Of a DNA stretch of 64,000 nucleotides, positions 1-64,000 are shown piece by piece. Both the position numbers and the translations under genes were made by a program. This DNA is from an uncultured delta proteobacterium (GTDB lineage Bacteria; Desulfobacterota; RBG-13-43-22): positions 96,001 through 160,000 of the forward strand of contig CAWDKY010000028.1 of assembly GCA_963802945.1 (NCBI GenBank), given 5' to 3'. Under the pieces are notes generated by a model. That model worked only from the letters and a program-made list of their open reading frames with translations, was not told the origin of the DNA and ran no database searches. How positions within the stretch are numbered: the first letter of the stretch is position 1; each line of letters begins with the position of its first letter.

Positions 1-4
1 TAAA

Positions 5-1027
5 ATGATGACTTATATTGATTATAAGAATGTTGTCCCTAAAGCCGTCATTGGGCTGGTGGTTCTCATGATCTTGTTGGTTCCGGTAATAACGCGCAAT
101 GAGTCCACTCTGTCCATACTTATTTTAAGCGGTATTTGGGCCGTGGCCGTTATGGGATTCACCTTGGTGCTTCGAACCGGGCAATTCAGTTTGGGGCAGG
201 CGGCTTTCATGGCTATCGGCGGATACACCTCGGCCATATTTACGGCTCAAATGGGTTGGTCGTTCTGGCCCGCCTTTTTCATGGCCGGTCTGGTTTCGGG
301 CCTTGTCGCCTTATTAGTGGGCATGGTGGTTCTCCGAGTGGGAGGCATCTATTTTTCCATCATCACCCTGGCTCTCTGTGAGGTTGTCCGAATTATTGCC
401 CAGCAATGGGAATCTGTTACCCGAGGGACACGGGGACTGATTACTTCGCAACCAAACCCCATTAATTTAGGTTTTTATGAAATTAATTTTTTTGCCAGTT
501 CCGTTCCCTATTTTTACTTAACGATAGGGCTGGTGGCTCTCACCGCTATAGTTTTCCGGCAAATCGGCGAGAGCCGTCTGGGGCGTTCTTTCGCCGGGGT
601 GGCCCTCAATCGGGTGCTGGCCGAACACCAAGGAATGTACTTGATGAAGTACAGGGTCATTGCCTTCACCGTGGCTGGCGTGTTCACCGGTTTGGCCGGT
701 ACACTCTATGCACACTTCCTAACGGTTTTAACGCCTACCATGCTCGGTTTATGGCAGTCCATACAAATCATGATTATGAGTATCGTGGGGGGTATCGGCT
801 CTCTGGTCGGGGGTCCGATTATCGGCTCTGTTTTACTTTATACCTTCGGCAGCTATCTGACCCGCCTGGAAATATACGGCATTCAGCAGTTGTTATTCGG
901 CGCGGTTATTGTGCTGGTGCTCCTTTTTCTGCCCAAAGGGACCGGCTTGGTCGATCTCTGGGGGAAATTTTGGACCAAGGTGGTCTGGAGAGAAAAAGAG
1001 TTTGAATTTGACGAGGAGGAGGAATAG
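5..1027 (+). CDS. livM: Branched-chain amino acid ABC transporter permease (LivM family)
   Basis: Multi-TM protein with GQFSLGQAAFMAIGGY, LRVGGIYFSIITLA and GGIGS motifs; lies upstream of two Liv ATPases. Confidence 0.9.
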   Translation: MMTYIDYKNVVPKAVIGLVVLMILLVPVITRNESTLSILILSGIWAVAVMGFTLVLRTGQFSLGQAAFMAIGGYTSAIFTAQMGWSFWPAFFMAGLVSGLVALLVGMVVLRVGGIYFSIITLALCEVVRIIAQQWESVTRGTRGLITSQPNPINLGFYEINFFASSVPYFYLTIGLVALTAIVFRQIGESRLGRSFAGVALNRVLAEHQGMYLMKYRVIAFTVAGVFTGLAGTLYAHFLTVLTPTMLGLWQSIQIMIMSIVGGIGSLVGGPIIGSVLLYTFGSYLTRLEIYGIQQLLFGAVIVLVLLFLPKGTGLVDLWGKFWTKVVWREKEFEFDEEEE

Positions 1028-1144
1028 TTAAAAAACAGGTACAAGGTACAAGGCACGAGGTATGAGGCCATAAGAGTTAAGTAAAAAATATCGTCCTATG
1101 CTTAATTTTACCCCTGAACTTATATTTCGGTTTTGTAAAAGGTC

Positions 1145-1234
1145 GTCACCCCGGCGAAAGCCGGGGTCCAGGTGAATTAAAGTACTGGATTTCGACTGGA
1201 GTTTATCCCGCACATGATGCGGGACCGGAATGAC
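1145..1234. repeat. REP-like palindromic intergenic element
   Basis: GTCACCCCGGCGAAAGCCGGGGTCCAG...CTGGAT...CCCGCACATGATGCGGG...GGAATGAC: nested hairpins with a GAAA tetraloop and GTCA/TGAC ends. Confidence 0.7.
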
Positions 1235-1306
1235 AAAAAAGGGTTTTCAGCGAGCCTTCAAAAGAAAATCTTTAAATGTTTCAATTTTTTTTATAAGGTT
1301 TTTCAT

Positions 1307-2071
1307 ATGTCTTTTTTGGAATTAAAAAAGGTAACCAAAACTTTCGGTAAACTGGCTGCCCTTGAAGATATTGACCTTAGGGTGGAACCGGGAGAAATAC
1401 TGGGCATTGTGGGCCCTAACGGTTCAGGGAAGACCACCTTGATCAATGTCATCAGCGGTTATTTCCGCCCTACTAAGGGAGAGATATTTTTCAACGACCA
1501 AAAGATATCCGGTTTGCGTCCCGACCGGATAGCGGCCCGGGGTATCATAAGAACCTTCCAATCCAATGTGCTCTATGAAGGGGCCACGGTGATTGAAAGT
1601 ATGCTGATCAGTTCTTATCAGCAATATAAGACCAACCACTGGCATTCTTTTTTTAACACCAGGACCTGGAAAGATGAGAATGAAAAGGTAGTGGGCCGGG
1701 TGATCGAGCTGGTGAAACTCCTTGATCTGTTGAATGATACTTTTTTGCCGGCGAAAGGGCTGTCTCACGGGTATCAGAGGCTGCTCGGCATCGCCATGGC
1801 CATGATCGCCAATCCTAACGTGCTCCTTCTCGATGAGCCGACCACCGGCATGAATCACGAAGAGGCCATGTTTGTGGTCGATAAGATCAAGAAGCTCAGG
1901 GAACAAGGCGTCACTATTATTTTGATCGAACACAACATGAAGGTTTTGCTGGATGTGGCCGACAGGGTGGTCGTCCTCAACTTCGGTACCAAGATCGCCG
2001 AGGGGAAGCCTAAAGAAGTAATGAACAAGCAGGAGGTCATCGAAGCTTATCTGGGAACGGAGACGGTTTAA
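1307..2071 (+). CDS. livG: Branched-chain amino acid ABC transporter ATP-binding protein (LivG family)
   Basis: Walker A GPNGSGKTT, LLLDEP, IEHNM, C-terminal VIEAYLG. Start moved to ATG 1307 because the longer ORF begins inside the REP element. Confidence 0.9.
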   Translation: MSFLELKKVTKTFGKLAALEDIDLRVEPGEILGIVGPNGSGKTTLINVISGYFRPTKGEIFFNDQKISGLRPDRIAARGIIRTFQSNVLYEGATVIESMLISSYQQYKTNHWHSFFNTRTWKDENEKVVGRVIELVKLLDLLNDTFLPAKGLSHGYQRLLGIAMAMIANPNVLLLDEPTTGMNHEEAMFVVDKIKKLREQGVTIILIEHNMKVLLDVADRVVVLNFGTKIAEGKPKEVMNKQEVIEAYLGTETV

Positions 2072-2073
2072 TC

Positions 2074-2784
2074 ATGCTGGAATTGAAAGATCTCTGGATT
2101 AGATACGGCAAAAAGGCGGCGGTCAGAAGGTTATCCTTATCGGTGAATAAAGGGGATTTTGTCACCATCCTGGGAGCCAACGGAGCGGGGAAGTCAACAA
2201 CCTTGAATGCCATCAGCGGGCTGGTCAAGGTGAAAAGAGGGCAGGGGGAAATTCTCTTTAAAGGAGAAAAAATAAACGGTCTGAAACCCGGAAAGATAGC
2301 TGCCAAGGGCATCATTCAGATTCCGGAAGGCAGAAAGCTTTTCCCTCTTCTGACAGTCAGAGAAAATCTCATGATGGGGGCCTATTTGCGAAAAGACCGT
2401 AAAGGAGTGCAGCAGTCGCTGGATAAGGTCTTAACCCTTTTTCCGGACCTCAAGGACAAGCTCGATGACGAAAGCCGAGAATTGAGCGGCGGGCAGCAGC
2501 AGATGCTGGCCATTGCCCGAGGCCTAATGGCCGACCCGGAAGTGCTGATGCTGGATGAGCCATCGCTTGGGCTCAGCCCTTTACTCCGCCAAATGCTGGC
2601 TGAAAAAATCAAGGAGATTCACCAGGAGGGCGTGACCCTGATCCTGGTGGAGCAAAATGCCCGTTTGGGTCTCATGCTGGCCAATTACGGCTATGTGCTG
2701 GAAAATGGGGAATTGGCCTTGCAGGGCAAAACTTCCGATCTGATGAACGATGAAAACGTCAAGAAAGCCTATCTGGGAGTTTAA
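2074..2784 (+). CDS. livF: Branched-chain amino acid ABC transporter ATP-binding protein (LivF family)
   Basis: GANGAGKST, PEGRKLF, LSGGQQQMLAIARGL, LDEPSLGL, VEQN, AYLG. Confidence 0.92.
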   Translation: MLELKDLWIRYGKKAAVRRLSLSVNKGDFVTILGANGAGKSTTLNAISGLVKVKRGQGEILFKGEKINGLKPGKIAAKGIIQIPEGRKLFPLLTVRENLMMGAYLRKDRKGVQQSLDKVLTLFPDLKDKLDDESRELSGGQQQMLAIARGLMADPEVLMLDEPSLGLSPLLRQMLAEKIKEIHQEGVTLILVEQNARLGLMLANYGYVLENGELALQGKTSDLMNDENVKKAYLGV

Positions 2785-2888
2785 CTGCAGGCCAATCGGC
2801 ATTTTTAAAGATTTGGAGTAATGATTTCTCTTTCGTATTCTATCCATAACCCCAGTAATCCAATACTCCATCACTCCAGTTAGAATTT

Positions 2889-3752
2889 CTAGGCTGAATC
2901 GATTCTTTTACCTTCGCTCTTTACTGCTGTATTTTTGTGTTTGTTTTTAAACCACTCAATCAGACTTCTGGCAATACTGATCCTGCCAGGGATTTTGGGT
3001 AATTGGTCGAAGGTAAACCAGTTGGCCTCCAGGATCTCCGTACCGTCTACTCGGATCTCTCCACCGGCATAACGGGCGGTGAAACCGATCATCAGGGAAT
3101 CCGGAAAAGGCCAGGGCTGGCTCCCGAAATATCGGATGTCCTGCACCTCAATGCCGGTTTCTTCTCTTACCTCTCGCCCCACTGTTTCTTCCAAAGTTTC
3201 TCCCGGTTCAGCGAAGCCGGCCAGGACACTGTAAAACCCATCTTGAAAACGAGGGGAACTGGCCAGTAAACATTGATCTCCCCGTTCCACCAAAACGATC
3301 ACTGCCGGCGATATACGGGGAAAGCTCTGGTGTCCGCAGCCGGGACATTTCTTGGCCCTCTCACCGTCTTGAATTTTCAGTTCCATCCCGCATCGTTGGC
3401 AGAATCGGGTCTGTTGAGACCATTCAAGAAGATGAATGGCGCGAAAGGACAGCAGGAGTATATCCTGTTTCAGCCGTCTATAGAGCTGGAACAGATCCTG
3501 AAAAGCCATATCAAGAGGGGCTGCATCAGAATCAGGAACGATAGCGGCAAAACAGGGTTTTCCATCCAGGGTTCCCAGGTAGGTATCTTCTATAGGTTGG
3601 AACCCCAATGCCTCCGGACCGGAGAGAAGAGGGATTTTCGCTTCTTGGCCATCGGATGTTACGAGCAGTCTGCGTTTGGAAAAAATAAACCACCAGGCCG
3701 ATTCCGTTTGTTCATTCGGCCGATCGGTTGAGGCAATAAATCGTTTGGTCAT
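2889..3752 (-). CDS. nudC: NAD(H) diphosphatase / NAD-capped RNA hydrolase NudC
   Basis: Zn ribbon CQRC...CPGC, Nudix box GFAEPGETLEETVGREVREETG, SQPWPFPDS signature. Confidence 0.93.
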   Translation of the reverse strand: MTKRFIASTDRPNEQTESAWWFIFSKRRLLVTSDGQEAKIPLLSGPEALGFQPIEDTYLGTLDGKPCFAAIVPDSDAAPLDMAFQDLFQLYRRLKQDILLLSFRAIHLLEWSQQTRFCQRCGMELKIQDGERAKKCPGCGHQSFPRISPAVIVLVERGDQCLLASSPRFQDGFYSVLAGFAEPGETLEETVGREVREETGIEVQDIRYFGSQPWPFPDSLMIGFTARYAGGEIRVDGTEILEANWFTFDQLPKIPGRISIARSLIEWFKNKHKNTAVKSEGKRIDSA

Positions 3753-3890
3753 TTTACAATCAACTCCCTTGAATCCTTAAATTTTATTTTCGTATTAAAC
3801 AATTAAAAAATAGGATATATATGGAAAAAGGTCAAGGTTAAAAGCTGTAGTTGTTTATTAGATTCTTTGCCTATATATGAGGTTCTTCTC

Positions 3891-4157
3891 GTGAACGACG
3901 AATTGCTCTTAAGTGAGTTTGAAGAATTAGCAGGTAAACTTGGAATAGCCATCCGCTATGAAAATGTAAATGGGGAAGACTCATCCGGTTCGGGAGGGCT
4001 CTGCCGTCTGAAGGGGGAATATGTTTTGATCATCCATTCACAGGCAACGGTGCAAGAGAAGATTCGGGTTATCCTGGAGGCCGTTAAACCTTTCCCTATC
4101 GGCGATGTCTATGTCAAGCCGGTTATCCGTGAATTGCTGGAGGAATCAAAGGAATAA
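3891..4157 (+). CDS. Small hypothetical protein
   Basis: GAGG RBS before GTG 3891; GGLCRLKG motif; function unknown. Confidence 0.6.
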   Translation: MNDELLLSEFEELAGKLGIAIRYENVNGEDSSGSGGLCRLKGEYVLIIHSQATVQEKIRVILEAVKPFPIGDVYVKPVIRELLEESKE

Positions 4158-4291
4158 ACAATAAAGAGAAAAAAATTTCCGATACCCGGGAGGGGCATTC
4201 TCTTAGGTGTCGAACTGTCTGCCCGACTAAAAAATTTAAAGGGATGGTTCTGATTAGTAATTGTTTCCCCCCTTTATCATCTTCGCTTACA

Positions 4292-5293
4292 TCAGTGCGG
4301 GACAATTAGAATTTGATTGAAAAGTGTTTCAGCCAGTGTGTCGGCCTCTGTTGGATCGAGGCGCCGCAGTTCCCGGACGGCGTCCAGAGCGGCCGCCTTG
4401 TTGCCGGAAAGACCGTAAGCGATTCCAAGGAAATACCAGGAGTTGGCATTTTTCGGATTAAACTTGATAGCCTGACGCAGGGCCACAATGGCGTCGTCAT
4501 AGCGCCCGAGGTGGCCGTAAACGACTCCGAGGTCATACCAGGAGTAGGCATTTTCCGAATCGCTTTTCGTCCACTTCTGGCACCAATCAAGCATGCTCTG
4601 GTAGTCTTTCACAATTTCCAGAAAGATGGCGCGCTTCAACCATTCAGTCTGACCGCGTTCCTCGGCAATCGGTTTGTGGCCTGGCTTGATCTCGCCTATC
4701 CATTCCACGGGCATGGCGAAGTTCAGACTCTGCTCGCCTTCGATGTATAGGGTGGTCAGGCCGACCAGCTGGCCTTCCCTGTCGAACAGGCCCCCGCCGC
4801 TCGAACCGGGAGAGATGGCCGCCGTGGTCCGAATGAAGGGTGGCGGTCCGCCCCGAAGCTGTACAACAAGGCCGTCGGAAAGGGAAAGCTCCAAACCTTT
4901 CGGCGCTCCCACGGCATAAACTGAGTCTCCCATTTTAAGACCTGCCGCTTTGCCGAGTTCGGCCGGTTTCCCTGTGATACCCGTGGCATTAAGGAGACAG
5001 ATGTCCTTGTCGCCATCTTCCGCATACAGGGTGGCAGAAACAAGCAGGTTGCCTCGGCCCACTTGGTAAGATGTCCCCCTTTCCACGACGTGGCAATTAG
5101 TGGCGATCTTCCCGGAAGGAAGCAGCACCCCACTCCCCTGATCTTTTACATTTCCTTGAGTGTCCAGGGTCTTTACCACAACAACGGCATCCTTGACCTG
5201 TTCGAAGACCTGATCAGGCGTAAGAGCATTGACCTGTGCGGGAAGGATCGAGAGAAAGATTACGGCGGCAATCAGCTTCAAAACTGATGGCAT
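4292..5293 (-). CDS. Secreted trypsin-like serine protease with C-terminal TPR repeats
   Basis: Signal peptide from MPSVLK; catalytic triad contexts TNCHV, DICLL, GSSGG; TPR-like repeats WYDLGVVY and WYFLGIAY. Confidence 0.85.
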   Translation of the reverse strand: MPSVLKLIAAVIFLSILPAQVNALTPDQVFEQVKDAVVVVKTLDTQGNVKDQGSGVLLPSGKIATNCHVVERGTSYQVGRGNLLVSATLYAEDGDKDICLLNATGITGKPAELGKAAGLKMGDSVYAVGAPKGLELSLSDGLVVQLRGGPPPFIRTTAAISPGSSGGGLFDREGQLVGLTTLYIEGEQSLNFAMPVEWIGEIKPGHKPIAEERGQTEWLKRAIFLEIVKDYQSMLDWCQKWTKSDSENAYSWYDLGVVYGHLGRYDDAIVALRQAIKFNPKNANSWYFLGIAYGLSGNKAAALDAVRELRRLDPTEADTLAETLFNQILIVPH

Positions 5294-5576
5294 ATTCGTC
5301 CTTTGATAAAACTCTGCTTTTGATATAGGAAGAGTATAAAATAAGGAAAAGATAGGATCAAGAAGAAAAACAGGGCGAAAGGCAAGGGGATAAAAGGAGT
5401 CATCTGTAGAAAACAAGGCGTTACAGGTCTGCACTTTTTAAATAGATTACCTACAAATCTTCTAAATTGGTCGTTCCGAAATTTAACGATTATTGTTTGA
5501 AATGTGCATAAGCAAAGGCAGGGCCATTGCTGAACCCTGCCTTTCCGGCTTTTGGATGTTCAGGGCTATCCTTTTA

Positions 5577-6986
5577 TTAGTCTGCGGGATTTTTTCCCTT
5601 GCATCGTTCCAGTTTCGGATCCATCCAGGGGAGAATTCTTTCCGCTGGGATCCTCCATGCAGGACCAAGATAGGAATAATCGGAAGCCCAATGATAGGGC
5701 GGGATATTGAAAGCTACCTTCTGTTGATCGGGTGAGACATATTCGATGATATAAACATCTTGAATCGTATTGTGATCACAAGCCCGCATTTTTGCCACGT
5801 GACCGTTTACATATTGATAAGTGTCCCCTTCCCAGACCTTGATGATCTTTTCAGCATCCGTACTGCCGGCCCTTTCGATAACACTCAGCATCCAATACCC
5901 TTCCATCGCAAAGGCGTCCCATCCCTGCTCGTAACTCCTGTTATTAAAAGGGGGTTTGAATTTGGTTCTATATAAATTTTGCCAAGTATTATAGTATTTG
6001 ATCATTTCCGATGTTTTAAAGACCGGATTGCCATTATAAACAGGACTGCCTAGTTGCAAACCTTTGGAACCCTCAATGCCGACGTCACTTAAGGCAACGG
6101 GGTCAGTGACGAAAATTTGGGCCATGGGAAGCTTGATCCCCATTTGTCGGGCCTGTTTCAGGAGGTTGAGGGCATCCGGATTCCAATCGCCGGTGTAAAT
6201 CACCTCGGCTCCGGAGGCCTTTATCTTGGTCAGATAAGGGGCAAAATCGGTCAGGAACAGCTTATGATAATCTTCCCCGACGATTTGGGCCTCGGGATAA
6301 TATTCCTTTAAAGCTTTTTTAAAGCTGTCGGCCAGGTCATGACCGAACATATAGTCCTGGCAGAGAATGTAAAATTTTTTTTCTTTTTTCCTGACGTGGC
6401 CGTAAAAATAGGCAAAGGCCTTGCCGACCTGTGAAGTCTGCCACCAGGGCATAAAGGCATACCGGGAAAAATTAGTAGCATCCTGGAGCTCGTCGGATAA
6501 AGAAGTAAAGTTCATGGCAATGATCTTATATTTCTCGGCCGTTTGGTTCATGACCTTCACGATGTGGCTGCCGTCTGCCCCCACCAGGAACTTGACACCT
6601 TCCTCTAAGACCATCCGTTCACAGGCCTTTTTGGCTTGGGCCGGATTTCCCCCATGATCGGCTTTGAAAATCTGGACCAGCTTCTTTTTCCCGTCGACCA
6701 TGATGCCGCCCCTCTTGTTGATATCGTGGGCCGCCCACTGGAAACAACAAAAATAATATTCTCCCACTGCGGTAGCCGGACCAGAAAAGGAACCAACTAT
6801 GGCAATCTTGATGGTGTCCCCGGTGGGGATCACCGGGTTGCTGGGATCGAAGTTAGACATGTCGCCCATTTTGTTGACCTCAAACTTGGCTTTGGCCGCC
6901 ATAGCTGCATTGGAACTTATGGCCGACAGTAACAAAAATGAAAAAATACTTAAAACAATGAAAATGCCTTTTCCTTTCGATTTCAT
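5577..6986 (-). CDS. ABC transporter substrate-binding protein (LivJ/LivK-like)
   Basis: Signal peptide; IKIAIVGSFSGP, INKRGGI, QDYMFG, TDFAPYLTKIK motifs. Confidence 0.85.
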   Translation of the reverse strand: MKSKGKGIFIVLSIFSFLLLSAISSNAAMAAKAKFEVNKMGDMSNFDPSNPVIPTGDTIKIAIVGSFSGPATAVGEYYFCCFQWAAHDINKRGGIMVDGKKKLVQIFKADHGGNPAQAKKACERMVLEEGVKFLVGADGSHIVKVMNQTAEKYKIIAMNFTSLSDELQDATNFSRYAFMPWWQTSQVGKAFAYFYGHVRKKEKKFYILCQDYMFGHDLADSFKKALKEYYPEAQIVGEDYHKLFLTDFAPYLTKIKASGAEVIYTGDWNPDALNLLKQARQMGIKLPMAQIFVTDPVALSDVGIEGSKGLQLGSPVYNGNPVFKTSEMIKYYNTWQNLYRTKFKPPFNNRSYEQGWDAFAMEGYWMLSVIERAGSTDAEKIIKVWEGDTYQYVNGHVAKMRACDHNTIQDVYIIEYVSPDQQKVAFNIPPYHWASDYSYLGPAWRIPAERILPWMDPKLERCKGKNPAD

Positions 6987-7061
6987 TACCTTCCTCCTTT
7001 GAGAGCGTCAAAAAATAAACTTTTTTTTAAATTAACCTCCTTTCTTTTAAAAAAACAGTAC

Positions 7062-7310
7062 CTAACAAATTATAGTAGAGCCGAATTTACCAAGGTCATT
7101 CTTCGGTTTCACTCCCAACTCCAACTTAATGAGAGCCGCCGCTTTCGCCTCCCCCAATATGGTTAAGCCGAATCTCTTTTTTGATTCGAAGAGCCATTCC
7201 ATCCACCGCCGGCGATCTCTGGAAAATTTAAACAGATATTCCCTCTTATGGCATCGATGGGTGATATGCCATATCTGATTAGGAATAAAATATCGATTGG
7301 CACGCGGCAT
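7062..7310 (-). pseudogene. Truncated REP-associated (RAYT/Y1 HUH) transposase, N-terminal ~52 aa
   Basis: MPRANRYFIPNQIWHITHRCHKREYLFKFSRDRRRWMEWLFESKKRFGLTIL matches the RAYT N-terminus; similarity stops before the HUH motif. Confidence 0.75.
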
Positions 7311-7428
7311 CTCTGGTCTTCTTAACCCACTCTTTTTGGGGGGTAAAAAGATCGGTTTAAGGCCTTTTTAACCCATTATTTTTAGTATCTTTCAGTGGAA
7401 TTTCAATCTATTGTCTCGGTCCGACCCC
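7238..7428. repeat. Direct repeat copy 1 (~190 bp): RAYT 5' end plus upstream sequence, ending in GGTCCGACCCC
   Basis: Near-identical to 8656-8846, with only a few substitutions in the coding part. Confidence 0.92.
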
Positions 7429-8281
7429 CCTTTGACTGCATGCCATGGTTGCGCGGGTCAAGGGGGTGTTCGGGGCTAAAATCAATACGTGTACCCAAAT
7501 GTAGACCAAGCATATCCAAAGCCTCCTTAATCTCGAGAACCTTACTCCTACCGAAAGCCTTCAGCATTAGCATTTCCTGCTCCGTCCTTTGAACCAACTG
7601 TCCAAGGTAGCGTATGTCCAGTTTCTTGAGCATGGTGGACGTGTCAATTCTCAGACCAAGAATGTCAATCGGGGCAAAAAACTTTGACGCACAACCAACA
7701 TAAGCTGTACGCATCTCGGAATTGAGCACCCGAACAGTGTTTAGAACCTCCTCCAGTAGCTCCCTGTCTGTTCTGAGGACTGCGCGATCCAACTGGTGCT
7801 GTTCCTTTAGTACGTCGTTTATATCCTTTTCAAGATCAGGCCACCATTTTTCGTAAACAGCGTCCAACACAGGGGCATCCAGAGCCAGTTCACCGAGTGC
7901 CTGGTTTATCGTCTTAAGGAGTTTTTTCACTTCATCTTTTCCAAAAACCGCGGCTTGAAATTGCAGTAGAGGTCCTTTCAGATCAGCACTATTAATACCA
8001 AACAACAACGGTATGACACGGGATTTATCGACACTTTTCGACAGCGCTCCTGCTTCAAACATTATCCAGGGTTCGTCTGTGTTTTCCCGCGTCAAACAGA
8101 TGAGTCCAACCTTAGATTGCTCGAGTTCTTTCGATATCTCAGTGTACCACCGTGCCCCTTTGTTAATATCGTCTGGTGAAAAATATGGTTTGACAATTTG
8201 AATAACGGCCGGTATCCACTCTCTAAATATCTCAGCAAGTTTCTTGCTGGTGGAGCCAGACCAGCTTATAAATACTCTCAT
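7403..8281 (-). CDS. TIR domain protein fused to an RNA polymerase alpha C-terminal-domain-like module
   Basis: N-terminus RVFISWSG...DINKGARW...GLICLT...WIMFEAG is TIR with the catalytic Glu position. C-terminus PIDILGL...LKKLDIRYLGQLVQRTEQEML...FGRSKVLEIKEALDMLGLHLG aligns by eye to the RpoA CTD. Confidence 0.85.
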   Translation of the reverse strand: MRVFISWSGSTSKKLAEIFREWIPAVIQIVKPYFSPDDINKGARWYTEISKELEQSKVGLICLTRENTDEPWIMFEAGALSKSVDKSRVIPLLFGINSADLKGPLLQFQAAVFGKDEVKKLLKTINQALGELALDAPVLDAVYEKWWPDLEKDINDVLKEQHQLDRAVLRTDRELLEEVLNTVRVLNSEMRTAYVGCASKFFAPIDILGLRIDTSTMLKKLDIRYLGQLVQRTEQEMLMLKAFGRSKVLEIKEALDMLGLHLGTRIDFSPEHPLDPRNHGMQSKGGRTETID

Positions 8282-8655
8282 AAATACCCCCTGTGGTTGT
8301 TTGAAAACTGCCAACCCGATTCTCGATAACTACTGCCCAAGTTATTCTAAAGATCTGCATATCTCCTTGTTTTCCATGATATACAGAAAGATAATCTTAA
8401 GTTTAACGCCCAATTTTGTTTTAATGGGCATAAATTAACCTTTTGTAAGAGTATTAACTTCAAATATTTGATCCTTACCTCATTAAAACAAAAAACCCCA
8501 CCTCTTATTTAAAAAATGGGGCTTATAGTTCTTCCCTCGACACTCCCTTAGTAAAAGGTTGCCAACAAGAAAGCTTCTTCAATTTGTTTAAGAATTCTTA
8601 CCTCCTAATTATCAATAAGTCAATTAATTTCAATAAGCTTTTTATTTATTAAGAA

Positions 8656-8846
8656 ATTCCCTCTTATGGCATCGATGGGCGATATGCCATACTTGGTTGG
8701 GAATAAAATATCGATTGGCACGCGGCATCTCTGGTCTTCTTAACCCACTCTTTTTGGGGGGTAAAAAGATCGGTTTAAGGCCTTTTTAACCCATTATTTT
8801 TAGTATCTTTCAGTGGAATTTCAATCTATTGTCTCGGTCCGACCCC
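8656..8846. repeat. Direct repeat copy 2 (RAYT 5' end remnant)
   Basis: Near-identical to 7238-7428; encodes MPRANRYFIPNQVWHIAHRCHKR on the minus strand. Confidence 0.92.
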
Positions 8847-8857
8847 GCTTTGCAATT

Positions 8858-8980
8858 CTCCTTATCGTAAGTGTAATGATAATTCCCGGACAAAGGCGTA
8901 GTCATGGTCCGGCGCAGAGTCACGCCAGTGTAATCAAAACCATAACTGATGGTTCGTGGATTGGTCAATACGATCATGCT
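8858..8980 (-). pseudogene. Stub of a further orphan Rhs/YD module
   Basis: Translates to MIVLTNPRTISYGFDYTGVTLRRTMTTPLSGNYHYTYDKE, homologous to the main toxin at ~15815-15935; truncated next to the RAYT repeat. Confidence 0.8.
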
Positions 8981-8990
8981 GATATTGTCA

Positions 8991-9500
8991 TTATTTTTCT
9001 TGCCCCATTTTTAGAAGATTATCTAATTTTTCTTTAAAAAGCTTAGCTTCTTGTTCATTGAATGAAAGTTCTCTCCCTTCAATGGAAAGAACAAAATTAG
9101 TAAAATCCAATAGCACGGCCATGTATTTTTTTTTAGGAATAAAAAATAAAATTTTATCTGTATATTTTATATAAATATCATACGTTGGAAAATATTTATT
9201 CGAATATCTCCTATTTTCATTATATACATTTAAAATTAACTGTACGAGTTCTGAAGAAGTAATAGTTTTATTTTTTAAAATTACTTCTTTTCGTATTTGT
9301 CCTGGAGTAACATAATTTTCACTTAACTTATTTTTTGTAGGATCGATTTCAAGGATAATTTCAACAAACCCATTATTTAAATAAGATAATTGTCTTTCAA
9401 GAGTTTTATCGTCAACGTAAACATAATAAAATGAATCACATGAAAAACATAATATTATTAAAAGGTAGAAGAAAAATATTAAAGAAATCTTTTTCCCCAT
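8991..9500 (-). CDS. Putative immunity lipoprotein for orphan tip A
   Basis: AT-rich gene 11 bp downstream of the Rhs tip; basic N-terminus, hydrophobic stretch and Cys (CFSC-DSF); paralog of 11340-11843. Confidence 0.7.
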   Translation of the reverse strand: MGKKISLIFFFYLLIILCFSCDSFYYVYVDDKTLERQLSYLNNGFVEIILEIDPTKNKLSENYVTPGQIRKEVILKNKTITSSELVQLILNVYNENRRYSNKYFPTYDIYIKYTDKILFFIPKKKYMAVLLDFTNFVLSIEGRELSFNEQEAKLFKEKLDNLLKMGQEK

Positions 9501-9511
9501 TTTTCCCTCCC

Positions 9512-11330
9512 TTATCTGCCCATAAATTCAAAAATGGTTTGTGCTCCAATACGATAACTAATAGTATACCTTGTCGGCATCCACCAAGGTGGAGGGGTTT
9601 TCCACATAAAAGGAAGTATTGGTAATTCAGATAAACATTTTGATAATTGCCTATCACAATCTTTTCTGGATTTCTTCTTACAACTATCAATATCATACCA
9701 ATCAGATATTTTGGAATTTGAATAACACTGATCATGCTGCATAAAACATTTATCCATACTATCTATGGGTTTTCCTGGGCCACTCCTTCCCGGTCCTCCC
9801 CATCTTCCGTATGGGGGAATTATCCAATTTGGAAATAGCCCTTGAGGATCTATCCAATTAACCGGATCGCTTAGGTTATACCCAAATAAATCCGTATCTA
9901 TGCCCTGGAAGAGAATAGGATCCTTGGCTGTCCAACGTCCAACTTCGGGGCTGTAATCCCGATATCCAAATCGTACCAATCCCGTGTCTCGGTCATGGAG
10001 ACCACCGGCAAAGCCAATGGGAACGCTCATTGTTGGATTCGTGTCTGAAATTATATTGCCGAAGGAATCATAGTCAATCTTTTTAACGATAGTGCCGGAG
10101 GCATCAGTGACGGTTTTAAGAGAGCCGACCTGGTCATAGGCAAGGTAATAAGTGCTACCATTGTAGGTCATAGAGACCGGCAGACGGCCATCGGCGTAGT
10201 TAAAGCTCATTATCAGGTTGTCATTACCATCATAGACGGCCAATAGGGTAATAGCATCCTTCCAGAGATATTTTTCAATTATGGTTCCATTGATACGTTT
10301 TGCAATCCTGCGTCCCATTGGGTCATGGTCGTAGGTAATGACAGCGGAGGAGGGCAGGGTGGCAGAGAGGAGTTCTCCCCGCGAAGAATAAGTAGTAGTT
10401 ATTGTTCCGGCCGAGGTTGTCTTCTGAGTCAGAAAACCATCGACATCGAATTGATATGTATCGGTGCCTGCAGTGATGACTTGATCTTCGACCGAGATGG
10501 TATAGGAACGGTTAACGCCACGGAGGGTGTTTATTTCCGTGAGGCGATTGCCATTTGGATCATAGGTGTAAGACTCCACGACCACACTATTTTTTTTGAC
10601 TTTATTCAGCCTGCCATTGGTATCGTATGCATAGTCATAGGTGTCGGTTGCTCCATCGATGGTTTCCACTTTTTGGGTGATCCTTCCGGCCAAGTCACGG
10701 GTGAGGGAGTAATTGTATTTGTTAGCCCCTCCTATTGTGTAAGCAGAGCCATCCAGTTCCCCATAGCCACTAAAGGTCCGGGAATTTGTCAAGGTTCCAT
10801 CCGAAACCGTTTCCGGCAATCCGTTCCGGGCATTGCGGGTAATAGTGAAAGACCCTGCATCGGTTAACAACCCGTCGTTATCATAAGTGAAAGGTTGGGA
10901 TGCCCCGGCATAGCTCAAAGAGGAAAGCCTGAAATCGTTGTTGAAACTATACCCGATGGTCTGGTTAAGCAATCCTGTTCGGGTATCGGTGGTTAGGAGG
11001 GAACCATCATATCCGTAAGTGACTTTTTCTGTACCTCTTGTCGCTTCCCCCAGGAGAGACGAGCAGTTATAGGTATAGCTGGTTACGCCTTCCGGGGTAG
11101 TGGTAGAACTCAGGAGACCGGTTGAGTAGGTATTCGCAATTTGCCTTCCTGATGGGAAGAGAATGGATTTCAGGTTCCGTTCCTTGTCATAGGTGTATTG
11201 ATAATTCCCGACATGGGTGTGGCCATGGACCTGCGCAGGTTCACGCCAGTGTAATCAAAACCATAACTGATGGTTCGGGGATTGGTCAGCACGGTTACAT
11301 TGCCGTTGGCATCATAGTCATAACTGATTA
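9512..11330 (-). CDS. Orphan Rhs/YD module A with a phospholipase A2-like C-terminal tip (5' part frameshifted near 11205; intact ORF 9512-10972)
   Basis: YD repeats; Rhs core RDYSPEVGRWTAKDPI...DPVNWIDPQG; tip YGRWGGPG...PIDSMDKCFMQHDQCY; no signal peptide. Confidence 0.85.
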
Positions 11331-11339
11331 GCTTGTATT

Positions 11340-11843
11340 TTATGGGGATGGCATATTTAAAAGAAAATCTAATGTTGTCTGAAGTAACTTAGCTTCTTGT
11401 TCATTAAAAACAAATTTTCTCCCTTCAATAAAAATAATAGAATTTTTAAAATCAAGGATAACACCTAAAAATTTTTTCGAGGGAAAGAAAAATAAAAACC
11501 TATCAGGATATTTAATAAATATCTTATAGGTTGGGTACCACCCCTCTCCAGAGTACCTTTGGTTTTTCTTGGTTATCTCTAAGATTAAATGAATCATTTC
11601 TAATGATTTTGTCGTATTTTTTATTAAAACCTTTTCAATAATTATTTTTCCAGGAGCAACATATTTCTTGTTATTATCATCTTTTGTTGGATCAATTTGT
11701 AAAACAACTGAGACAAAGCCATTACTAATATTTGATAGTTGCTTTTGAAATGTATAATTATCGACATAAACATAATCAAATGACTCACAACATATAACCA
11801 TCAAAAGAAAAATAAAAATCTTGGGGTATATTTTCTTTTTCAT
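11340..11843 (-). CDS. Putative immunity lipoprotein for orphan tip B
   Basis: Directly follows the Rhs tip; MKKKIYPK...VICC-ESF lipoprotein-like leader; shares YVYVD, IDPTK, YPTY and IEGR motifs with 8991-9500. Confidence 0.7.
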   Translation of the reverse strand: MKKKIYPKIFIFLLMVICCESFDYVYVDNYTFQKQLSNISNGFVSVVLQIDPTKDDNNKKYVAPGKIIIEKVLIKNTTKSLEMIHLILEITKKNQRYSGEGWYPTYKIFIKYPDRFLFFFPSKKFLGVILDFKNSIIFIEGRKFVFNEQEAKLLQTTLDFLLNMPSP

Positions 11844-11857
11844 ATTTCGTTTTTCCT

Positions 11858-13750
11858 TTATCTGCTCATCAACCAAAATAAACCTTGAGATCCAATTCGG
11901 TACAACGTAGCGTATTCAATGGGCATCCACCAAGGAGGCCGATTTTTCCACAATAACGGATTAAAAGATAGTTTTGAAATACAATTTTTTACTTCTTTAT
12001 CGCATCCTTTCCTGTCCTTTAGTTGAGAATTATTAACCTTCCAATCATTTATACCAAATTTCTCATAATTTTTATCATGGGCTCTAAAGCATTCATCCAA
12101 ACTGTCTATTGGATCTTCCGGTCCACTTCTTCCTGGCCCCCCCCATCTCCCGTATGGAGGAACAAACCAATTGGGGAATTCTATGGTTACAAGGGAGGAA
12201 GATGCGCTTAAACCCCCTCTGGAAAGAGCTCCTTGGACATATTGTTGAATAAGCACGGCCTGTTCAGTAAGTCCAAATGGATCCATCCAATTCACTGGAT
12301 CATTTTGTAAATAGCCATATAGATTCATATCCCCACCAGCAAACAGGATAGGATCCTTGGCTGTCCAACGTCCAACTTCGGGGCTGTAATCCCGATATCC
12401 AAATCGTACCAATCCCGTGTCTCGGTCATGGAGACCACCGGCAAAGCCAAAGGGGATAGTAAATGACGGGTTTGTATCACCGATGATGTTGCCGAATGAA
12501 TCATAGTCAATCTTTTTTGTCATATTTCCAACAGTGTCCGTAACTGCTTTTAAAGATCCTACTTGATCATAAGCGAGGTAATAGGTGGCACCGGCCTTTG
12601 TCATAGAAATCGGCATCCGGCCATCGGCATAATTAAATCTCATCAGGAGATTATCATTACCGTCATAGACAGCCATTAACCTGGTCCGACCCTGCCAGAG
12701 GTATTTTTCAGTTATTACACCATTCACTTTTTTAGCAATCCTTCGGGCCAATGGATCATGGAGGTACTCGATTGTTCGCCCATCTGAAAGTAATGATGAT
12801 AATAACTCACCACGGGATGAATAATGGTAGTTCGTCGTACTTGCACCCTGATTCTTTGAAGTGAGAAACCCATCCAGATTGTATTGATATGAGACATTCC
12901 CAGCAGTCAGCAGGTGATCTTCGATAGAATAGACCAGATTCCGTCCGGCTATCCCCCTTAGGGTATTTACCTCATAGGTTCTTGTCCCATTTAAGCTATA
13001 CTGGTATTGTTCAACAATAGAGCCATTTTTAGAAGCAGTCAAAAGACGGTCCATGGGGTCGTAAGTGTAAGTGTAATTAGTAGAAGTCCCGTCAACTGTT
13101 TCTGTACGGGTTGAAATCCTACCTGTATCAGTGCGAGTCAGCGACCATGAAAGAGGAGTCTGGCTTCCGATCGTATAAACCTCTCCATCTTCCTCTCCAT
13201 AGCCATTAAATGTACGGTTCAGATTCAATGCCCCATCATTGACCGATGTTGGCAGGCCAGTAGCTGCATTCCGACCGATGGTAAAGGGCCCCGCACCGGT
13301 CAATAACCCGTCATTGTCGTAACTAAAATTCACCGGTTGACCGGCATAGGTAAATGAAGATAAGTTGAAATCGTTGTTGTACGTATACTGCAATGCCTGG
13401 TTCAGGGAGCCGTTCAAAGTCTCGGAGGTGATCAATGCGCCGTCATAGGTGTAAGTGATCCCTTCTGTGCCCTTGGTTATGTTACCAATCTTCGAATCAC
13501 AGAGATGATTATAAACGATATTTCCTTCCGGGTCTCTGTTCGGATGAGTTGACCCTGATTATAGATATTATTGATCAGTATGCCGGAAGGAAAAGTTAAC
13601 TTGACTAGGTTCCTCTCTTTATCATACAGGTATCCATAACTGCCGCTCAGTGGAGTCTGATAAGAACTGTTTAGGTTGACTTTGTTATACCAGAAAACGT
13701 GATTAATTAATGATGGATTGGTCAACACGGTCATGTTGCCATTGGCATAT
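11858..13750 (-). CDS. Orphan Rhs/YD module B with a phospholipase A2-like tip (5' part frameshifted; intact ORF 11858-13435)
   Basis: YD repeats; Rhs core ending DPVNWMDPFG; tip YGRWGGPG...PIDSLDECFRAHDKNY; upstream ORF 13477-13767 continues the YD homology. Confidence 0.85.
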
Positions 13751-13861
13751 TTCTGTATGAATTTCAAATAGATATGATGTCAATTAAATTATTAAAGAGC
13801 GTCCCCCTTCTCAGGTTCATGCTGACCCTATTTTAAGAAAATAGACCCCAAACTACTAACC

Positions 13862-14212
13862 CTATGAGATGAAGAATACTATTTTTATAATCCCTGCGGC
13901 GGCTGCAGAACAAATTAAAAATACCAAACTTATTTTGATAATTTTAATCTCAGTTGGTGAAAGTGCCCTAGGAGAATAAAAAAAATGATGCAATAACCAA
14001 AGAATCAAGCCAATCAAAAAACCTGCCAGCCCCGATTTAAGAATAAAAAATGGCAACCAAAAAATACCAATTATCCAAGTTGACGATGGGCGCCCAATGA
14101 ATAATTGGGAAATCATAATGCTTAAATAGTAACTTGCCCCCATTGATAAACCAATTATTCCACCCACAAAGGAAAAGACGTTAGGATATTTTAATTTCAT
14201 TATTTTCTCCAT
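13862..14212 (-). CDS. Putative membrane immunity protein for the full-length toxin
   Basis: Three hydrophobic segments; start overlaps the toxin stop codon (TAATG). Confidence 0.65.
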   Translation of the reverse strand: MEKIMKLKYPNVFSFVGGIIGLSMGASYYLSIMISQLFIGRPSSTWIIGIFWLPFFILKSGLAGFLIGLILWLLHHFFYSPRALSPTEIKIIKISLVFLICSAAAAGIIKIVFFIS

Positions 14213-17200
14213 TAACGCAAACTACCACAACAAGGGAAATAAGAAATCGAGCCACCAATTTTGACTGCATAGCTATAAAATAAGGCCCTATAATTACATG
14301 CTTCTCTATCCTTAGAAGCGACTCTCTTACATTTTTCTTTTATGCATTCACTAAATGTATTATCGCAATTCGCTTTTCCCTTACAACCCTCATAACAATT
14401 ATCATGAGCATCGCAGCATTGGCTAAAACCCCATGGATCAGGAATACTCATACCATATGGCCCGCATCCTTTAAGCCCTTCAAGGTCGACAAAATTAACA
14501 GGGTCATTGTATACATATCCATAAAGATTTGTCTCTTTAGTAGCGAAATCAATAGGGTCTTTAGCAGTCCAGCGACCGATATTGGGATCATAATCACGTG
14601 CTCCGAAGCGGACTAAGTTGGTGCCACGGTCATGAAGGCCACCGGCAAAGCCGAATGGAATTGTAAGTGAAAGATTGGAGTCGGTGACGATGGTGCCAAA
14701 GGTGTCGTAACCAATTTTTTTGACGATGGTGCCAGAAGTGTCGATGACTGTTTTTAGGGAATCTATCTGGTCATAGGCAAGGTAATAAGTACTACCATTA
14801 TAGGTCATAGAGACCGGCATTCGACCATCGGCATAATTGAAGCGCAGTATCAAGTTGTCGCTGGCATCATAGACGGCCAGAAGGGTAGTTGCGCTGGCCC
14901 AGAGATATTTTTCTACAATGGTTCCATTAACCCTTTTGGCTATTCTTCTACCCATCGGGTCGTGGTCGTAAGTGATAACAGCGGAAGAGGGCAGGGTGGC
15001 AGAGAGGAGTTCTCCCCGCGAGGAATAAGTGGTAGTCATTGTTCCTGCGGGGGTTGTCTTCTGGGTCAAAAAGCCATCGGTATCGAATTGATAAGTATCG
15101 GTTCCAGCGGTGATGACTTGATCTTCAACCGAGACGGTATAGGAACGATTGACGCCCCGAAGGGTATTTATCTCGGTCATGCGGTTGCCATTGGCATCGT
15201 AGGTGTAAGACTCCACAACCATGCTATTCTTTTTGACTTCATTCAGCCTGCCGTTGGTATCGTAACCATAATTATAAGTATCCGTCACCCCATCCAACGT
15301 TTCGATTTTTTGAGTGATCCTTCCGGCCAGGTCACGGGTGAGGGTGTAACTGTATTTGTCTGCTCCTCCTACTGTGTAAGCAGAACCATCCAATTCCCCA
15401 TAACCGTTGAATGTCCAGGTATTGGTCATGTTTCCATCTGAAACCGATACAGGTAATCCGTTTTGGGCATTACGGGTTATGGTGTATGAACCGGAGCCGG
15501 TCAACAGCCCATCACTGTCATAGGTGAAGGATTGGGATGCCCCGGCATAGCTTAAAGAGGTAGGCCTGAAATCGTTGTTATAACCATACCCGATGGTCTG
15601 GTTAATCAGGCCTGTTCGGGTATCGGTGGTTAGGAGGGAACCATCATATCCGTAAATGACTTTTTCTGTAACTCTTGTCGCTTCCCCCAGGAGAGACGAG
15701 CAGTTATAGGTATAGCTGGTTACGCCTTCCGGGGTAGTGGTAGAACTCAGGAGACCGGTTGAGTAGGTATTCGCAATTTGCCTTCCTGATGGGAAGAGAA
15801 TGGATTTCAGGTTCCGTTCCTTGTCATAAGTGTATTGATAATTCCCGGACATAGGTGTGGCCATGGACCTGCGCAGGTTCACACCAGTGTAATCGAATCC
15901 ATAACTTATTGACTTGGGGTTCATTAAAATAGTCATGTTGCCATTTGCGTCATAGTCATAACTGATCATAGTGTAGTCCGGCAGGGTCTGGGCCTTAATT
16001 CTTCCTATTATATCATAGGTGTAAGAATAAGTCTTCCCATCGGGGGCAGTCAGGCTCTGAATATTGCCTTGATTGTCATAAGTAATTGTGGAAGTCCTGT
16101 TGCCGATTACGGCGGTAGTCAACCTTCCTTTGGTGTCGTATCCATAACCTAAGGGGAGAAGACCTGTCAACGTCATATTCTGGGTGAGCAGGTTCAAAGG
16201 ATTATAGGTGCGGGTTATCATCCTCCCCAAGGGCGATGTGCTGGTCAGAGTCCCAGTGAGGGTATTGTTGAGAATTGTCCAATTGTAGCCGTTTATGCCG
16301 AGAGTTTCTGTTATGAGGTCAGGGATTGAATCCCCATTATAGTCCTGATAGATTCTGGTGTCGGTGGCGATTAGCATGAGGCCGGCAGGGGTGCGTTGGG
16401 TGAATTCTTTGAGGTATTTGTACTTGTAAGCCGAGTCAAGGTCATATTTCATGGTCTGGTTCATGCCGCAGGAAGGTTGATTGGTTTCAGTCAGGCCGTC
16501 CGACGGAACGGGTGAAGGTGCTGGCAGAGCCGGAGGGGCTGGTGGTGATGGAGGTATAGGCCCCGGTGGAATCGGTATGGTCTTGGTAGGTGGTGGTGTT
16601 GCCTTCAGCGGTTTGCATGGTTACGGTGACAGTGCCGGAATTATCCACACTCCGGGGATAACTCCAGGATCCTCCTTCCGGATCCAAGATGTTGGTAGAT
16701 CCTACCGTTGCCATCGAATTGATGGACAAAATGGTTTCCCTTGGGATCGTATTCGTCGGTCATCAAACCATCCGAAGTATAGGTAAAGGAATAGGCGGAA
16801 TTATCCGGATAGGTGACAGTGCTGAGATGGTTATTGCCATCTACGGTCAATCGGGTCACAATTCCGTCCGGTGAAGTGATCGACAGGGGCACTCCACTTC
16901 CATCCCTCTGGATAGTGGTCTGGTTGCCGAAACGGTCCGTGATGGAAAGCAGTTTATCTGGCCGAATCATATCCAAAGGTGAGCAGGGTTTTGCCCGTCG
17001 CCAGGTCGATGGTGGATTTGTGGAGACCTGTGCTGTCCATGATATAGCCCTGGCCGTTTACATCGGAGAAAATTATATCTCCAGAAATAGTATAAGGTTT
17101 AATTCCTTCGGGTAGGGGGACTTTTCTAATCCGTGATGCGTTTGAGTCTGCTATATAGATGTTCCCTAAGCTATCTAACGCAACCCCTTGAGGAAAATAA

Positions 17201-20200
17201 AGGCTAGCCTCGGTCGCAGGGACTCCTTCATCAGAAGGATCATAATAAAGTCCTCCGTCCCCGGTTCCGGCGATAGTCATAATGATCCCGCTGGTATCCA
17301 CTTTTCTTATTTTTCGGTTACCCGTATCCGCTATATAAAGATTCCCTACATTGTCTAATGTAATGCCATTTGGGATAATGCTTTCTTGTGTAGCAGGATT
17401 CCCGTCACCACTTCCAGACCAACCCCCATTCCCCGCAATAGTTGTAATGATCCCACTTGCGTCCACCTTCCTTATCTGAAGAAATTCAACTATAAATACG
17501 TTTCCTTTATTATCTACGGCTACAACTTGCGGATAATTTAGGTTCGCCTGTATAGCTAGGCCTCCATCTCCACTAGATCCTCCCTGCCCATTTCCAGCAA
17601 TAGTACTAATAGTCCCACTTGTGTCCACTTTCCTTACCCGCCAATTATCCGGAATAAAAACATTTCCGATGGTATCCACAGCTACACTGCTTGGCCAACC
17701 CAGGCCCGCCTGTGCAGCCGGACCCCCATCTCCACTGAAACTATTATTTCCATTTCCCGCAACAGTGGTAATAATTCCATTTGTATCAATCTTCCTTACC
17801 CGATAATTCCAAGTATCGGCTATGTAGATATTCCCAGGGTCGTCTACTGCTACCCCATATGGCGGACCAATGCTTGCCTGTGTGGCCGGACCCCCATCTC
17901 CACTGAAACTATTATTTCCATTTCCTGCAACAGTGGTAATAATTCCATTTGTATCAATCTTCCTTACCCGATAATTCCAAGTATCGGCTATAAAAATATT
18001 TCCAATATTGTCTACAACGATTCCTTGTGGCTTATTAATTCCGGCCTGTGTCGCAGGTCCTCCGTCTCCGCCGTAAGGCCAGCCGGTTCCAGCAATAGTA
18101 AAAATCGGCCTGGTATTATTTTTTATAATTGTTCCGTCTCCTTTAAACAGAATACTTGGGTCGGCAGGATTCATATGATGATGAGAAGAAACCGACCAAC
18201 CTTCTGCAATAGTTTCCACTTCTCCTCGAGTTACTGTTATTGTGGTATTTTTCCAGGCTATTGCCTCTTCCCGAGCTGTGATTTCGGATACCACGTTTCC
18301 TGTTATTCCAAAGGATCGAACCAAATTTACACTTCCCCAATAGACTGCTTGGTAAACAAATCCGATCTGGATATAGGCAACAGCTGACCCATATTGTCTT
18401 CCGAGGTAATCCAAACCATCCCATATAAATTCCACCTTTTGATAAGGCTGTGGGGGAAGTGTGGTTTCAAAAGTGCGGCCGGCAATCTCCATTTTGACAA
18501 TGATATTCTTCAGGCTGGCTGGGACACTTGAACCGCTGGCCGGGATGGTAACCACTGATTTATATCCTTTTACCCGGCTACTGGCATAATGGAGGGTCAT
18601 GTCCGTACCTGGAATGGAGATATCTTCATGGAAAATTCGACTTCGGTTCTCCATATAGGAGTTAAAGCACATATTATTATCGGGAGGGGGTGGTGATGGT
18701 GGAGAATCATCAACGGGTTCACCTGGTGGATTCGGTAGGATAGCATCAATTGGAAAACCCCATGCCAAGTTGTAGTCCCAAACACTAAAGTGCGTATGCT
18801 CCACCCGCCAGTATGTGGATCCTGGTCTATATTGGTTCGGATCGGTGAGGCCAGGTGCAGGATATTGATTTATACCATCCGTATAGGCATCGACGATGCC
18901 GTCTCCGTTGGTATCGAGGAGGCGGACTACGACACCGTTATCCTGGGGCACCCAGACGGCACGATCTTGGTCATAATAGCCGACCGGTACTATTTCTCCC
19001 ACATTGAAACCGAGAAAATTGTTCACATAGACCACAATCGGTTTATCAAACCGTGCGCTTTGGGCATTATCTACAGAAAGCTCGGCACAATAGGTAAAGG
19101 CCGAGGTCGGCGGCAGTTTGGCCGGCATGGATTCCGGGGTCGTGTATTCCGTGGCCCGGACAGTGATGTTGGTCATGGGCTGTTCATTGCCCTGGGCGTC
19201 TTTCACCCAAGCCCGGTTATCCCCGGTTAGAACCATAGTCAGCGACCTAGTGCCACGGCATTGGTAGTGGTCGAGCTTTTGTGAGTCAGGATGGTTGCAG
19301 CATTGCCGTCAAAGGTAAGAGCCGTGGCCGCGATATCCGCTGGGATCATAACAATGGTCTCGGCATTGGCAATGGTGTTCCAGCCGATATTGACCTGGCG
19401 GTGAGCGGCAAGAAACCCGGTCTTCTGATAATCCACTGTGACCGTACCTCCGCCGTCCAGCGGAATGGAAAATCTGCCTGCGGCATCAGTTTGGGCCGTC
19501 CCATATTCCGGATGACTGTGGATGCCGACAATCGCACCGGACAGGGGATTTCCCGACCTGTCTTTCACCAGCCCGGTGATCAAGGAAAAACGATTGGGAT
19601 CATAACTTGGTATGGTGGCATTAGGAGGAACAAGGTCTTCGTAAGTCTTCCCGTAAGATCCGTCAGGAAGGGGAGAGACATTGGATGCCGGAGCGACGGT
19701 AAAATTGATGGACCCTGAAGTACCCCCTCCGGGTGCAGGGTTGGTGACTATTATCGGGTATGTCCCTTGTGTGGCAACGGCTGTTGCTGGGATGGAGGCT
19801 GAAAGTTGAGTGTTATTTACATAGGTGACCGTTACCGGCGTATTATTGAACTTGACCGAAGAGCTGGTGACAAAATTGCTCCCGGCCAGGCTCAAAGTAA
19901 AACCCGAACTGCCTGCTTTTATTGAACTTGGGCTTATTGCAGAAAGGAGAGGCGGTTATCGAAAGAGTCCCCCCAGTTGCCAGATGGGAAGCATCCAGAT
20001 TAATTTTAAGCTCTGTTCCGCTGACATAGGTGGTTGATTCGGTCTGGCCATTTACAAAAACACTTGTACCGGGAAAGAATCCTGTGCCGTAGATTGTGAG
20101 CGTCAATCCCGAGCCTCCGGCTTGAGTGGAAGCAGGATTAATGGCGGTTATGGCCGGAACCGGGTTTATCACGGCAAGCACCAGAGTATTGGAAGAACCG

Positions 20201-21411
20201 CCTTCCGGAGCCGGGTTATTGACCGTGATTTGAAAAGTGCCAGCCTGGTTAAAAAGGGTTGATGGGAGATTTACTTCCAGATGGTGATTGTCCACAAAGG
20301 TGACCGGAAGGGTGGTGTTTATGGAGGGCTGGAAAGAAATCGTTGATGTTTTAATAAATCCGGAACCTTCTATAGTCAGCTTTGTCCCGAGACTGCCCCG
20401 GGGGATACTGTTTGGACTGATGGAGAGGATCTCCGGTACGGGATTGGGAAGCTGGATCAGGGTCAGGCTGTCTGTTTGATCGTCCACCACCGCAGCTATG
20501 TTGGTGAAGGGATTAACGGCCACCCCCCTGCTTTGCTTTTTTAAAGGATATTTCTTAATGAGGGTATTGGTGTCCAGTTCTATATGATGAAGGGTCTGAG
20601 TGCTGCTACAGATGACCAGGACACTGTTGTCTAGTGGATTCATGGCCACATCCAGGGGATATCGGTCTGTGGCTATGGAGACCGTATTCCAGTTGTTTAA
20701 GTCAACAACCGAGATAAAGGACTCCCAGAGATTGGCCACTGCCACCAGATGGGTTTCGGGATTGATGCCGATGGCCCTGGGGAAATGACCTACAGGGACC
20801 TTCCTGGTTTCCAGAAAGGTATTCAAATCAATGACCGAAAGGTTATGGTCCAATTCATTGGCCACCAGGGCCAGTTTAAGCAGCGGGTCCACGGCGATGT
20901 CCTTGGGCCCATTCCCCACCCTAACGGTCCTGATTTCCTGCATCTGCGCCAAGTCCACCACCGAAACCGTATTTGTCAAAAAGTGGGTGACCAAAGCCAG
21001 ATGGGGACCTGCGGTGCCGCCGTCATAGACTGCCACGCTGTAAGGTCCAAACCCGACCTTTACAGTTCTCTGAACCTTATTAGTATTCAGGTTAATAACG
21101 GACAAGGTACTACCCAGGGAGTTAGCAACGACAGCCAGATTTAGGGTGGCATTAATGACCAGGCCGGTCGGGAGGTTGCCTATAGGAACGACGGCCTGGA
21201 TGGTTTGGCTGTTCAGATCAACCACGTTGACCTTTTTCGGCCAGATGCTGACCACCAGGGCCTGATTCGTCTGGGGATTGATGGCCAGACAGACGGGTAT
21301 GCCGTCGAGAGGGATATTGATATCTTCTGCAGTGGAAGATGCGTAGCCGAGGGTAAAAATTAAACACAGGGGAATGAATAATAGGACAGGCAGTCTTCGG
21401 GATAGTTGCAT
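14212..21411 (-). CDS. Giant teneurin-like secreted YD/Rhs toxin (~2400 aa), split into six ORF pieces by frameshifts; PLA2-like tip
   Basis: In order: Sec signal, YVTN/YncE propeller, IPT/TIG Ig domains, carboxypeptidase-regulatory-like domain, FN-plug-like region (EDISIPGTDMTLHYASSR), NHL repeats (GDGGPATQA), YD shell, Rhs core DPVNFVDLEG, tip GCGP...CCDAHDNCY. Confidence 0.85.
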
Positions 21412-21493
21412 AAGACATCCCTTAAAGAGAGAAGATTTTCAACTAAATGGGAAAATGAGAATTTTCCCGTCGGGCATAATGGTAATTTATTTT

Positions 21494-21509
21494 AGCAAGA
21501 GGTATGCCA
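21494..21509 (-). promoter_or_regulatory. Sigma54 -24/-12 promoter of the toxin gene
   Basis: Minus strand TGGCATACCTCTTGCT is GG-N10-GC and near consensus; ~85 bp upstream of the ATG at 21411. Confidence 0.8.
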
Positions 21510-21575
21510 TGGCTGGAAATACCAACCATTACAAACTGTTAAGGTTTTTAGGAGGATTTGGCAGAGATGAGTGGT

Positions 21576-21613
21576 TGCACAATTCTATGTGCACATGCAC
21601 AAAAACCTGTGCA
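21576..21613. promoter_or_regulatory. Tandem enhancer (EBP) binding palindromes
   Basis: TGCACAATTCTATGTGCA (21576-93) and TGCACAAAAACCTGTGCA (21596-613), 20 bp start to start. Confidence 0.8.
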
Positions 21614-21769
21614 TTGAAGCGCAGTTTTTTTGTATCGCTTTAGTAGAATCCTTGTCGCGAACTCCCATTGGTTTTTGGGAAAAACTTATTTTAATCCTGG
21701 AACAAAACATCTATCGAGATTGATGGTACGAACAGGAAGAGAAACCGGGAATCATGACCTCTTATGGGC

Positions 21770-23314
21770 TCAATTGAGCTGATAGCTTTTTTCATTGAAA
21801 ACGCGCATACAGGCCGCCACCACTTCCGGATCGTAAAGGATGCCTTTGTTTTGAGCAATTTCACCCAAGGCCACATCAATAGTGTAGGCTGGGCGGTAGG
21901 GACGATAGGAAGCGATGGCCTCCACCACATCGGCCACAGCCAGAATCTTGGCCTCCAGTAGGATTTCGTCACCTGAAATTCCCTTTGGGTATCCGGAGCC
22001 GTTTATTCTTTCATGATGCTGTAGGGTGATTTGGGCGATAGGCCAAGGAAAATCTATATCTTTTAAGATATCATAGCCCACACTCGGATGTTTTTTAATC
22101 AGACTGAATTCCAGATCGGATAATTTGGTGGGTTTGCTGAGGATCTCTGACGGCACAGATATCTTCCCTATGTCGTGGATAGCCCCGGACATGCGTATGC
22201 CATCCACCTGATCTTCACTGAGACCCATTTCCTGGGCTATGGTCCTGGCCAAATCGGCCACACGACGCTGATGTCCGGAAGTGTAAGGGTCCCGTGCTTC
22301 CACGGTCAAAGACATGGCCTGGATGACACCGCCCATGGCTTTCCTGAGTTTTTCGATGCTGGTTCCAACTTTTTCTTCGGACAATTTTTTCTGGGTGATA
22401 TCCTGAATATGAGAAATAAAATATAGAGGGGTTCCTTCTGTATTCCGGACAAGAGAACTGGAAACCTGGCCCCAGACCGTATTCCCATTTTTGTGAAGAT
22501 ACCTTTGCTCAAAAACGGCCCTTTTGACTTCTCCTAAAATAATTCGTTTCATAAACTCCTGGCTCATAGGCCGGTCTTCCGGATGGGTAATGTCATTCAC
22601 CGTCAGGCTTTCAAGTTCTTCTTTGCTATAGCCGAACATCTTACACATGCGGTTATTGACTTCCAGGTGTTTCCCGACGGCATGGATAAGGCAAATGCCG
22701 TCATTGGCATTTTCAAAAACCAGACGAAACCGTTCCTCACTTTCAATCAATTTTTGTTCTGAAAATTTATGACTGGCAATATCCATCATCATGTGCAGGA
22801 AATGGAGTGGACGGCCGTTAATATCCTTTAATAGTTGGATCGTGAGGTTTGTCCAAATGGGATTTCCATCTTTTCGGATATATCGTTGTTGCTTGTCAAT
22901 ATGATCCATTTCTCCCTGAAGCAGTTTGCTGACCAACTCCAGGTTGTTATCTAAATCATATGGAAAGGTGAGGTCTGGATATTCCATTGAAATCAACTCC
23001 TGCTCTGCGTAACCGAGGAGGTCACAAAGCTTCGGATTTACCAATTGATAACGGAAATCCAAGGACACCAAAGCTGCCCCAAGGGGAGATTGTGCGAAAA
23101 ACTGCTTGAAGGAGTTTTTTACTTCTCTTAAAGAGTTATTTGCTTTTTCCAATTCCTTTTTTTTGAGATGAAGTTCCTCCCTGACCACTTCCAATTCCTC
23201 TAAAGCGCCGGAAAGTTGTTCCATAATCTCTGGTGTCGCAAGGTTTGAAGAAAATTGCCCACGCTCCTTAAAAACCTCTTGCGCCGCTTCTGTTAACCTA
23301 TGCTTTTCCCTCAT
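21770..23314 (-). CDS. Coiled-coil/PAS/PAS/HD-GYP cyclic-dinucleotide phosphodiesterase
   Basis: Two PAS-PAC repeats; ARDPYTSGHQ, HDIGK, HHERINGSGYP, VADVVEA, RPYR. Confidence 0.92.
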   Translation of the reverse strand: MREKHRLTEAAQEVFKERGQFSSNLATPEIMEQLSGALEELEVVREELHLKKKELEKANNSLREVKNSFKQFFAQSPLGAALVSLDFRYQLVNPKLCDLLGYAEQELISMEYPDLTFPYDLDNNLELVSKLLQGEMDHIDKQQRYIRKDGNPIWTNLTIQLLKDINGRPLHFLHMMMDIASHKFSEQKLIESEERFRLVFENANDGICLIHAVGKHLEVNNRMCKMFGYSKEELESLTVNDITHPEDRPMSQEFMKRIILGEVKRAVFEQRYLHKNGNTVWGQVSSSLVRNTEGTPLYFISHIQDITQKKLSEEKVGTSIEKLRKAMGGVIQAMSLTVEARDPYTSGHQRRVADLARTIAQEMGLSEDQVDGIRMSGAIHDIGKISVPSEILSKPTKLSDLEFSLIKKHPSVGYDILKDIDFPWPIAQITLQHHERINGSGYPKGISGDEILLEAKILAVADVVEAIASYRPYRPAYTIDVALGEIAQNKGILYDPEVVAACMRVFNEKSYQLN

Positions 23315-23482
23315 AATTTTATAAAATTTCCTCTCCGTAGAATAGTTAAGTTATCCCAAATTTCCGGACCTATATACCTACTATGGCTTAAATTAAAGAA
23401 AAATCCGATTTTATGATCTTGTAAGGATTTTAACCATAAATTCAAAAAAAACCGGACTTTACTCTCCGTAAACTATTTAAGT

Positions 23483-23498
23483 TGCAGGAATTGTACCA
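23483..23498 (-). promoter_or_regulatory. Sigma54 -24/-12 promoter of the HD-GYP gene
   Basis: Minus strand TGGTACAATTCCTGCA is GG-N10-GC. Confidence 0.7.
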
Positions 23499-23548
23499 CG
23501 AACAATTCATTGTTATTATTACATATTTATTTTTATGATTAACGGCCC

Positions 23549-23587
23549 TTCACAAGCTCTTGTGCACTTTGCACAATTTTATGTGTA
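23549..23587. promoter_or_regulatory. Tandem enhancer (EBP) binding palindromes
   Basis: TTCACAAGCTCTTGTGCA and TGCACAATTTTATGTGTA, each one mismatch from TGCACA-N6-TGTGCA, 21 bp start to start. Confidence 0.72.
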
Positions 23588-23730
23588 ATGTTTATAGTAA
23601 GCTGAGAAAAAAGTGATGCAAAAATAAAGCCTTGGGCCGACCCTGGAAGGTTTAAGACCAAATCGAAAAAACAGGTGCCGGAGGGACTGGAAGAAAAACT
23701 ACCCAAAAGTGTGGGTGAAATAAAAACGGT

Positions 23731-25083
23731 CTAATAATTTATTCCTAATTCATTCATTTTGTTAATCAGGGTATTACGATGAATATCCAATAATTCAGCA
23801 GCCTCTTTCTTATTAAACCTCACTTTTTCGAGAACTTCGATGATAAAATTTTTTTCAAAATTACTGATAGCGTCTTTTAATTTCATGATCTGAACGGTTT
23901 CTTTTTTACGAGAAATTAACATCGAAACATCTTTAAGGTTAATCACCGGATCGTTGACAACGGTTGTTAATCGTTCAACCAAGTTTTTAAGTTCTCGAAC
24001 GTTACCCGGCCAGTCGTATTTGATCACAACCTCTGCGGCTTCTTTGGAAATTTTTTTGGCCGGCTTTCCTGTATTTCTCGAATAGGTTTCCAAGAAGTAA
24101 TTAATCAATAAAATAATATCATTTGGTTTCTCTCTCAAGGCCGGCAATTCTATCGGTAAAACATTTAAACGATAAAAAAGATCCTCACGAAAATTACCTT
24201 TGGCAATCAATTGGAGAAGGTCTTTATTAGAAGCGGCAATAAAGCGAACATCCAGTTTAACCACTTTCCTGCTGCCTATCTTTTCAAATTCCTTTTCCTG
24301 AATCACCCTAAGAAGCTTACTTTGCATGGCGATTTTAAGAGAATCAATGTCATCCAGAAAAACCGTGCCCTTGTCGGCAATTTCCAGCTTGCCGATCATC
24401 GTGGTCGAGGCACCGGTAAAAGCCCCTTTTTGATAGCCAAAAAGTTCACTTTCCATTAATGATTCCGGTATAGCGGCACAATTGATGACAACAAAAGGCT
24501 GATCCTTCCTGGGGCTCCGTTTATGTATGGCCCGGGCTACCAATTCCTTGCCGGTCCCGCTTTCTCCTTGAATGAGTACCGTGCCTTCCGTTTGCGAATA
24601 CATCGATATCAGCTCAAAGATTTTGATCATTTTTTCATCCTGTCCGATCATCTCCTCGAACAAATGATTAAATCTCCCCAACTCATTTTTAAGATAGATA
24701 ACTTTTCTGATCAGGTCACGTTTTTCAAGGGCTCGTCGGATAATCTTAAGAACCTCATGTACATCAAAAGGTTTAACGATATAATCATAGGCTCCCAGTC
24801 TGATGGCCTTTACCGCTGTTTGAATATCCTTCACGGCGGTGATCATGATCACTTCGATGCTCGAATCCAATTCTTTAAATTTTTCCAACAAATCAAGGCC
24901 GTTATTATCCGGCAAGAGGATATCCAGCAGGATAAGGTCAACGGCATTTTGATTAAAAAGATCTACGGCTTCGGCCCCTGATGCGGCCAGCAATACACTA
25001 AAATCATCTTTTAAAACCATTTTAAAGGATTGAAGGACCCCGAATTCATCATCCACAACTAAAATGGTCGATTTCTTTTCCAT
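23731..25083 (-). CDS. Sigma54-dependent NtrC/AtoC-family response regulator (REC-AAA+-Fis HTH)
   Basis: LVVDDE and LLDILLP receiver; GESGTGKE, GAFTGA, FREDLFYRLNV, WPGNVREL; C-terminal HTH. Walker B reads LDDID. Confidence 0.95.
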   Translation of the reverse strand: MEKKSTILVVDDEFGVLQSFKMVLKDDFSVLLAASGAEAVDLFNQNAVDLILLDILLPDNNGLDLLEKFKELDSSIEVIMITAVKDIQTAVKAIRLGAYDYIVKPFDVHEVLKIIRRALEKRDLIRKVIYLKNELGRFNHLFEEMIGQDEKMIKIFELISMYSQTEGTVLIQGESGTGKELVARAIHKRSPRKDQPFVVINCAAIPESLMESELFGYQKGAFTGASTTMIGKLEIADKGTVFLDDIDSLKIAMQSKLLRVIQEKEFEKIGSRKVVKLDVRFIAASNKDLLQLIAKGNFREDLFYRLNVLPIELPALREKPNDIILLINYFLETYSRNTGKPAKKISKEAAEVVIKYDWPGNVRELKNLVERLTTVVNDPVINLKDVSMLISRKKETVQIMKLKDAISNFEKNFIIEVLEKVRFNKKEAAELLDIHRNTLINKMNELGINY

Positions 25084-25191
25084 CCTAAGCTCCTCCAGGG
25101 GTTTGCTTTACTCCCCCGATAGTTACCATATTCTTAATCCCACCTTTTATCAGATAATTGTAATTTTTATTACAAGTCAAGAGAAAAAGCT

Positions 25192-25231
25192 TGCACAAAT
25201 AATTGTGCAGCGATGCACAAAAAAATAGGCA
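25192..25231. promoter_or_regulatory. Tandem enhancer (EBP) binding palindromes in the divergent intergenic region
   Basis: TGCACAAATAATTGTGCA (25192-209) and the degenerate TGCACAAAAAAATAGGCA (25214-231). Confidence 0.75.
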
Positions 25232-25316
25232 CGCCGCCAAGGAGAGAAAAAAACCTAAAAATGATAAAAGCCTGTAACTCATTCTTATTATTATGATAAC
25301 ATTTTTTAAAAAGATC

Positions 25317-25332
25317 TCGTATGTTTTTTGCA
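25317..25332 (+). promoter_or_regulatory. Possible non-consensus sigma54 promoter of the acyltransferase operon
   Basis: TCGTATGTTTTTTGCA has the correct spacing and a TTGC -12, but CG instead of GG at -24; ~85 bp downstream of the enhancer pair. Confidence 0.4.
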
Positions 25333-25372
25333 ACTTATTTTTTTATGCCTTATAATTAAGGAGGGTGTTTTT

Positions 25373-26351
25373 ATGCAATTAAGCCTGAGTAAATTTCTCC
25401 AATGGAAAATCAACATCTTGTTATGTCAAAAACTTGGATGGAATTTTGCCTTTTTTTATATCATGGTTCTGGGCAACCTATACTTCCTTTTCAAACGAAA
25501 AGAGAAGAAAAAGATTAAAGAGGCGGTTAAAATGGTTTTTGCTACGCAAAAAGGGCGATCTGAAAAAAGGACTATCGTCAGGGGAGTCTTTAAGGGTATA
25601 TTATGGCATTATTATGAAAAAATCTTTAACGTTTATACCTCACTTGAACGGTTGAAAATTTTTTTTAATCAGCATATAGAACCAGATGGGATACCGGCTA
25701 TAGAGCAGGGGATTGCCAGGGGGAAAGGTGTTCTCCTTGTTACCGGTCATTTTGGAGGGATTGAATTTATACCCAAGTACTTGGCGACTCAAAATTATCC
25801 GGTTACGATTCTGGCCAAGTTTTCATCTGAACATCTTAAAAATATCTCTGTGAAACAGGCGGACAAGCTGGCCATTAATCTTATCAACGCCAATGAATGT
25901 CCTAATATCATAAAAGCCATCATCCAGGATTTGAAACAAAACAGGATTGTTATCACACAATGTGACGAGATAGAAGAGTGGAGGCCTTCCTTAAATGAGG
26001 AGGTTTCTTTTTTGGGAAATACGAATTTATCTGGATAAAACCATCAATACCTTGATCAGAAGAGGGAATACTTTCGTTGTATTTGCGGTTATGCATAGAA
26101 TCAATAACCAGGTGTATAGATTTATTGCCCATCCATGGGAAAAAATAATTAATTCCGGGGAGCACTCAACCAATAAATCCCTGGGAGAGATGGTTTTGAA
26201 ATATCTTGAACAATATATATACCAATACCCAGAAGAATGGTATCAATGGAAAAAAGTTCCCGAGATTAAGATCGTAAAAGGGCGGGCTGTTCCAGAGAAA
26301 GAAAGAAAGGCTCAACTGTGGTTGAAACCGGCCTTTGGAAGAATTCCATAA
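25373..26351 (+). CDS. Lipid A lauroyl/LPLAT-family acyltransferase (frameshift near 26020)
   Basis: GKGVLLVTGHFGGIE (HX4E), VSFLG, C-terminal IYQYPEEWYQW; two overlapping ORFs, 25328-26038 and 25995-26351; AGGAGG RBS before ATG 25373. Confidence 0.82.
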
Positions 26352-26435
26352 TTAAAAAAGTTATCAATCCAGTGACCCTCCGAAAATTCTTTGAAATTTC
26401 GAGAAAAATAATACCTTGTTGACAGGAGCGGGCCT

Positions 26436-28007
26436 ATGGATGTCTTAATTATTGCCGGAATATCCAAACACAGCGGAAGTCAATTCGGGGTAAAGCAAGA
26501 GATCATCAAAGATGGAATGGTGATGAATTATGCCAACTTGCAAAAGTACTTCGGTATTCAACCCAATGATGGCTTTTCAAGTTTTAGTACCCCTTATTTG
26601 GCGGGAATCTATTTGTATAATTACCTTTCTCGTCGTGGGATCAAATGCGGACTTATAAATTTCTTGGATAAAGAAATAGAATATTTTCAGAAACTTCTGC
26701 AACAGTCACCCAAAGCCATTGCCCTCTCTTCAACCTTCTTAATTGATATTAGATCTGTAAAAAAAGTCACCCAAATTATACGCCAATCTGCTCCGGATAT
26801 TAAAATTATTCTGGGCGGCCCGTTAGTATACAACAGTTATCTTTTATATCAGCTTAGGGACAGTGACTATGACACGGCTTCTTGTGCCCAAGATTATTTC
26901 TTTCTAAATACCGACGAGCAGTATTATGAGGATATTGATTTGTTTGTAATCGAAGAACAGGGGGAGGAAACCCTATACCGAGTGGTTGATGCCATAAAAA
27001 ATTGCCGTGATTGTACCGAGATAACAAACCTGGCTTACTATAAAAATGGCCAAGTATTTTTTACCGCCAGAAAACCCGAGCATAATGATTTTAGTGAAGA
27101 CTTAGTTCAATGGGATCAGATTCCGGATGAATATATCTATCCCATTTTTCCCATGAGAGGCTCACGAGGTTGTCCATATCGATGCCGGTATTGTAATTTT
27201 TCTCCAAATCGAACTTTTCGTTTAAAAAGTGCAGAAATTCTAGGACAGGAGGTGGCTGCTTTAGTAAATACGGGAAAGGTTAAAATAATCAGATTTACTG
27301 ATGATAATCTTTTTTTGACCCGCAAGCAGGTGGAAGAATATTGTCGTAAGATTATTGAGGTAGGAAAGGGAATAAGATGGTCGTCATTTATCCGGGCAAA
27401 CTCCATCTCCAAAGAAAATGTTAAATTACTTAGAGATTCCGGATGTATTTCTACCATGATCGGCATGGAATCCGGTAATAAAAACATCTTAAAGGAAATG
27501 AACAAAGAAGATACGCCGGAGCATTATCTGGAAGTAATAGAGTTATTAAACAAACATGGCATTTCAACTCAGCTAACCTTCCTAATCGGTTTTCCCGGTG
27601 AAACTCCCGAGACCATTGAAGATACTGTTAGCCTGATAAACCAATTCCATCATCAAGGCCCGGCCATTAACGAGGTATCGATTTTCCCTTTTGGATTAGC
27701 CCCATTGTCTCCGATATATGGCCCTGAATATAGGAAAAAATATAATTTGAGCGGATATATGATGAATTGGTCTCATTGCACGATGAATTCAGAAGAGGCA
27801 AAAAAATATGCCGCGGGACTCTTTATTAATTTTCAACATGCTCACCACCACTATGGGATTGAAGAATTACTATTGTTGGAGACAACTAAATTAAAAAAAA
27901 TTTCAGAACTTCGTTCACAAATTCGAAAAGCTGAGATATGCAAGTATCCAGCAAAACATATCGACCAATTCTGGAACGACATGAAACAATTAGTCCTTTT
28001 CGGTTAA
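26436..28007 (+). CDS. Cobalamin-binding radical SAM enzyme (class B methyltransferase-like)
   Basis: B12-binding-like N-terminal domain (KIILGGP); SRGCPYRCRYC CxxxCxxC; FTDD, IGMESG, IGFPGET. Confidence 0.88.
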   Translation: MDVLIIAGISKHSGSQFGVKQEIIKDGMVMNYANLQKYFGIQPNDGFSSFSTPYLAGIYLYNYLSRRGIKCGLINFLDKEIEYFQKLLQQSPKAIALSSTFLIDIRSVKKVTQIIRQSAPDIKIILGGPLVYNSYLLYQLRDSDYDTASCAQDYFFLNTDEQYYEDIDLFVIEEQGEETLYRVVDAIKNCRDCTEITNLAYYKNGQVFFTARKPEHNDFSEDLVQWDQIPDEYIYPIFPMRGSRGCPYRCRYCNFSPNRTFRLKSAEILGQEVAALVNTGKVKIIRFTDDNLFLTRKQVEEYCRKIIEVGKGIRWSSFIRANSISKENVKLLRDSGCISTMIGMESGNKNILKEMNKEDTPEHYLEVIELLNKHGISTQLTFLIGFPGETPETIEDTVSLINQFHHQGPAINEVSIFPFGLAPLSPIYGPEYRKKYNLSGYMMNWSHCTMNSEEAKKYAAGLFINFQHAHHHYGIEELLLLETTKLKKISELRSQIRKAEICKYPAKHIDQFWNDMKQLVLFG

Positions 28008-28090
28008 ATTGTTTGTATGAAATTAAAGATAAATTTTTTGAGGGGCAAGAAAATTCTAAGTAGTTTTAAAAGACCCTTCAGGAAATAATA

Positions 28091-30064
28091 ATGAAAAAAG
28101 AAGTAAGTTGTTTCAATACCAAGGGGGTCCTTGAATATGTTAAGGAATACAATCCTGAAGCTTATTCTGCCCTTTTTCGCAACCTTGATCCTGAAATCGA
28201 TGCTCATCCAGACCCGGAGAGTTTTTTACGAGATCACAACAATTGGATCTCATCCACAATTGCTTCAGAAATATTCAAAAGAGCGAGATTAATACTCAAG
28301 GACGAGATGGCCCCTATTAAAATAGCCAAATATGTCGTTGAAAATACTACATTAGGATACAGGGGAATACTTATTAAAGCATTCTGGTCTAATAAGAATG
28401 CACTTAAACACTTACAAAGAATTAATGATAAATGGAACAGGAACAAAAAAGTTGAACTCGTAGAAATTAAGATGAATACAGCGATTGTTCGACTGCATTG
28501 GAATCCCCAAATGGATGTTTCTAAGGATTTGTGTCTATACAATCAAGGGAATTATATTTTTATTTCGAGTATATGGGGTGGGACACCAATGTTCCTCGAC
28601 GAAGAATGCTGTTATTTTAATGGTGCACCTTATTGTGAATTCCATTTGAGGTGGCCTTTAAGAAATAAAGTTTATGAGATTTTTTCCAGATTTTTCTCTT
28701 CCCGGTCGGTTATGATGGAAACCATCATGGAAATGGAGGAAGACAAAAAAGTTATAGAGGAAAAATATGATGAGGTCAATCGATTGAATCTGGAATTAAA
28801 TTATAAAATCAAACAACTTTTAGCTATACAAGAAACCGGAAAGGCAATTCTCTCTGTTCTTGACTTGAATAATTTATTAACCGTTATCATGAATATTCTA
28901 TCTAATGTATGCCAAATTCATCGTGCCCTGATCATGCTGGTTAATGAAGGGAAGGGATACTTAGAATATTTATATGCAGTGGGTTTTCCAGGAGAAATCC
29001 CTCAAGAAATCATAAATTACAAACTTCCCTTAAGTCGTGTCAGTAACATTATGGCGCGGGTGGCCAATACCGGAAAATCGGAATATATTCCCGAGGTGAA
29101 TAGTTCCTTATTAAACAGAGAGAATATTGTTTTGGCCCTTGGAAAACCCACCTCAGTTTATGTTGTTCCTCTCATAACCAGGTCCAGAATAATCGGTGTA
29201 ATCGCCACCGATTCCATTGAAGGCCAAGGCATTCCCAAGGAAATCCGGGAGACCCTGGATGTCTTCGCCCCCCAGATTGCCATAGCCATTGAAAATGCCA
29301 GACTGTATAACCAACTCCAGAATCAGATGGAAGAGTTAAAAACATCCCAGGACCTGCTCAGCAGGACTGAAAAACTCTCTTTCTTTGGTAACCTGGCGGC
29401 CAGGTTGGCCCATGAAATCAAAAATCCGATGGTGGCCATAAGGACCTTTATTCAGATGCTGCCCCAAAAATATGATGATGAAGAGTTTAAAAAAGATTTT
29501 TATAATATAGCCTTGGAAGAGACCAACCGAGTAAACAATTTACTTACTGAGCTTCTTGATCTAGTCAAAACCAAAGAATCCCGCTGTGAGATGGCTGATC
29601 TCCACTCCTTGATCGAGAAAATGATCCTTTTGGTCTCACCGGAGAGCAAGTCGAAACAGATCGAGATTGTAAAAAATTTTAGCCCCCGAATTGGGCCGAT
29701 ATGGATGGATCCGGAAAAAATAAAACAGGTTATATTAAACCTGTTATCTAATGCCGTTGAGTTTACCCCCAAGGGAGGAAGGATTGAAATCATTACAACA
29801 GAAATTGTAGAAAAAGAAAAAACGCCAAGGATTTGTCTTGTAATTCAAGATAATGGAGCAGGGATTCCCCAGCCTATTATTCATAAAATATTTGATCCGT
29901 ATTTCACCACCAAACATAAAAGCAGCCTTCACAACGGAACCGGTCTGGGGCTGTTTATTGCTTATCAAAATATGTTGGATCACCAAGGAACCATCGAGGT
30001 GGAAAGTAAGGTCAATGAAGGGACAAAATTCACCTTGTTTTTGCCTGTAACAGCCCCGTCTTAA
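28091..30064 (+). CDS. Soluble sensor histidine kinase with an N-terminal V4R/HNOB-like domain, GAF, HisKA and HATPase_c
   Basis: No TM helix seen; LCLYNQG...EECCYFNGAPYCEFHLRW is V4R-like; GAF ends AIAIENARLY; AHEIKNP, NLLSNA, DNGAGI, GTGLGL. Confidence 0.85.
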   Translation: MKKEVSCFNTKGVLEYVKEYNPEAYSALFRNLDPEIDAHPDPESFLRDHNNWISSTIASEIFKRARLILKDEMAPIKIAKYVVENTTLGYRGILIKAFWSNKNALKHLQRINDKWNRNKKVELVEIKMNTAIVRLHWNPQMDVSKDLCLYNQGNYIFISSIWGGTPMFLDEECCYFNGAPYCEFHLRWPLRNKVYEIFSRFFSSRSVMMETIMEMEEDKKVIEEKYDEVNRLNLELNYKIKQLLAIQETGKAILSVLDLNNLLTVIMNILSNVCQIHRALIMLVNEGKGYLEYLYAVGFPGEIPQEIINYKLPLSRVSNIMARVANTGKSEYIPEVNSSLLNRENIVLALGKPTSVYVVPLITRSRIIGVIATDSIEGQGIPKEIRETLDVFAPQIAIAIENARLYNQLQNQMEELKTSQDLLSRTEKLSFFGNLAARLAHEIKNPMVAIRTFIQMLPQKYDDEEFKKDFYNIALEETNRVNNLLTELLDLVKTKESRCEMADLHSLIEKMILLVSPESKSKQIEIVKNFSPRIGPIWMDPEKIKQVILNLLSNAVEFTPKGGRIEIITTEIVEKEKTPRICLVIQDNGAGIPQPIIHKIFDPYFTTKHKSSLHNGTGLGLFIAYQNMLDHQGTIEVESKVNEGTKFTLFLPVTAPS

Positions 30065-30129
30065 AAAAAACACTTTACAATTGGACGCTTAACTCTTAAA
30101 AGAACCTAAGGCAGAATAGGTACCGACTC

Positions 30130-31275
30130 ATGGAAATCGCTCAGCTAAAGGTCTATCAAATCTCTCTTCCTTTTCAAATGGATATTTCTCATGCCTTAAC
30201 TAAAGCTGCTTCTGCGGACAATATTGTTGTCGAAGTGATTGCCGATGGAGGGAGAATAAAAGGCTACGGCGAAGGAACGCCGAGAAAATACGTCACCGGG
30301 GAATCTCAGCAAGAAGCAGTTGCCAATATCCATCAGATAATCCGGAAAAATTCATTCCCTTGGGAATTAAAGGATGTTTCCGAGATATGGAATTTCGTGG
30401 ATAGGCTTCACGACGAAAAAAAATACAACCCGGCTATTTGTGCCCTGGAAACGGCCTTATTAGATGCCTGGGGAAAGGATCAGGAGCGGAACCTAATCGA
30501 CTTTTTCCCTCACGATTATCTTGCCTCCAACATTTATTATGGCGGTGCATTTCCATTAGGAGATAACCGGAAACTTACCGAACGTTGTCTATTGATGAAA
30601 AAGATGAAAATAAATAAACTTAAGCTTAAAATGGGTAAGAATTTTAATACAAACCAAGAGGCGTTTGAGATAATCAGTCAGGTATTCGAGGATGATTATG
30701 ATTTAAAAATTGATGTTAATTGTGTTTGGAATAAAGACCTGGCCTTAAGGCATATCCCTCTTTTGAAAAAATACCGGGTAAAGGTTGTCGAACAACCCAT
30801 GATGCCGAACGATCCGGCTACGGCCGAATTTTCCGAGGCCCTTAAAGGCAGCGGGATCATCTTAATGGCCGACGAATCGGCTTGTTCTTTTGGAGATATA
30901 CAAAAAATTATTGAAGATGGATATTATAAAATGATAAATATCCGATTATCAAAAATGGGTGGTTTTCGAAAATCGCTTAAGGTAATCGAGCTTTTACGGA
31001 AGGAAAACCTTTTTTTCCAAATCGGCTGTCACCTGGGAGAATCAGGAATTCTTTCTGCGGCTGGCAGGATATTAAGTCTCCTCTGTCGCGATGCTCTTTA
31101 TTATGACGGATCGTATGATAGCCTATTATTAAAACAGAATATTACTACTGAAAATGTTTCTTTTGGATCGGGGGGTGAAGCTGGGCCGTTAAAAGGACCC
31201 GGCCTGGGTGTAACGATCAATGAAAAGAGTTTAAATCAACTAACGGTGGATCCTGTTCGTGTTATTAAAAGATAA
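30130..31275 (+). CDS. Enolase-superfamily enzyme (muconate cycloisomerase/dipeptide epimerase subgroup)
   Basis: GYGEGTPRKYVTGES; KLK catalytic motif; metal ligands DVN, EQP, ADES; C-terminal GPGLG. Confidence 0.85.
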   Translation: MEIAQLKVYQISLPFQMDISHALTKAASADNIVVEVIADGGRIKGYGEGTPRKYVTGESQQEAVANIHQIIRKNSFPWELKDVSEIWNFVDRLHDEKKYNPAICALETALLDAWGKDQERNLIDFFPHDYLASNIYYGGAFPLGDNRKLTERCLLMKKMKINKLKLKMGKNFNTNQEAFEIISQVFEDDYDLKIDVNCVWNKDLALRHIPLLKKYRVKVVEQPMMPNDPATAEFSEALKGSGIILMADESACSFGDIQKIIEDGYYKMINIRLSKMGGFRKSLKVIELLRKENLFFQIGCHLGESGILSAAGRILSLLCRDALYYDGSYDSLLLKQNITTENVSFGSGGEAGPLKGPGLGVTINEKSLNQLTVDPVRVIKR

Positions 31276-31284
31276 AGACTGAAG

Positions 31285-31626
31285 ATGCCCATAGACTATT
31301 CAAAACTTTTTGACCGGGAAGCCTTGAAGAGAATTCTTGCCAAATACCGGAAAAGGATTCTGAAAGAGATTGATTCCGCAAAAGACCTCACATCCCTGCT
31401 TATGAAAGGAACCCAGAGAGGTTGGACGAAGGGTGAGCTCCTGAAAATTAAAACCCATTTTGTAATTCTGGGTAAAAAGATCCCCATATTTATGGTATTC
31501 CTTTTGCCGGGCGGCGTTATACTTTTACCTGTTTTAATTGAGGTGTTGGACCGTAGGAAAAACAACGTCCCTGTTTCTGAGGATCGCAGAAAGGCCCTCC
31601 AAAAAAGTTCACGAAAAAAACTTTAA
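31285..31626 (+). CDS. Small protein with one hydrophobic hairpin (LETM1-like LLPGG motif)
   Basis: Last gene of the operon (9-bp gap); IFMVFLLPGGVILLPVL; basic tail with two DRRK motifs. Confidence 0.55.
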   Translation: MPIDYSKLFDREALKRILAKYRKRILKEIDSAKDLTSLLMKGTQRGWTKGELLKIKTHFVILGKKIPIFMVFLLPGGVILLPVLIEVLDRRKNNVPVSEDRRKALQKSSRKKL

Positions 31627-31639
31627 GGTAGGCAAAACG

Positions 31640-33068
31640 TTAAAAGGCTTCTCTTAGAAGATCCCGCTTGGTTTTCATCAATTGCTTGCTCAGTCTGATA
31701 GGATAGATACGAGGATTTTTAAAGCGTTTGAATTCGGAACCCAATTGTTCTAAATTTTGTCGACTATTTTCCTGTATCTTTTTTAAGGACGGTTTACGAT
31801 AAACCAATCGGCCTTCTCGAAAAATCGGAATCAGTAAATCCTGCCTTGAGAATTTGGGAGGAATAACCTTGCTGACATGGGGAGTGGTGGGATGATAAAC
31901 CCGCAATGGCTTTGTCTCTAATTTTTCTTCCTCCAGAAACATGACATCGCCTTGCATCAAACCCGAATCATCAAAAAACCGGATTACCTTTTTCATGCCG
32001 GGATTGGTTATCTTTTCCGGATTATCCGACCGTTTAATTTTGGGTTGCATCCGTCCGTTTTCCTCTATGGCCGTAAGCTTATAGACGCCGCCCAGGGCTG
32101 GGGTAGAGTAAGCGGTTACCAGTTTGGTTCCCACCCCCCAGGAATCAATCCGTCCTCCTTGCTTCTTGATACTTTTGATAATCCATTCATCCAGGTCACT
32201 GGAGGCGAAAATCTTGGCCTCATTAAATACCTTCCCTATCCAGCATTTTTCTGGCTTCTTTGCTTAAGTAAGCCAGGTCTCCACTGTCAAGACGAATGCC
32301 TTTCAATACCCCTTTACCCTGGGCTTTTAATTCCTTGCCGATTTTAATGGCATTAGGTATTCCGCTTTTCAGGGTATCGTAGGTATCCACCAATAACAAG
32401 CACTCCTTTGGATACACCCGGCAATAGGCCCGGAAAGCTTCTAATTCCGAAGGAAAGGATTCGATCCAGCTATGGGCTACGGTCCCGCGAACCGGTAGGT
32501 CGAATAATTTTCCGGCCAGGATATTGGATGTACCCTGGGCCCCGCCGATAAAAGCCGCTCTGGCGGCCCCAATGGCCGCATCCGGCCCATGAGCGCGTCT
32601 GAGACCGAATTCAATCACCGGATCTCCTTTAGCGGCCGTACAAACCCTGGAAGCCTTGGTGGCGATCAGGGTTTGGAAATTCATAATGTTAAGCAAGGCT
32701 GATTCAAGGAATTGGGCTTCAGGTAAAGGGGCCGTGACCCGGATGATGGGTTCATAAGGAAAAACAACCGTGCCTTCCGGCATGGCAAAAAGGTCACCGG
32801 TAAAGCGAAACTTTTTCAAATACCGGAGGACCTCCTTGGGAAAAATTGCCAAATTTTTTAGGTAGGACAAGTCCTCGGAGGTAAAATGAATATTTTTTAT
32901 ATAATCAACAACCTGCTCAAGGCCGGCGGCAATACAATATCCCCCTTCATCTGGGACCTTGCGAAAGAAGTAGTCAAAATTGGCCCTTTGATTTTCTTTG
33001 CCGTTGACCAGGTATCCGCCGACCATAGTCAGTTCATACATGTCGGTCAATAAAGCGAGATTACGCAT
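31640..33068 (-). CDS. pncB: Nicotinate phosphoribosyltransferase (frameshift near 32225)
   Basis: LLTDMYELTM, EFGLRRAHG, GTVAHSW, LLVDTYDT, IRLDSGDL; continues as GTKLVT...LGGVYKL...KITNPG in ORF 31640-32134. Confidence 0.92.
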
Positions 33069-33142
33069 TCGGCTCTTTCTGCGGAGTGGTTATTTTTTTT
33101 ATTACATAGTTAATCTCTTTTGTTCAAGGGCTAATTTTTTTA

Positions 33143-33180
33143 TTGACACCCATACAAATGTATGGTATTTGATTCCATAC
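33143..33180 (+). promoter_or_regulatory. lexA promoter with a palindromic operator in the -35/-10 spacer
   Basis: TTGACA 33143-48; CCATACAAATGTATGG 33150-65 with perfect 7-bp arms; extra CCATAC half-site at 33175-80. Confidence 0.75.
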
Positions 33181-33181
33181 C

Positions 33182-33793
33182 ATGCAGACCCTTACGACTC
33201 GGCAAAAACAAATATTGAAATATCTCCGGGAATATCAGGCAGAACACGGCTATCCCCCTTCTTTCCGGGAAACGGCCAGGTTTTTTAAGATCAATCTGGG
33301 CACAGTCCAGGATCATCTAAAAGCCCTGACTCGAAAAGGATACCTGAGCCGGGAAGTCAACCGCTCCCGCGGACTTCATTTGATCCCTCCCTCCGGACCA
33401 TTACGAACCGTGCCTCTCTATGGAGCCATTCCGGCCGGCGATCCCCGGCAGATAGAAGAAGCCGCCGAAGGGTATGTTTCTCTTCCGGAAATCTGGGCCA
33501 GGGGTGCAGAAGTCTTTCTCCTGCGGGTGCGGGGAGAAAGTATGAGCCCTTACATTTTAACCGGAGATCAGGTCATTGTCCGCCGTCAGAGCCAGCTTCC
33601 TCAGGGGGCCGTAGGGGTCTTCCGTATTGGTGAGGAAATCACCTTGAAACGGTTCTACCGAGAAAAAGACAACGTTATCTTAAAAGGGGAGCATCCGGAA
33701 TTTCCTCCCCTGATCCTGAAAGGCCGGGATTTAGCAACCATGAGTATCCTGGGCAAGGTCGTCGGTATTTATCGTCCGATAGAGATAGGGTAG
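33182..33793 (+). CDS. lexA: SOS repressor LexA
   Basis: LTTRQKQIL...GYPPSFRE wHTH; Ala-Gly cleavage site in GAIPAG; catalytic Ser in GESM and Lys in TLKR. Confidence 0.93.
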   Translation: MQTLTTRQKQILKYLREYQAEHGYPPSFRETARFFKINLGTVQDHLKALTRKGYLSREVNRSRGLHLIPPSGPLRTVPLYGAIPAGDPRQIEEAAEGYVSLPEIWARGAEVFLLRVRGESMSPYILTGDQVIVRRQSQLPQGAVGVFRIGEEITLKRFYREKDNVILKGEHPEFPPLILKGRDLATMSILGKVVGIYRPIEIG

Positions 33794-33802
33794 GGGGGTG
33801 GG

Positions 33803-34393
33803 ATGGATTTTCTTCCCTGGCACAAGATGCAGTCCCTGGCCCTTTCAGGAGGCAGCATCCTTTTTTTTGGAGAAGCTATGGCCCGCCTTTCCGCCTACCT
33901 GATGGGCCGGTTATCGTTGCAAGGGAAATCCATCACCCTGGTCAATGCCACCCAATCCTTTGACCCTTATCTGGTGGCCAGGGTGGGCCGTCTGGCAGGG
34001 ACTCCTCCCCACACCCTTTTGGAGCGGATCCGTCTCAGTCGGGCCTTCACCTGCCATCAACTGGTAACCCTGCTCTGTGAGACCCTTCCCGGACAAGAGA
34101 TTAAAGGCCCCCTTTTTGTACTGGGACCAGGTGTCCTGTTCTATGACGAACAGGTCCCCATAAGGGAAAGGCAGGCCCTTTTTCGTCAGGTGGTCCGCTC
34201 GTTAGTCGTCATAAAAGAAAGAGGGCAGGGGTGTTACCTTTTCCAAAGTCCCATCGCCCGGCAGTTAAAAAACCGGCATTTTGGAAGAGAGCTGTCTAGG
34301 TCCGTTCAATGGGTTATCCGGGTCAGCCAGGGTGAACAAGGACTGGAAGGAAAATTATATCCTTCCCTTCTCCTTCCCGAAAGAAAGGGGTAG
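33803..34393 (+). CDS. Inactivated RecA/RadA-like ATPase (ImuA/iRadA analogue)
   Basis: FDPY...LERIRLSRAFTCHQL is a RadA-type motif; no Walker A; directly after lexA. Confidence 0.72.
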   Translation: MDFLPWHKMQSLALSGGSILFFGEAMARLSAYLMGRLSLQGKSITLVNATQSFDPYLVARVGRLAGTPPHTLLERIRLSRAFTCHQLVTLLCETLPGQEIKGPLFVLGPGVLFYDEQVPIRERQALFRQVVRSLVVIKERGQGCYLFQSPIARQLKNRHFGRELSRSVQWVIRVSQGEQGLEGKLYPSLLLPERKG

Positions 34394-34395
34394 AG

Positions 34396-34692
34396 ATGGG
34401 AAGAACGGTTTTGCCCTTCAGTCAGATTATAGAGCGGGAATATGCCGACTGGAAAAAATTCCGCCGTGGTTTGCGCCGGGAAGATCAAGTGGTTCTGGAC
34501 CGCCTTTTCGACTTGGCCCGTCTTCACGTCCAGGCTGGCGTCTATGCCTCCCGTCCCTGGCCCCTGGAGACCATCCTGGTATCGATTCTCATTGAACAGG
34601 AAAAAGCCCTGGCCGCTTTGCGAGATGAACTGAAGGGGTTGGAGAATGCCGCCGAAAGAAAGAGTGGGGCTGATATCGACCCGGGATTGTGA
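34396..34692 (+). CDS. Small helical PolB2-associated protein (arCOG07300-like)
   Basis: MGRTVLPF...WKKFRRGLRREDQ...ETILVSILIEQEK resembles the small gene of PolB2 operons. Confidence 0.68.
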   Translation: MGRTVLPFSQIIEREYADWKKFRRGLRREDQVVLDRLFDLARLHVQAGVYASRPWPLETILVSILIEQEKALAALRDELKGLENAAERKSGADIDPGL

Positions 34693-34700
34693 TTCAGAGA

Positions 34701-34730
34701 TTGACATCATTACAGCATGATGGTATGATG
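34701..34730 (+). promoter_or_regulatory. Sigma70 promoter of the TA pair with an overlapping CATCAT/ATGATG operator
   Basis: TTGACA-17 bp-TATGAT; inverted and direct ATGATG repeats. Confidence 0.75.
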
Positions 34731-34759
34731 GCAATTCATAACCATAAGGGGGGTACACC

Positions 34760-35011
34760 ATGAAACGCGCCCAGATCCAATTAGAAGAAGAAACCTTTGA
34801 GGTTTTGCGCCAACGGGCCTTTAAAGAGAAAAAATCCATTGCCGGGATTATTCGAGAGCTTATTCATAAGGAAATAGCCCATCCGGTCCGGGGAAAAAAA
34901 TTATCCGTAAAAGATTTCCGGTTTGTCGGAGCCGGTAAATCCCGGCAAGGATACCTTTCGCCGGTCTCAGAACGACACGACCAGGCCCTGGAGGAGGCGT
35001 TTCGAGAATGA
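34760..35011 (+). CDS. CopG/RHH-type antitoxin (VapB-like)
   Basis: MKRAQIQLEEE...SIAGIIRE RHH; C-terminal SERHD; overlaps the PIN gene (ATGA). Confidence 0.82.
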   Translation: MKRAQIQLEEETFEVLRQRAFKEKKSIAGIIRELIHKEIAHPVRGKKLSVKDFRFVGAGKSRQGYLSPVSERHDQALEEAFRE

Positions 35012-35397
35012 TTTTTTTGGATACATCGGCGATCTACGCCGTGGCGGATAACGCTGATCCAAATCATGCTTCGGCCCTTGAAAAATTCAACCAAGCCTTG
35101 TCTACCGGAGAACCCATTGGTCTTCATAACTATATTCTGGTAGAAAGTGCAGCCTTATTGCAGGCCCGACTTGGCCTCCGGGTGGCTTTGCAGTTTCTAA
35201 AGGAAGCAAACGCCTTTCAGATTGAATGGGTGGATCGCAACCTCCATAAAAAGGCCTTACAGGAACTGGAAAAAATCGGGAAGCGAGGGGTCAGTTTTGT
35301 GGACTGCCTGAGTTTTTTAGTGATGAGACAGAAAGGGATAAAAAGGGTTTTGGCCTTTGATCCCGATTTTGCGGATCAGGGGTTTGTGCTATATTGA
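35008..35397 (+). CDS. vapC: PIN-domain toxin (VapC family)
   Basis: IFLDTSA, ILVES, SFVDCLS, AFDPDF acidic PIN residues. Confidence 0.9.
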   Translation: MIFLDTSAIYAVADNADPNHASALEKFNQALSTGEPIGLHNYILVESAALLQARLGLRVALQFLKEANAFQIEWVDRNLHKKALQELEKIGKRGVSFVDCLSFLVMRQKGIKRVLAFDPDFADQGFVLY

Positions 35398-35681
35398 CGG
35401 GAAAAATATACAAAATCTAATAGGGTTGAATATAGATACAGGCATTGCCAAGGAAAAACCCGGATAACGGTGCTGTAATGGTTAGATTACTGTAAAGAAT
35501 ATGATTGAGAAAGATCTCGACGCCGTACACAAGTGGCTCATTGAGCTTCTGGAGATTTTGTCTCGGATGGATGGTTAAGAAAAAAGGGGTTGGAACTTTA
35601 CAGAACGTTTAAATGATTGACAAGGGAAAGCATAAAGGAATCCATAAAAAATAGCCTGCAGGTGAAAAAGGGAGGCGTGGA

Positions 35682-36731
35682 ATGACCAAGAGCTTCAAAC
35701 CCATCTTTACGATCACTAATCGGATCACGGCCGGGCTGACCCGCATTGAGCGGGCTCGAGGATTCCTGGAGGCCGCGACATTATCCGCGGCCTGGGTGCG
35801 TGAAATGGGCCGCCGCGCTTTGATCCTGGAAGCGCATCATACCACGCATATTGAGGGAACGCGCCTGACGCTGGAGCAGGCCGAGCAACTCCTGGCAGGG
35901 AAGCCGGTTCCCGAGGCCGATCCCAATGACGTACGGGAACTAATGAACTATCGAAAGGCGTTCGAGTTTGTCTCCGCATATCTTGAAGGAGAAGACCCTA
36001 TCACCGAAGGGCTGATCCGGGAAATTCATAAACGCTTGGTGGAAGGGGTCCGGGGTGGATCTGCGGCCCCTGGCGAGTACCGGAAAATTCAAAACTACGT
36101 GGTCAACTCCGTCACCGGAGAAACAATTTATACACCACCTCCTGCCTATGAAGTGCCGATCATGATGGCCGAGTTGGTGAAATGGCTAAACCGCAAACAG
36201 GAAATTCACCCCGTGTTGATGAGCGGCATCTCACAATTCCAGTTTGTACATATCCACCCTTTTTTAGACGGTAACGGCCGGACGTCCCGGTTGCTCTCTA
36301 CCCTTTGTCTCTACCGAGACGGATATGACTTTAAGCGTCTCTTTACGATCAGCGAATACTACGACCGGGACCGGCCTGCTTTCTACCGGGCCATCCAGAG
36401 CGTCCGCGAGAACGGAATGGACCTGACCGGCTGGTTGGAATACTTTGTAGGAGGATTATCCACCCAGCTTACCGAAGTCAGGAGGCGTGGGGAACAGGCC
36501 ATTCGCCGGGATGTACTCATTAAAGAGCACAAACTTTCGGACCGTCAGGCCAAGGCCCTCGGCCACATCCTGGAGCACGGCAGCCTGACCATTCAGGATT
36601 TCGAGCGCCTAAATTCCGATGTCAACCGCCGGTCTTTGCAACGCGATCTGAAGGCCATGGTGGATATAAGGTTGTTGTATTCAGAAGGGTCGACTAACAA
36701 GTTTGTTTATCGGCTTAAGGAGACGGACTGA
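35682..36731 (+). CDS. Fic family AMPylase with C-terminal winged HTH
   Basis: Canonical [12 protein letters not shown]; TTHIEG resembles the inhibitory motif; C-terminal [11 protein letters not shown]. Confidence 0.92.
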
Positions 36732-36732
36732 A

Positions 36733-36774
36733 CTTGCGACAATCTTGCGACATAACTTACGACAAGCACGCGAC
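36733..36774 (+). repeat. Short tandem repeats (CTTGCGACA-like, ~4 copies)
   Basis: CTTGCGACAAT CTTGCGACATAA CTTACGACAAG CACGCGAC directly after the Fic stop. Confidence 0.6.
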
Positions 36775-36859
36775 TCGACTCATGATATCAACATCATTCA
36801 GTACATTCGACCCGTTGAATCCTTATTTCTTTAACTAATCATACCGAACAGTAACTTCC

Positions 36860-39051
36860 ATGATCGCCAAAGGCTGGCTTTTAGATTTATATGTCCAGGG
36901 GGACTTCCTAATCCTCTGGTTTCGGCTTAATTCGGGCGAACTCCTTCGCCTGACTGACTCTTTCAGTTTTCTTTTTTATGCTCAGGGCCCAAAGTTTGCT
37001 TTGCGGATCCTGGAAAAAAAATTGGCCCCTTATATTCGTCATACGGCCTGGACCCGGCGGATCGAGTTCTGGAGCGGTAAGACGATTTCAGTATTGGAAA
37101 TATCGATTCGATCTTTGGAAAAAATTCCTGAGGTCCTGCGCCTTCTGGCCGCCGGGTCGGAAGGCCTGACTTTTTATAACTGCGATCTGGGGATTCCCCA
37201 GTATTATGCCTGGCAGAAAGGCCTTTTCCCTTTATGTTCCTGTGAAATAGAGTGGGAAAGGAATGCCTTGAAACGGGTTACGGTCTTGGATTCTCCCTGG
37301 GGTCTGGATGCCTCGTTTCCTGATCTGAGGGTTATGGAAGTGGAATTGACGGCCCATTCGCAGATTCCTTTAAACAAGGGGAATTCCCTTCGGGTTACTT
37401 TTGATAATACTTCTTTTGATCTGGAGGCCTCAGGGGTAACTGAACTCCTGAAAGAACTGAATCACCTGGTAACTGAATATGACCCGGATCTTTTCCTGTC
37501 ACGCCATGGGGATGCGCAAATTTTTCCCTTCCTCTGGCAGGCTTCCCAAAAGGAAAAAAAGCTTTGCTTCTGGATCGGGACCCCTATCCCCCCAGTCGGA
37601 TGCGAGTAGGGCAGGGGCGCTCTTATTTTTCGTACGAACAGGTCCTCTATCAAAGCACCGCCTTTCTCCTTTACGGTCGACTGCATATCGATCAGAAAAA
37701 CTCCTTTTTCTATCGGGAATCCGGTTTGGAAGGGATTCTTTTTCTATCCCGGTTGACCAAGCTGCCGGTTCAGACCGTGGCACGGGCCACACCGGGCACG
37801 GCCATCACTTCGATGCAATTGGATCAAGCCGTTCAAAAGGGCATTCTCATCCCCTGGAAAAAGGGACGCCCTGAAACCTTTAAGACCGCCTGGGATCTCC
37901 TGGTGTCGGACAAAGGAGGGCTGGTCTTGCAGCCCCCTATCGGGCTTTGGGAACAGGTGGCCGAAATCGATTTTGTTTCTATGTATCCCAATATCATGGT
38001 CCAGCACAACATCTCTCCTGAAACCATGCTTTGCCGCTGCTGTCCTGAGGCCGTCGTTCCGGAAACAGGCTATAACATCTGTCAAAAACGGAAAGGTCTG
38101 GTGCCTGAAACCCTGGAACCGATCCTGGCCCTGAGAGCTGAGCTCAAAGCCCGGGCCCATGCCGGTCACCCTAAAAAGCTCCTTTATCAATCAATGCAAC
38201 AGGCCCTTAAATGGCTACTGGTGACCTGTTTCGGGTATATGGGATATAAAAATGCCCGCTTTGGCTGTATCGAGGCCCATGAGGCCATTACCGCTTTTGG
38301 CCGGGACAAACTCCTTTCAGCCAAGGAAGCGGCCGAAGAGAATGGGTTTCAGGTCCTTCACGGCCTCACGGATTCACTTTGGATCCGCGGACCGGAAATG
38401 ACCCCAGGAAAAATAGAGGCCCTTTTAAAGGAAATCACCAATCGAACCGGGGTGCCGATCAGTCTGGAAGGGATTTATCAGTGGATCGTTTTTCTTCCCT
38501 CAAAGGTTCGAGCTGATCGACCGGTAGCCAATCGATACTTCGGGCTTTTTACCAACGGAAACGTGAAAATACGAGGGATCGACTGTTGCCGCCATGATAC
38601 CCCGTTATTTATAAAAAAAGCGCAGGAAGACCTTCTTCTAACCCTGGCGCAAGCGAATAACCGCTCTGGTTTGGAAAGACGGATTCCAGAGGTCTTGGAA
38701 CGATTTAAAGAGTACGTGTCCTACTTAAAACAAGGCCAGGTCGATCCTCGTGAGCTGGTCATTAACCGTCATGTTGGGAAATCTTGGGAAGAATACCGGG
38801 TAAATACACCAACGCCCCTCGTTCTTCAACAACTCGAATCGGCCGGAATAACTCTCTATCCCGGTCAACGTGTAGGTTACCTTTTAGCAGAAGGATCGGC
38901 TCCTTATTCGTCTGATCAAAAATTAATTCCAGCCCCTTTTTTAAACGGTAAAGAGCGTTATGACCCCCGAGAATACATTGACTTGCTTTTTAAAGCGGTA
39001 CAAGAACTCACTATTGTTTTTAATTATAATATTAATAATATTTATGTTTAA
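36860..39051 (+). CDS. Family B DNA polymerase, PolB2-like (frameshift near 37560)
   Basis: DKGG, motif A DFVSMYPNIM, NISPET, motif B ALKWLLVTCFGYMG, degenerate motif C HGLTDSLW, YFG, KIRGI; exonuclease motifs not evident. Confidence 0.85.
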
Positions 39052-39520
39052 TATCATTAATTACTTTATTTTATTATTATTAAATAAAACAATAATTATA
39101 CTATTTAAATTAGTTAATATAATTAGTTACGTATTTAATGTAATAATTAACTTAATATTTTATATTAATCTTACGTTAATTACATAAAATTTTACTATAT
39201 AGTTATAGTAACTATTTTTTTTGTATCCGGTCCAATAGAATCAACGTAAATAAAATCTTGGACTTAACGGTAATACTTAAGGATGTGATTTCGATTTTAG
39301 AAAAAAATTATTCAAAGAAGGCAACATTGGAAATAACTTTATTAGATTTTGGATAATATTTTTCCTTATATCTACTTATAAAAAATATAAATATTAGTTA
39401 GTTAAGATAAAAAAGTAATAGGGTGATACTCATAATAGTTAATTTTTATGATAATTTTTAATTTGTTTACATAATATATCTTATCAGACATTATAATATG
39501 ATAAAACATATTAACGTTGC
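39015..39520. other. Extremely AT-rich low-complexity tract
   Basis: Long stretches almost free of G/C, especially 39015-39220, starting abruptly at the polymerase 3' end. Confidence 0.8.
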
Positions 39521-39579
39521 TGGTTTAATTCTCTGAAAAGGTTAAAGCTTTGGGCTTGGTTAGGACTTTTTTGAAGTAA

Positions 39580-40236
39580 TCAGCGAGAAACCTGAGATTT
39601 GGAAATATTTTGCGCGGCGGACAGTTTTTCTTCGGGAAGGGTTGATGAAATGGCAAAGCAGAATATCACGGCAGAATTGGCAGCTTGAATCCCGGCAGGG
39701 GCGTTTTCAATAACTAAGCAGTTTATTGTGTCATGTTGTATTTTTTTAAGCGCTTTAAGGTAGGGGTCTGGGAAGGGTTTAAACCTTTTAGTATCATCGG
39801 CCGAGATAATAGCTGCAAAATAGGCTAACTCTTCTTCTTTCCATATTTTTTCAATCAGGTTTCTTCGTGAGCCGGTAACCAAACCCAGCAAAACTCCATT
39901 TCTTTTTAATAGCTTTAATAAAGGAATTGCTTCTGGATACAGCCTAACCTTTGATAAATATTGATTTAAAAACATGGAATTTTTGTTTAAATAAATATCT
40001 ATAATTTTATTATCATCAATAAGATACCCGTTTTCTTTAAATAATTTTTTTATAACTTCTGGCGCCATGGACCCTTCGTGTTCAAAGAGAAATTGATCGG
40101 ATACTTTAATATCTAAAGAGTCAAGTACTTTCTTCCAAGATTCAAGGTGATAATTCATACTATTCACCAAAACACCATCCATATCGAACAAGACCGCTTT
40201 GATTAGGGTATTTTTTGAAATATTTTCAAGTTCCAT
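39580..40236 (-). CDS. HAD-superfamily phosphatase (beta-PGM/CbbY-like)
   Basis: FDMDGVLV, LVTGS, KPFPDPY, VIENAPAG. Confidence 0.88.
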   Translation of the reverse strand: MELENISKNTLIKAVLFDMDGVLVNSMNYHLESWKKVLDSLDIKVSDQFLFEHEGSMAPEVIKKLFKENGYLIDDNKIIDIYLNKNSMFLNQYLSKVRLYPEAIPLLKLLKRNGVLLGLVTGSRRNLIEKIWKEEELAYFAAIISADDTKRFKPFPDPYLKALKKIQHDTINCLVIENAPAGIQAANSAVIFCFAISSTLPEEKLSAAQNISKSQVSR

Positions 40237-40406
40237 GGGGAAAAGTTATATCTGAACCGGAATCGTAAATCAAGCCTAACCCAAGTAAATTAATTGACAC
40301 CCTACCCTCTTTTGTTTAAAAATATAAAAAGCTGTCTTAAATACGTTTATTAAATGTAAGGGCCGGTTTTAAAAACAGCCCTCAATAATCTAGAAGGATT
40401 TTTCTT

Positions 40407-41900
40407 ATGGAACTTCGCGAATTTCCCAAAAATATCCGACCTCATGTCATCCCCAAAATTGGAGGACAGTTGGAATACCGTTGCCTGGGTTGTCAGAAGA
40501 CCTATTCCATTGACAGCCTCTTATATATCTGTCCAGATTGCGGAGGGGTCTTACTTATTCATGATTTGGATGAAAAAAAGAAAAGGAAGCGTTCAGGAAA
40601 ATTATGGCAACAGATTTTTGATTATCGCCGGATGTCCACCATTCCAGCCTTACAGGGAATTTTTTCATTCCATGAGTTTATTGCCCCAATAATACCTCTT
40701 GAACATATTTTTTACTTAGGGGAAGGACATACCCCTTTAGTCGAAGCCAATCAAGAGCTCAAGAACAGGATCGGCCTAAGATTTTCTTTTAAAAATGAAG
40801 GTCAAAACCCGAGTGCTTCCTTTAAGGACCGTGGAATGGCCTGCGCCTTAAGTTATTTAAATTATTTAATTTATAAAAAGCGATTTAAAAATGTTCTGGC
40901 CATTTGTGCTTCTACCGGAGACACATCGGCTTCAGCTGCCCTCTATGCCGCCTATCTTGGTCAGAAAGTCCGGTCGGCTGTGTTGCTTCCAAAAGGGAAA
41001 GTAACTCCCCAACAACTTTCTCAACCCCTAGGCAGCGGGGCCACGGTCCTGGAGATCCCCGGTGTCTTTGATGATTGCATGAAGGTTGTGGAATATCTCT
41101 CTGACCATTATCCGGTGGCTCTTCTCAATTCCAAAAACGCCTGGCGGATTTTAGGGCAGGAATCGTATTCCTTTGAAGTAGCCCAGGCTTTGGATTATCG
41201 GATGGAAGAGACAGTCCTGGTTGTTCCAATCGGCAATGCCGGAAATATTACCGCTATTATTTCAGGATTTTTGAAATTATACCGATATGGGTTGATTTCC
41301 TCTTTGCCCAAGATTATCGGGGTGCAATCCCACCATGCTAATCCGGTCTATCGCTACTATCTTGAGCCTCGTATAGCCAGTCGGGTTTTTAAACCTGTTA
41401 TGGTTAAATCCAGCGTGGCCCAAGCGGCCATGATCGGAAACCCGGTATCCATGCCCAGGGTTATTGAAATGGTTGATCAATATACTCAGATCAGCGGGAA
41501 ACAAAAAATTTTCGTAGTTGAGGTCACAGAACAGGCAATTATGGATCATATGCTTTTGGCTAACCGAAACGGCCATATAGCCTGCACACAGGGAGGTGAA
41601 AGTCTGGCTGGTTTGGTGAAAGCCCTGGCCGAAAAAAAGGTTTCACCTAAAGAAAGGGCTATTCTAAATGCTACAGCCCATTCTTTAAAATTTTCGGGTT
41701 TCCAGGAAATGTATTTCAATAACACCTTCCCGCCCGAATTTGGAATTCATCCCAAGAAAGGATTGCAAAACCATCCGGTTTCTTTGAAATCCAAAAAGCA
41801 AGGACAGATTTCAGTTCCTAGGAAGATTCAATCACCGAAGGAATATCAGAAGTTCGTTGAAAAAATGGCCTTGAAGGTAGTCGGATTATTAGGAATGTGA
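40407..41900 (+). CDS. thrC: Threonine synthase
   Basis: GEGHTPL, KNEGQNPSASFKDRG (PLP lysine), CASTGDTSASAA, PIGNAGN. Confidence 0.92.
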   Translation: MELREFPKNIRPHVIPKIGGQLEYRCLGCQKTYSIDSLLYICPDCGGVLLIHDLDEKKKRKRSGKLWQQIFDYRRMSTIPALQGIFSFHEFIAPIIPLEHIFYLGEGHTPLVEANQELKNRIGLRFSFKNEGQNPSASFKDRGMACALSYLNYLIYKKRFKNVLAICASTGDTSASAALYAAYLGQKVRSAVLLPKGKVTPQQLSQPLGSGATVLEIPGVFDDCMKVVEYLSDHYPVALLNSKNAWRILGQESYSFEVAQALDYRMEETVLVVPIGNAGNITAIISGFLKLYRYGLISSLPKIIGVQSHHANPVYRYYLEPRIASRVFKPVMVKSSVAQAAMIGNPVSMPRVIEMVDQYTQISGKQKIFVVEVTEQAIMDHMLLANRNGHIACTQGGESLAGLVKALAEKKVSPKERAILNATAHSLKFSGFQEMYFNNTFPPEFGIHPKKGLQNHPVSLKSKKQGQISVPRKIQSPKEYQKFVEKMALKVVGLLGM

Positions 41901-41976
41901 GGCATATTTAAACGTTCATCGTTCAGCGTTCGATATCTTCATCCTATAAATAATCACCCCTTCTCTCATTAAATAA

Positions 41977-42447
41977 ATGAAATTTGTAATCGTTACAATT
42001 GGAAAGATTAAAGAAGACTTCATTTTAAAAGGAATTAAGGAGTACAGCCATCGAATAGGACGTTACACCAAATTGGTTTTTTGCCCAATAAAAGAAGAAC
42101 GCCTTACTAAAGGGGCAACGGAGTCTTTGATATTGCAAAAGGAGGGGAAAAGAATATTAACCAAAGTCCCGCATGATGGTTTATGGGTGGCTATGGATCG
42201 TCAGGGACAGGAAATGAATTCCCTTCAACACTTTGAGTTTATCAACAAACAAGCTGAAATCGGGGTAAAAAAAATGTATTATTTAATTGGTGGTCCTTCG
42301 GGGCTTTCCCAAAAAGTTCTAAAACAATCCGACAGACTCCTTTCGCTCTCCCGGATGACTCTGACCCATGAAATGAGCGCCCTTCTCTTAATGGAACAAA
42401 TTTACCGTTATCTGAATTTCATGTCCGGAGAAAAATATCATAAGTGA
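41977..42447 (+). CDS. rlmH: 23S rRNA pseudouridine-1915 methyltransferase
   Basis: IGKIKE, IGGPSGL, LSLSRMTLTHEM...LMEQIYR, C-terminal KYHK. Confidence 0.92.
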   Translation: MKFVIVTIGKIKEDFILKGIKEYSHRIGRYTKLVFCPIKEERLTKGATESLILQKEGKRILTKVPHDGLWVAMDRQGQEMNSLQHFEFINKQAEIGVKKMYYLIGGPSGLSQKVLKQSDRLLSLSRMTLTHEMSALLLMEQIYRYLNFMSGEKYHK

Positions 42448-42525
42448 ACGGTGTAAGGTCCAAGGCAAAAAGACATTGGCTCCCTTACCCTTCACCTTGA
42501 ACCTTGTACCGTGTACCTTACCTTT

Positions 42526-42750
42526 TCAGGCCGCTTCTACACTGGCCACTTCCGGAATCTGTTGTTTGAGGTATTTCTCAATGCCCATTTTAAGGGTCAT
42601 CTGGGACATAGGACAGCCCCCGCAGGCCCCTGTCAGACGAACCTTAACCTGCCCGGCGTCATTAACATCCACCAATTCCACGTCTCCCCCATCTGCTTGG
42701 AGTTGAGGTCGGATTTTATTTAACGCTTCTTGAATTTGTTCCTTGGTCAT
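42526..42750 (-). CDS. NifU/Nfu-domain Fe-S carrier
   Basis: [15 protein letters not shown]...GACGGCPMS. Confidence 0.92.
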
Positions 42751-43004
42751 AGGTGTTCTCCTTAATCTTCTTTAATCCTGATATTCAGCCAGTATACCTT
42801 AGCTAACATACTCTAAGATAAAATTTACGTTCATTATAGCAAACATTGCGTCAATCCACAACCCGAAATCAATAAACGTAAATCTTTCCCCCCCTACCCT
42901 TCTTTTTTCTCTATTAGATCATTATTTCCTTCAGGCTGTAAGCTCATCCTTGCCATTTTTCATAATCCTTCCACCCTGCAAGGTACGTAGCGATGAAGCG
43001 GGGT

Positions 43005-43142
43005 TCCCAGCAGAAATACCCTTGACTGCGAACATTACCCTTATCCCCTTTGACCTTAAATGAGGCGATTGCCTTCCACTTCACCTTCCAGGCCGCAATT
43101 CTGAGCGCGAAGGACACAACTGGTCTTATATTGTGTTCCCAT
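43005..43142 (-). pseudogene. Eroded 5' fragment of a molybdopterin oxidoreductase (Fe4S4 domain)
   Basis: MGTQYKTSCVLRAQNCGLEGEVEGNRLI, then after a frameshift KVKGDKGNVRSQGYFC; no downstream gene body. Confidence 0.55.
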
Positions 43143-43184
43143 AATTCTTTCCTATCTCCATTAATTTTTATATCTTATACTCCA

Positions 43185-43770
43185 TCAGATTTCGATGGAT
43201 TGTGGACTACCTAAAAATGAATATTTTACAATATGGAGAAAAATAAAAAATCCTAAAACCGCTATAAATAAAAGGAACAAGAAGAAAATGAACCCAATAT
43301 ACCAGACCCAGCGATTGACTCCGCCCAGTTCGGACAGGGAAAGGGCTATAGGGGTTGTCCCTCGGCGAGATTTGTATTCCAGAATTTTTTTTCTGCTATG
43401 CAAATAATAAAGATAATTGCCGACGATTCCCCAACCGATCATAGTCAGCGGTAAGGCCACCGGAGTAAAGGCGATAAAAAAGGCCAATGAGGCCCAAAGA
43501 TACATTTTTCTGTAGAGCATCCATATAAATCCCAGGAAGAAAGCCGACCAGCTCCAGGTAACCGCGAAACTGGTTGTCCCCTTGTCCCAAAAAGAACGGA
43601 ATTTGTTCAAATAGTAATCGGCCTTGTTCCCGATAAAAGCCCTGAACTCTTCTTCAATAATCGTTTCATTCGAGGGACCGATCACAAAAGGAGCGATCTC
43701 TTTTCCACAGTGGGGACAAAAGACACTTCCCATTTCCGTGGCTTTACCACAATGCCGGGCAGAAAGGCAT
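43185..43770 (-). CDS. Zinc-ribbon plus DUF2628-like membrane protein (probable frameshift near the start)
   Basis: GGAGG RBS before ATG 43770 (MPFCP..HCG); FCPHCG; WSWSAFFLGFIWMLYRKMY. Confidence 0.75.
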
Positions 43771-43803
43771 TTTCCTCCTCCTAAATCCCGGTAATCTGTG
43801 CCT

Positions 43804-44461
43804 TCACTTCTTGGGATACCCTACCGATTGGGCCAGAGCAATCTTCTGGTCCGGTCGAAGTAGCAGGGCCTTAGCCAGAGCTGGTTTGTCAATGGAGGCC
43901 CGCACACCGGTAGCCAATCCTTCCGAAGCACAAAAAAGATACACATTCTGGACGATCACACCCGTGTCGGCAGCTGAATAAAACTCTTTATCTTCATTAG
44001 AGGCTTTGCCCATTCTTCGAAAAATCCGCCACATAAACAAGATTAACGGAGGCCTCCTTGACGAACGACTGGCGGCCGGTCATCCCTCGGATATCTCCCT
44101 TACTGACTGGTTGTAAAAGGTGATTTTTAGCATCATATAGATAGACACCTTCAGGGAGGACCACATAAAGTTCAATTTCCTGCCAGTTCACGGCCGAGGG
44201 GGCGGTACGTTTTCCTGAATCCGGCCTGTTGATTCCAAAGGCCGCCCAAAGCAGATTGGAAAGCATTTGAAGGGGTGGTTTCTCCGGACTGAAGGCCCGG
44301 TCAGTCTTCCGATCTTTCAATGCCTGCATCAAGGGGCGACCGCCATCGGTTTGGGGTTTCAATAGTTGGATCGGATTGAGCTCCTGGGCGTAAGTTATAA
44401 GGGGAAAGATAAACATCAGGGTCAAGACCAACGCAATGGTTTTTAAGCCTCTTTTTTTCAT
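43804..44461 (-). CDS. Exported nitroreductase/SagB-family protein (frameshift near 44020)
   Basis: Signal peptide; RKTDRAF, LLWAAFGINR, RTAPSA; QNVYLFCASEGL...VGYP in the second ORF. Confidence 0.85.
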
Positions 44462-44699
44462 GATCGTTTTCCTTTGAAATATTAATAAAGATTATTCGAC
44501 TGCCAATATTTATTTATAATATCTCAATTTAAAAGAAAATGTTATAAAAAATATATTGCTTGCAAATCCGGCTGATGGTAATTATTTTTCTTATAAAAAA
44601 AAGTATCAGGTAGGTTTAAAAGGTCTTCTTATTCATTTCAGGGAAGACCGAAGCAGTATCTTAATCCAGTAAAATCTTTCAGAGAAATCGGAGGGCATC

Positions 44700-45312
44700 A
44701 TGATCGTTAAGCAAATACCCATAGGGGCTTGGGATGTTTTCAGTTACCTTATCGGAGATGAGAAAACAGGGGAGGCCATGGTTATCGATCCGGGCGGGGA
44801 CGTGGACCTCATAGTGGCCAAAGCCAAGGACGAAAATCTGAATATCAAATACATTTTTAACACCCATTCCCACGGGGACCATACCTCCGGCAATGCAGCC
44901 TTGAAAAAATTGACCGGAGCCAAAATCGTTATGCATGCCCTGGAGGACAATTTAGTTAGAGGAGAGTGCAAAGGCGGACATTCGATTGAAAGATGAAAAA
45001 ACATTCAAGCTGGGTGAAATAACCTTTCAGGTTTTCCATACTCCGGGTCACTCCCCGGGCGGGCTTTGCCTCTACGCTGAAGGGCAGCTGTTTACCGGCG
45101 ATACGCTCTTTGTGGGAGACAGCGGCCGTACGGATCTGGCCGGTGGAAATCGCCTCGCCCTGGGCGCTTCCATACGCAGACTTATGGAACTTTCGGAAGA
45201 CACGGTTGTTTGGCCCGGTCATGATTACGGGCCGACTCCCAGCTCCACATTGGGTTGGGAAAAGAGAAACAACGTCAACGCCAGGGAATACGGGTATTAT
45301 GTGAAAGACTGA
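44700..45312 (+). CDS. Metallo-beta-lactamase-fold hydrolase, glyoxalase II-like (frameshift near 44960)
   Basis: THSHGDH, HTPGHSPG, FTGDTLF, PGHDY. Confidence 0.88.
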
Positions 45313-45324
45313 TAACCCCCGGTA

Positions 45325-46422
45325 TCAGGAGTTGAACTCTCGGCCGGCGCGTTTATTGACCGCACAAATGGGGTCGTCAGGATTCCATTTGCCGCTCTGC
45401 ATGGGTTTAAAACAGGCATTGCATGATTTGCAGAGCAGAATCGCGTCGGCCTTCCCTTCCTTCACTTTTTTCGGCCAGTACGGATCGGCGACCAACTGCC
45501 GGGCAATGCCAATAAGGTCGGCTCTTCCTTCTTGCAAAATCGATTTAGCCACTTCCGGCAGGTTGATCCGTCCCACGGCCATTACAGGAACAGAAACGAA
45601 TTTTTTTATGGCCTCAGCCAGATAGACAAAAGTACCCATCTTGGCCTGTTTCATGGGTGAGGCCTTCCGACCGACCGGAAGACCTATCGAGACATCAAAG
45701 ACATCGACCCCTGCCCTTTCAAGTTCCACAGCAAAAGATTGACTTTCTTTAATCGTGATACCGCCGGGTCTTTTTTCTTCTGCTCCGATTCGATAGAAGA
45801 TAGGGAACTCTTTGCCAACAGTCCCTCTTATGGATTCGACTATCTCGAGACTAAAGTGCATGCGTTTATGAAGATCACCGCCGTACTCATCCGTTCGTTT
45901 ATTGTCCGCTCCTGAAAAAAATTGACAGGGCAGATAACCATGGGCACCGTGCACTTCAACAAAATCAAACCCTGCTTCTTTGGCCACCCCGGATGCTGCC
46001 CCGAATTTGTGAATAATGGATCTTATTTCATCCTGGGTCAGTGCCCGCTTATTGTCTATGGCCGAAGGGGCTGTCAGTTGTGCCCCGGGAACCATCAATG
46101 AGCCGTCCCCCGCAGGCAACTGGTTTCCATGCCAAATTTGGATGCCTATCTTAGCACCGGCATTCCTGATTTCTTCGTTAAAGGACTGCATGCTTTCTAT
46201 AAAGCGCCGCACCCCATCCTGCCGACCCCAAGCCTGGTCGTCGATAAAGAGATCCACCGAAGTCGCACACATGATGATGGCCCCGGCGCCTCCCTTGGCC
46301 CGCTCCAAATAAAAGGCGCGGGCTCGCTGGTTTTTTAAGCCCAACAACAGTTGCATGGGCGGCATGACGATACGATTTTTTAACGTCATGCCTCTTATGG
46401 TTATGGGTTCAAACAATTTCAT
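45325..46422 (-). CDS. NADH:flavin oxidoreductase (Old Yellow Enzyme family)
   Basis: LKNRIVMPPM, GFDFVEVHGAHGYL, NKRTDEYGG, CKSCNAC. Confidence 0.9.
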   Translation of the reverse strand: MKLFEPITIRGMTLKNRIVMPPMQLLLGLKNQRARAFYLERAKGGAGAIIMCATSVDLFIDDQAWGRQDGVRRFIESMQSFNEEIRNAGAKIGIQIWHGNQLPAGDGSLMVPGAQLTAPSAIDNKRALTQDEIRSIIHKFGAASGVAKEAGFDFVEVHGAHGYLPCQFFSGADNKRTDEYGGDLHKRMHFSLEIVESIRGTVGKEFPIFYRIGAEEKRPGGITIKESQSFAVELERAGVDVFDVSIGLPVGRKASPMKQAKMGTFVYLAEAIKKFVSVPVMAVGRINLPEVAKSILQEGRADLIGIARQLVADPYWPKKVKEGKADAILLCKSCNACFKPMQSGKWNPDDPICAVNKRAGREFNS

Positions 46423-46435
46423 TGACGAATTCCTT

Positions 46436-47578
46436 TCAATCCTTTTCTTGTTTTTCCCCGATCCGTTCCAAAAACTTCTTTTGACGTGTTCGGTCCCATC
46501 GGGAACAAAAGATCGGTTTGCCGCCGGCTAAACGGTTCATACACAATGAGCAGGTGGGTTCACAGGAAACAATCGGCTCGAGCACTGTTCCCTGGGCCTT
46601 CCTAACCCAAAGAGGATCAGTAAATAAGACTCTGGCCAGACCGACCAGATCGGCCTGTTTTTCTTCGATTATGCGATTGGCGAATTCCGGAGTTTTTATC
46701 CTTCCGGCAGTGATTATCGGCATCTGGGGGACCGCTTCTTTTATCTGCCGGGCAAAAGGGACCATATAGCCTTCCTTCTTTTCTGCCTCAACACATTCAG
46801 GAATAAAAAAGGAGTCATAAGTGCCGGCCATGACCGAGAGATAAGCCAACCCGCGCTTTTCAAGTTCCTTGGAATAAAGGGCCGTTTCTTCTAAATGCAG
46901 CCCATCAGGCAGCCATTCATCGGCCAGAAAACGATAGCCTACTGGGAAATCCGGACCCACAGCCTTTAAAACCTCATCAACCACTCTCAGGGGGAAACGC
47001 ATCCGGTTTTCCAGAGATCCACCATAGGCATCAATCCGTTTGTTGATTCTGGGCGACAAAAACTGGACGATCAGATACCCGGTCCCGCCATGAAGTTCTA
47101 CACCATCAAAGCCGACTTCTTTGACCCTGCGAGCCGATGTAGCAAAGGCCTCGATGGTCCGCTCGATATCATCCTCGGTCATTTCCCGGGGAACGGTCCC
47201 CCAAGTATCGACTGGTGAAGGGGCTATTTTCTCAGGTAGATAAGCATAGCGTCCGGTATGGTTAAGCTGGAGAATAGCTAAGGCCCCTTGCTGATGAATG
47301 GTTTTGGCCAGGCCGGAAAGACCGAGGAGAAACCGCTTCTCATCGATGCGCAGCGTAAAGGGGGATCCCAGGCCAATGGGATCAACACCCACATTTTCCA
47401 CAACGATCATAGAGACCCCTGAGGAGGCCATTTCCTGGTAATGATCCAGGACTAAGGAATTAACTGTGCCGTCCGGATTGGCATAACCGAGGAATAAGGG
47501 AGCCATGGTGATCCGATTTTTTAAGGTCAGGTTTTTTATTTGCAAAGGGGAAAACAGGGATGGATATTTGATACTCAT
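46436..47578 (-). CDS. NADH:flavin oxidoreductase (Old Yellow Enzyme family)
   Basis: LKNRITMAP, GFDGVELHGGTGYL, NKRIDAYGGSLENR, C-terminal Cys cluster. Confidence 0.88.
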   Translation of the reverse strand: MSIKYPSLFSPLQIKNLTLKNRITMAPLFLGYANPDGTVNSLVLDHYQEMASSGVSMIVVENVGVDPIGLGSPFTLRIDEKRFLLGLSGLAKTIHQQGALAILQLNHTGRYAYLPEKIAPSPVDTWGTVPREMTEDDIERTIEAFATSARRVKEVGFDGVELHGGTGYLIVQFLSPRINKRIDAYGGSLENRMRFPLRVVDEVLKAVGPDFPVGYRFLADEWLPDGLHLEETALYSKELEKRGLAYLSVMAGTYDSFFIPECVEAEKKEGYMVPFARQIKEAVPQMPIITAGRIKTPEFANRIIEEKQADLVGLARVLFTDPLWVRKAQGTVLEPIVSCEPTCSLCMNRLAGGKPIFCSRWDRTRQKKFLERIGEKQEKD

Positions 47579-47674
47579 AGGTCTCTCCTTTCAGATTTGT
47601 TAGCTCAAGACAAAAATTGAAATCCTTTTCTTCAACTTTTTAACTTTGAGTTTTGAATTTTGGCTATCCTTAGA

Positions 47675-48643
47675 TTAAGGAGCCTTGTATTCATTTAGAT
47701 AGAGGGTAATAATCTGTTCACTTAAGCTGTAGGGATCCGATTTTTTATTAACCAGTTCCTGGATAAACTCCTCCCATTGACCAGTGCACGTCAGATTTTC
47801 CATAACAGTCTGAACAACATCCTGTTTAACCAGGTCAAAGAGTTCCATACGGGCTCGGTCATGTTGAAACTTTTTTAAATAGGCCGCATCTTTTTGAAAA
47901 AGAAAGGTTCGATGTTCCTCGATACCGGCCATCAATTCATTAATTCCTTCATTTTTTACCGCTTCAGTCGCATAGATGATCGGTTTCCAATCCCCTTTTA
48001 ATTTACGGGCTTTATCCATCTCGATCATCATCTGAAGTTCTTGACGAGTTTTATCGGCCCCTTCCCGCTCACATTTGTTGATGACAAAGATATCTCCGGC
48101 CTCCAGGATACCAGCCTTGATGGCTTGAATATCGTCACCCATACCCGGTATGAGGACAATCAGGGTGGTATGAGCGGCCCGGACGATTTCGATCTCGTCC
48201 TGTCCGACCCCAACGGTCTCCACCAGGATATAATCCTTGCCCGTGGCATCCAGAACAGCGATTGCCCCGCGGGTCGAAGGTGTGAGGCCGCCGAAATGGC
48301 CGCGTGTGGCCAGACTGCGGATAAAGACCCCCTCATCGGTGCTGTGCCTCTGCATGCGTATGCGGTCTCCAAGGATGGCCCCACCACTGAACGGGCTGGT
48401 GGGGTCCACGGCCAAGACCCCGACCGTTTTCCCTCGGGCGCGCAGAACCTGGATCATGCAATCCACCAGGGTACTTTTTCCCACGCCGGGTGAACCGGTA
48501 ACCCCAATAACATAGGCCCGGCCAGTATGAGCGTAAAGTTTTTTTAAGATTTTTCTGGCTTCAGGCTGGCCATCGTCGATGTCGCGGATCAACCGGGCTA
48601 CGGCCCGAAGGTCTCCGTTCAAAATTTTTTGCGTCCGGCCCAT
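47675..48643 (-). CDS. meaB: Methylmalonyl-CoA mutase-associated GTPase MeaB/ArgK
   Basis: GSPGVGKST, AVDPTSPFSGGAILGDRIRM, ETVGVGQDE, INK. Confidence 0.93.
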   Translation of the reverse strand: MGRTQKILNGDLRAVARLIRDIDDGQPEARKILKKLYAHTGRAYVIGVTGSPGVGKSTLVDCMIQVLRARGKTVGVLAVDPTSPFSGGAILGDRIRMQRHSTDEGVFIRSLATRGHFGGLTPSTRGAIAVLDATGKDYILVETVGVGQDEIEIVRAAHTTLIVLIPGMGDDIQAIKAGILEAGDIFVINKCEREGADKTRQELQMMIEMDKARKLKGDWKPIIYATEAVKNEGINELMAGIEEHRTFLFQKDAAYLKKFQHDRARMELFDLVKQDVVQTVMENLTCTGQWEEFIQELVNKKSDPYSLSEQIITLYLNEYKAP

Positions 48644-49331
48644 ACTTACTGAAACAGTTCCCTTTCCGTTGAAGCTGGGGGTTTTCTACAATTCCTTTTA
48701 GAAGCGAAAAAAGCAGATATCGTCTAAATTCTATTTATTTTGTTAAACATGAAGTTATAATTTTGAACCATTTCACTCGAATCTTTAGCCTCTTGAATTC
48801 AGGTTTTAATGCTACCCCATTCTTCTTTTTTTTCAATAGATATTTTACTTTAATAATACATGATTTCTGAAGGGTGTAGTTTTCATCTGACAAATTCAAG
48901 GATGGCGCCCTGTTAGTTTCCAAATTATTTATATCTTTTTTTAATCTGATAGGTGGAAAACGACTATCGGTTGCTGCCTAGTGAATAGGGTCTGAAAAAA
49001 CGAGACATGAGGCCCTAGACTGGTTTCTGTGCCGGAAGGACATGTCTTCCTCTGGGAGTCAGGAGCCGGAACACACCAAAATGATCGCTCAGCAGGGGAT
49101 AAAACGTAAGGAAGTCAATAAAAAAAACATGAAATGTCGTGCCGATAGCTTCCTGTTTCCAACCGTTCCCTATCGACCAGGTTGTCCTTGTATTTTAACA
49201 ATATTGCTCTGGAATTTTATGAATTTGCTTGATTTATTATCTGAATTTGATTAGTAATAATTTTTAGTACTACTGGTACAAGATCAGATTTTTCTGGCAT
49301 AACCAACAAAAAAAGTAAAGGAGAATGTATT

Positions 49332-50543
49332 ATGGCACAAAGAGAAGTTGTTATAGTTGAAGGGGCCCGGACAGCTTTCGGTCGTTTGGGTGGAACCCTT
49401 AGGGACATTGGCGCCTCAAAACTGGCCGGAATTGGTATCAAAGGTCTGGCAGAAAAGGCAAAAATAAAAGAGAAGGGGGTTGTGGTCGACAGCGTATTTT
49501 TAGGCAGTGCCGCTCATTGCTCGATTGCCATGAACCCGGCCCGCTGGGCCTTGCTGGATGCCGGATTGGGCTATGAAGTTACGGCCTCTTATATTGAAAT
49601 GCAATGCGGTTCGGCCATTGATTCCATCAACCATGCTGCCTGGAAAATCCTGGCCAATCAGGCCGACGTGGTTATTGCCGGAGGTATGGAGTCCTACAGC
49701 CAGCTGCCCGCCAAGTTTTCCATGTCCACCCCCCCCTATAAACTGACTCCACCCATGCCTATTCGACTGCTGCTTTCGCCGGTCATGGAGGAAAACCTGG
49801 GCATGGGTATTACCGCGGAAAACCTGCAGGCCATGTATAATATTCCCCGCGAGGCCTCCGATGAATTTGCTTATAACAGCCAGATGCGGGCCAAAGCGGC
49901 CATGGATGCGGGTAAATTTATTGAAGAGATTGTCCCGGTCGTCTTCCCGGCTACGCGAAAAACACCGGAAGTCGTTTTTAAGGTGGATGAACACGTCCGT
50001 CCGGAATCCAAATTGGAAGTCATGCTTAAGCTGCCCCCGGCCTTTAAAGAAGGCGGGACGGTAACCGCAGGCAATTCCTCCGGGCAGAACGACGGGTCGG
50101 CTTTTGTGCTCATCATGAGCGCGGAGAAGGCCAAGGAATACGGTTATCAGCCCTATGCTAAGTGGCTGGCCGGTGCCGAAGCCGGCGTTGATCCAAAGAT
50201 CATGGGTATCGCCCCGGCCTATGCCGTTCCGAAGGCCTTAAAACGAGCAGGACTCAAGCTTTCCGATATGGATATAATGGAATGTAATGAGGCTTTTGCC
50301 GTTCAGAATCTGGCCGTAATCAAAGAACTTGAGAAGCAGACCGGCTCCAAGGTCGACATGAGCAAATGGAACCCTCTAGGAGGGGCGATTGCCTTCGGGC
50401 ATCCCAATGGGGCATCCGGAGCCCGTATATGCATGTTTGCCATGAAGGAAATGGCCCGAAGGGGTGGGAAATATGCTTTCTTTTCTTCCTGCTGCGGCGG
50501 CGGACTCGGCGTGGCGTCGGTTATTGAAAACTTAAGGCGATAG
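49332..50543 (+). CDS. Thiolase (acetyl-CoA C-acyltransferase)
   Basis: MQCGS, NEAF, GHPNGASG, CGGG catalytic motifs. Confidence 0.93.
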   Translation: MAQREVVIVEGARTAFGRLGGTLRDIGASKLAGIGIKGLAEKAKIKEKGVVVDSVFLGSAAHCSIAMNPARWALLDAGLGYEVTASYIEMQCGSAIDSINHAAWKILANQADVVIAGGMESYSQLPAKFSMSTPPYKLTPPMPIRLLLSPVMEENLGMGITAENLQAMYNIPREASDEFAYNSQMRAKAAMDAGKFIEEIVPVVFPATRKTPEVVFKVDEHVRPESKLEVMLKLPPAFKEGGTVTAGNSSGQNDGSAFVLIMSAEKAKEYGYQPYAKWLAGAEAGVDPKIMGIAPAYAVPKALKRAGLKLSDMDIMECNEAFAVQNLAVIKELEKQTGSKVDMSKWNPLGGAIAFGHPNGASGARICMFAMKEMARRGGKYAFFSSCCGGGLGVASVIENLRR

Positions 50544-50704
50544 GGTTTCGTCAAAACCTCAGATTTTTTTAGGCGGTTTTTTTGTGGCGTGGAAATTAAT
50601 AAACCGCGAGATAAAAGTCGAGGAGTCTAGAAGTTAAGAGAAGTCAGGACCATCAGCAACGCCGGTGGTCCTGACTTGTTTCTTATTGATCGTTGTCGCC
50701 TCTT

Positions 50705-51469
50705 TTAAGTCTCTTTCCAGACCGCTTTTCTCTTTTCCAAAAAGGCCTTCAAGCCTTCTTCGGCATCCTGGGTTTTCATTAATTCCTGAAGATAGATTTT
50801 TTCGATTTCTTTCAATCCCAGGGAAGAAGGGTCCATCAAGCCGGCACGAAAGGCTTTTTTGGTCAAAAACATGATCAAACCACTTAGCGATAAAAGTTTT
50901 TCGCAGAATTTTTCCAGCTCCAATTCCAGGGTTTCAATGGACACCACTTTATTGATCAGCCCTAAAGACAAGGCATGCTGAGCATTGATCGTTTCTCCCG
51001 TCAGGATCAATTCCAGGGCTTTTTTCCTGTTTATGATTCGGGGGAAAATCAAAGCGGCTATGGGCGGGAAAACCCCTACCTGAATTTCAGGTTGTCCGAA
51101 TTTGGCCTTTTCCGAGGCCAGGACCAGATCACAATATAGGGCTAACTCACACCCGCCTCCCATGGCCGCACCCTGCACCGAGGCTATAGAAACAGCAGGC
51201 AGGGCATCCATCCGCCTGAAGATCCCATGAAAGACCTCGATCATCTCTTCTACTTGGTCCCCGAGATGTTCCCCAACATCCACCCCGGCGGAAAAGGCCC
51301 TGCCCTTGGCCTTGAAAAGAAGCAGCTTGATTTTCTCTCCTTTTAAAGAATCCAGGGCCTGATTGATTTCTTTCATCATGGCGATATTTAGAACATTAAG
51401 GGGTTCCCGGTTTAAGATAATCGTGGCCAATCCTTCTTTTAATTCTGTTTGGATGTGTTGATAGTTCAT
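50705..51469 (-). CDS. Enoyl-CoA hydratase (resembles cyclohexa-1,5-diene-1-carbonyl-CoA hydratase)
   Basis: PLNVLN, FSAGVDVGEH, GGGCEL, GQPEIQVGVFPP, EGLKAFLEKR. Confidence 0.85.
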   Translation of the reverse strand: MNYQHIQTELKEGLATIILNREPLNVLNIAMMKEINQALDSLKGEKIKLLLFKAKGRAFSAGVDVGEHLGDQVEEMIEVFHGIFRRMDALPAVSIASVQGAAMGGGCELALYCDLVLASEKAKFGQPEIQVGVFPPIAALIFPRIINRKKALELILTGETINAQHALSLGLINKVVSIETLELELEKFCEKLLSLSGLIMFLTKKAFRAGLMDPSSLGLKEIEKIYLQELMKTQDAEEGLKAFLEKRKAVWKET

Positions 51470-51537
51470 TTATCCCCCCTTAATTAAAAGTGACGTTTAG
51501 TACCATTTGAATTTTAAAAAACTTTCTGGAAAAAATG

Positions 51538-51676
51538 TGATGGTTTTGAAAAAAGCTCCAGAGGCGAGGCGCGTAAATCCTGAGGAGTGAGGCGTACTAT
51601 CATGTATGCTGCAACGACAAAGGATGCCGCGGAATCCGCGAAACGCGGGACTGATGGACTTTTTACGAAGCCATCA
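51538..51676. mobile_element. MITE-like element with imperfect terminal inverted repeats
   Basis: TGATGGTTTTGAAAAAAG ... CTTTTTACGAAGCCATCA (15/18 match); non-coding; one end overlaps the prfB stop codon. Confidence 0.6.
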
Positions 51677-52760
51677 TTTGTTCTTCAACCATAAAAAGGC
51701 CTCTATAAACGGATCAATCCCTCCGTCCAGCACATCATCCACGTTGCCTATATCCAATTGACTTCGATGATCCTTAACCAACCGATATGGGGCCAGGATA
51801 TAGGAACGAATCTGGCTTCCCCAGGCGATATCGGCCTGGCCCTCGTGGATCTCCTTCTTTTTTTCTTCCTTCTTTTCCAGTTCCAAATCATAGAGCCTTG
51901 ATTTTAAAACCTTGAAGGCCATGTCTTTGTTCCGGTGTTGGGATTTCTCGTTTTGGCATTGAACGACAATGCCGGTCGGCAGATGGGTCAAACGGATAGC
52001 CGAACTGGTCTTATTGACATGTTGGCCTCCGGCCCCGCTGGCCCGGAAGGTATCCACCCGGACATCGGCTTCATTGATTGCGATCTGAATATCGTCTTCA
52101 ACTTCAGGATAGACGAAAACAGAGGCAAAGGAGGTATGGCGACGTCCCCCGGCATCAAAAGGAGAAATGCGGACCAGACGATGGATCCCGGTTTCCGAAC
52201 GCAAGTATCCGTAGGCGTATTTCCCTTCAATGGTAAAAGTTACACTTTTGAGCCCTGCTTCGTCGCCGGGCAACTGATCGATGATTTCGGTTTTAAATCC
52301 TCGTCGCTCACTCCATCGTAGGTACATGCGGAGCAGCATCTCGGCCCAGTCTTGGGCCTCGGTGCCCCCGGCACCGGCGTGAATGGCCATGATGGCAGGG
52401 CAAGCATCCTCTTCACCGGAAAGAAGTTTATTAAACTCCATTTGGGCCAGGAGTTTTTCCAGACCCTTGAGACGGTTTTGAACTTCGGACAGGGTTTCCT
52501 GGTCCTCTTCAGCCAAGGCCAGGTCAAGAAGAATCTCTGCTTCATCGAGTCGGGTTTGTGTCTGTTCCCACTCGGAAATGATCTGACTCAGTTTCCCCTT
52601 TTCTTTGAGTATCATTTTCGCCCGGTCTGGATCATCCCAGAGGGTGCTTTGCGCACTTGTTTTTTCCAGGACGGCCAGGCGTTCTCTCTTGGAGGTCAGG
52701 TCAAAGATAGTCTCTTAACTTAACCATTTTTTCTTTAAGGCGTATGATTTCTTCTTTCAT
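51674..52760 (-). CDS. prfB: Peptide chain release factor 2 with programmed +1 frameshift
   Basis: MKEEIIRLKEKMVKLRDYL then CTT TGA C at 52706-52700; the +1 frame joins the ORF with SPF and GGQ motifs. Confidence 0.96.
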
Positions 52761-54313
52761 AATTTTTGTCCTCTTCTCTTTTTACTACCCGAATAATAAT
52801 TCCGATCAGGAAAATAATCCCGCAAAAAACGATCAGCAACGTCCCCATAACGGTTATAAAAGGTTTTTTCTCCTCGGAGAGGAATGGCGGCATAAGTCCC
52901 GCCTGTTTGAAACAGAGGGATCATTTTAAGGATCCGTCCGGAAGAATCAATAAAAGCGCTGAAACCCGTATTAGCCGCACGGGCAATCCAGACCCTGTTT
53001 TCGACGGCCCGGAATGTAAGCATGGATAGGTGCTGATATGGCGCCGAGGTACGTCCGTACCAGGCATCATTAGTTATATTGACCAATATCTGGCAGTCTT
53101 CCTGTATGAAAGCCCGACTCAATTCCGGAAAAATGGTCTCAAAACAAATTAAAACCCCTATTTTGCCCTTGGGATGGGAAAGCCCGTAACTACCCGATCC
53201 GGGATTGAAGTCTCCTATAGCTTGAATCATTTTCCCCACAAAGGGTAAAAATCGCCTTAAGGGAATATATTCTCCAAAAGGAACCAGATGAATTTTGTCG
53301 TAAAAGCTCAATTGCCCTTCCGGACCTAACAGATAAGCCCGGTTATAAAAATAGATTTTCCCTTGCCGAAAGGTGGCCGCCGGACTGCCGAACAAGAGAT
53401 GGGCTTGAATTTCCTTGGCCAGTTGAAAGACAACAGGGGTCAAGTGGTTTTCATTCAAAAAATAAAACGGAACTGCCGTTTCCGGCCATACGACCAAGTC
53501 AGGAGTTTTAGGTAAAGCTTGTCGTGTTAGGTCCTTATAGATCTTTAATGTTTCTTCCTGAAAAGCCGGATTCCATTTTATGGATTGATCAATATTTCCC
53601 TGTATGACTGATACGTTTAAGGTCGGGGCCTGTTGATTTTTTTGCCTTTGATTGGCTAAGGACCAATAACCGAAGATTAGGGTGAAAGTTAGTATGGATA
53701 AGGCAAAAACCGCTTCTTTCCATTTCCGGGACCAATTCTGGAAAGGATGGTCAAACCATAAAAACAGGTAAAGAGTCTGATTAACCAACATGATCAGAAA
53801 AGAAATCCCGTACACCCCGGAGATTTCAGCTACCTGAATAACTGGTAGAAGGTTATACTGGGAATGCCCCAATAACTCCCATGGGAACCCGCTTAATAGA
53901 TGCGCCCTTAAAAATTCCAGACCCACCCAGATGGATGGAGCCCAAAGCAAAGAAAAAAGATCTTTGGGAGGAAACAGACCCCAAAGCCAGGCAAAGACAC
54001 CGAAATAGAGGGCTAAATAAAGAACCATCAAAAAAAGGATAAAAAAACTGGTCATCGTGTCCAGCCCTCCAAAATGGCGCATGGCATGGGTTACCCAATA
54101 AAAAATACCAAGAGAGGAGAGGATACCGGCAAGAAATCCCAGTTGGAATCTTTTTGTGGCCGGTTTATTTTCCAACGCTTTAAAAAAAGGGATGAACGCC
54201 ACCCAGGCCATGAAGGACCAGGAAACCTTAGGGAAGGAAAGGATATAGAGGATTGTACCGAAAAGGATTAAGAGATAAGGAGTAATAGAGTCTTTTGTGA
54301 TATAAATTCTCAT
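52757..54313 (-). CDS. lnt: Apolipoprotein N-acyltransferase
   Basis: GFPW, QGNI, WPETA, YDKIHLVPFGEY, ICFE, TNDAW, AANTG; last TM probably lost to a frameshift. Confidence 0.93.
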   Translation of the reverse strand: MRIYITKDSITPYLLILFGTILYILSFPKVSWSFMAWVAFIPFFKALENKPATKRFQLGFLAGILSSLGIFYWVTHAMRHFGGLDTMTSFFILFLMVLYLALYFGVFAWLWGLFPPKDLFSLLWAPSIWVGLEFLRAHLLSGFPWELLGHSQYNLLPVIQVAEISGVYGISFLIMLVNQTLYLFLWFDHPFQNWSRKWKEAVFALSILTFTLIFGYWSLANQRQKNQQAPTLNVSVIQGNIDQSIKWNPAFQEETLKIYKDLTRQALPKTPDLVVWPETAVPFYFLNENHLTPVVFQLAKEIQAHLLFGSPAATFRQGKIYFYNRAYLLGPEGQLSFYDKIHLVPFGEYIPLRRFLPFVGKMIQAIGDFNPGSGSYGLSHPKGKIGVLICFETIFPELSRAFIQEDCQILVNITNDAWYGRTSAPYQHLSMLTFRAVENRVWIARAANTGFSAFIDSSGRILKMIPLFQTGGTYAAIPLRGEKTFYNRYGDVADRFLRDYFPDRNYYSGSKKRRGQKL

Positions 54314-54439
54314 AGTATTGCGCCGTTGAAAAAAGCCTTTTTATGCTGCTTCACAATCTGTTCTTTAACACAAGCTTATCGATCAGAAAAGGAAAATTTA
54401 TTCTTTAAGTTCAGGTAAGTAAGAAAGAAGGGGCAAATA

Positions 54440-55042
54440 TCAGCTGGTCCGGTTTCTTTGATAATAGGCAAAATATCGAAAAACCTGCTTGATATATTTT
54501 TTAGTATCTTTAAAGGGTGGGATCCCGTTATGTTGAAAGACCCGGGAGGGACCGGCATTATAAGCGGCCAGGGCGAGTCTTTGGTCCCCTTCAAAGGCGT
54601 CCAATAATACCTTCAGATAACGCACACCGCCATCGATATTATGCTTGGGATTAAACGGATCCTTGATCCCCATTTCCTTGGCTGTAACAGGATCGATCTG
54701 CATTAACCCGACTGCCCCCCGGGGAGAAACGGCCATAGGGTCAAACTTGGATTCGGCAAGGATAACTGCCTTCACCAGAGCCGGATCCAGAGAATGTTTT
54801 TGGCAGGCGGACCTGATCCAGGGGTCATAAGTAGAAACTGAAACTTCTAATTCTTCGGGGGTCAGTGTTGTTGAGTAGGTGGGGTTTTTGTCAAAAAAGT
54901 TTAGCGGAAGATCAATCCGATTCAAATACTTATTATTAACGGAAAGGACCTGGGCCGTTAATAAAAAATAAAAGCCATTTACGCTTAATAAACTGAAAAG
55001 AACCAAACCGACCGATATTTTTTTTATATAATGGTTGTCCAT
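54440..55042 (-). CDS. Lytic transglycosylase (SLT domain)
   Basis: AES catalytic motif, GAVGLMQ, ALAAYNAG, N-terminal anchor. Confidence 0.9.
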   Translation of the reverse strand: MDNHYIKKISVGLVLFSLLSVNGFYFLLTAQVLSVNNKYLNRIDLPLNFFDKNPTYSTTLTPEELEVSVSTYDPWIRSACQKHSLDPALVKAVILAESKFDPMAVSPRGAVGLMQIDPVTAKEMGIKDPFNPKHNIDGGVRYLKVLLDAFEGDQRLALAAYNAGPSRVFQHNGIPPFKDTKKYIKQVFRYFAYYQRNRTS

Positions 55043-55107
55043 AATTATCGCCTAACTTGTTTGAAAATCCGTCTGTAACTCCCTGATAGAAAACAGGGGT
55101 TCCCTTG

Positions 55108-55191
55108 AACTGAATTAGCAGCCTAATGTTTTGCCTCGAATACATAAGTATCTCCGAAGGTATTCCACAGGCTGTCTTCATAAATTCAATC
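55108..55191 (-). ncRNA. Candidate structured 5' leader RNA upstream of the SLT gene
   Basis: Nested stems GATTGAATT/AATTCAGTT, CAGCCT/AGGCTG and GAATAC/GTATTC with an internal cUUCGg loop; TTGACA promoter near 55240. Confidence 0.4.
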
Positions 55192-55485
55192 CCCATTTCT
55201 TTTTATGTTCTTATCTATTAACATAAAAATTTTCTTTGTCAACCTTTTTAAATATTTTATTGAAGGAAACTATTGATAAAACATAATTAATCAAATAAGT
55301 TATAACAAAATGAGTTTTTTAAGGCAAAAATCATTCTGGTCTGGTCTTGAGAGCAAAAAAATGGTAAAAAAGGGTTAAACCCTCTGAGGTTGGAATCATT
55401 GAAAAGTCGGCCGTAAAGTCAGCCTATTGGACTATATTTTAATAATATCAGTAAATTAAAAAGCTTAAACTGAGAAAGGACTGCT

Positions 55486-56485
55486 ATGTCTGCCAACCAG
55501 GCCAAAGTTATTGGAGTCGACTTAGGAGGAACCCGTATTAAAACAGGGCTTGTTGATGCCCGAGGTAAGATACTATTTTTAAAAAATTATTCGACCCGCC
55601 TCGAGTTGGGAAGAGAAAAAGTCGTAAAAAGGATGGTGAAGGTAACAAAACAACTAATTGAAATATCAATTAAAAATAGAATAAAACCCAATTTGATTGG
55701 CTTGGGGGTTCCTGGTGTTATTGACCGCGAGGAAGGGATTATTCACCATTCTCCGAATTTTCCTGATTGGAAAGATGTGCCCTTAGCCCGAATCATCTCT
55801 GATGAGGTCAGCCTTCCCGACTTATATGGATAAAGACGCCAATGTCGTAACGTTAGGTGAAAAATGGGTCGGGGCAGGAAAAGACTGGAATCATTTTGTC
55901 TGTTTAACCCTGGGAACCGGGGTAGGGAGCGGACTTTTCTTAAACGGCCGACCCTGGTACGGCAGTCAAGGCAGCGGACCGGAATTCGGACATATCACCA
56001 TTGAACCTCGGGGGGAACATTGCGGCTGTGGTAACCGGGGTTGTCTGGAGACCCTGGCTTCAGCTACTTATCTAGTTAAAAAAGCTCAAAAGGGGCTGGA
56101 TAAAAAGGTCCACACCCTGCTTTCGGAAATAGTCAACCAAACATCGGAGCCCCTTTCGGCCAAACTCCTTTATGAGACGGCCAAAAAAGGAGACCCGTTT
56201 TGTATCTCCCTTTTTGCCGAGTTGGGACGTTATCTGGGGATTGCTTTGGCCAACCTTATCCATACCATCGGTTTAGAAGGGGTTATTTTGGGAGGGGGAT
56301 TGAGCAAGGCTTCCACTATTTTCTTGCCATATTTGGAAAAAGAATTTAAAAAACGAATGACCATGATTCCAGGGGAATTGCCTCCCATCCGGATTTCATC
56401 CTTGGGGGACAAGAGCGGTATCCTGGGGGCCGCCAAGATGGCGATGGAAAGAAGCAAAGAAAAGTTGAAAGCTTATAGTTTATAG
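55486..56485 (+). CDS. ROK family sugar kinase (glucokinase-like; frameshift near 55815)
   Basis: GVDLGGT, GVPG, DAN, LTLGTGVGSG, EFGH, CGCGNRGCLE. Confidence 0.9.
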
Positions 56486-56569
56486 CTGAAAGGAAAAAGG
56501 GGTTTTGACCTTTACCCTTTAAGCTAACAGCTAAGGTATCAGCTACGAGCTAATACTAATAAGGAAAGG

Positions 56570-57235
56570 ATGTTATGGCCGGAAAGAAAAAAATCAGTCA
56601 GAAAAGAACTTCTCAAGAAACCGGATGAGTTTATTACTCTTTCAACCCGTACGCTGAATTGGGTAAAAGATAACTACCAAAAAGTCATCTGGATAGGATC
56701 AGGAATCGTTTTGGTCTTAATTCTTTTTTTTGGGTATTCCGCTTACCGGAACAGACAGGAAAAGCAGGGCCACGAAAAGTATTTTTCCAGCCTGGAGGTA
56801 TCTGATCCGGATCAAAAATTGAAAAAGTTGGAGGAAATTATTAAAGATTACCCAAGGACTAAGGCCGCCTATTCCGCCTTAGTGACTGCCGGGCATCTTT
56901 ATTTTCAAAAAAAAGATTTTCCCAGGGCAGTATCTTCCTATCAAACGGCCCTGGACAAGGGGAAATTTCCTCCGGCCTTTAGAACCCTGATCCAGGGGAA
57001 TCTGGCCTATGCCTATGAGCAAAAAGGTGATTTACAGCAAGCAGCTAAAACCTTTGCAGAGATCACCCAAAGCAAGGAAAATTTATTAAAAGAGGATTCT
57101 CTGATTAATCTGGCCCGGGTATATCAAAAAATGGGTAAGAAGGCGGAAGCCAAAGCAACCTACCAAACCTTCCTTAAATCCTTCCCCCAATCGATTTATG
57201 CCAAAGTGGTTAAAGATCGCTTAGCCGGACTATGA
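56570..57235 (+). CDS. Membrane-anchored TPR protein (YfgM-like)
   Basis: KKPDEF, single TM, TPR repeats, FPQSIY end. Confidence 0.75.
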   Translation: MLWPERKKSVRKELLKKPDEFITLSTRTLNWVKDNYQKVIWIGSGIVLVLILFFGYSAYRNRQEKQGHEKYFSSLEVSDPDQKLKKLEEIIKDYPRTKAAYSALVTAGHLYFQKKDFPRAVSSYQTALDKGKFPPAFRTLIQGNLAYAYEQKGDLQQAAKTFAEITQSKENLLKEDSLINLARVYQKMGKKAEAKATYQTFLKSFPQSIYAKVVKDRLAGL

Positions 57236-57291
57236 TCATTACATGAATGACAGACCAAGTTGATTGAAGTTGATTGAAAAGGAGTTATACT

Positions 57292-59142
57292 ATGCATGAG
57301 CTAATAAAAGGAAAACCCGGAGATAAGCTGTTGTTACTGGGCAATGAGGCCATTGCCCGGGGGGCCATTGAAGGGGGACTGGCTTTTGCCACGGCTTATC
57401 CGGGAACCCCTTCCTCTGAAGTGGCCTTAAACTTTTATCAGATCAAACAGGAAACCGATCTTTATTTTGAATATTCCACCAACGAGAAGGTGGCCCTGGA
57501 AGTGGCGGCCGGGGCGGCGGTCTCAGGTCTAAGGACCATGGTGGCCATGAAGCATGTAGGGCTGAATGTGGCGGCCGACCCCTTGATGACCCTGGCCTAT
57601 ACCGGGGTCAACGGAGGCATGGTCATCCTGACCGCCGATGATCCCTCGCTGTTTTCCAGCCAGAACGAACAGGACAACCGCTATTATGCCAGGCTTTCCG
57701 GGTTGCCCATGTTGGAGCCTACCACCCCCCAGGAGGCCAAAGAAATGACCTTGGCGGCCTTTGATTTGTCTGAAAAATTAAAGGTGCCCGTCTTGCTGCG
57801 CACGACCACCCGTATCAATCATTCCCGGGGGATCGTCACCCTGGGGACAATACGACCCAGAAAGACCAAGGGGAATTTTAAAAAAGACCCGTTCAGTTAT
57901 GTAACGGTGCCGGCTGTCTCCAGAAATCTGCACGTCAAACTTCTACAAGTTTACGATCAGGCCCTTTCCTTGGCCAACCAGTCCACTTTTAATGAAATTA
58001 TCGGACAAGGAAAATGGGGGATTGTCGCTAATGGGGTCGGTTTTTGTTATGTCCAAGACGCCCTGGATGACCTGAAGGCCAAAGAATCATTTTCTGTGCT
58101 GAAGCTGGGGTTTTCCTACCCTTTCCCGGCAGAGATTGTTAAAAAATTCCTGTCCGGAGTGGAAAAGGTCCTGGTTGTGGAGGAATTGGAGCCTGTCATG
58201 GAACAGGACCTGCGGGCCGTTGCTCAAGCCATGGGACGAACTATACCCATTCAAGGCAAGGGAGTGGATCGGTTAAGCCGCCTTTTTGAATATGAACCAT
58301 CTCGGGTGCGAAGCGCCATTTCTCAATATTTCGGAATATCCGCTCAAGGCAAAAAAACGGTTGATCTTTCCGATATACCCCCACTTCCGGGCCGTCCACC
58401 CAACTTATGTCCGGGGTGCCCGCATCGTTCCACCTTCTATGCCGTCAAAAAAGTGGCCGGAGAAGAGGCCATTTATCCTACTGACATAGGCTGTTACACT
58501 TTGGGCCTGCTCCCGCCTTTAAGTGCGGCCGATTTTCTGATCTGTATGGGTTCAAGCGTCAGCACAGCTTCCGGTTTTTCCTGGGCATTAAAAGATAAGC
58601 ATGTCATTGCCTTTATCGGGGATTCTACCTTTTTTCATTCCGGGATCACCGGTCTGGTCAATGCCGTTCATAATAATCACAAATTCACCTTGATCATTTT
58701 GGACAATGAAACTACGGCCATGACCGGGCACCAGCCTCATCCGGGAGTCAATATGGCCTTGCTGGGACAACCCAACACCCAGGTCTCCATTGAAGCAGTA
58801 GTTAGAGGGGTTGGGGTCAAACATGTTGCTGTGGTCCAACCCCGAAAGGTCAAACAGACCATGGAAGCCGTTCAGGAGGCCATTGATTTTGACGGGGTTT
58901 CCGTCATCATCTCCAAAGAGATCTGCCCGCTGTATGCCAAAAGGGTGGCCCCACCAACGAAAACTCGTACATTTATGATTAACGAAAAACGATGCAAAAA
59001 CCACCGGGATTGCGTCAACTTGTTTGCCTGCCCGGCCTTTTACACGGAAGGAAATCAGGTCCGGATCAACGAAAATTTGTGCATCGGATGTGCGGTCTGT
59101 TCCCAGATCTGCCCGGAAAATGCTATTATTCCCAGGAAATAA
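57292..59142 (+). CDS. iorA: Indolepyruvate:ferredoxin oxidoreductase alpha subunit
   Basis: GNEAIARG, YPGTPSSE, NEKVALE, MKHVGLNVAAD, CPGCPHR, GDSTF, C-terminal ferredoxin. Confidence 0.95.
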   Translation: MHELIKGKPGDKLLLLGNEAIARGAIEGGLAFATAYPGTPSSEVALNFYQIKQETDLYFEYSTNEKVALEVAAGAAVSGLRTMVAMKHVGLNVAADPLMTLAYTGVNGGMVILTADDPSLFSSQNEQDNRYYARLSGLPMLEPTTPQEAKEMTLAAFDLSEKLKVPVLLRTTTRINHSRGIVTLGTIRPRKTKGNFKKDPFSYVTVPAVSRNLHVKLLQVYDQALSLANQSTFNEIIGQGKWGIVANGVGFCYVQDALDDLKAKESFSVLKLGFSYPFPAEIVKKFLSGVEKVLVVEELEPVMEQDLRAVAQAMGRTIPIQGKGVDRLSRLFEYEPSRVRSAISQYFGISAQGKKTVDLSDIPPLPGRPPNLCPGCPHRSTFYAVKKVAGEEAIYPTDIGCYTLGLLPPLSAADFLICMGSSVSTASGFSWALKDKHVIAFIGDSTFFHSGITGLVNAVHNNHKFTLIILDNETTAMTGHQPHPGVNMALLGQPNTQVSIEAVVRGVGVKHVAVVQPRKVKQTMEAVQEAIDFDGVSVIISKEICPLYAKRVAPPTKTRTFMINEKRCKNHRDCVNLFACPAFYTEGNQVRINENLCIGCAVCSQICPENAIIPRK

Positions 59143-59154
59143 GAGGAGTACTCT

Positions 59155-59748
59155 ATGGATATTAAACGGATCGTTTTTGTCGGTGTCGGGGGGCAGGGAA
59201 ATCTGCTCTCTTCCCGAATATTAGGAGAAGCCGCTTTGTTGGCCGGGATTCCGGTCAATGTCAGCGAAGTTCATGGTATGGCCCAACGCGGCGGTGTGGT
59301 CGAATCGGCCGTAGTCCTGGGAGGTGCCATGAGCTCCATTGTCTCCAATGGAGAGGCCGATGTTCTGATCGGCTTTGAACCTTCGGAAACCTTGCGGGCC
59401 CTGGAAAAGTGTTCCCAGGAGAGCACGGTGATTAGCAACGTGACCCCTTTGATGCCCTTTACCGTAGCAGTCGGCAAAGGGGTCTATCCCGATATCAAAG
59501 AAGCCCTGGAGTTGATTCGTCGAAAGGTGAAGCGGCTGATCGCCATTAATGCCGATGCCTTGGCCGTAGAGGCCGGTTCGGCCTTGGCTGTCAACATCGT
59601 CATGCTGGGGGCTCTGGCTCAAAGCAACACCGTACCAGTCAACGCCGAACAGATGAAAGAGGCCCTTAAGATGAACCTTAATAAAAAGCTTTGGGAAATC
59701 AATCTGAAGGCTTTTGATTTGGGGTATGAAGCGGCAAAAAAGGCGTGA
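59155..59748 (+). CDS. iorB: Indolepyruvate:ferredoxin oxidoreductase beta subunit
   Basis: GVGGQG, SEVHGMAQRGG; follows iorA. Confidence 0.95.
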   Translation: MDIKRIVFVGVGGQGNLLSSRILGEAALLAGIPVNVSEVHGMAQRGGVVESAVVLGGAMSSIVSNGEADVLIGFEPSETLRALEKCSQESTVISNVTPLMPFTVAVGKGVYPDIKEALELIRRKVKRLIAINADALAVEAGSALAVNIVMLGALAQSNTVPVNAEQMKEALKMNLNKKLWEINLKAFDLGYEAAKKA

Positions 59749-59813
59749 AGTATATGCCATGCGGCGAGAGGTGCGAGGTATGATGCATACTACCTCGTGC
59801 CTCTCACCTTTTT

Positions 59814-61109
59814 TTATTTAAATCGCTCTTCAACTGCTTTGGCATGAAGCGGCAGCCCTTCCTTTGTAGCCAAAAGGGTAATGGTTTTTTTCAAGCCCTG
59901 TAATCCTTTTTTACTCAGGTATTGGAAGGTCGGCTTCTTGATGAAGTCATCTACAGAGAGACCGGAAAACATCCTGGCACATCCGCCGGTCGGCAAGACA
60001 TGGTTGGTCCCTGAGGCATAATCTCCGGCCGGAATCGGGGCGTACGGACCCATAAATATGGAACCGGCATGGTTGATCATAGGCAAGACGACCCAGGGAT
60101 CCTCGGTAACAATCTGCAAATGTTCGGCAGCATAGGCATTGGCAAAATCAATGGCTTCCGTAAGATTGGAAGTTACTAAAACCGCTGAATGGCGGACTAA
60201 GGCCCTCTGGATTATTTCTTTCCGTTCCAATCTAGGTAATTCCCGATTGATAATTTCACATACCTTTTCGGCCAAAGTCATAGATGGGGTAATGAGAACA
60301 GCAGCGGCATCCGGATCGTGCTCGATCTGAGAGAGAAAGTCCCAGGTCGTCCAATCGGGCCGGGCCGTCTTATCGGCCACGATGAGGGCCTCGCTCGGAC
60401 CGGCAGGGGAATCAATATCAACCGTCCCAAAAACAGCCATCTTGGCCGCGGTAACATATTTATTGCCAGGTCCGACTATCTTATCCACTTTCGGGATGGA
60501 TTCAGTGCCATAAGCCATTCCGGCCACGGCCCAGGGTCCTCCCACCTTGAATAGGTAATCCGCCCCGGCAAGATCGGCGGCCACGATCGTTACCGGATCG
60601 GCTTTCATCCCTTTTTGTGGAGGGGTGCAGGCCACAATATTCGATACTCCGGCCACACGAGCTGGAATAATGTTCATGAGAACGCTGGAAGGATAATTGG
60701 CCTGACCTCCTGGAACATAAGCCCCGACGGTTTCCATGGGCCTCCGAACCCTCCCGGCCAATATCCCTGGTTTGACCTCAATGGACCACATTTCCCTTTC
60801 CAATTGGGCCTGATGAAATTTTTCGATATTTTTTGCCGCTTGTTTAAGGGCCTGCTGTACGAATTTATCAACCTGTTTATAGGCCTTTTTAATTTCGTCC
60901 GGTTGAACTCTAAGGTCTTTTGTCCCAATATCGGATTTATGTTTGCGATAGTGTTGTAAGATAACCTGATCTCCACCTTTTTGGACGTCTTGGACGATGG
61001 CCCGGGTTTCTTCATAAATATCGGAGATGTCTTCCATAGATCTTTTAAGCAGGGTATCTTTCCTCTTGGAGGATAAATTCATCAGCTTTTCAGGTTTAAT
61101 GAATTCCAC
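59814..61109 (-). CDS. hisD: Histidinol dehydrogenase (or close paralog)
   Basis: YVPGG, GPGNKYVTAAK, DSPAGPSE, QIEH, AEHL, GDYASGTNHVLPT. Confidence 0.9.
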   Translation of the reverse strand: MEFIKPEKLMNLSSKRKDTLLKRSMEDISDIYEETRAIVQDVQKGGDQVILQHYRKHKSDIGTKDLRVQPDEIKKAYKQVDKFVQQALKQAAKNIEKFHQAQLEREMWSIEVKPGILAGRVRRPMETVGAYVPGGQANYPSSVLMNIIPARVAGVSNIVACTPPQKGMKADPVTIVAADLAGADYLFKVGGPWAVAGMAYGTESIPKVDKIVGPGNKYVTAAKMAVFGTVDIDSPAGPSEALIVADKTARPDWTTWDFLSQIEHDPDAAAVLITPSMTLAEKVCEIINRELPRLERKEIIQRALVRHSAVLVTSNLTEAIDFANAYAAEHLQIVTEDPWVVLPMINHAGSIFMGPYAPIPAGDYASGTNHVLPTGGCARMFSGLSVDDFIKKPTFQYLSKKGLQGLKKTITLLATKEGLPLHAKAVEERFK

Positions 61110-61126
61110 TTTTTTTCACTCCTTAT

Positions 61127-61687
61127 TCATAGTTTTTGTTGTAGGGCAAAACGTTTTCCATAATCGATTAACGCATCACGGGTGCTGGGAAAAGCCAGGT
61201 CCGACCAGGGAATTTTTGTATAGGGGAACAGGCCTACTTCCAGGGTTTCGTCCAAGGCGGTCGGGACACCGGCTACAAATTGGGCTAAATAAGCAGCAAC
61301 GATTACTGTGTTTCCCGGATAGGAATAGACATTGAGCAGGGAATGGATTTGGACTTGAAGGTTGGTCTCTTCCCGGGTCTCCCGGACAGCCGCCTCTTCC
61401 AGGGTTTCCCCTCGATCGACGAATCCTCCCGGGATGACCCATTTCCCATATCCTGGGGAAATCGCCCTTTTTACCAACACGATTTGTTCTTCAAAAAGGG
61501 TTACCGTTACGGCGGCCACTTTGGGATCAAGATAAAACACAAAGGAACACCGGCTGCAAACCAAACGGTCCGGTTCCTGATCCTTGATCTGCTTTTTTTC
61601 CAGACTTCCACCGCATAAGGGGCAAAAGCGAAAAGGGGGCTGGACTTGATGGGTTGAGTGGATTTCGGGTATAATGGGCTGGTTCAT
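61127..61687 (-). CDS. Nudix hydrolase with N-terminal zinc ribbon
   Basis: FCPLCG...CSRC, GGFVDRGETLEEAAVRETREET. Confidence 0.9.
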   Translation of the reverse strand: MNQPIIPEIHSTHQVQPPFRFCPLCGGSLEKKQIKDQEPDRLVCSRCSFVFYLDPKVAAVTVTLFEEQIVLVKRAISPGYGKWVIPGGFVDRGETLEEAAVRETREETNLQVQIHSLLNVYSYPGNTVIVAAYLAQFVAGVPTALDETLEVGLFPYTKIPWSDLAFPSTRDALIDYGKRFALQQKL

Positions 61688-61816
61688 AACTATCGATATT
61701 ATTTTGAATCTTAAAAAAAAGAAAGACTTTTTTCTTGATTCCTGACAATATTCCCGTTATGAAAGAGGCAACATATAATTTATTGGACTAACGAAGTATC
61801 GTTATTCTCGAGGTTT

Positions 61817-62488
61817 TTGTCAAAGGAGGACTTATTGAAAACAGAAAAACTTAAAAAAGATAAGCCGGAACGAAAAAAATCGATTTTTCGAGAGTATGCG
61901 GAATCAATCGTTATTGCCATACTCCTGGCCTTGTTGATCCGGGCTTTTGTCATCCAGGCCTTTAAGATACCTTCAGGATCCATGAAACCCACCTTGCTGG
62001 TTGGAGACCATATTTTGGTCAATAAATTTATCTATGGAATAAAACTTCGAGTTCCTTTTACCGCACTCAATTATAACCTGCTCCCTATCAGCACCCCGAA
62101 AAGGAATGATGTGGTGGTCTTTATTTTTCCAGTGGAACAAAACAAGGACTTCATCAAAAGGGTGATTGGGCTTCCGGGAGATACGGTCCAGATCAAGGAT
62201 AAAAAAGTTTATATCAATAACCAGCCCATGGAAGACCCTTACGGGACCCACACGGACCAAAGAATTATCCCAGAAATGGAACAACCTCGAGACAATACCG
62301 GACCCATTATTGTCCCACCCAATAAATTTTTTGTTATGGGAGATAACCGCGACGAGAGCTTTGACAGCCGATTTTGGGGATTTGTTGATCAGAAACAGGT
62401 CCTCGGGAAGGCCTTTATTATCTACTGGTCCTGGGATCGGACAGAGTTTGGGGTTAGATGGAGGAGATTAGGGTATTTGATTCATTAA
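61817..62488 (+). CDS. lepB: Signal peptidase I
   Basis: PSGSMKPTL, FIKRVIGLPGD, GDNRDESFDSR. Confidence 0.95.
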   Translation: MSKEDLLKTEKLKKDKPERKKSIFREYAESIVIAILLALLIRAFVIQAFKIPSGSMKPTLLVGDHILVNKFIYGIKLRVPFTALNYNLLPISTPKRNDVVVFIFPVEQNKDFIKRVIGLPGDTVQIKDKKVYINNQPMEDPYGTHTDQRIIPEMEQPRDNTGPIIVPPNKFFVMGDNRDESFDSRFWGFVDQKQVLGKAFIIYWSWDRTEFGVRWRRLGYLIH

Positions 62489-62506
62489 CGTAACCGGCGA
62501 GGACTT

Positions 62507-63328
62507 TTGAAAAAGACTAAAAAAGCACCTTTCTCACTGGGCCTTCCGAGTATTCTCCTGACCAATGATGACGGTATTTTTGCCAAGGGACTGGCGACCC
62601 TGGTAACGTTATTGAAAAAGAAGCATCCTATCTGGGTGGTGGCTCCGGAGTCCGAACAGAGTGCAGTGGGACATGCCCTGACCTTGACCCAGCCATTACG
62701 GGTAAAAAAAATTTTTAAGAATGGGGAATTTTTCGGTTATGGGGTCAGCGGAACACCGGCCGATTGTGTTAAGATCGCTCTTAACGAACTGATCTCTCCC
62801 CCACCCCGCCTGCTCATCTCAGGCATCAATTTGGGTCCCAATGTCGGGATCAATGTTATTTACTCGGGCACTGTTTCAGCCGCCACTGAAGGGGCCATGA
62901 TGGGGCTGACTTCAATAGCCGTCTCCATTGATTCCTATCAGACCCATAAATTTGAACCCGTAGCTAAGATTGTTTCAGCCCTGGTAGATCTCCTCATAGA
63001 ATCTCCGCTTCCTACGGGTGTCTCCTTAAATGTCAATGTACCGGCCCTGCCCTTGTCGGCAATCAAAGGGATTCGTTTGGTCAGGCAGGGGACCTTTCGT
63101 TTCAAGGAACGCTTTGAACGTCGTCTTGATCCCCGGGAAAATGTCTATTACTGGCAGGCCGGAATCTTGCCTCCCCCGGGAGAGGCCCCGGATACCGACC
63201 ATGCCCTTCTGTCGGCCGGTTATGTCACCTTGACCCCGATCAGTTTTGATCTAACCCACTACCCATCCCTTTCCAACTTGACCTTTCTGGAGAAAATGAC
63301 CGTGGGGAAAAAATCCAAATTTGCATGA
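62507..63328 (+). CDS. surE: 5'/3'-nucleotidase SurE
   Basis: LTNDDG, GTPADCV, SGINLGPN, YSGTVSAA. Confidence 0.95.
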   Translation: MKKTKKAPFSLGLPSILLTNDDGIFAKGLATLVTLLKKKHPIWVVAPESEQSAVGHALTLTQPLRVKKIFKNGEFFGYGVSGTPADCVKIALNELISPPPRLLISGINLGPNVGINVIYSGTVSAATEGAMMGLTSIAVSIDSYQTHKFEPVAKIVSALVDLLIESPLPTGVSLNVNVPALPLSAIKGIRLVRQGTFRFKERFERRLDPRENVYYWQAGILPPPGEAPDTDHALLSAGYVTLTPISFDLTHYPSLSNLTFLEKMTVGKKSKFA

Positions 63329-63365
63329 TACTTTTTTTTCTGATGAGTACCCCGTAGAGGAAACT

Positions 63366-64000: not shown

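Follow-up and report, generated by a model that had tools for sequence, protein, structure and literature searches.

The minus-strand gene at 7403-8281 of the window (the whole stretch of 64,000 nucleotides analyzed here) is a single, accessory gene that encodes a TIR domain with a conserved glutamate, a helical extension and, C-terminally, a folded copy of the alpha-CTD (C-terminal domain of the alpha subunit of RNA polymerase) with degraded DNA-contact residues. We consider it quite possible, if short of probable, that its product is an anti-phage TIR protein that was acquired horizontally and stands alone, with the alpha-CTD as its bait, a reading that is plausible but unproven. The alpha-CTD copy would bind a phage factor whose usual target for contact or modification is the host alpha-CTD, this binding would gather the TIR domains, and the assembled TIR would then cleave NAD+ or make an NAD-derived signal, which would arrest the infected cell. 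How single-protein bacterial immune sensors recognize phages is a central open question.

Domain make-up of the TIR-alphaCTD protein

The features of the gene and its surroundings are listed below (window coordinates, strand, description).

7403..8281, minus: complete CDS of the TIR-alphaCTD protein (P0001), 292 aa plus stop codon (7403-7405); open reading frame, start by homologue N-termini
7943..8275, minus: TIR domain, residues 3-113; Pfam TIR_2, 34.2 bits (cut-off 28), and Foldseek
8054-8056, minus: codon of Glu76, presumed catalytic position; invariance and alignment with the plant TIR Glu
7700..7939, minus: conserved helical extension, residues 115-194, with a 'KWWP' motif and R170/E178/R184; model helices, PADLOC TIR-TM, hhalign
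7478..7693, minus: alpha-CTD copy, residues 197-268, with the Pfam core (residues 202-256) at 7514-7678; Pfam, 35.7 bits (cut-off 23.8), and rmsd
7406..7477, minus: C-terminal tail, residues 269-292, low confidence (pLDDT 45-56); AlphaFold2; overlaps the repeat at 7226-7434
7226..7434, plus: 209-nt direct repeat, downstream copy (pair 95% identical, spacing 1418)
8644..8852, plus: 209-nt direct repeat, upstream copy of the same pair
8493..8524, minus: terminator-like hairpin upstream of the gene; consensus match only

The frame is open from a TTG codon over 7403..8314 on the minus strand (303 aa), and the ATG at 8281 yields the 292-aa protein. As the N-termini of homologues begin at the same point as this ATG ('MKVFISWSG'), 7403-8281 represents the correct gene bounds. 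A sequence-only reading of this DNA had proposed a TIR-alphaCTD fusion at exactly these positions; in our analyses, TIR_2 and RNA_pol_A_CTD both exceeded their Pfam cut-offs, and the fold was confirmed by an AlphaFold2 model (mean pLDDT 85.2) and by Foldseek, in which the C-terminus folds as an alpha-CTD.

The N-terminal domain matched the TIR domains of SPARTA TIR-APAZ proteins and of RPS4 in Foldseek searches. The glutamate of 'WIMFEAG', which the earlier reading had already pointed out, is Glu76; it was found to be invariant in 44/44, 34/34 and 148/148 family members, and it aligns with the Glu of the plant TIR motif 'WCLDEL' (3jrn, 7xoz), which occupies what we take to be the position of the catalytic Glu of TIR enzymes. 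All family-invariant residues, including E76, W72, G78 and P104, are present in the window protein, and its TIR half is probably of the NAD-cleaving type, i.e., a putative NAD+ hydrolase or cyclase. A two-copy complex prediction of the protein gave a score of 0.38 (mark 0.42) and carries no weight here.

The TIR domain is followed by the helical linker that had been expected from the letters, with AlphaFold2 helices predicted at residues 115-128, 136-168 and 172-194; the family chassis, consisting of the TIR domain and the two-helix extension, ends at about residue 192. At the other end of the protein, homologues stop shortly past 'GL.LGM..' and are without residues 269-292. The window protein carries this 24-residue disordered tail because the 3' end of its gene enters the repeat at 7226-7434, and the protein could be impaired by the repeat-derived tail.

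Residues and descent of the alpha-CTD copy

The boundaries that had been estimated by eye for the alpha-CTD (7480-7685) agree with those found here (7478-7693, residues 197-268). Only two PF03118 matches were found in the 4.37-Mb genome, i.e., rpoA itself and the TIR-alphaCTD gene, and as rpoA is the only other match, the alpha-CTD match is beyond chance. Superposition of the C-terminal domain on E. coli alpha-CTD structures gave an rmsd of 0.9-1.6 A over 65-75 residues (target TM 0.83-0.93, approx. 39% identity), and the alpha-CTD core was modelled at pLDDT 91-96. The window copy shares its fold and domain boundaries with the RpoA alpha-CTD, but it differs in that the UP-element contacts are replaced and the alpha N-terminal domain is lacking. 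NCBIfam rpoA models matched with 15-56 bits (cut-offs 228-523) over residues 185-276 only, and the alpha N-terminal assembly domain was absent from the window protein in both Pfam and NCBIfam searches. Since it is without this domain, the protein cannot be an RNA polymerase subunit; the true rpoA of the genome sits on another contig. RpoA homology upstream of the alpha-CTD, which a profile alignment starting at position 148 had seemed to offer, was rejected, as the profile of family members without an alpha-CTD (A3) shares the same helix and matches no RpoA.

We compared the alpha-CTD position by position with 12 real RpoA CTDs, including that of the host, assuming E. coli RpoA numbering anchored on the R of 'VRSANC'. 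The positions R265, N268, C269, G296, K298 and S299, which we take to represent the UP-element DNA-contact set, were each invariant in 12/12 RpoAs. In the window protein, G296 is kept as G, and the other five are replaced (R265 by D, N268 by T, C269 by M, K298 by S and S299 by K). The sequence-only reading had given D/T for R265/N268 and S/K for K298/S299, and had described the alpha-CTD core as retained; the alignment bears out these substitutions, and both 'LVQRTE' and 'EIK..L...GL.LG' are present. D259 and E261, presumably sigma-contact residues, are also altered (to I and G, respectively).

The window alpha-CTD and the host's own alpha-CTD are identical at 31/73 residues. Recent gene conversion from host rpoA was ruled out by this value and by an identity of 113/219 nt; at the DNA level, the window alpha-CTD and host rpoA share one 51-nt stretch at 78%. 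A copy that serves as bait should match its model on the contacted surface, and an identity of only 31/73 with the host's domain, as well as the altered D259 and E261, speaks against such a role.

Among 47 TIR-alphaCTD proteins, the DNA-contact residues were kept to varying degrees: R265 in 29/47, N268 in 19/47, C269 in 7/47, G296 in 24/47, K298 in 27/47 and S299 in 17/47, with R265, N268, G296, K/R298 and S299 all retained in only 4/47. These positions form the most variable part of the module (mean entropy 2.47 bits, a value reached by 3.2% of random position sets). As the UP-element contact positions are the most degraded in the 47 proteins, canonical DNA binding is not what selection maintains, and the weak conservation of the DNA-contact residues favours protein binding over UP-element binding. 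The positions that we take to form the activator-contact patch of the alpha-CTD were not conserved significantly above average (22% of random position sets were equally low in entropy). The lead-in of the RpoA alpha-CTD ('DPILLRPVDDLEL') is even kept by many family members.

These data bear on two further proposals of the earlier reading. It had regarded loss of the Arg as a pointer to a binding trigger; because R265 is retained in 29/47 TIR-alphaCTDs, its loss is no family trait and defines no common mechanism. The suggestion that a non-DNA-binding alpha-CTD mimic acts as bait held up in part, as the contact residues are indeed degraded, but the copy is identical to that of the host at only 31/73 residues and the activator patch is not notably conserved.

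In a tree of alpha-CTDs, the TIR-linked copies fall among real RpoA CTDs: 11 group with delta, alpha, Firmicute and Acidobacterial RpoAs, and 36 with beta and gamma RpoAs (starred branch, 98/98). A single TIR clade for the alpha-CTD received p = 0.042 in the AU test, computed on a domain of only 80 columns. In a quick tree of the TIR chassis (leaving out L003, L004 and L006, which are identical to P0008, P0010 and P0040, respectively), a branch (SH-aLRT 88) had all 77 alphaCTD bearers on the same side. We do not claim from these trees that the TIR family would have captured an alpha-CTD repeatedly. The architecture was present in 74/120 homologues among the matches listed, from many lineages, and because it is kept in so many of them it appears to be under selection.

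Family, C-terminal slot and genomic setting

The window protein belongs to a family of 4654 representative clusters (E<=1e-30), with at least 508 loci in genomes. Its residues 1-192 match the PADLOC model PDLC03016 'TIR-TM' (E 1.7e-79, 265.7 bits) over profile positions 1-197 of 293; profile positions 198-293 have no match in the window protein, which carries the alpha-CTD there instead. An hhalign comparison of profile A3 with profile A1 (a diverse choice of 44 out of the 74 proteins with an alpha-CTD in the 120 listed homologues) showed 61% identity across residues 1-192 and no homology past residue 192.

Past this boundary, the C-termini of 148 representatives were hypervariable. Besides the alpha-CTD, the slot holds acidic tails that end in ...[ILVM]PF and resemble the SSB tip, as well as PcrA_UvrD_tudor (2/148) and TSCPD (1/148) domains. 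Other modules found there, i.e., GntR HTH, pentapeptide and methyltransferase, are not obvious host hubs, and an estimated 115/148 or so of the representative C-termini are without an SSB-like tail as well as without any Pfam family. DnaX_C was rejected in P0148 and P0231 (23.1 and 21.1 bits, below the Pfam cut-off of 26.2), and an IF2 N-domain guessed by eye in P0225 was not confirmed by domain search. SSB-tip-like tails occurred in 26/79 family loci (counts over 79 loci exclude L074, a 94-aa fragment) as compared to 0/855 neighbour ORFs. In our reading, these tails look like the host's own SSB tip in 9/10 genomes checked; ...LPF tails were found in both hosts whose SSB finishes in ...LPF. 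An AF2 model of a member of the SSB-tail type showed a bundle of three helices and a tip that is disordered. We read the C-terminal slot as the specificity (sensor) module of the family.

The chassis on which the window gene sits is that of an experimentally validated anti-phage locus. This three-gene locus stems from phage AC1, which is P2-like; once cloned, it shields E. coli C from lambda, LF82_P8 and P2-like phages (Rousset 2022, PMC9122126), and it has been named Rst_2TM_1TM_TIR (10.1101/2024.10.26.620412). The PADLOC TIR-TM model matches gp02 of phage P2_AC1 end to end (393 bits), and residues 1-157 of the window protein are 49% identical to gp02, the two proteins sharing the TIR domain and the helical extension. 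However, the C-terminus of gp02 is helical and ends in acidic residues where the window protein has an alpha-CTD, and gp02 adjoins two membrane proteins (1TM-TIR and 2TM-TIR) that do not accompany the window gene. AC1 gp01, gp03 and gp04 had no tblastn match in the window or in 79 other loci, and the whole genome was without a match to the partner models PDLC02977 and PDLC02978 (E 1.6e-76 for the phage record as positive control). As its two membrane partners are absent here, the AC1 phenotype may not transfer to the window gene. With this gene, the validated but mechanistically unexplored AC1 TIR family reaches beyond a rare form with three genes and comes to include thousands of genes that stand alone. 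Our searches found no literature on TIR-alphaCTD or TIR-SSB-tail proteins.

Other known systems share single traits with the window protein. SPARTA TIR-APAZ proteins, which are activated by assembly on nucleic acid, came out on top in the structural comparison of the TIR half (8qlp_E, 8spo_I and 8i87_C) and have the Glu at the catalytic position, and presumably activation by assembly, in common with it, whereas the window protein is without APAZ and an Argonaute partner and has, as its putative sensor, a copied domain of a housekeeping protein of the host. Thoeris ThsB is likewise a small TIR protein, with a presumed role in sensing infection, and was weakly matched (ThsB1, E 0.032; 6.7e-4 for P0045, a homologue of the gamma type with an alpha-CTD near that of E. 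coli), but the window has no ThsA-type neighbour and the C-terminal module is a different one. Plant NLRs with integrated decoy domains, e.g. RRS1-WRKY, share the concept of an immune domain joined to a copied host target that is without its normal biochemical residues, and this combination is also what the window protein presents. Without NB-ARC or LRR and in another kingdom, the likeness is an analogy only.

The TIR-alphaCTD gene is bracketed by the two copies of the 209-nt repeat, with its last codons inside the downstream copy. This repeat is dispersed (19 matches in the genome), and related copies occur in genomes of the same genus. Further neighbours in the window are a solute-binding protein, a repeat element and RHS cassettes; the hairpin at 8493..8524 suggests that the gene and the RHS cassette may be separate transcription units. 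The ORF at 7062-7310 had been considered as the N-terminus of an IS200/REP-type transposase, for which Pfam found nothing, and Rfam had no match in 6900-9100. In a sample of the phylum, none of the 10/10 same-genus and 13/13 same-family genomes had a homologue of the gene, and the matches listed for 12 further searched genomes of this genus included no DNA match to it. A search of sequencing runs listed no RNA run, and the DNA runs listed matched only small shares of the sequence words.

Across the family, the largest cluster of neighbours other than the gene itself occurred in 5/80 loci (within 6 kb). The survey of the architecture envisaged by the sequence-only reading included enrichment in defence islands, which did not emerge: the 89 neighbour ORFs of six alphaCTD-type loci were mostly housekeeping genes with few defence or mobile hits. 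The genome is 100% complete by markers and carries two further TIR_2 genes.

Weighing bait, tether, signal and decay

The bait logic fits the finding that sister slots seem to hold parts or mimics of hubs in the host's replication and transcription. Extended to the family as a whole, it would mean that one TIR-plus-helix chassis of bacteria and prophages forms integrated decoys, with a slot repeatedly loaded with copies or mimics of host hubs (alpha-CTD, SSB tip with the ...IPF or ...LPF of the host, PcrA/UvrD Tudor, TSCPD and perhaps DnaX_C), each detecting phage proteins that grab the hub in question and answering with NAD+ destruction; we put this wider claim forward tentatively and with more doubt than belief. 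Rather than serving as bait, the C-terminal module might act as a tether that fixes the location of the TIR enzyme in the cell, an explanation that we regard as unlikely. Spelled out, and no likelier in that form, it would have the alpha-CTD lead to AT-rich or promoter DNA or to transcription factors, the SSB-like tails to hubs of replication and repair, and the Tudor domain to RNA polymerase; the trigger would then be that the guarded machine is disturbed or that crowding occurs on foreign DNA. Retention of R265 in 29/47 and of the full DNA-contact set in 4/47 TIR-alphaCTDs would agree with a tether, as would the SPARTA TIR-APAZ proteins as closest structural TIR matches and the nature of the sister modules, since the SSB tip, the PcrA/UvrD Tudor and DnaX_C (sub-threshold here) are docking elements for host machines. 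On the other hand, the window protein itself is without R265, N268, C269, K298 and S299, conservation in TIR-alphaCTDs is lowest at the DNA-contact positions, and we know of no route by which an isolated alpha-CTD docks onto the RNA polymerase core. A tether role and a bait role both fit the same data.

Very unlikely, in our view, is a TIR that senses through the alpha-CTD and makes a signal by which an unlinked effector kills, as proposed for AC1 and as in Thoeris. The weak ThsB1 match (E 0.032) and the two further TIR_2 genes of the genome would be in line with such a division of labor, but defence effectors are usually linked to their sensors, and the 80 loci showed no conserved neighbour; adjoining ORFs that run in the same direction and are predicted to have a membrane helix were found upstream in 10/79 and downstream in 12/79 loci, i.e., at about background, and the AC1 partner models had no match in a genome that is 100% complete by markers. 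We assign a similarly small probability to the gene not being a working defence gene at all, either as a decaying remnant with a 3' end rebuilt by the repeat, or as a regulator that competes with the RNA polymerase alpha-CTD for activators while its TIR domain only oligomerises. The last codons within a dispersed repeat, the disordered extra tail, the missing defence-island context and the changes at both sigma-contact and DNA-contact residues speak for this explanation; it is opposed by the intact frame with all family-invariant residues present (E76, W72, G78 and P104), by the confidently modelled alpha-CTD core (pLDDT 91-96), and by the occurrence of the architecture in 74/120 listed homologues of many lineages.

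If the bait reading is true, the 'integrated decoy' strategy of plant immunity arose in bacteria also, and the family would offer both a route to phage proteins that hijack transcription and replication and a modular scaffold for building sensors. A slot holding host hubs makes a testable prediction for each variant, namely that the trigger would be a phage protein binding the RNA polymerase alpha-CTD, the SSB tip or whichever hub is represented. Among phage activators and modifiers, P2 Ogr, P4 Delta, Mu Mor, lambda CII and T4 Alt and ModA contact the alpha-CTD and are thus candidate triggers. Should the module instead prove to be a tether, the family would nonetheless add a new case of immune enzymes posted at core machines.

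A scan of viral contigs with the window protein found no relative, and a search for long proteins (512-2000 aa) with this alpha-CTD, which provides weak evidence, found none. Relatives do occur in mobile or moron positions, i.e., on plasmids of 4.7 kb and 14 kb and in the lambdoid phage mEp390, where the relative (gp47) is located between Q and the holin. Free alpha-CTD-like proteins encoded by phages were also seen in IMG/VR; these could be part of the same conflict.

Domain architecture of the TIR-alphaCTD protein

The sequence-only reading had placed at 7403-8281 a TIR domain, with a Glu at the catalytic position of "WIMFEAG", fused to an RpoA-like C-terminal domain (alpha-CTD), and each of these points held when reanalyzed. 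The minus-strand open frame spans 7403 to 8314, and the ATG at 8281 yields a protein of 292 amino acids, P0001; these coordinates represent the gene because homologues begin at the same aligned "M[KR]VFISWSG". In Pfam searches both domains exceeded their cut-offs, as follows:

Residues 3-113: TIR_2, 34.2 bits (cut-off 28)
Residues 202-256: RNA_pol_A_CTD, 35.7 bits (cut-off 23.8)

NCBIfam rpoA models matched only residues 185-276, with scores far under their cut-offs, and PF03118 was found in only two places of the whole 4.37-Mb assembly, i.e., the P0001 gene and the real rpoA on another contig. An AlphaFold2 model built with 44 homologues (mean pLDDT 85.2) consists of an N-terminal TIR-like alpha/beta domain, helices at residues 115-128, 136-168 and 172-194, and lastly a compact helical domain, beyond which the C-terminal tail is disordered. 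Foldseek superposed this last domain on the solved alpha-CTDs of E. coli, Vibrio and Caulobacter (rmsd 0.9-1.9 A; target TM 0.81-0.93; identity approx. 39%); for the N-terminal half, it found matches in the TIR domains of SPARTA TIR-APAZ and of plant RPS4. Glu76, the Glu of "WIMFEAG", was invariant in all alignments made (44/44, 34/34 and 148/148) and aligned with the Glu in the "WCLDEL" of plant TIRs (3jrn, 7xoz), the residue that we take to be catalytic.

A common chassis with different C-terminal modules

A word-based search identified 2914 relatives among 4768 candidates, and a full HMMER scan yielded 4654 representative clusters at E <= 1e-30. Among the best 120 relatives, 74 carried an alpha-CTD (own HMM), and the remainder had only residues 1-192 in common. 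Profile-profile comparison of the two classes showed 61% identity across residues 1-192 and no homology past 192; P0001 therefore consists of a conserved chassis, made up of the TIR domain and the helical extension, and of a C-terminal module that can be swapped.

The chassis itself is already known, both as a PADLOC model and through one relative in a validated locus. PDLC03016 ("TIR-TM") matched the chassis of P0001 at E 1.7e-79 and, at 393 bits, covers the full length of gp02 from Escherichia phage P2_AC1; the two AC1 genes upstream of gp02 match "1TM-TIR" and "2TM-TIR". A passage of Rousset et al. (2022, PMC9122126) places this relative in a validated defense locus, reporting protection of E. 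coli C against lambda, LF82_P8 and P2-like phages by the cloned three-gene AC1 locus, and a passage of a 2024 preprint (10.1101/2024.10.26.620412) names the AC1-type system Rst_2TM_1TM_TIR. Relatives carry only the NCBI name "TIR domain-containing protein", and full-text literature searches turned up no publication on TIR-alphaCTD fusions, on SSB-tip tails in TIR proteins or on comparable integrated decoys in bacteria. Chassis relatives also occur in temperate phages (P2_AC1 gp02, L134 3001-3948; mEp390 gp47, L135 3001-3819); gp47 of the lambdoid mEp390 occupies a moron slot: between the genes for the Q antiterminator and the holin, it is read from the opposite strand and is flanked by annotated terminators of its own. 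Other relatives were carried on plasmids of Serratia (4.7 kb) and Acidithiobacillus (14 kb).

Many members without an alpha-CTD end in an acidic run followed by [ILVMP]PF. Of 79 family loci, 26 had this SSB-like pattern (18 under the strict pattern), vs. 0 of 855 neighboring ORFs; so did 23 of 148 representatives. Host SSB genes fetched from ten genomes carrying family members end in ...DDDIPF, ...DDEIPF, ...EDDIPF, ...DEDLPF or ...EDDLPF; the TIR tails of the same genomes end in ...DDDIPF, ...DEIIPF, ...GDDVPF, ...EDEDLPF, ...DDDDLPF, ...DDDDMPF, ...EEIPF, ...DEEPPF, ...EDDRPF and a divergent ...DDADGVF, and the LPF-ending tails belong to exactly the two hosts with an LPF-ending SSB. In the AlphaFold2 model of a member of this type, three helices form a bundle and the tip is disordered. 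Loci with SSB-like tips include L009, L013, L025, L032, L035, L044, L046, L049, L052, L056-L058, L067, L072, L073, L080 and L081, among others (proteins P0058-P0116).

Pfam matches in the C-terminal slot of 148 representatives
RNA_pol_A_CTD: 4
PcrA_UvrD_tudor: 2 (P0219, P0257)
DnaX_C, below cut-off: 2 (P0148, P0231)
TSCPD: 1 (P0156)
GntR: 1 (P0211)
Pentapeptide repeats: 1 (P0264)
Methyltransferase: 1 (P0220)

Most tails of the 148 representatives matched no Pfam family. From the Pfam and SSB-like counts, a minority of approx. one fifth of the tails can thus be recognized as parts, or mimics, of host proteins for replication or transcription, which we presume to be docking hubs. Several of the modules other than the alpha-CTD are fragments of housekeeping nucleic-acid enzymes, and one module without a Pfam family ("GRWNGG...GRWDFR") recurs in P0113, P0184 and P0193.

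Genomic setting and distribution

Around 80 loci, those ranking best among 508 confirmed relatives from approx. 185,000 species genomes, there was no conserved neighbor family, the largest non-self cluster within 6 kb occurring at 5 of the 80. The AC1 membrane proteins had no tblastn match in the window or at any locus, and the AC1 partner models of PADLOC had no match across the whole source genome (100% complete by markers); as a positive control, the same search found its target in the phage record (E 1.6e-76). Membrane helices were predicted in adjacent co-directional ORFs at about background frequency (10/79 upstream, 12/79 downstream). None of the neighbors in the window is a recognized defense gene; they comprise a solute-binding protein, a protease and RHS/YD-repeat cassettes. 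The sequence-only reading had also raised enrichment in defense islands; at six other alphaCTD-type loci, most of the 89 surrounding ORFs were housekeeping genes, while a DRT-type reverse transcriptase model, a PDC candidate, an integrase and a transposase were each matched once, and such enrichment was therefore absent from this small sample.

Among 401 sampled genomes of the phylum, the full TIR-alphaCTD was confined to the source genome; the chassis occurred with a different tail in four others, and neither was present in 10 same-genus and 13 same-family genomes of the sample. A DNA search of 12 same-genus genomes found the flanking genes and repeats, with the TIR gene unmatched among the matches listed. 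The gene is bracketed by a pair of 209-nt direct repeats (95% identical):

7226-7434: repeat copy containing the last codons of the TIR gene
8644-8852: repeat copy on the other side of the gene

Since the final codons lie in a repeat, P0001 has a 24-residue disordered C-terminal tail that is missing in homologues. The repeat is one of a dispersed family, for which the genome shows 19 matches, with several grouped on contigs C29 and C30. Further stretches of this family lie at 7155-7435, 8338-8651 and 5302-5451, related copies are scattered through all 12 same-genus genomes, and a short ORF starting within the repeat (7062-7310, minus strand) resembles by eye the N-terminus of an IS200/REP-type transposase, with no Pfam match.

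Other features of the window were as follows:

9512-10972, 11858-13435, 14212-16464 and 16954-19236 (all minus strand): RHS/YD-shell (teneurin-like) cassettes
8991-9500 and 11340-11876: small low-GC ORFs without a family, each following a cassette
2889-3752 (minus strand): NudC-type NUDIX NADH pyrophosphatase (NUDIX, NUDIX-like, zinc-ribbon)

The cassettes form an array. Two cassettes have phospholipase-A2-like C-terminal ends (sub-threshold Pfam matches), each being followed by one of the small ORFs, which may be immunity genes, and an NHL-repeat protein lies upstream. The NudC-type gene, 3.6 kb from the TIR gene, is kept in same-genus genomes (90% identity in one, G143); because of this conservation it is probably a housekeeping gene and its closeness coincidental. 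The source genome has two further TIR_2 genes (C17:200659-200973, 285-aa frame; C27:61000-61296, 729-aa frame).

Residues, origin and possible role of the alpha-CTD

We aligned 47 TIR-linked alpha-CTDs (44 hand-chosen from 74, plus L005, L007 and L079) with the CTDs of 12 genuine RpoAs, one of them the host's, anchoring the numbering on the R of "VRSANC", which we take to be position 265 in E. coli. P0001 has D265, T268, M269, G296, S298 and K299 at positions that are each invariant in 12/12 RpoAs, and the changed residues had been read correctly by eye.

RpoA residues kept among 47 TIR-linked alpha-CTDs
R265: 29
N268: 19
C269: 7
G296: 24
K298: 27
S299: 17

The loss of DNA-contact residues seen in P0001 is not general to the family. 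Only 4/47 retain R265, N268, G296, K/R298 and S299 at once, and 11/47 have neither R265 nor N268. The eight positions assumed here to form the DNA-binding "265 determinant" had a mean entropy of 2.47 bits vs. 1.91 for positions 257-318, a value reached by only 3.2% of random eight-position sets. The "287 determinant", presumably the activator-contact patch, was not significantly better kept in these 47 (1.69 bits; 22% of random sets as low), and reads TEQEML/GTRI in P0001 vs. TEPEML/GMKL in the host RpoA. Entropies and residue counts therefore indicate that selection acts on the alpha-CTD fold and not on canonical UP-element binding.

When the 47 TIR-linked alpha-CTDs were placed in one tree with 20 from RpoA, the TIR copies fell on both sides of a starred branch (98/98): 11, including that of P0001, grouped with delta, alpha, Firmicute and Acidobacterial RpoAs, and 36 with RpoAs of the beta and gamma groups. 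For a single clade of TIR copies, the AU test gave p 0.042. A chassis tree (196 rows, quick method) kept 77/77 alphaCTD bearers together on the same side of one branch (SH-aLRT 88), the delta-like bearers forming a subclade. The disagreement between the two trees could be explained by module replacement, by convergence toward host RpoA or by noise, the alignment having 80 columns. With identities of 31/73 aa and 113/219 nt, the alpha-CTD was not recently converted from the host rpoA.

We tentatively read P0001 as a single-gene anti-phage TIR protein, the best supported of the readings, though one that we rate as somewhat short of probable. The alpha-CTD copy would serve as a sensor that binds a phage protein and not DNA, this binding would trigger a presumed oligomerization of the TIR domains, and the assembled TIR would act as a putative enzyme cleaving NAD+. 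Tethering of the TIR protein to DNA or host machines, the main rival, suits the family members that keep R265 and agrees with the sister modules being docking elements, but it fits P0001 itself poorly, and we consider it unlikely. We think it quite improbable that P0001 is a signaling TIR with an unlinked effector, and give the same low weight to its being non-functional or regulatory. To extend the sensor reading of P0001 to the whole family as "integrated decoys" is bolder, and we regard that extension as doubtful.

Alpha-CTD-like proteins also occur elsewhere. In IMG/VR viral contigs, 134 of 169 candidate stretches were confirmed, and the best 80 viral ORFs (L136-L215) comprise 20 of <=130 aa, 54 of 131-289 aa and only 6 of RpoA size; many are small proteins of 75-290 aa other than RpoA. 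Conservation of DNA-contact motifs in this set is uninformative, as these motifs were themselves the scan patterns. By eye, a sigma-70 region-4 type helix-turn-helix lies upstream of the alpha-CTD in several (e.g., L136, L150, L182, L191, L195, L208), and L196 and L197 each have two alpha-CTD-like repeats. Among ESM Atlas clusters of 75-82-aa alpha-CTDs, Uroviricota was the commonest known taxon (a lead only). In a Planctomycetia genome (G422; L132/L133, contig C225 5801-6262), one frame of 386 aa matches the alpha-CTD twice in succession (82 and 58 bits), and there is another alpha-CTD gene of 352 aa.

Follow-up and report, generated by a model that had tools for sequence, protein, structure and literature searches.

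The window analysed here, a stretch of 64,000 nucleotides, contains between 21.5 and 31.6 kb a five-gene operon that encodes an acyltransferase, a B12 radical-SAM enzyme, a histidine kinase lacking transmembrane segments, an enolase-superfamily enzyme and a protein with one transmembrane segment. The operon is divergent from the gene of an NtrC-type activator (Table 1). This gene order and the divergent GAFTGA activator had been read from the sequence in a first-pass annotation, and both were borne out by Pfam, NCBIfam and motif scans. The activator shows Response_reg (94.8 bits), Sigma54_activat (234.1 bits) and HTH_8 (47.2 bits) matches with GAFTGA at residue 220, and it has the REC, GAFTGA-type AAA+ and Fis-type HTH arrangement of an NtrC-type response regulator. 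It reaches none of the curated AtoC, NtrC, PrsR and LuxO equivalogs of NCBIfam; the LuxO model, for instance, scores 357 bits against a cut-off of 800. The sigma-54 gene is present in the genome of the window, and the 113-aa protein encoded at the end of the operon is restricted to the window's genus. The locus is real and apparently represents a signalling module that has not been described before.

Table 1. Features of the locus, with positions counted from the first nucleotide of the window.
Feature	Position	Strand	Basis or remark
Teneurin-like/RHS polymorphic-toxin locus, candidate target	14212-21411	(-)	Pfam, ORF list
Teneurin-like ORFs: YD shell with PLA2-like C-terminus	16641-16976 and 14212-16464	(-)	
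Teneurin-like ORF: teneurin NHL	16954-19236	(-)	
Teneurin-like ORF: TIG + TTR	19239-19895	(-)	
Teneurin-like ORF: signal peptide + beta-propeller + TIG	19843-21411	(-)	
Canonical sigma-54 -24/-12 promoter TGGCATACCTCTTGCT, toward beta-propeller/teneurin-like genes	21494-21509	(-)	Pattern scan
Tandem operator 1: TGCACAATTCTATGTGCA + TGCACAAAAACCTGTGCA, 20 bp apart	21576-21613	no strand	~87 bp upstream of -24 element
PAS-PAS-HD-GYP protein, predicted c-di-GMP phosphodiesterase, candidate target	21770-23314	(-)	Pfam HD_5 135 bits + PAS
Canonical sigma-54 promoter TGGTACAATTCCTGCA, toward HD-GYP gene	23483-23498	(-)	Pattern scan
Tandem operator 2: TTCACAAGCTCTTGTGCA + TGCACAATTTTATGTGTA, one mismatch each, 21 bp apart	23549-23587	no strand	~71 bp upstream of -24 element
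NtrC-type enhancer-binding response regulator: REC + AAA+ (GAFTGA) + Fis-type HTH	23731-25083	(-)	Pfam, motifs
Tandem operator 3, divergent intergenic region: TGCACAAATAATTGTGCA + TGCACAAAAAAATAGGCA, 22 bp apart	25192-25231	no strand	
-24/-12-like element, non-canonical -24 (TCGTAT-N5-TTGCA), ~107 bp from operator 3	25317-25332	(+)	Seven-locus alignment
LpxL/LPLAT-family acyltransferase, HX4E, frame-split	25373-26351	(+)	Pfam Lip_A_acyltrans
B12-binding radical SAM enzyme, 'type A'	26436-28007	(+)	Pfam, NCBIfam, motifs
Soluble histidine kinase: V4R-like N-domain, coiled coil, GAF, HisKA, HATPase	28091-30064	(+)	Pfam, alignment, hhalign, motifs
Enolase-superfamily (MLE subgroup, MR_MLE) enzyme	30130-31275	(+)	Pfam, NCBIfam, alignment
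113-aa protein, one hydrophobic segment (residues 59-77)	31285-31626	(+)	Motif/hydrophobicity scan

Since no enzyme of the operon reaches the cut-off of any curated equivalog in NCBIfam, the chemistry that we propose for them is a guess from sequence. The acyltransferase matches Lip_A_acyltrans (38.7 bits, cut-off 22.3), the family of the late acyltransferases of lipid A, and carries the HX4[DE] motif as HFGGIE at residue 126. Its best scores against the curated LpxL, LpxP and LPLAT equivalogs are 42-50 bits, far below the cut-offs of 209-540, none of which is reached, indicating that it is a family relative and not LpxL itself. One extra base near 26020-26022 causes a +1 frameshift in this gene and leaves one piece at 25373-26038 and another in frame +1 up to 26351. 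The three orthologues compared have a single unbroken frame of 326 amino acids and the extra base is absent from two public contigs with 95-97% identity; the frameshift is probably an indel error of the assembly. The second enzyme matches Radical_SAM (94.9 bits) with CX3CX2C at residue 246, its B12-binding match is 27.4 bits against a cut-off of 32.1, and its nearest model is the PhpK-family methyltransferase TIGR04479 (310 bits, cut-off 600). Relatives of the B12 radical-SAM enzyme include, as weak matches, lipid and hopanoid methylases. Type A is restricted to the window's genus (G000, G001, G006, G007 and G011), and close species contain type A, type B, both or none; with this variable member, the core does not consist of the three enzymes to which the first-pass annotation had ascribed the signal.

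Of the residues of the enolase-superfamily enzyme, K167, D195 and E221 are shared by all 61 members, and D248 is kept in 58. Arg272 replaces the usual second catalytic Lys; Arg is found in 58 of 61 members at the position aligned with the NIK of the dipeptide epimerase 3jva, the Lys of which we take to be catalytic. The enzyme therefore falls outside the racemase/epimerase set of the MLE subgroup, which combines a KxK base, three metal ligands and the second Lys, placed where strand 6 ends. Its nearest relatives are dipeptide epimerases and the N-acyl-amino-acid racemase/OSBS group, and this relationship would suit a substrate-induced pathway that converts amino acids and acyl-amino-acids by acylation, racemisation and deacylation. 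An M20 'amidohydrolase' gene (TIGR01891, 358 bits), which lies just downstream in 12 of 80 loci (the best 80 of 253), would suit it as well. However, neither the window nor the majority of loci contain this gene, the second Lys needed for two-base racemisation is the Arg described above, the acyltransferase is a membrane-type relative of LpxL rather than a GNAT enzyme, and the candidate regulon is not metabolic. We consider such a conversion pathway highly improbable.

The kinase comprises a GAF domain (residues 257-401), HisKA with H441 and HATPase, while residues 1-250 have no Pfam match. A motif scan found no hydrophobic or membrane segment at the N-terminus, in agreement with the earlier description of a soluble kinase. 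The same description called it a V4R-GAF kinase; the GAF domain is recovered by Pfam and the likeness to V4R by hhalign, but the Pfam V4R model (PF02830, gathering score of 31 bits) gives no match to residues 1-260 at E<=1. With this model, distant homologues score 11.9-13.2 bits and other family members 17-26 bits, all below the cut-off, and in 9 of 10 distant family members the sub-cut-off matches lie at the same position. When the alignment of the sensor N-domain was compared using hhalign with 20 bona fide V4R proteins, all of which score above the Pfam cut-off, a probability of 91.1% (E 1e-6) was obtained for residues 67-190, with the Cys/Glu motif aligned. All 10 sequences of the N-domain (residues ~1-200) share C148, E171, C174 and C182, and the Cys/Glu/Cys/Cys motif binds zinc in MopR. 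A sequence-profile search of the PDB with the N-domain found no V4R entry, and it is the profile-profile comparison alone that supports a V4R-like assignment. Within the kinase, it is the N-domain that diverges most, with a pairwise identity of 58-97% (58-87% when the near-identical pair G006/G007 is excluded) compared with 76-98% for residues 201-530, and its similarity does not track the rest of the locus. The radical SAM gene lies next to the 5' end of the kinase gene, and linkage alone could account for their varying together.

Tandem TGCACA-N6-TGTGCA sites, spaced by 20-22 bp from centre to centre, are located at three positions in the window: upstream of the operon, the HD-GYP gene and the teneurin-like locus, as the first-pass annotation had stated for a shared tandem palindrome. 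The number of palindrome matches expected by chance in the window is 0.00-0.02, and three of the 5 perfect palindromes and three of the 4 tandem pairs in the 4.37-Mb genome lie here. Among 14 genomes of the genus, the perfect palindrome is present in 8 of 8 with the cluster and in 0 of 6 without it, and a control pattern gave 0 throughout. With up to 2 mismatches, the palindrome is kept in 36 of 40 orthologous intergenic regions, 27 of which have the tandem arrangement. Since it is kept in this way and confined to cluster-bearing genomes, we suggest that the palindrome behaves as the putative operator of the activator.

When we scanned the 64 kb with the sigma-54 promoter pattern TGGYAYN5YTGCW, just two matches were obtained (0.29 expected), each lying 70-90 bp downstream of a tandem site. 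The operon's own -24 element lacks the GG (TCGTAT, not TGGCAC), and in the alignment of the genus loci all seven show TTGTAT, TCGCAT, TTGCAT or TGGTAT-N5-TTGCW at this element. It is overlapped by a sigma-70-like TTGCAA-17-TATAAT at 25328-25356, which comes from a weak scan (33 sites against 26.5 expected). In a survey of 53 loci, most of them from other species, 45 had no -24/-12 element in the 260 nt that precede the acyltransferase, and a canonical promoter was directed at the activator gene, not the enzyme operon, in 14 of 40 loci. Because of the missing GG and of these 45 loci, positive feedback on the synthase operon is uncertain. Among the targets that had been proposed for the activator, the HD-GYP and teneurin-like genes thus have a site and a canonical sigma-54 promoter at the right distance as well as homologues in other species that carry the site, whereas the synthase operon, with an operator but a non-canonical -24, is left in doubt.

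The HD-GYP protein has HD at residue 380 and GYP at 441. In 3 of 7 loci of the genus, its gene lies beside that of the activator, and its homologue in G010 carries the site and TGGCATGTTTACTGCA. The teneurin-like locus contains TEN_NHL, TTR_TEN1-4, TEN_YD-shell and RHS domains, which confirm the earlier designation as a teneurin-like toxin, together with a PLA2-like tip (Pfam); in G001, the same tandem site and TGGCATCTATTTTGCT lie ahead of a homologue. The ORFs of this locus abut or overlap across different frames, and are either several genes or the result of frame breaks. The genes of the candidate regulon encode toxin, phospholipase, caspase-like and c-di-GMP proteins, and not envelope or metabolic functions.

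Next to its reading of the locus, the first-pass annotation had named co-occurrence of the genes as a test, and the outcome was strongly positive. Across 41 related genomes, which are not independent samples, the sensor N-domain, the enolase-type enzyme (E<=1e-30) and the acyltransferase (E<=1e-20) were found in an identical set of 10, at one place per genome, and in none of the 41 searched did the enzymes occur separately from the sensor. The acyltransferase match in G000 is in two pieces across the frame break. The 10 genomes include two from other families, in which the three genes are adjacent and the kinase output is different. We also surveyed the neighbourhoods of loci from other species (the best 80 of 253). 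Among these best 80, the acyltransferase lies upstream of the kinase in 48 of 56 loci with room and is absent there in 8, and the enolase-type gene lies directly downstream in 53 of 64, with 4 of the remaining 11 having one elsewhere in the locus, indicating that the kinase can exist without adjacent enzymes. Of the loci with room in the same best 80, 39 of 41 have the activator gene divergent from the operon. Taken together, these comparisons speak for a functional module; in catabolic and stress operons it is just as typical for a sensor gene to lie beside enzyme genes.

Spirochaetota have a homologue of the sensor-kinase that is joined to an N-acyl-amino-acid-synthase domain, and the next gene encodes a B12 radical-SAM enzyme. 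All five family members with an N-terminal extension carry the FeeM N-acyl amino acid synthase domain, three of them above the cut-off, and the B12 radical-SAM gene comes directly after the fused kinase in both recovered loci. A synthase-sensor fusion in a separate lineage argues for a self-made ligand. Family models for LuxS (PF02664) and the FeeM-type synthase (PF21926) found nothing in the whole genome G000, which extends to the genome the absence of LuxS noted earlier for the window. LuxI (PF00765) gave no match there either, but this is a weak blank, as the model also matched none of the control genomes.

We suggest, at what we judge to be an even chance, that the locus encodes a two-component sigma-54 module in which the V4R-like kinase senses a product of the co-encoded enzymes and the activator drives a small regulon. 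The V4R-like N-domain of the cytoplasmic kinase would bind a small, hydrophobic metabolite of acyl type, the GAF domain would serve as a transmitter or an additional input, and the kinase would set the phosphorylation state of the divergently encoded activator, which in turn would bind the tandem sites and act on sigma-54 promoters of a small species-specific regulon. In the window's genome, this regulon may comprise the PAS-HD-GYP gene and the teneurin-like/RHS locus for a secreted toxin, as well as two additional promoter modules at other places in the genome and, probably, the operon. The ligand would most likely be made by the enzymes whose genes invariably accompany that of the sensor. 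In this scheme, the LpxL-like acyltransferase would acylate an acceptor that bears a carboxylate, the enolase-superfamily enzyme would work on the carbon beside the carboxylate, and optional B12 radical-SAM enzymes may tailor the product into species-specific variants. Gene content, the architecture of operators and promoters, the co-occurrence and the V4R-like homology are observations, whereas the origin and chemistry of the ligand, the direction of the kinase response and any sharing of the molecule between cells are inferred.

Two other explanations need to be considered here. First, the locus may serve an envelope or lipid-homeostasis response, in which the kinase would sense a hydrophobic compound, endogenous or exogenous, or a lipid intermediate in the manner of XylR/DmpR, and the enzymes would remodel membrane lipid as effectors rather than synthesize a signal. 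The lipid A family of the acyltransferase and the weakly matching lipid and hopanoid methylases are consistent with this, V4R-like domains are best known as substrate sensors, and the lack of a sigma-54 promoter before the enzymes in most loci means that feedback control is not required. However, housekeeping or stress lipid enzymes would not usually stay with one sensor throughout 41 genomes, the candidate regulon consists of toxin, phospholipase, caspase-like and c-di-GMP genes rather than envelope genes, and the Spirochaetota fusion points to a self-made ligand; we regard this response as unlikely, while giving it some weight. Second, the genes might form a small biosynthetic cluster for a bioactive lipid, an antimicrobial or surfactant, with pathway-specific two-component regulators, so that the product acts on other organisms and the kinase answers another cue. 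N-acyl amino acid synthases and related lipids have frequently been described as antibiotics or surfactants (PMC4897644); moreover, the tailoring enzymes vary as in natural-product clusters, and the co-regulated genes are competition factors. Against this, the kinase gene is inside the enzyme operon in nearly all loci (best 80 of 253), and the cluster neighbourhoods have no conserved gene for a transporter or for resistance. The putative ligand-binding domain changes fastest, which together with the operon position fits a receptor tracking its product better than an unrelated cue, and we find a cluster of this kind quite unlikely.

An autoinducer role of the module is plausible, and the signal would have to cross the membrane because the kinase is cytoplasmic. 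Strict co-occurrence and the synthase-sensor fusions of another phylum point indirectly to a signal made by a co-encoded synthase of the same cell. This conserved module of uncultured sulfate-reducer relatives (Desulfobacterota), in which two or three lipid-type enzymes accompany the soluble kinase and the sigma-54 activator, may be a new cell-to-cell signalling system. We tentatively, and with more doubt than confidence, extend this to diffusible lipid autoinducers that would form a new family in Desulfobacterota. The LpxL-like acyltransferase and a single-base enolase-type enzyme would produce an acylated carboxylate, which interchangeable B12 radical-SAM enzymes would methylate or tailor in other ways into species 'dialects'. 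Cytoplasmic V4R-like/GAF kinases would read this signal and act through the sigma-54 activator on contact-dependent toxins, phospholipases and c-di-GMP turnover, and an analogous system in Spirochaetota would be based on a FeeM-type synthase fused to the receptor kinase.

Several known systems share parts of this arrangement. N-acyl amino acid synthases were reportedly linked to the PEP-CTERM/exosortase system by Craig and colleagues in 2011. PrsK/PrsR of that system combine a kinase with a novel sensor, a sigma-54 response regulator and an upstream motif with a -24/-12 promoter (Haft 2006, PMC1569441). The module described here resembles that account in the novel kinase sensor, the sigma-54 regulator, the conserved motif with -24/-12 and the genetic linkage with synthases of long-chain acyl-amino-acids. 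The kinase of the window has no membrane segment, in contrast to the transmembrane PrsK. The pair is not PrsK/PrsR by the curated models TIGR02915/TIGR02916, the scores being 404.7 against 502.6 bits for PrsR and 98.5 against 300 bits for PrsK.

XylR, DmpR and MopR are V4R sensors of hydrophobic effectors, and the kinase appears to share with them a V4R-like fold, the Cys/Glu/Cys/Cys motif and a sigma-54-dependent output. Their sensor is joined directly to the AAA+ activator and answers catabolic substrates, whereas the sensor of the window is combined with GAF and histidine-kinase domains and is encoded among biosynthetic-type enzymes. In the Vibrio quorum-sensing pathway CqsA/CqsS-LuxU-LuxO-sigma-54, as putatively here, a lipid-type synthase and a kinase lead to an NtrC-type REC-AAA+-HTH activator, sigma-54 promoters and a small group-behaviour regulon. 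However, the synthase there is a PLP enzyme, in place of the LpxL-like acyltransferase and enolase-type enzyme, and CqsS is a membrane protein, in contrast to the soluble V4R-like/GAF kinase described here. An Hpt protein was not seen, the candidate targets are protein-coding, and Rfam models found no Qrr-like RNA. DSF signalling by RpfF/RpfC/RpfG relies on a signal of fatty-acid type and a kinase, and its output is an HD-GYP c-di-GMP phosphodiesterase; all three have counterparts here, the signal being putative. RpfG is itself a response regulator, whereas the HD-GYP protein of the window, with its PAS domains, is a putative transcriptional target, and no crotonase-type synthase such as RpfF was seen in the locus. 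Finally, H-NOX/HqsK feeds LuxO in Vibrio, so that a soluble kinase pathway into a sigma-54 activator is common to both systems; H-NOX is a separate haem protein that senses NO, whereas the sensor domain described here is part of the kinase itself.

The gene layout, the tandem palindromes and the divergent activator were present as the first-pass annotation had described them, in a source genome of 4.37 Mb in 72 contigs, in which the window is C28:96001-160000. Homologues bore only the labels of MAGs from Thermodesulfobacteriota, Desulfobacterales or Desulfatiglandales. The GC content was 0.38-0.41 across 22-32 kb compared with 0.49-0.50 on either side, and the entire module, within positions 22000-32000, falls 9-11 points below its flanks.

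Genes of the module and of the adjoining HD-GYP and teneurin-like loci, in window coordinates
Feature	Position	Strand
Teneurin-like/RHS locus, downstream of the HD-GYP gene	14212-21411	-
PAS-PAS-HD-GYP gene	21770-23314	-
NtrC-type activator: REC, AAA+ with GAFTGA, HTH_8	23731-25083	-
LpxL-family acyltransferase	25373-26351	+
B12-binding radical SAM enzyme (type A)	26436-28007	+
Kinase, 657 aa	28091-30064	+
Enolase-superfamily enzyme	30130-31275	+
One-TM protein, 113 aa	31285-31626	+

The teneurin-like/RHS locus contains beta-propeller/TIG, TTR, teneurin-NHL and YD-shell parts with a PLA2-like tip, and is followed by orphan RHS tips. These orphan RHS/YD-shell C-terminal cassettes are located at 9512-10972 (PLA2-like tip) and 11858-13435 within the minus-strand region 7403-13435, and the small ORF after each could be an immunity gene. 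At 7403-8314 on the same strand, a protein with TIR and RNA-polymerase-alpha-CTD-like parts is encoded.

Tandem pairs of the operator TGCACA-N6-TGTGCA were located at 21576-21613, 23549-23587 and 25192-25231 with a spacing of 20-22 bp; the chance expectation in the window is about zero. The window holds three of the five perfect sites and three of the four tandem pairs found genome-wide. The sigma-54 gene is present in the genome, and the sigma-54 pattern TGGYAYN5YTGCW matched twice in the window (0.29 expected), both times on the minus strand; these predicted promoters, 71 and 87 bp from a tandem site, face the HD-GYP gene and the teneurin-like genes, respectively. The element before the operon, T[TCG]G[TC]AT-N5-TTGC[AT], was kept in 7/7 genus loci, with the canonical TGGTAT only in genome G007 and TCGTAT in the window. 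A sigma-70-like TTGCAA-17-TATAAT overlaps the window's element, so auto-induction of the operon is no more than a possibility, and neither the sigma-70 scan nor the terminator scan rose above shuffles. When orthologous activator-acyltransferase intergenic regions were compared, a site with at most two mismatches was found in 36/40 and a tandem pair in 27/40. Among the 14 genus genomes searched, the perfect site occurred 1-5 times in each of the eight bearing the cluster and in none of the six without it, and a reversed control pattern matched in none of the 14; since these genomes are relatives, the agreement between palindrome and cluster is descriptive and not a statistical test. Comparisons among genomes give good support to the predicted regulatory wiring of the module.

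In the other genomes of the genus, the operator precedes a beta-propeller gene homologous to that of the window in G001, with TGGCATCTATTTTGCT; an HD-GYP homologue in G010; a patatin operon in G005; a caspase-like operon in G006 and G007; and, in G007 as well, a response regulator. The predicted regulon is small and differs between species, and genes for competition and second messengers are over-represented in it. A further two modules of about 130 nt in the window's own genome, at C27:59729-59847 and C30:210936-211055, combine an operator pair, a conserved AATGGAC..CGGCACC box and TGGCAT-N5-CTGCT; they are 74% alike and 89% alike to a G005 sequence on its contig C30. The genes downstream differ, with an ORF6N-like protein and a TIR protein at C27 and a membrane protein at C30. 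Reading these two modules as Qrr-like small RNAs was not adopted, as Rfam returned no match, and the likeness to G005 stops at about the predicted start site, indicating that the promoter was kept and the transcript was not.

The kinase lacks a membrane segment at its N-terminus, and its residues 1-250 matched no Pfam family. Cys148, Glu171, Cys174 and Cys182 are invariant in this sensor domain, with a spacing that we take to equal that of the MopR zinc site. When the domain was compared by hhalign with an alignment of 20 proteins passing the Pfam V4R cut-off, residues 67-190 matched with a probability of 91.1% and an E-value of 1e-6, with the Cys/Glu motif aligned. The sensor profile, searched against 1.84 billion representatives, recovered 1102 proteins with a threshold of E<=1e-3; 417 of them passed E<=1e-10 and 76 passed E<=1e-30. 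Nine of ten distant members had sub-cut-off V4R matches at the same position, and the outputs of the distant members scanned were kinases, adenylate cyclase or a receiver domain. The Pfam V4R search of the genome gave chance-level matches only, and in the PDB the profile-search query A1 recovered GAF relatives only and the N-domain alone one chance-level match (E 0.015). Based on the hhalign match and the distant members, we describe the domain as V4R-like; the V4R assignment of the first-pass annotation stands to that extent, while by score the domain falls outside Pfam V4R.

The proposal that the enzymes and the kinase belong together was examined by co-occurrence across 41 genomes, with cut-offs of E<=1e-30 for the enolase-type enzyme and E<=1e-20 for the acyltransferase, and it held: sensor domain, enolase-type enzyme and acyltransferase were found in an identical set of ten genomes, at a single place in each, with the acyltransferase match of the window's genome in two pieces across a frame break. 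In the genus, the cluster is present in 7/13 other genomes and adjoins the nicotinate phosphoribosyltransferase (NAPRTase) gene in six of the seven, so that the module, despite its low GC in the window, keeps the same place. Since the module is absent from six genus genomes, it was likely gained or lost as one unit. Two of the ten genomes belong to other families; their sensors are 37-40% identical and are joined to PAS and HisKA_3 or hybrid output, with NarL-type regulators close by, and here too the genes for the acyltransferase and the enolase-type enzyme lie side by side. In one distant-family locus (L018, G029:C8, 12747-15540), the trio of sensor, acyltransferase and enolase-type genes precedes genes for a patatin-like phospholipase and for a B12 radical SAM enzyme of a third kind, whose nearest model is HpnJ with a score under the cut-off, and three NarL-type regulators follow the kinase in place of the sigma-54 activator.

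When one genome per species was scanned, 253 loci were recovered, and the neighbourhood counts here are from the best 80 of them. The acyltransferase was upstream in 48/56 loci with room, the enolase-type gene downstream in 53/64 and elsewhere in the locus in four more, and the activator divergent in 39/41. The other eight of the 56 retain kinase and activator with no acyltransferase; such loci (L055, L067, L075, L080, L086, L089 and others), in which the kinase and the divergent activator have no acyltransferase between them, might act as receivers that lack a synthase. In 40/80 loci, acyltransferase and kinase are separated by a B12 radical SAM gene, mostly of type B, which shares just 20-28% identity with type A of the window. 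In the genus, every combination occurs: A only (the window's genome G000 and G001), A and B (G006, G007 and G011), B only (G004 and G010) and none (G005). The enolase-type gene is followed by a PP-loop ATPase-like gene in 22 loci and by an M20 amidohydrolase gene in 12.

None of the enzymes reached a curated equivalog, and any statement of their chemistry is a guess. The acyltransferase carries HX4E. The enolase-type enzyme, whose nearest match was dipeptide epimerase 3jva (E 4e-22), retains K167, D195, E221 and D248; since Arg replaces the usual second lysine in 58/61 members, a classical two-base racemase seems unlikely. Compared with three orthologues, the window's acyltransferase gene has an extra base near 26020-26022, and its frame stops at 26038. 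Two public DNA runs, which contain small shares of relatives at 85-97% identity and were used only for this frameshift question, gave contigs 95% and 97% identical over the acyltransferase part that lack the extra base; no RNA run was among the public runs listed as carrying the sequence. The NAPRTase gene (31640-33068, minus strand) is also split into two frames, by an extra base near 32228, and the orthologue in G005 runs through 475 aa in one frame. This second break, together with the first, points to indel errors, and both are probably artefacts of assembly; a real strain-specific loss would be the less probable explanation.

The first-pass annotation had proposed that the operon enzymes make an acyl signal that the kinase reads. 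In all five sensor-family members with an N-terminal extension of 230-270 residues, a FeeM-type N-acyl amino acid synthase domain was detected (24.1-46.9 bits, 3/5 above the 27-bit cut-off; LuxI-family matches were weak), and the two relatives bearing a source name are both labelled Spirochaetota. From its residue 3, the window kinase aligns to residue 264 of one such fusion, with 27% identity (E 3e-19). When metagenomes were scanned, a one-protein query recovered nothing and an alignment query two loci. In both, the gene directly after the fusion gene encodes a B12 radical SAM enzyme whose core shares 25-26% identity with types A and B, and an SDR gene is next; one also has a stand-alone FeeM/LuxI-like gene. 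From the cluster and fusion loci together, LpxL-type and FeeM-type acyltransferases each recur in the company of the sensor and of a B12 radical SAM enzyme, and this recurrence of two unrelated acyltransferase types is the best indirect argument for a self-made, tailored acyl ligand. In our judgement the chances that the ligand is self-made are about even, and that the signal is truly shared between cells seems a good deal less probable, if still a serious possibility.

Within the kinase, the N-domain diverges most, with pairwise identities in the genus of 58-97% (58-87% without the near-identical pair G006/G007) compared with 76-98% for residues 201-530. In its N-domain, the window's genome most resembles G001 (80.5%), which likewise has only type A; in kinase core, activator and enzymes it most resembles G005 and G010. 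The N-domains of G010 (type B) and G005 (no radical SAM) are likewise similar (87.4%). Covariation of radical SAM content with the N-domain is, with only eight genomes, no more than suggestive, and in these few genomes the divergence pattern would fit a receptor that tracks its ligand. Linkage of adjacent genes could also explain the pattern, as the sensor and tailoring-enzyme genes are neighbours. That G005 and G010 share an N-domain type despite their different radical SAM content also counts against ligand tracking.

The logic of the module is like that of CqsA/CqsS-LuxO, DSF/RpfG, the PrsK/PrsR-NAS link and V4R effector sensors, but the defining components of each were not found in the module. 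Sulfate-reducing Desulfobacterota inhabit dense consortia and biofilms, and the portions of the literature accessible to our search gave for them no signal synthase-receptor pair that has been defined genetically. The same portions, which included PMC1569441 and PMC4897644, gave no account of the gene cluster or of NAS-kinase fusions. The module is a concrete candidate: both its receptor domain and its operator are defined, its predicted regulon of competition and c-di-GMP genes is small, and in its natural variants the tailoring enzymes number zero, one or two. Should the ligand be a product of these enzymes, novelty would lie in the chemistry of the signal, in a quorum receptor of V4R type and in signal diversification that is anaerobic and depends on B12. 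Even if the ligand is unshared, the sensor family, with its 1102 representatives, is an uncharacterised input domain that serves kinases, cyclases and an ABC transporter fusion. In this last protein (P0171, 1040 aa), an ABC exporter with membrane and ATPase domains is fused to the V4R-like domain at residues 683-864, which hints that the family deals with transported small molecules.
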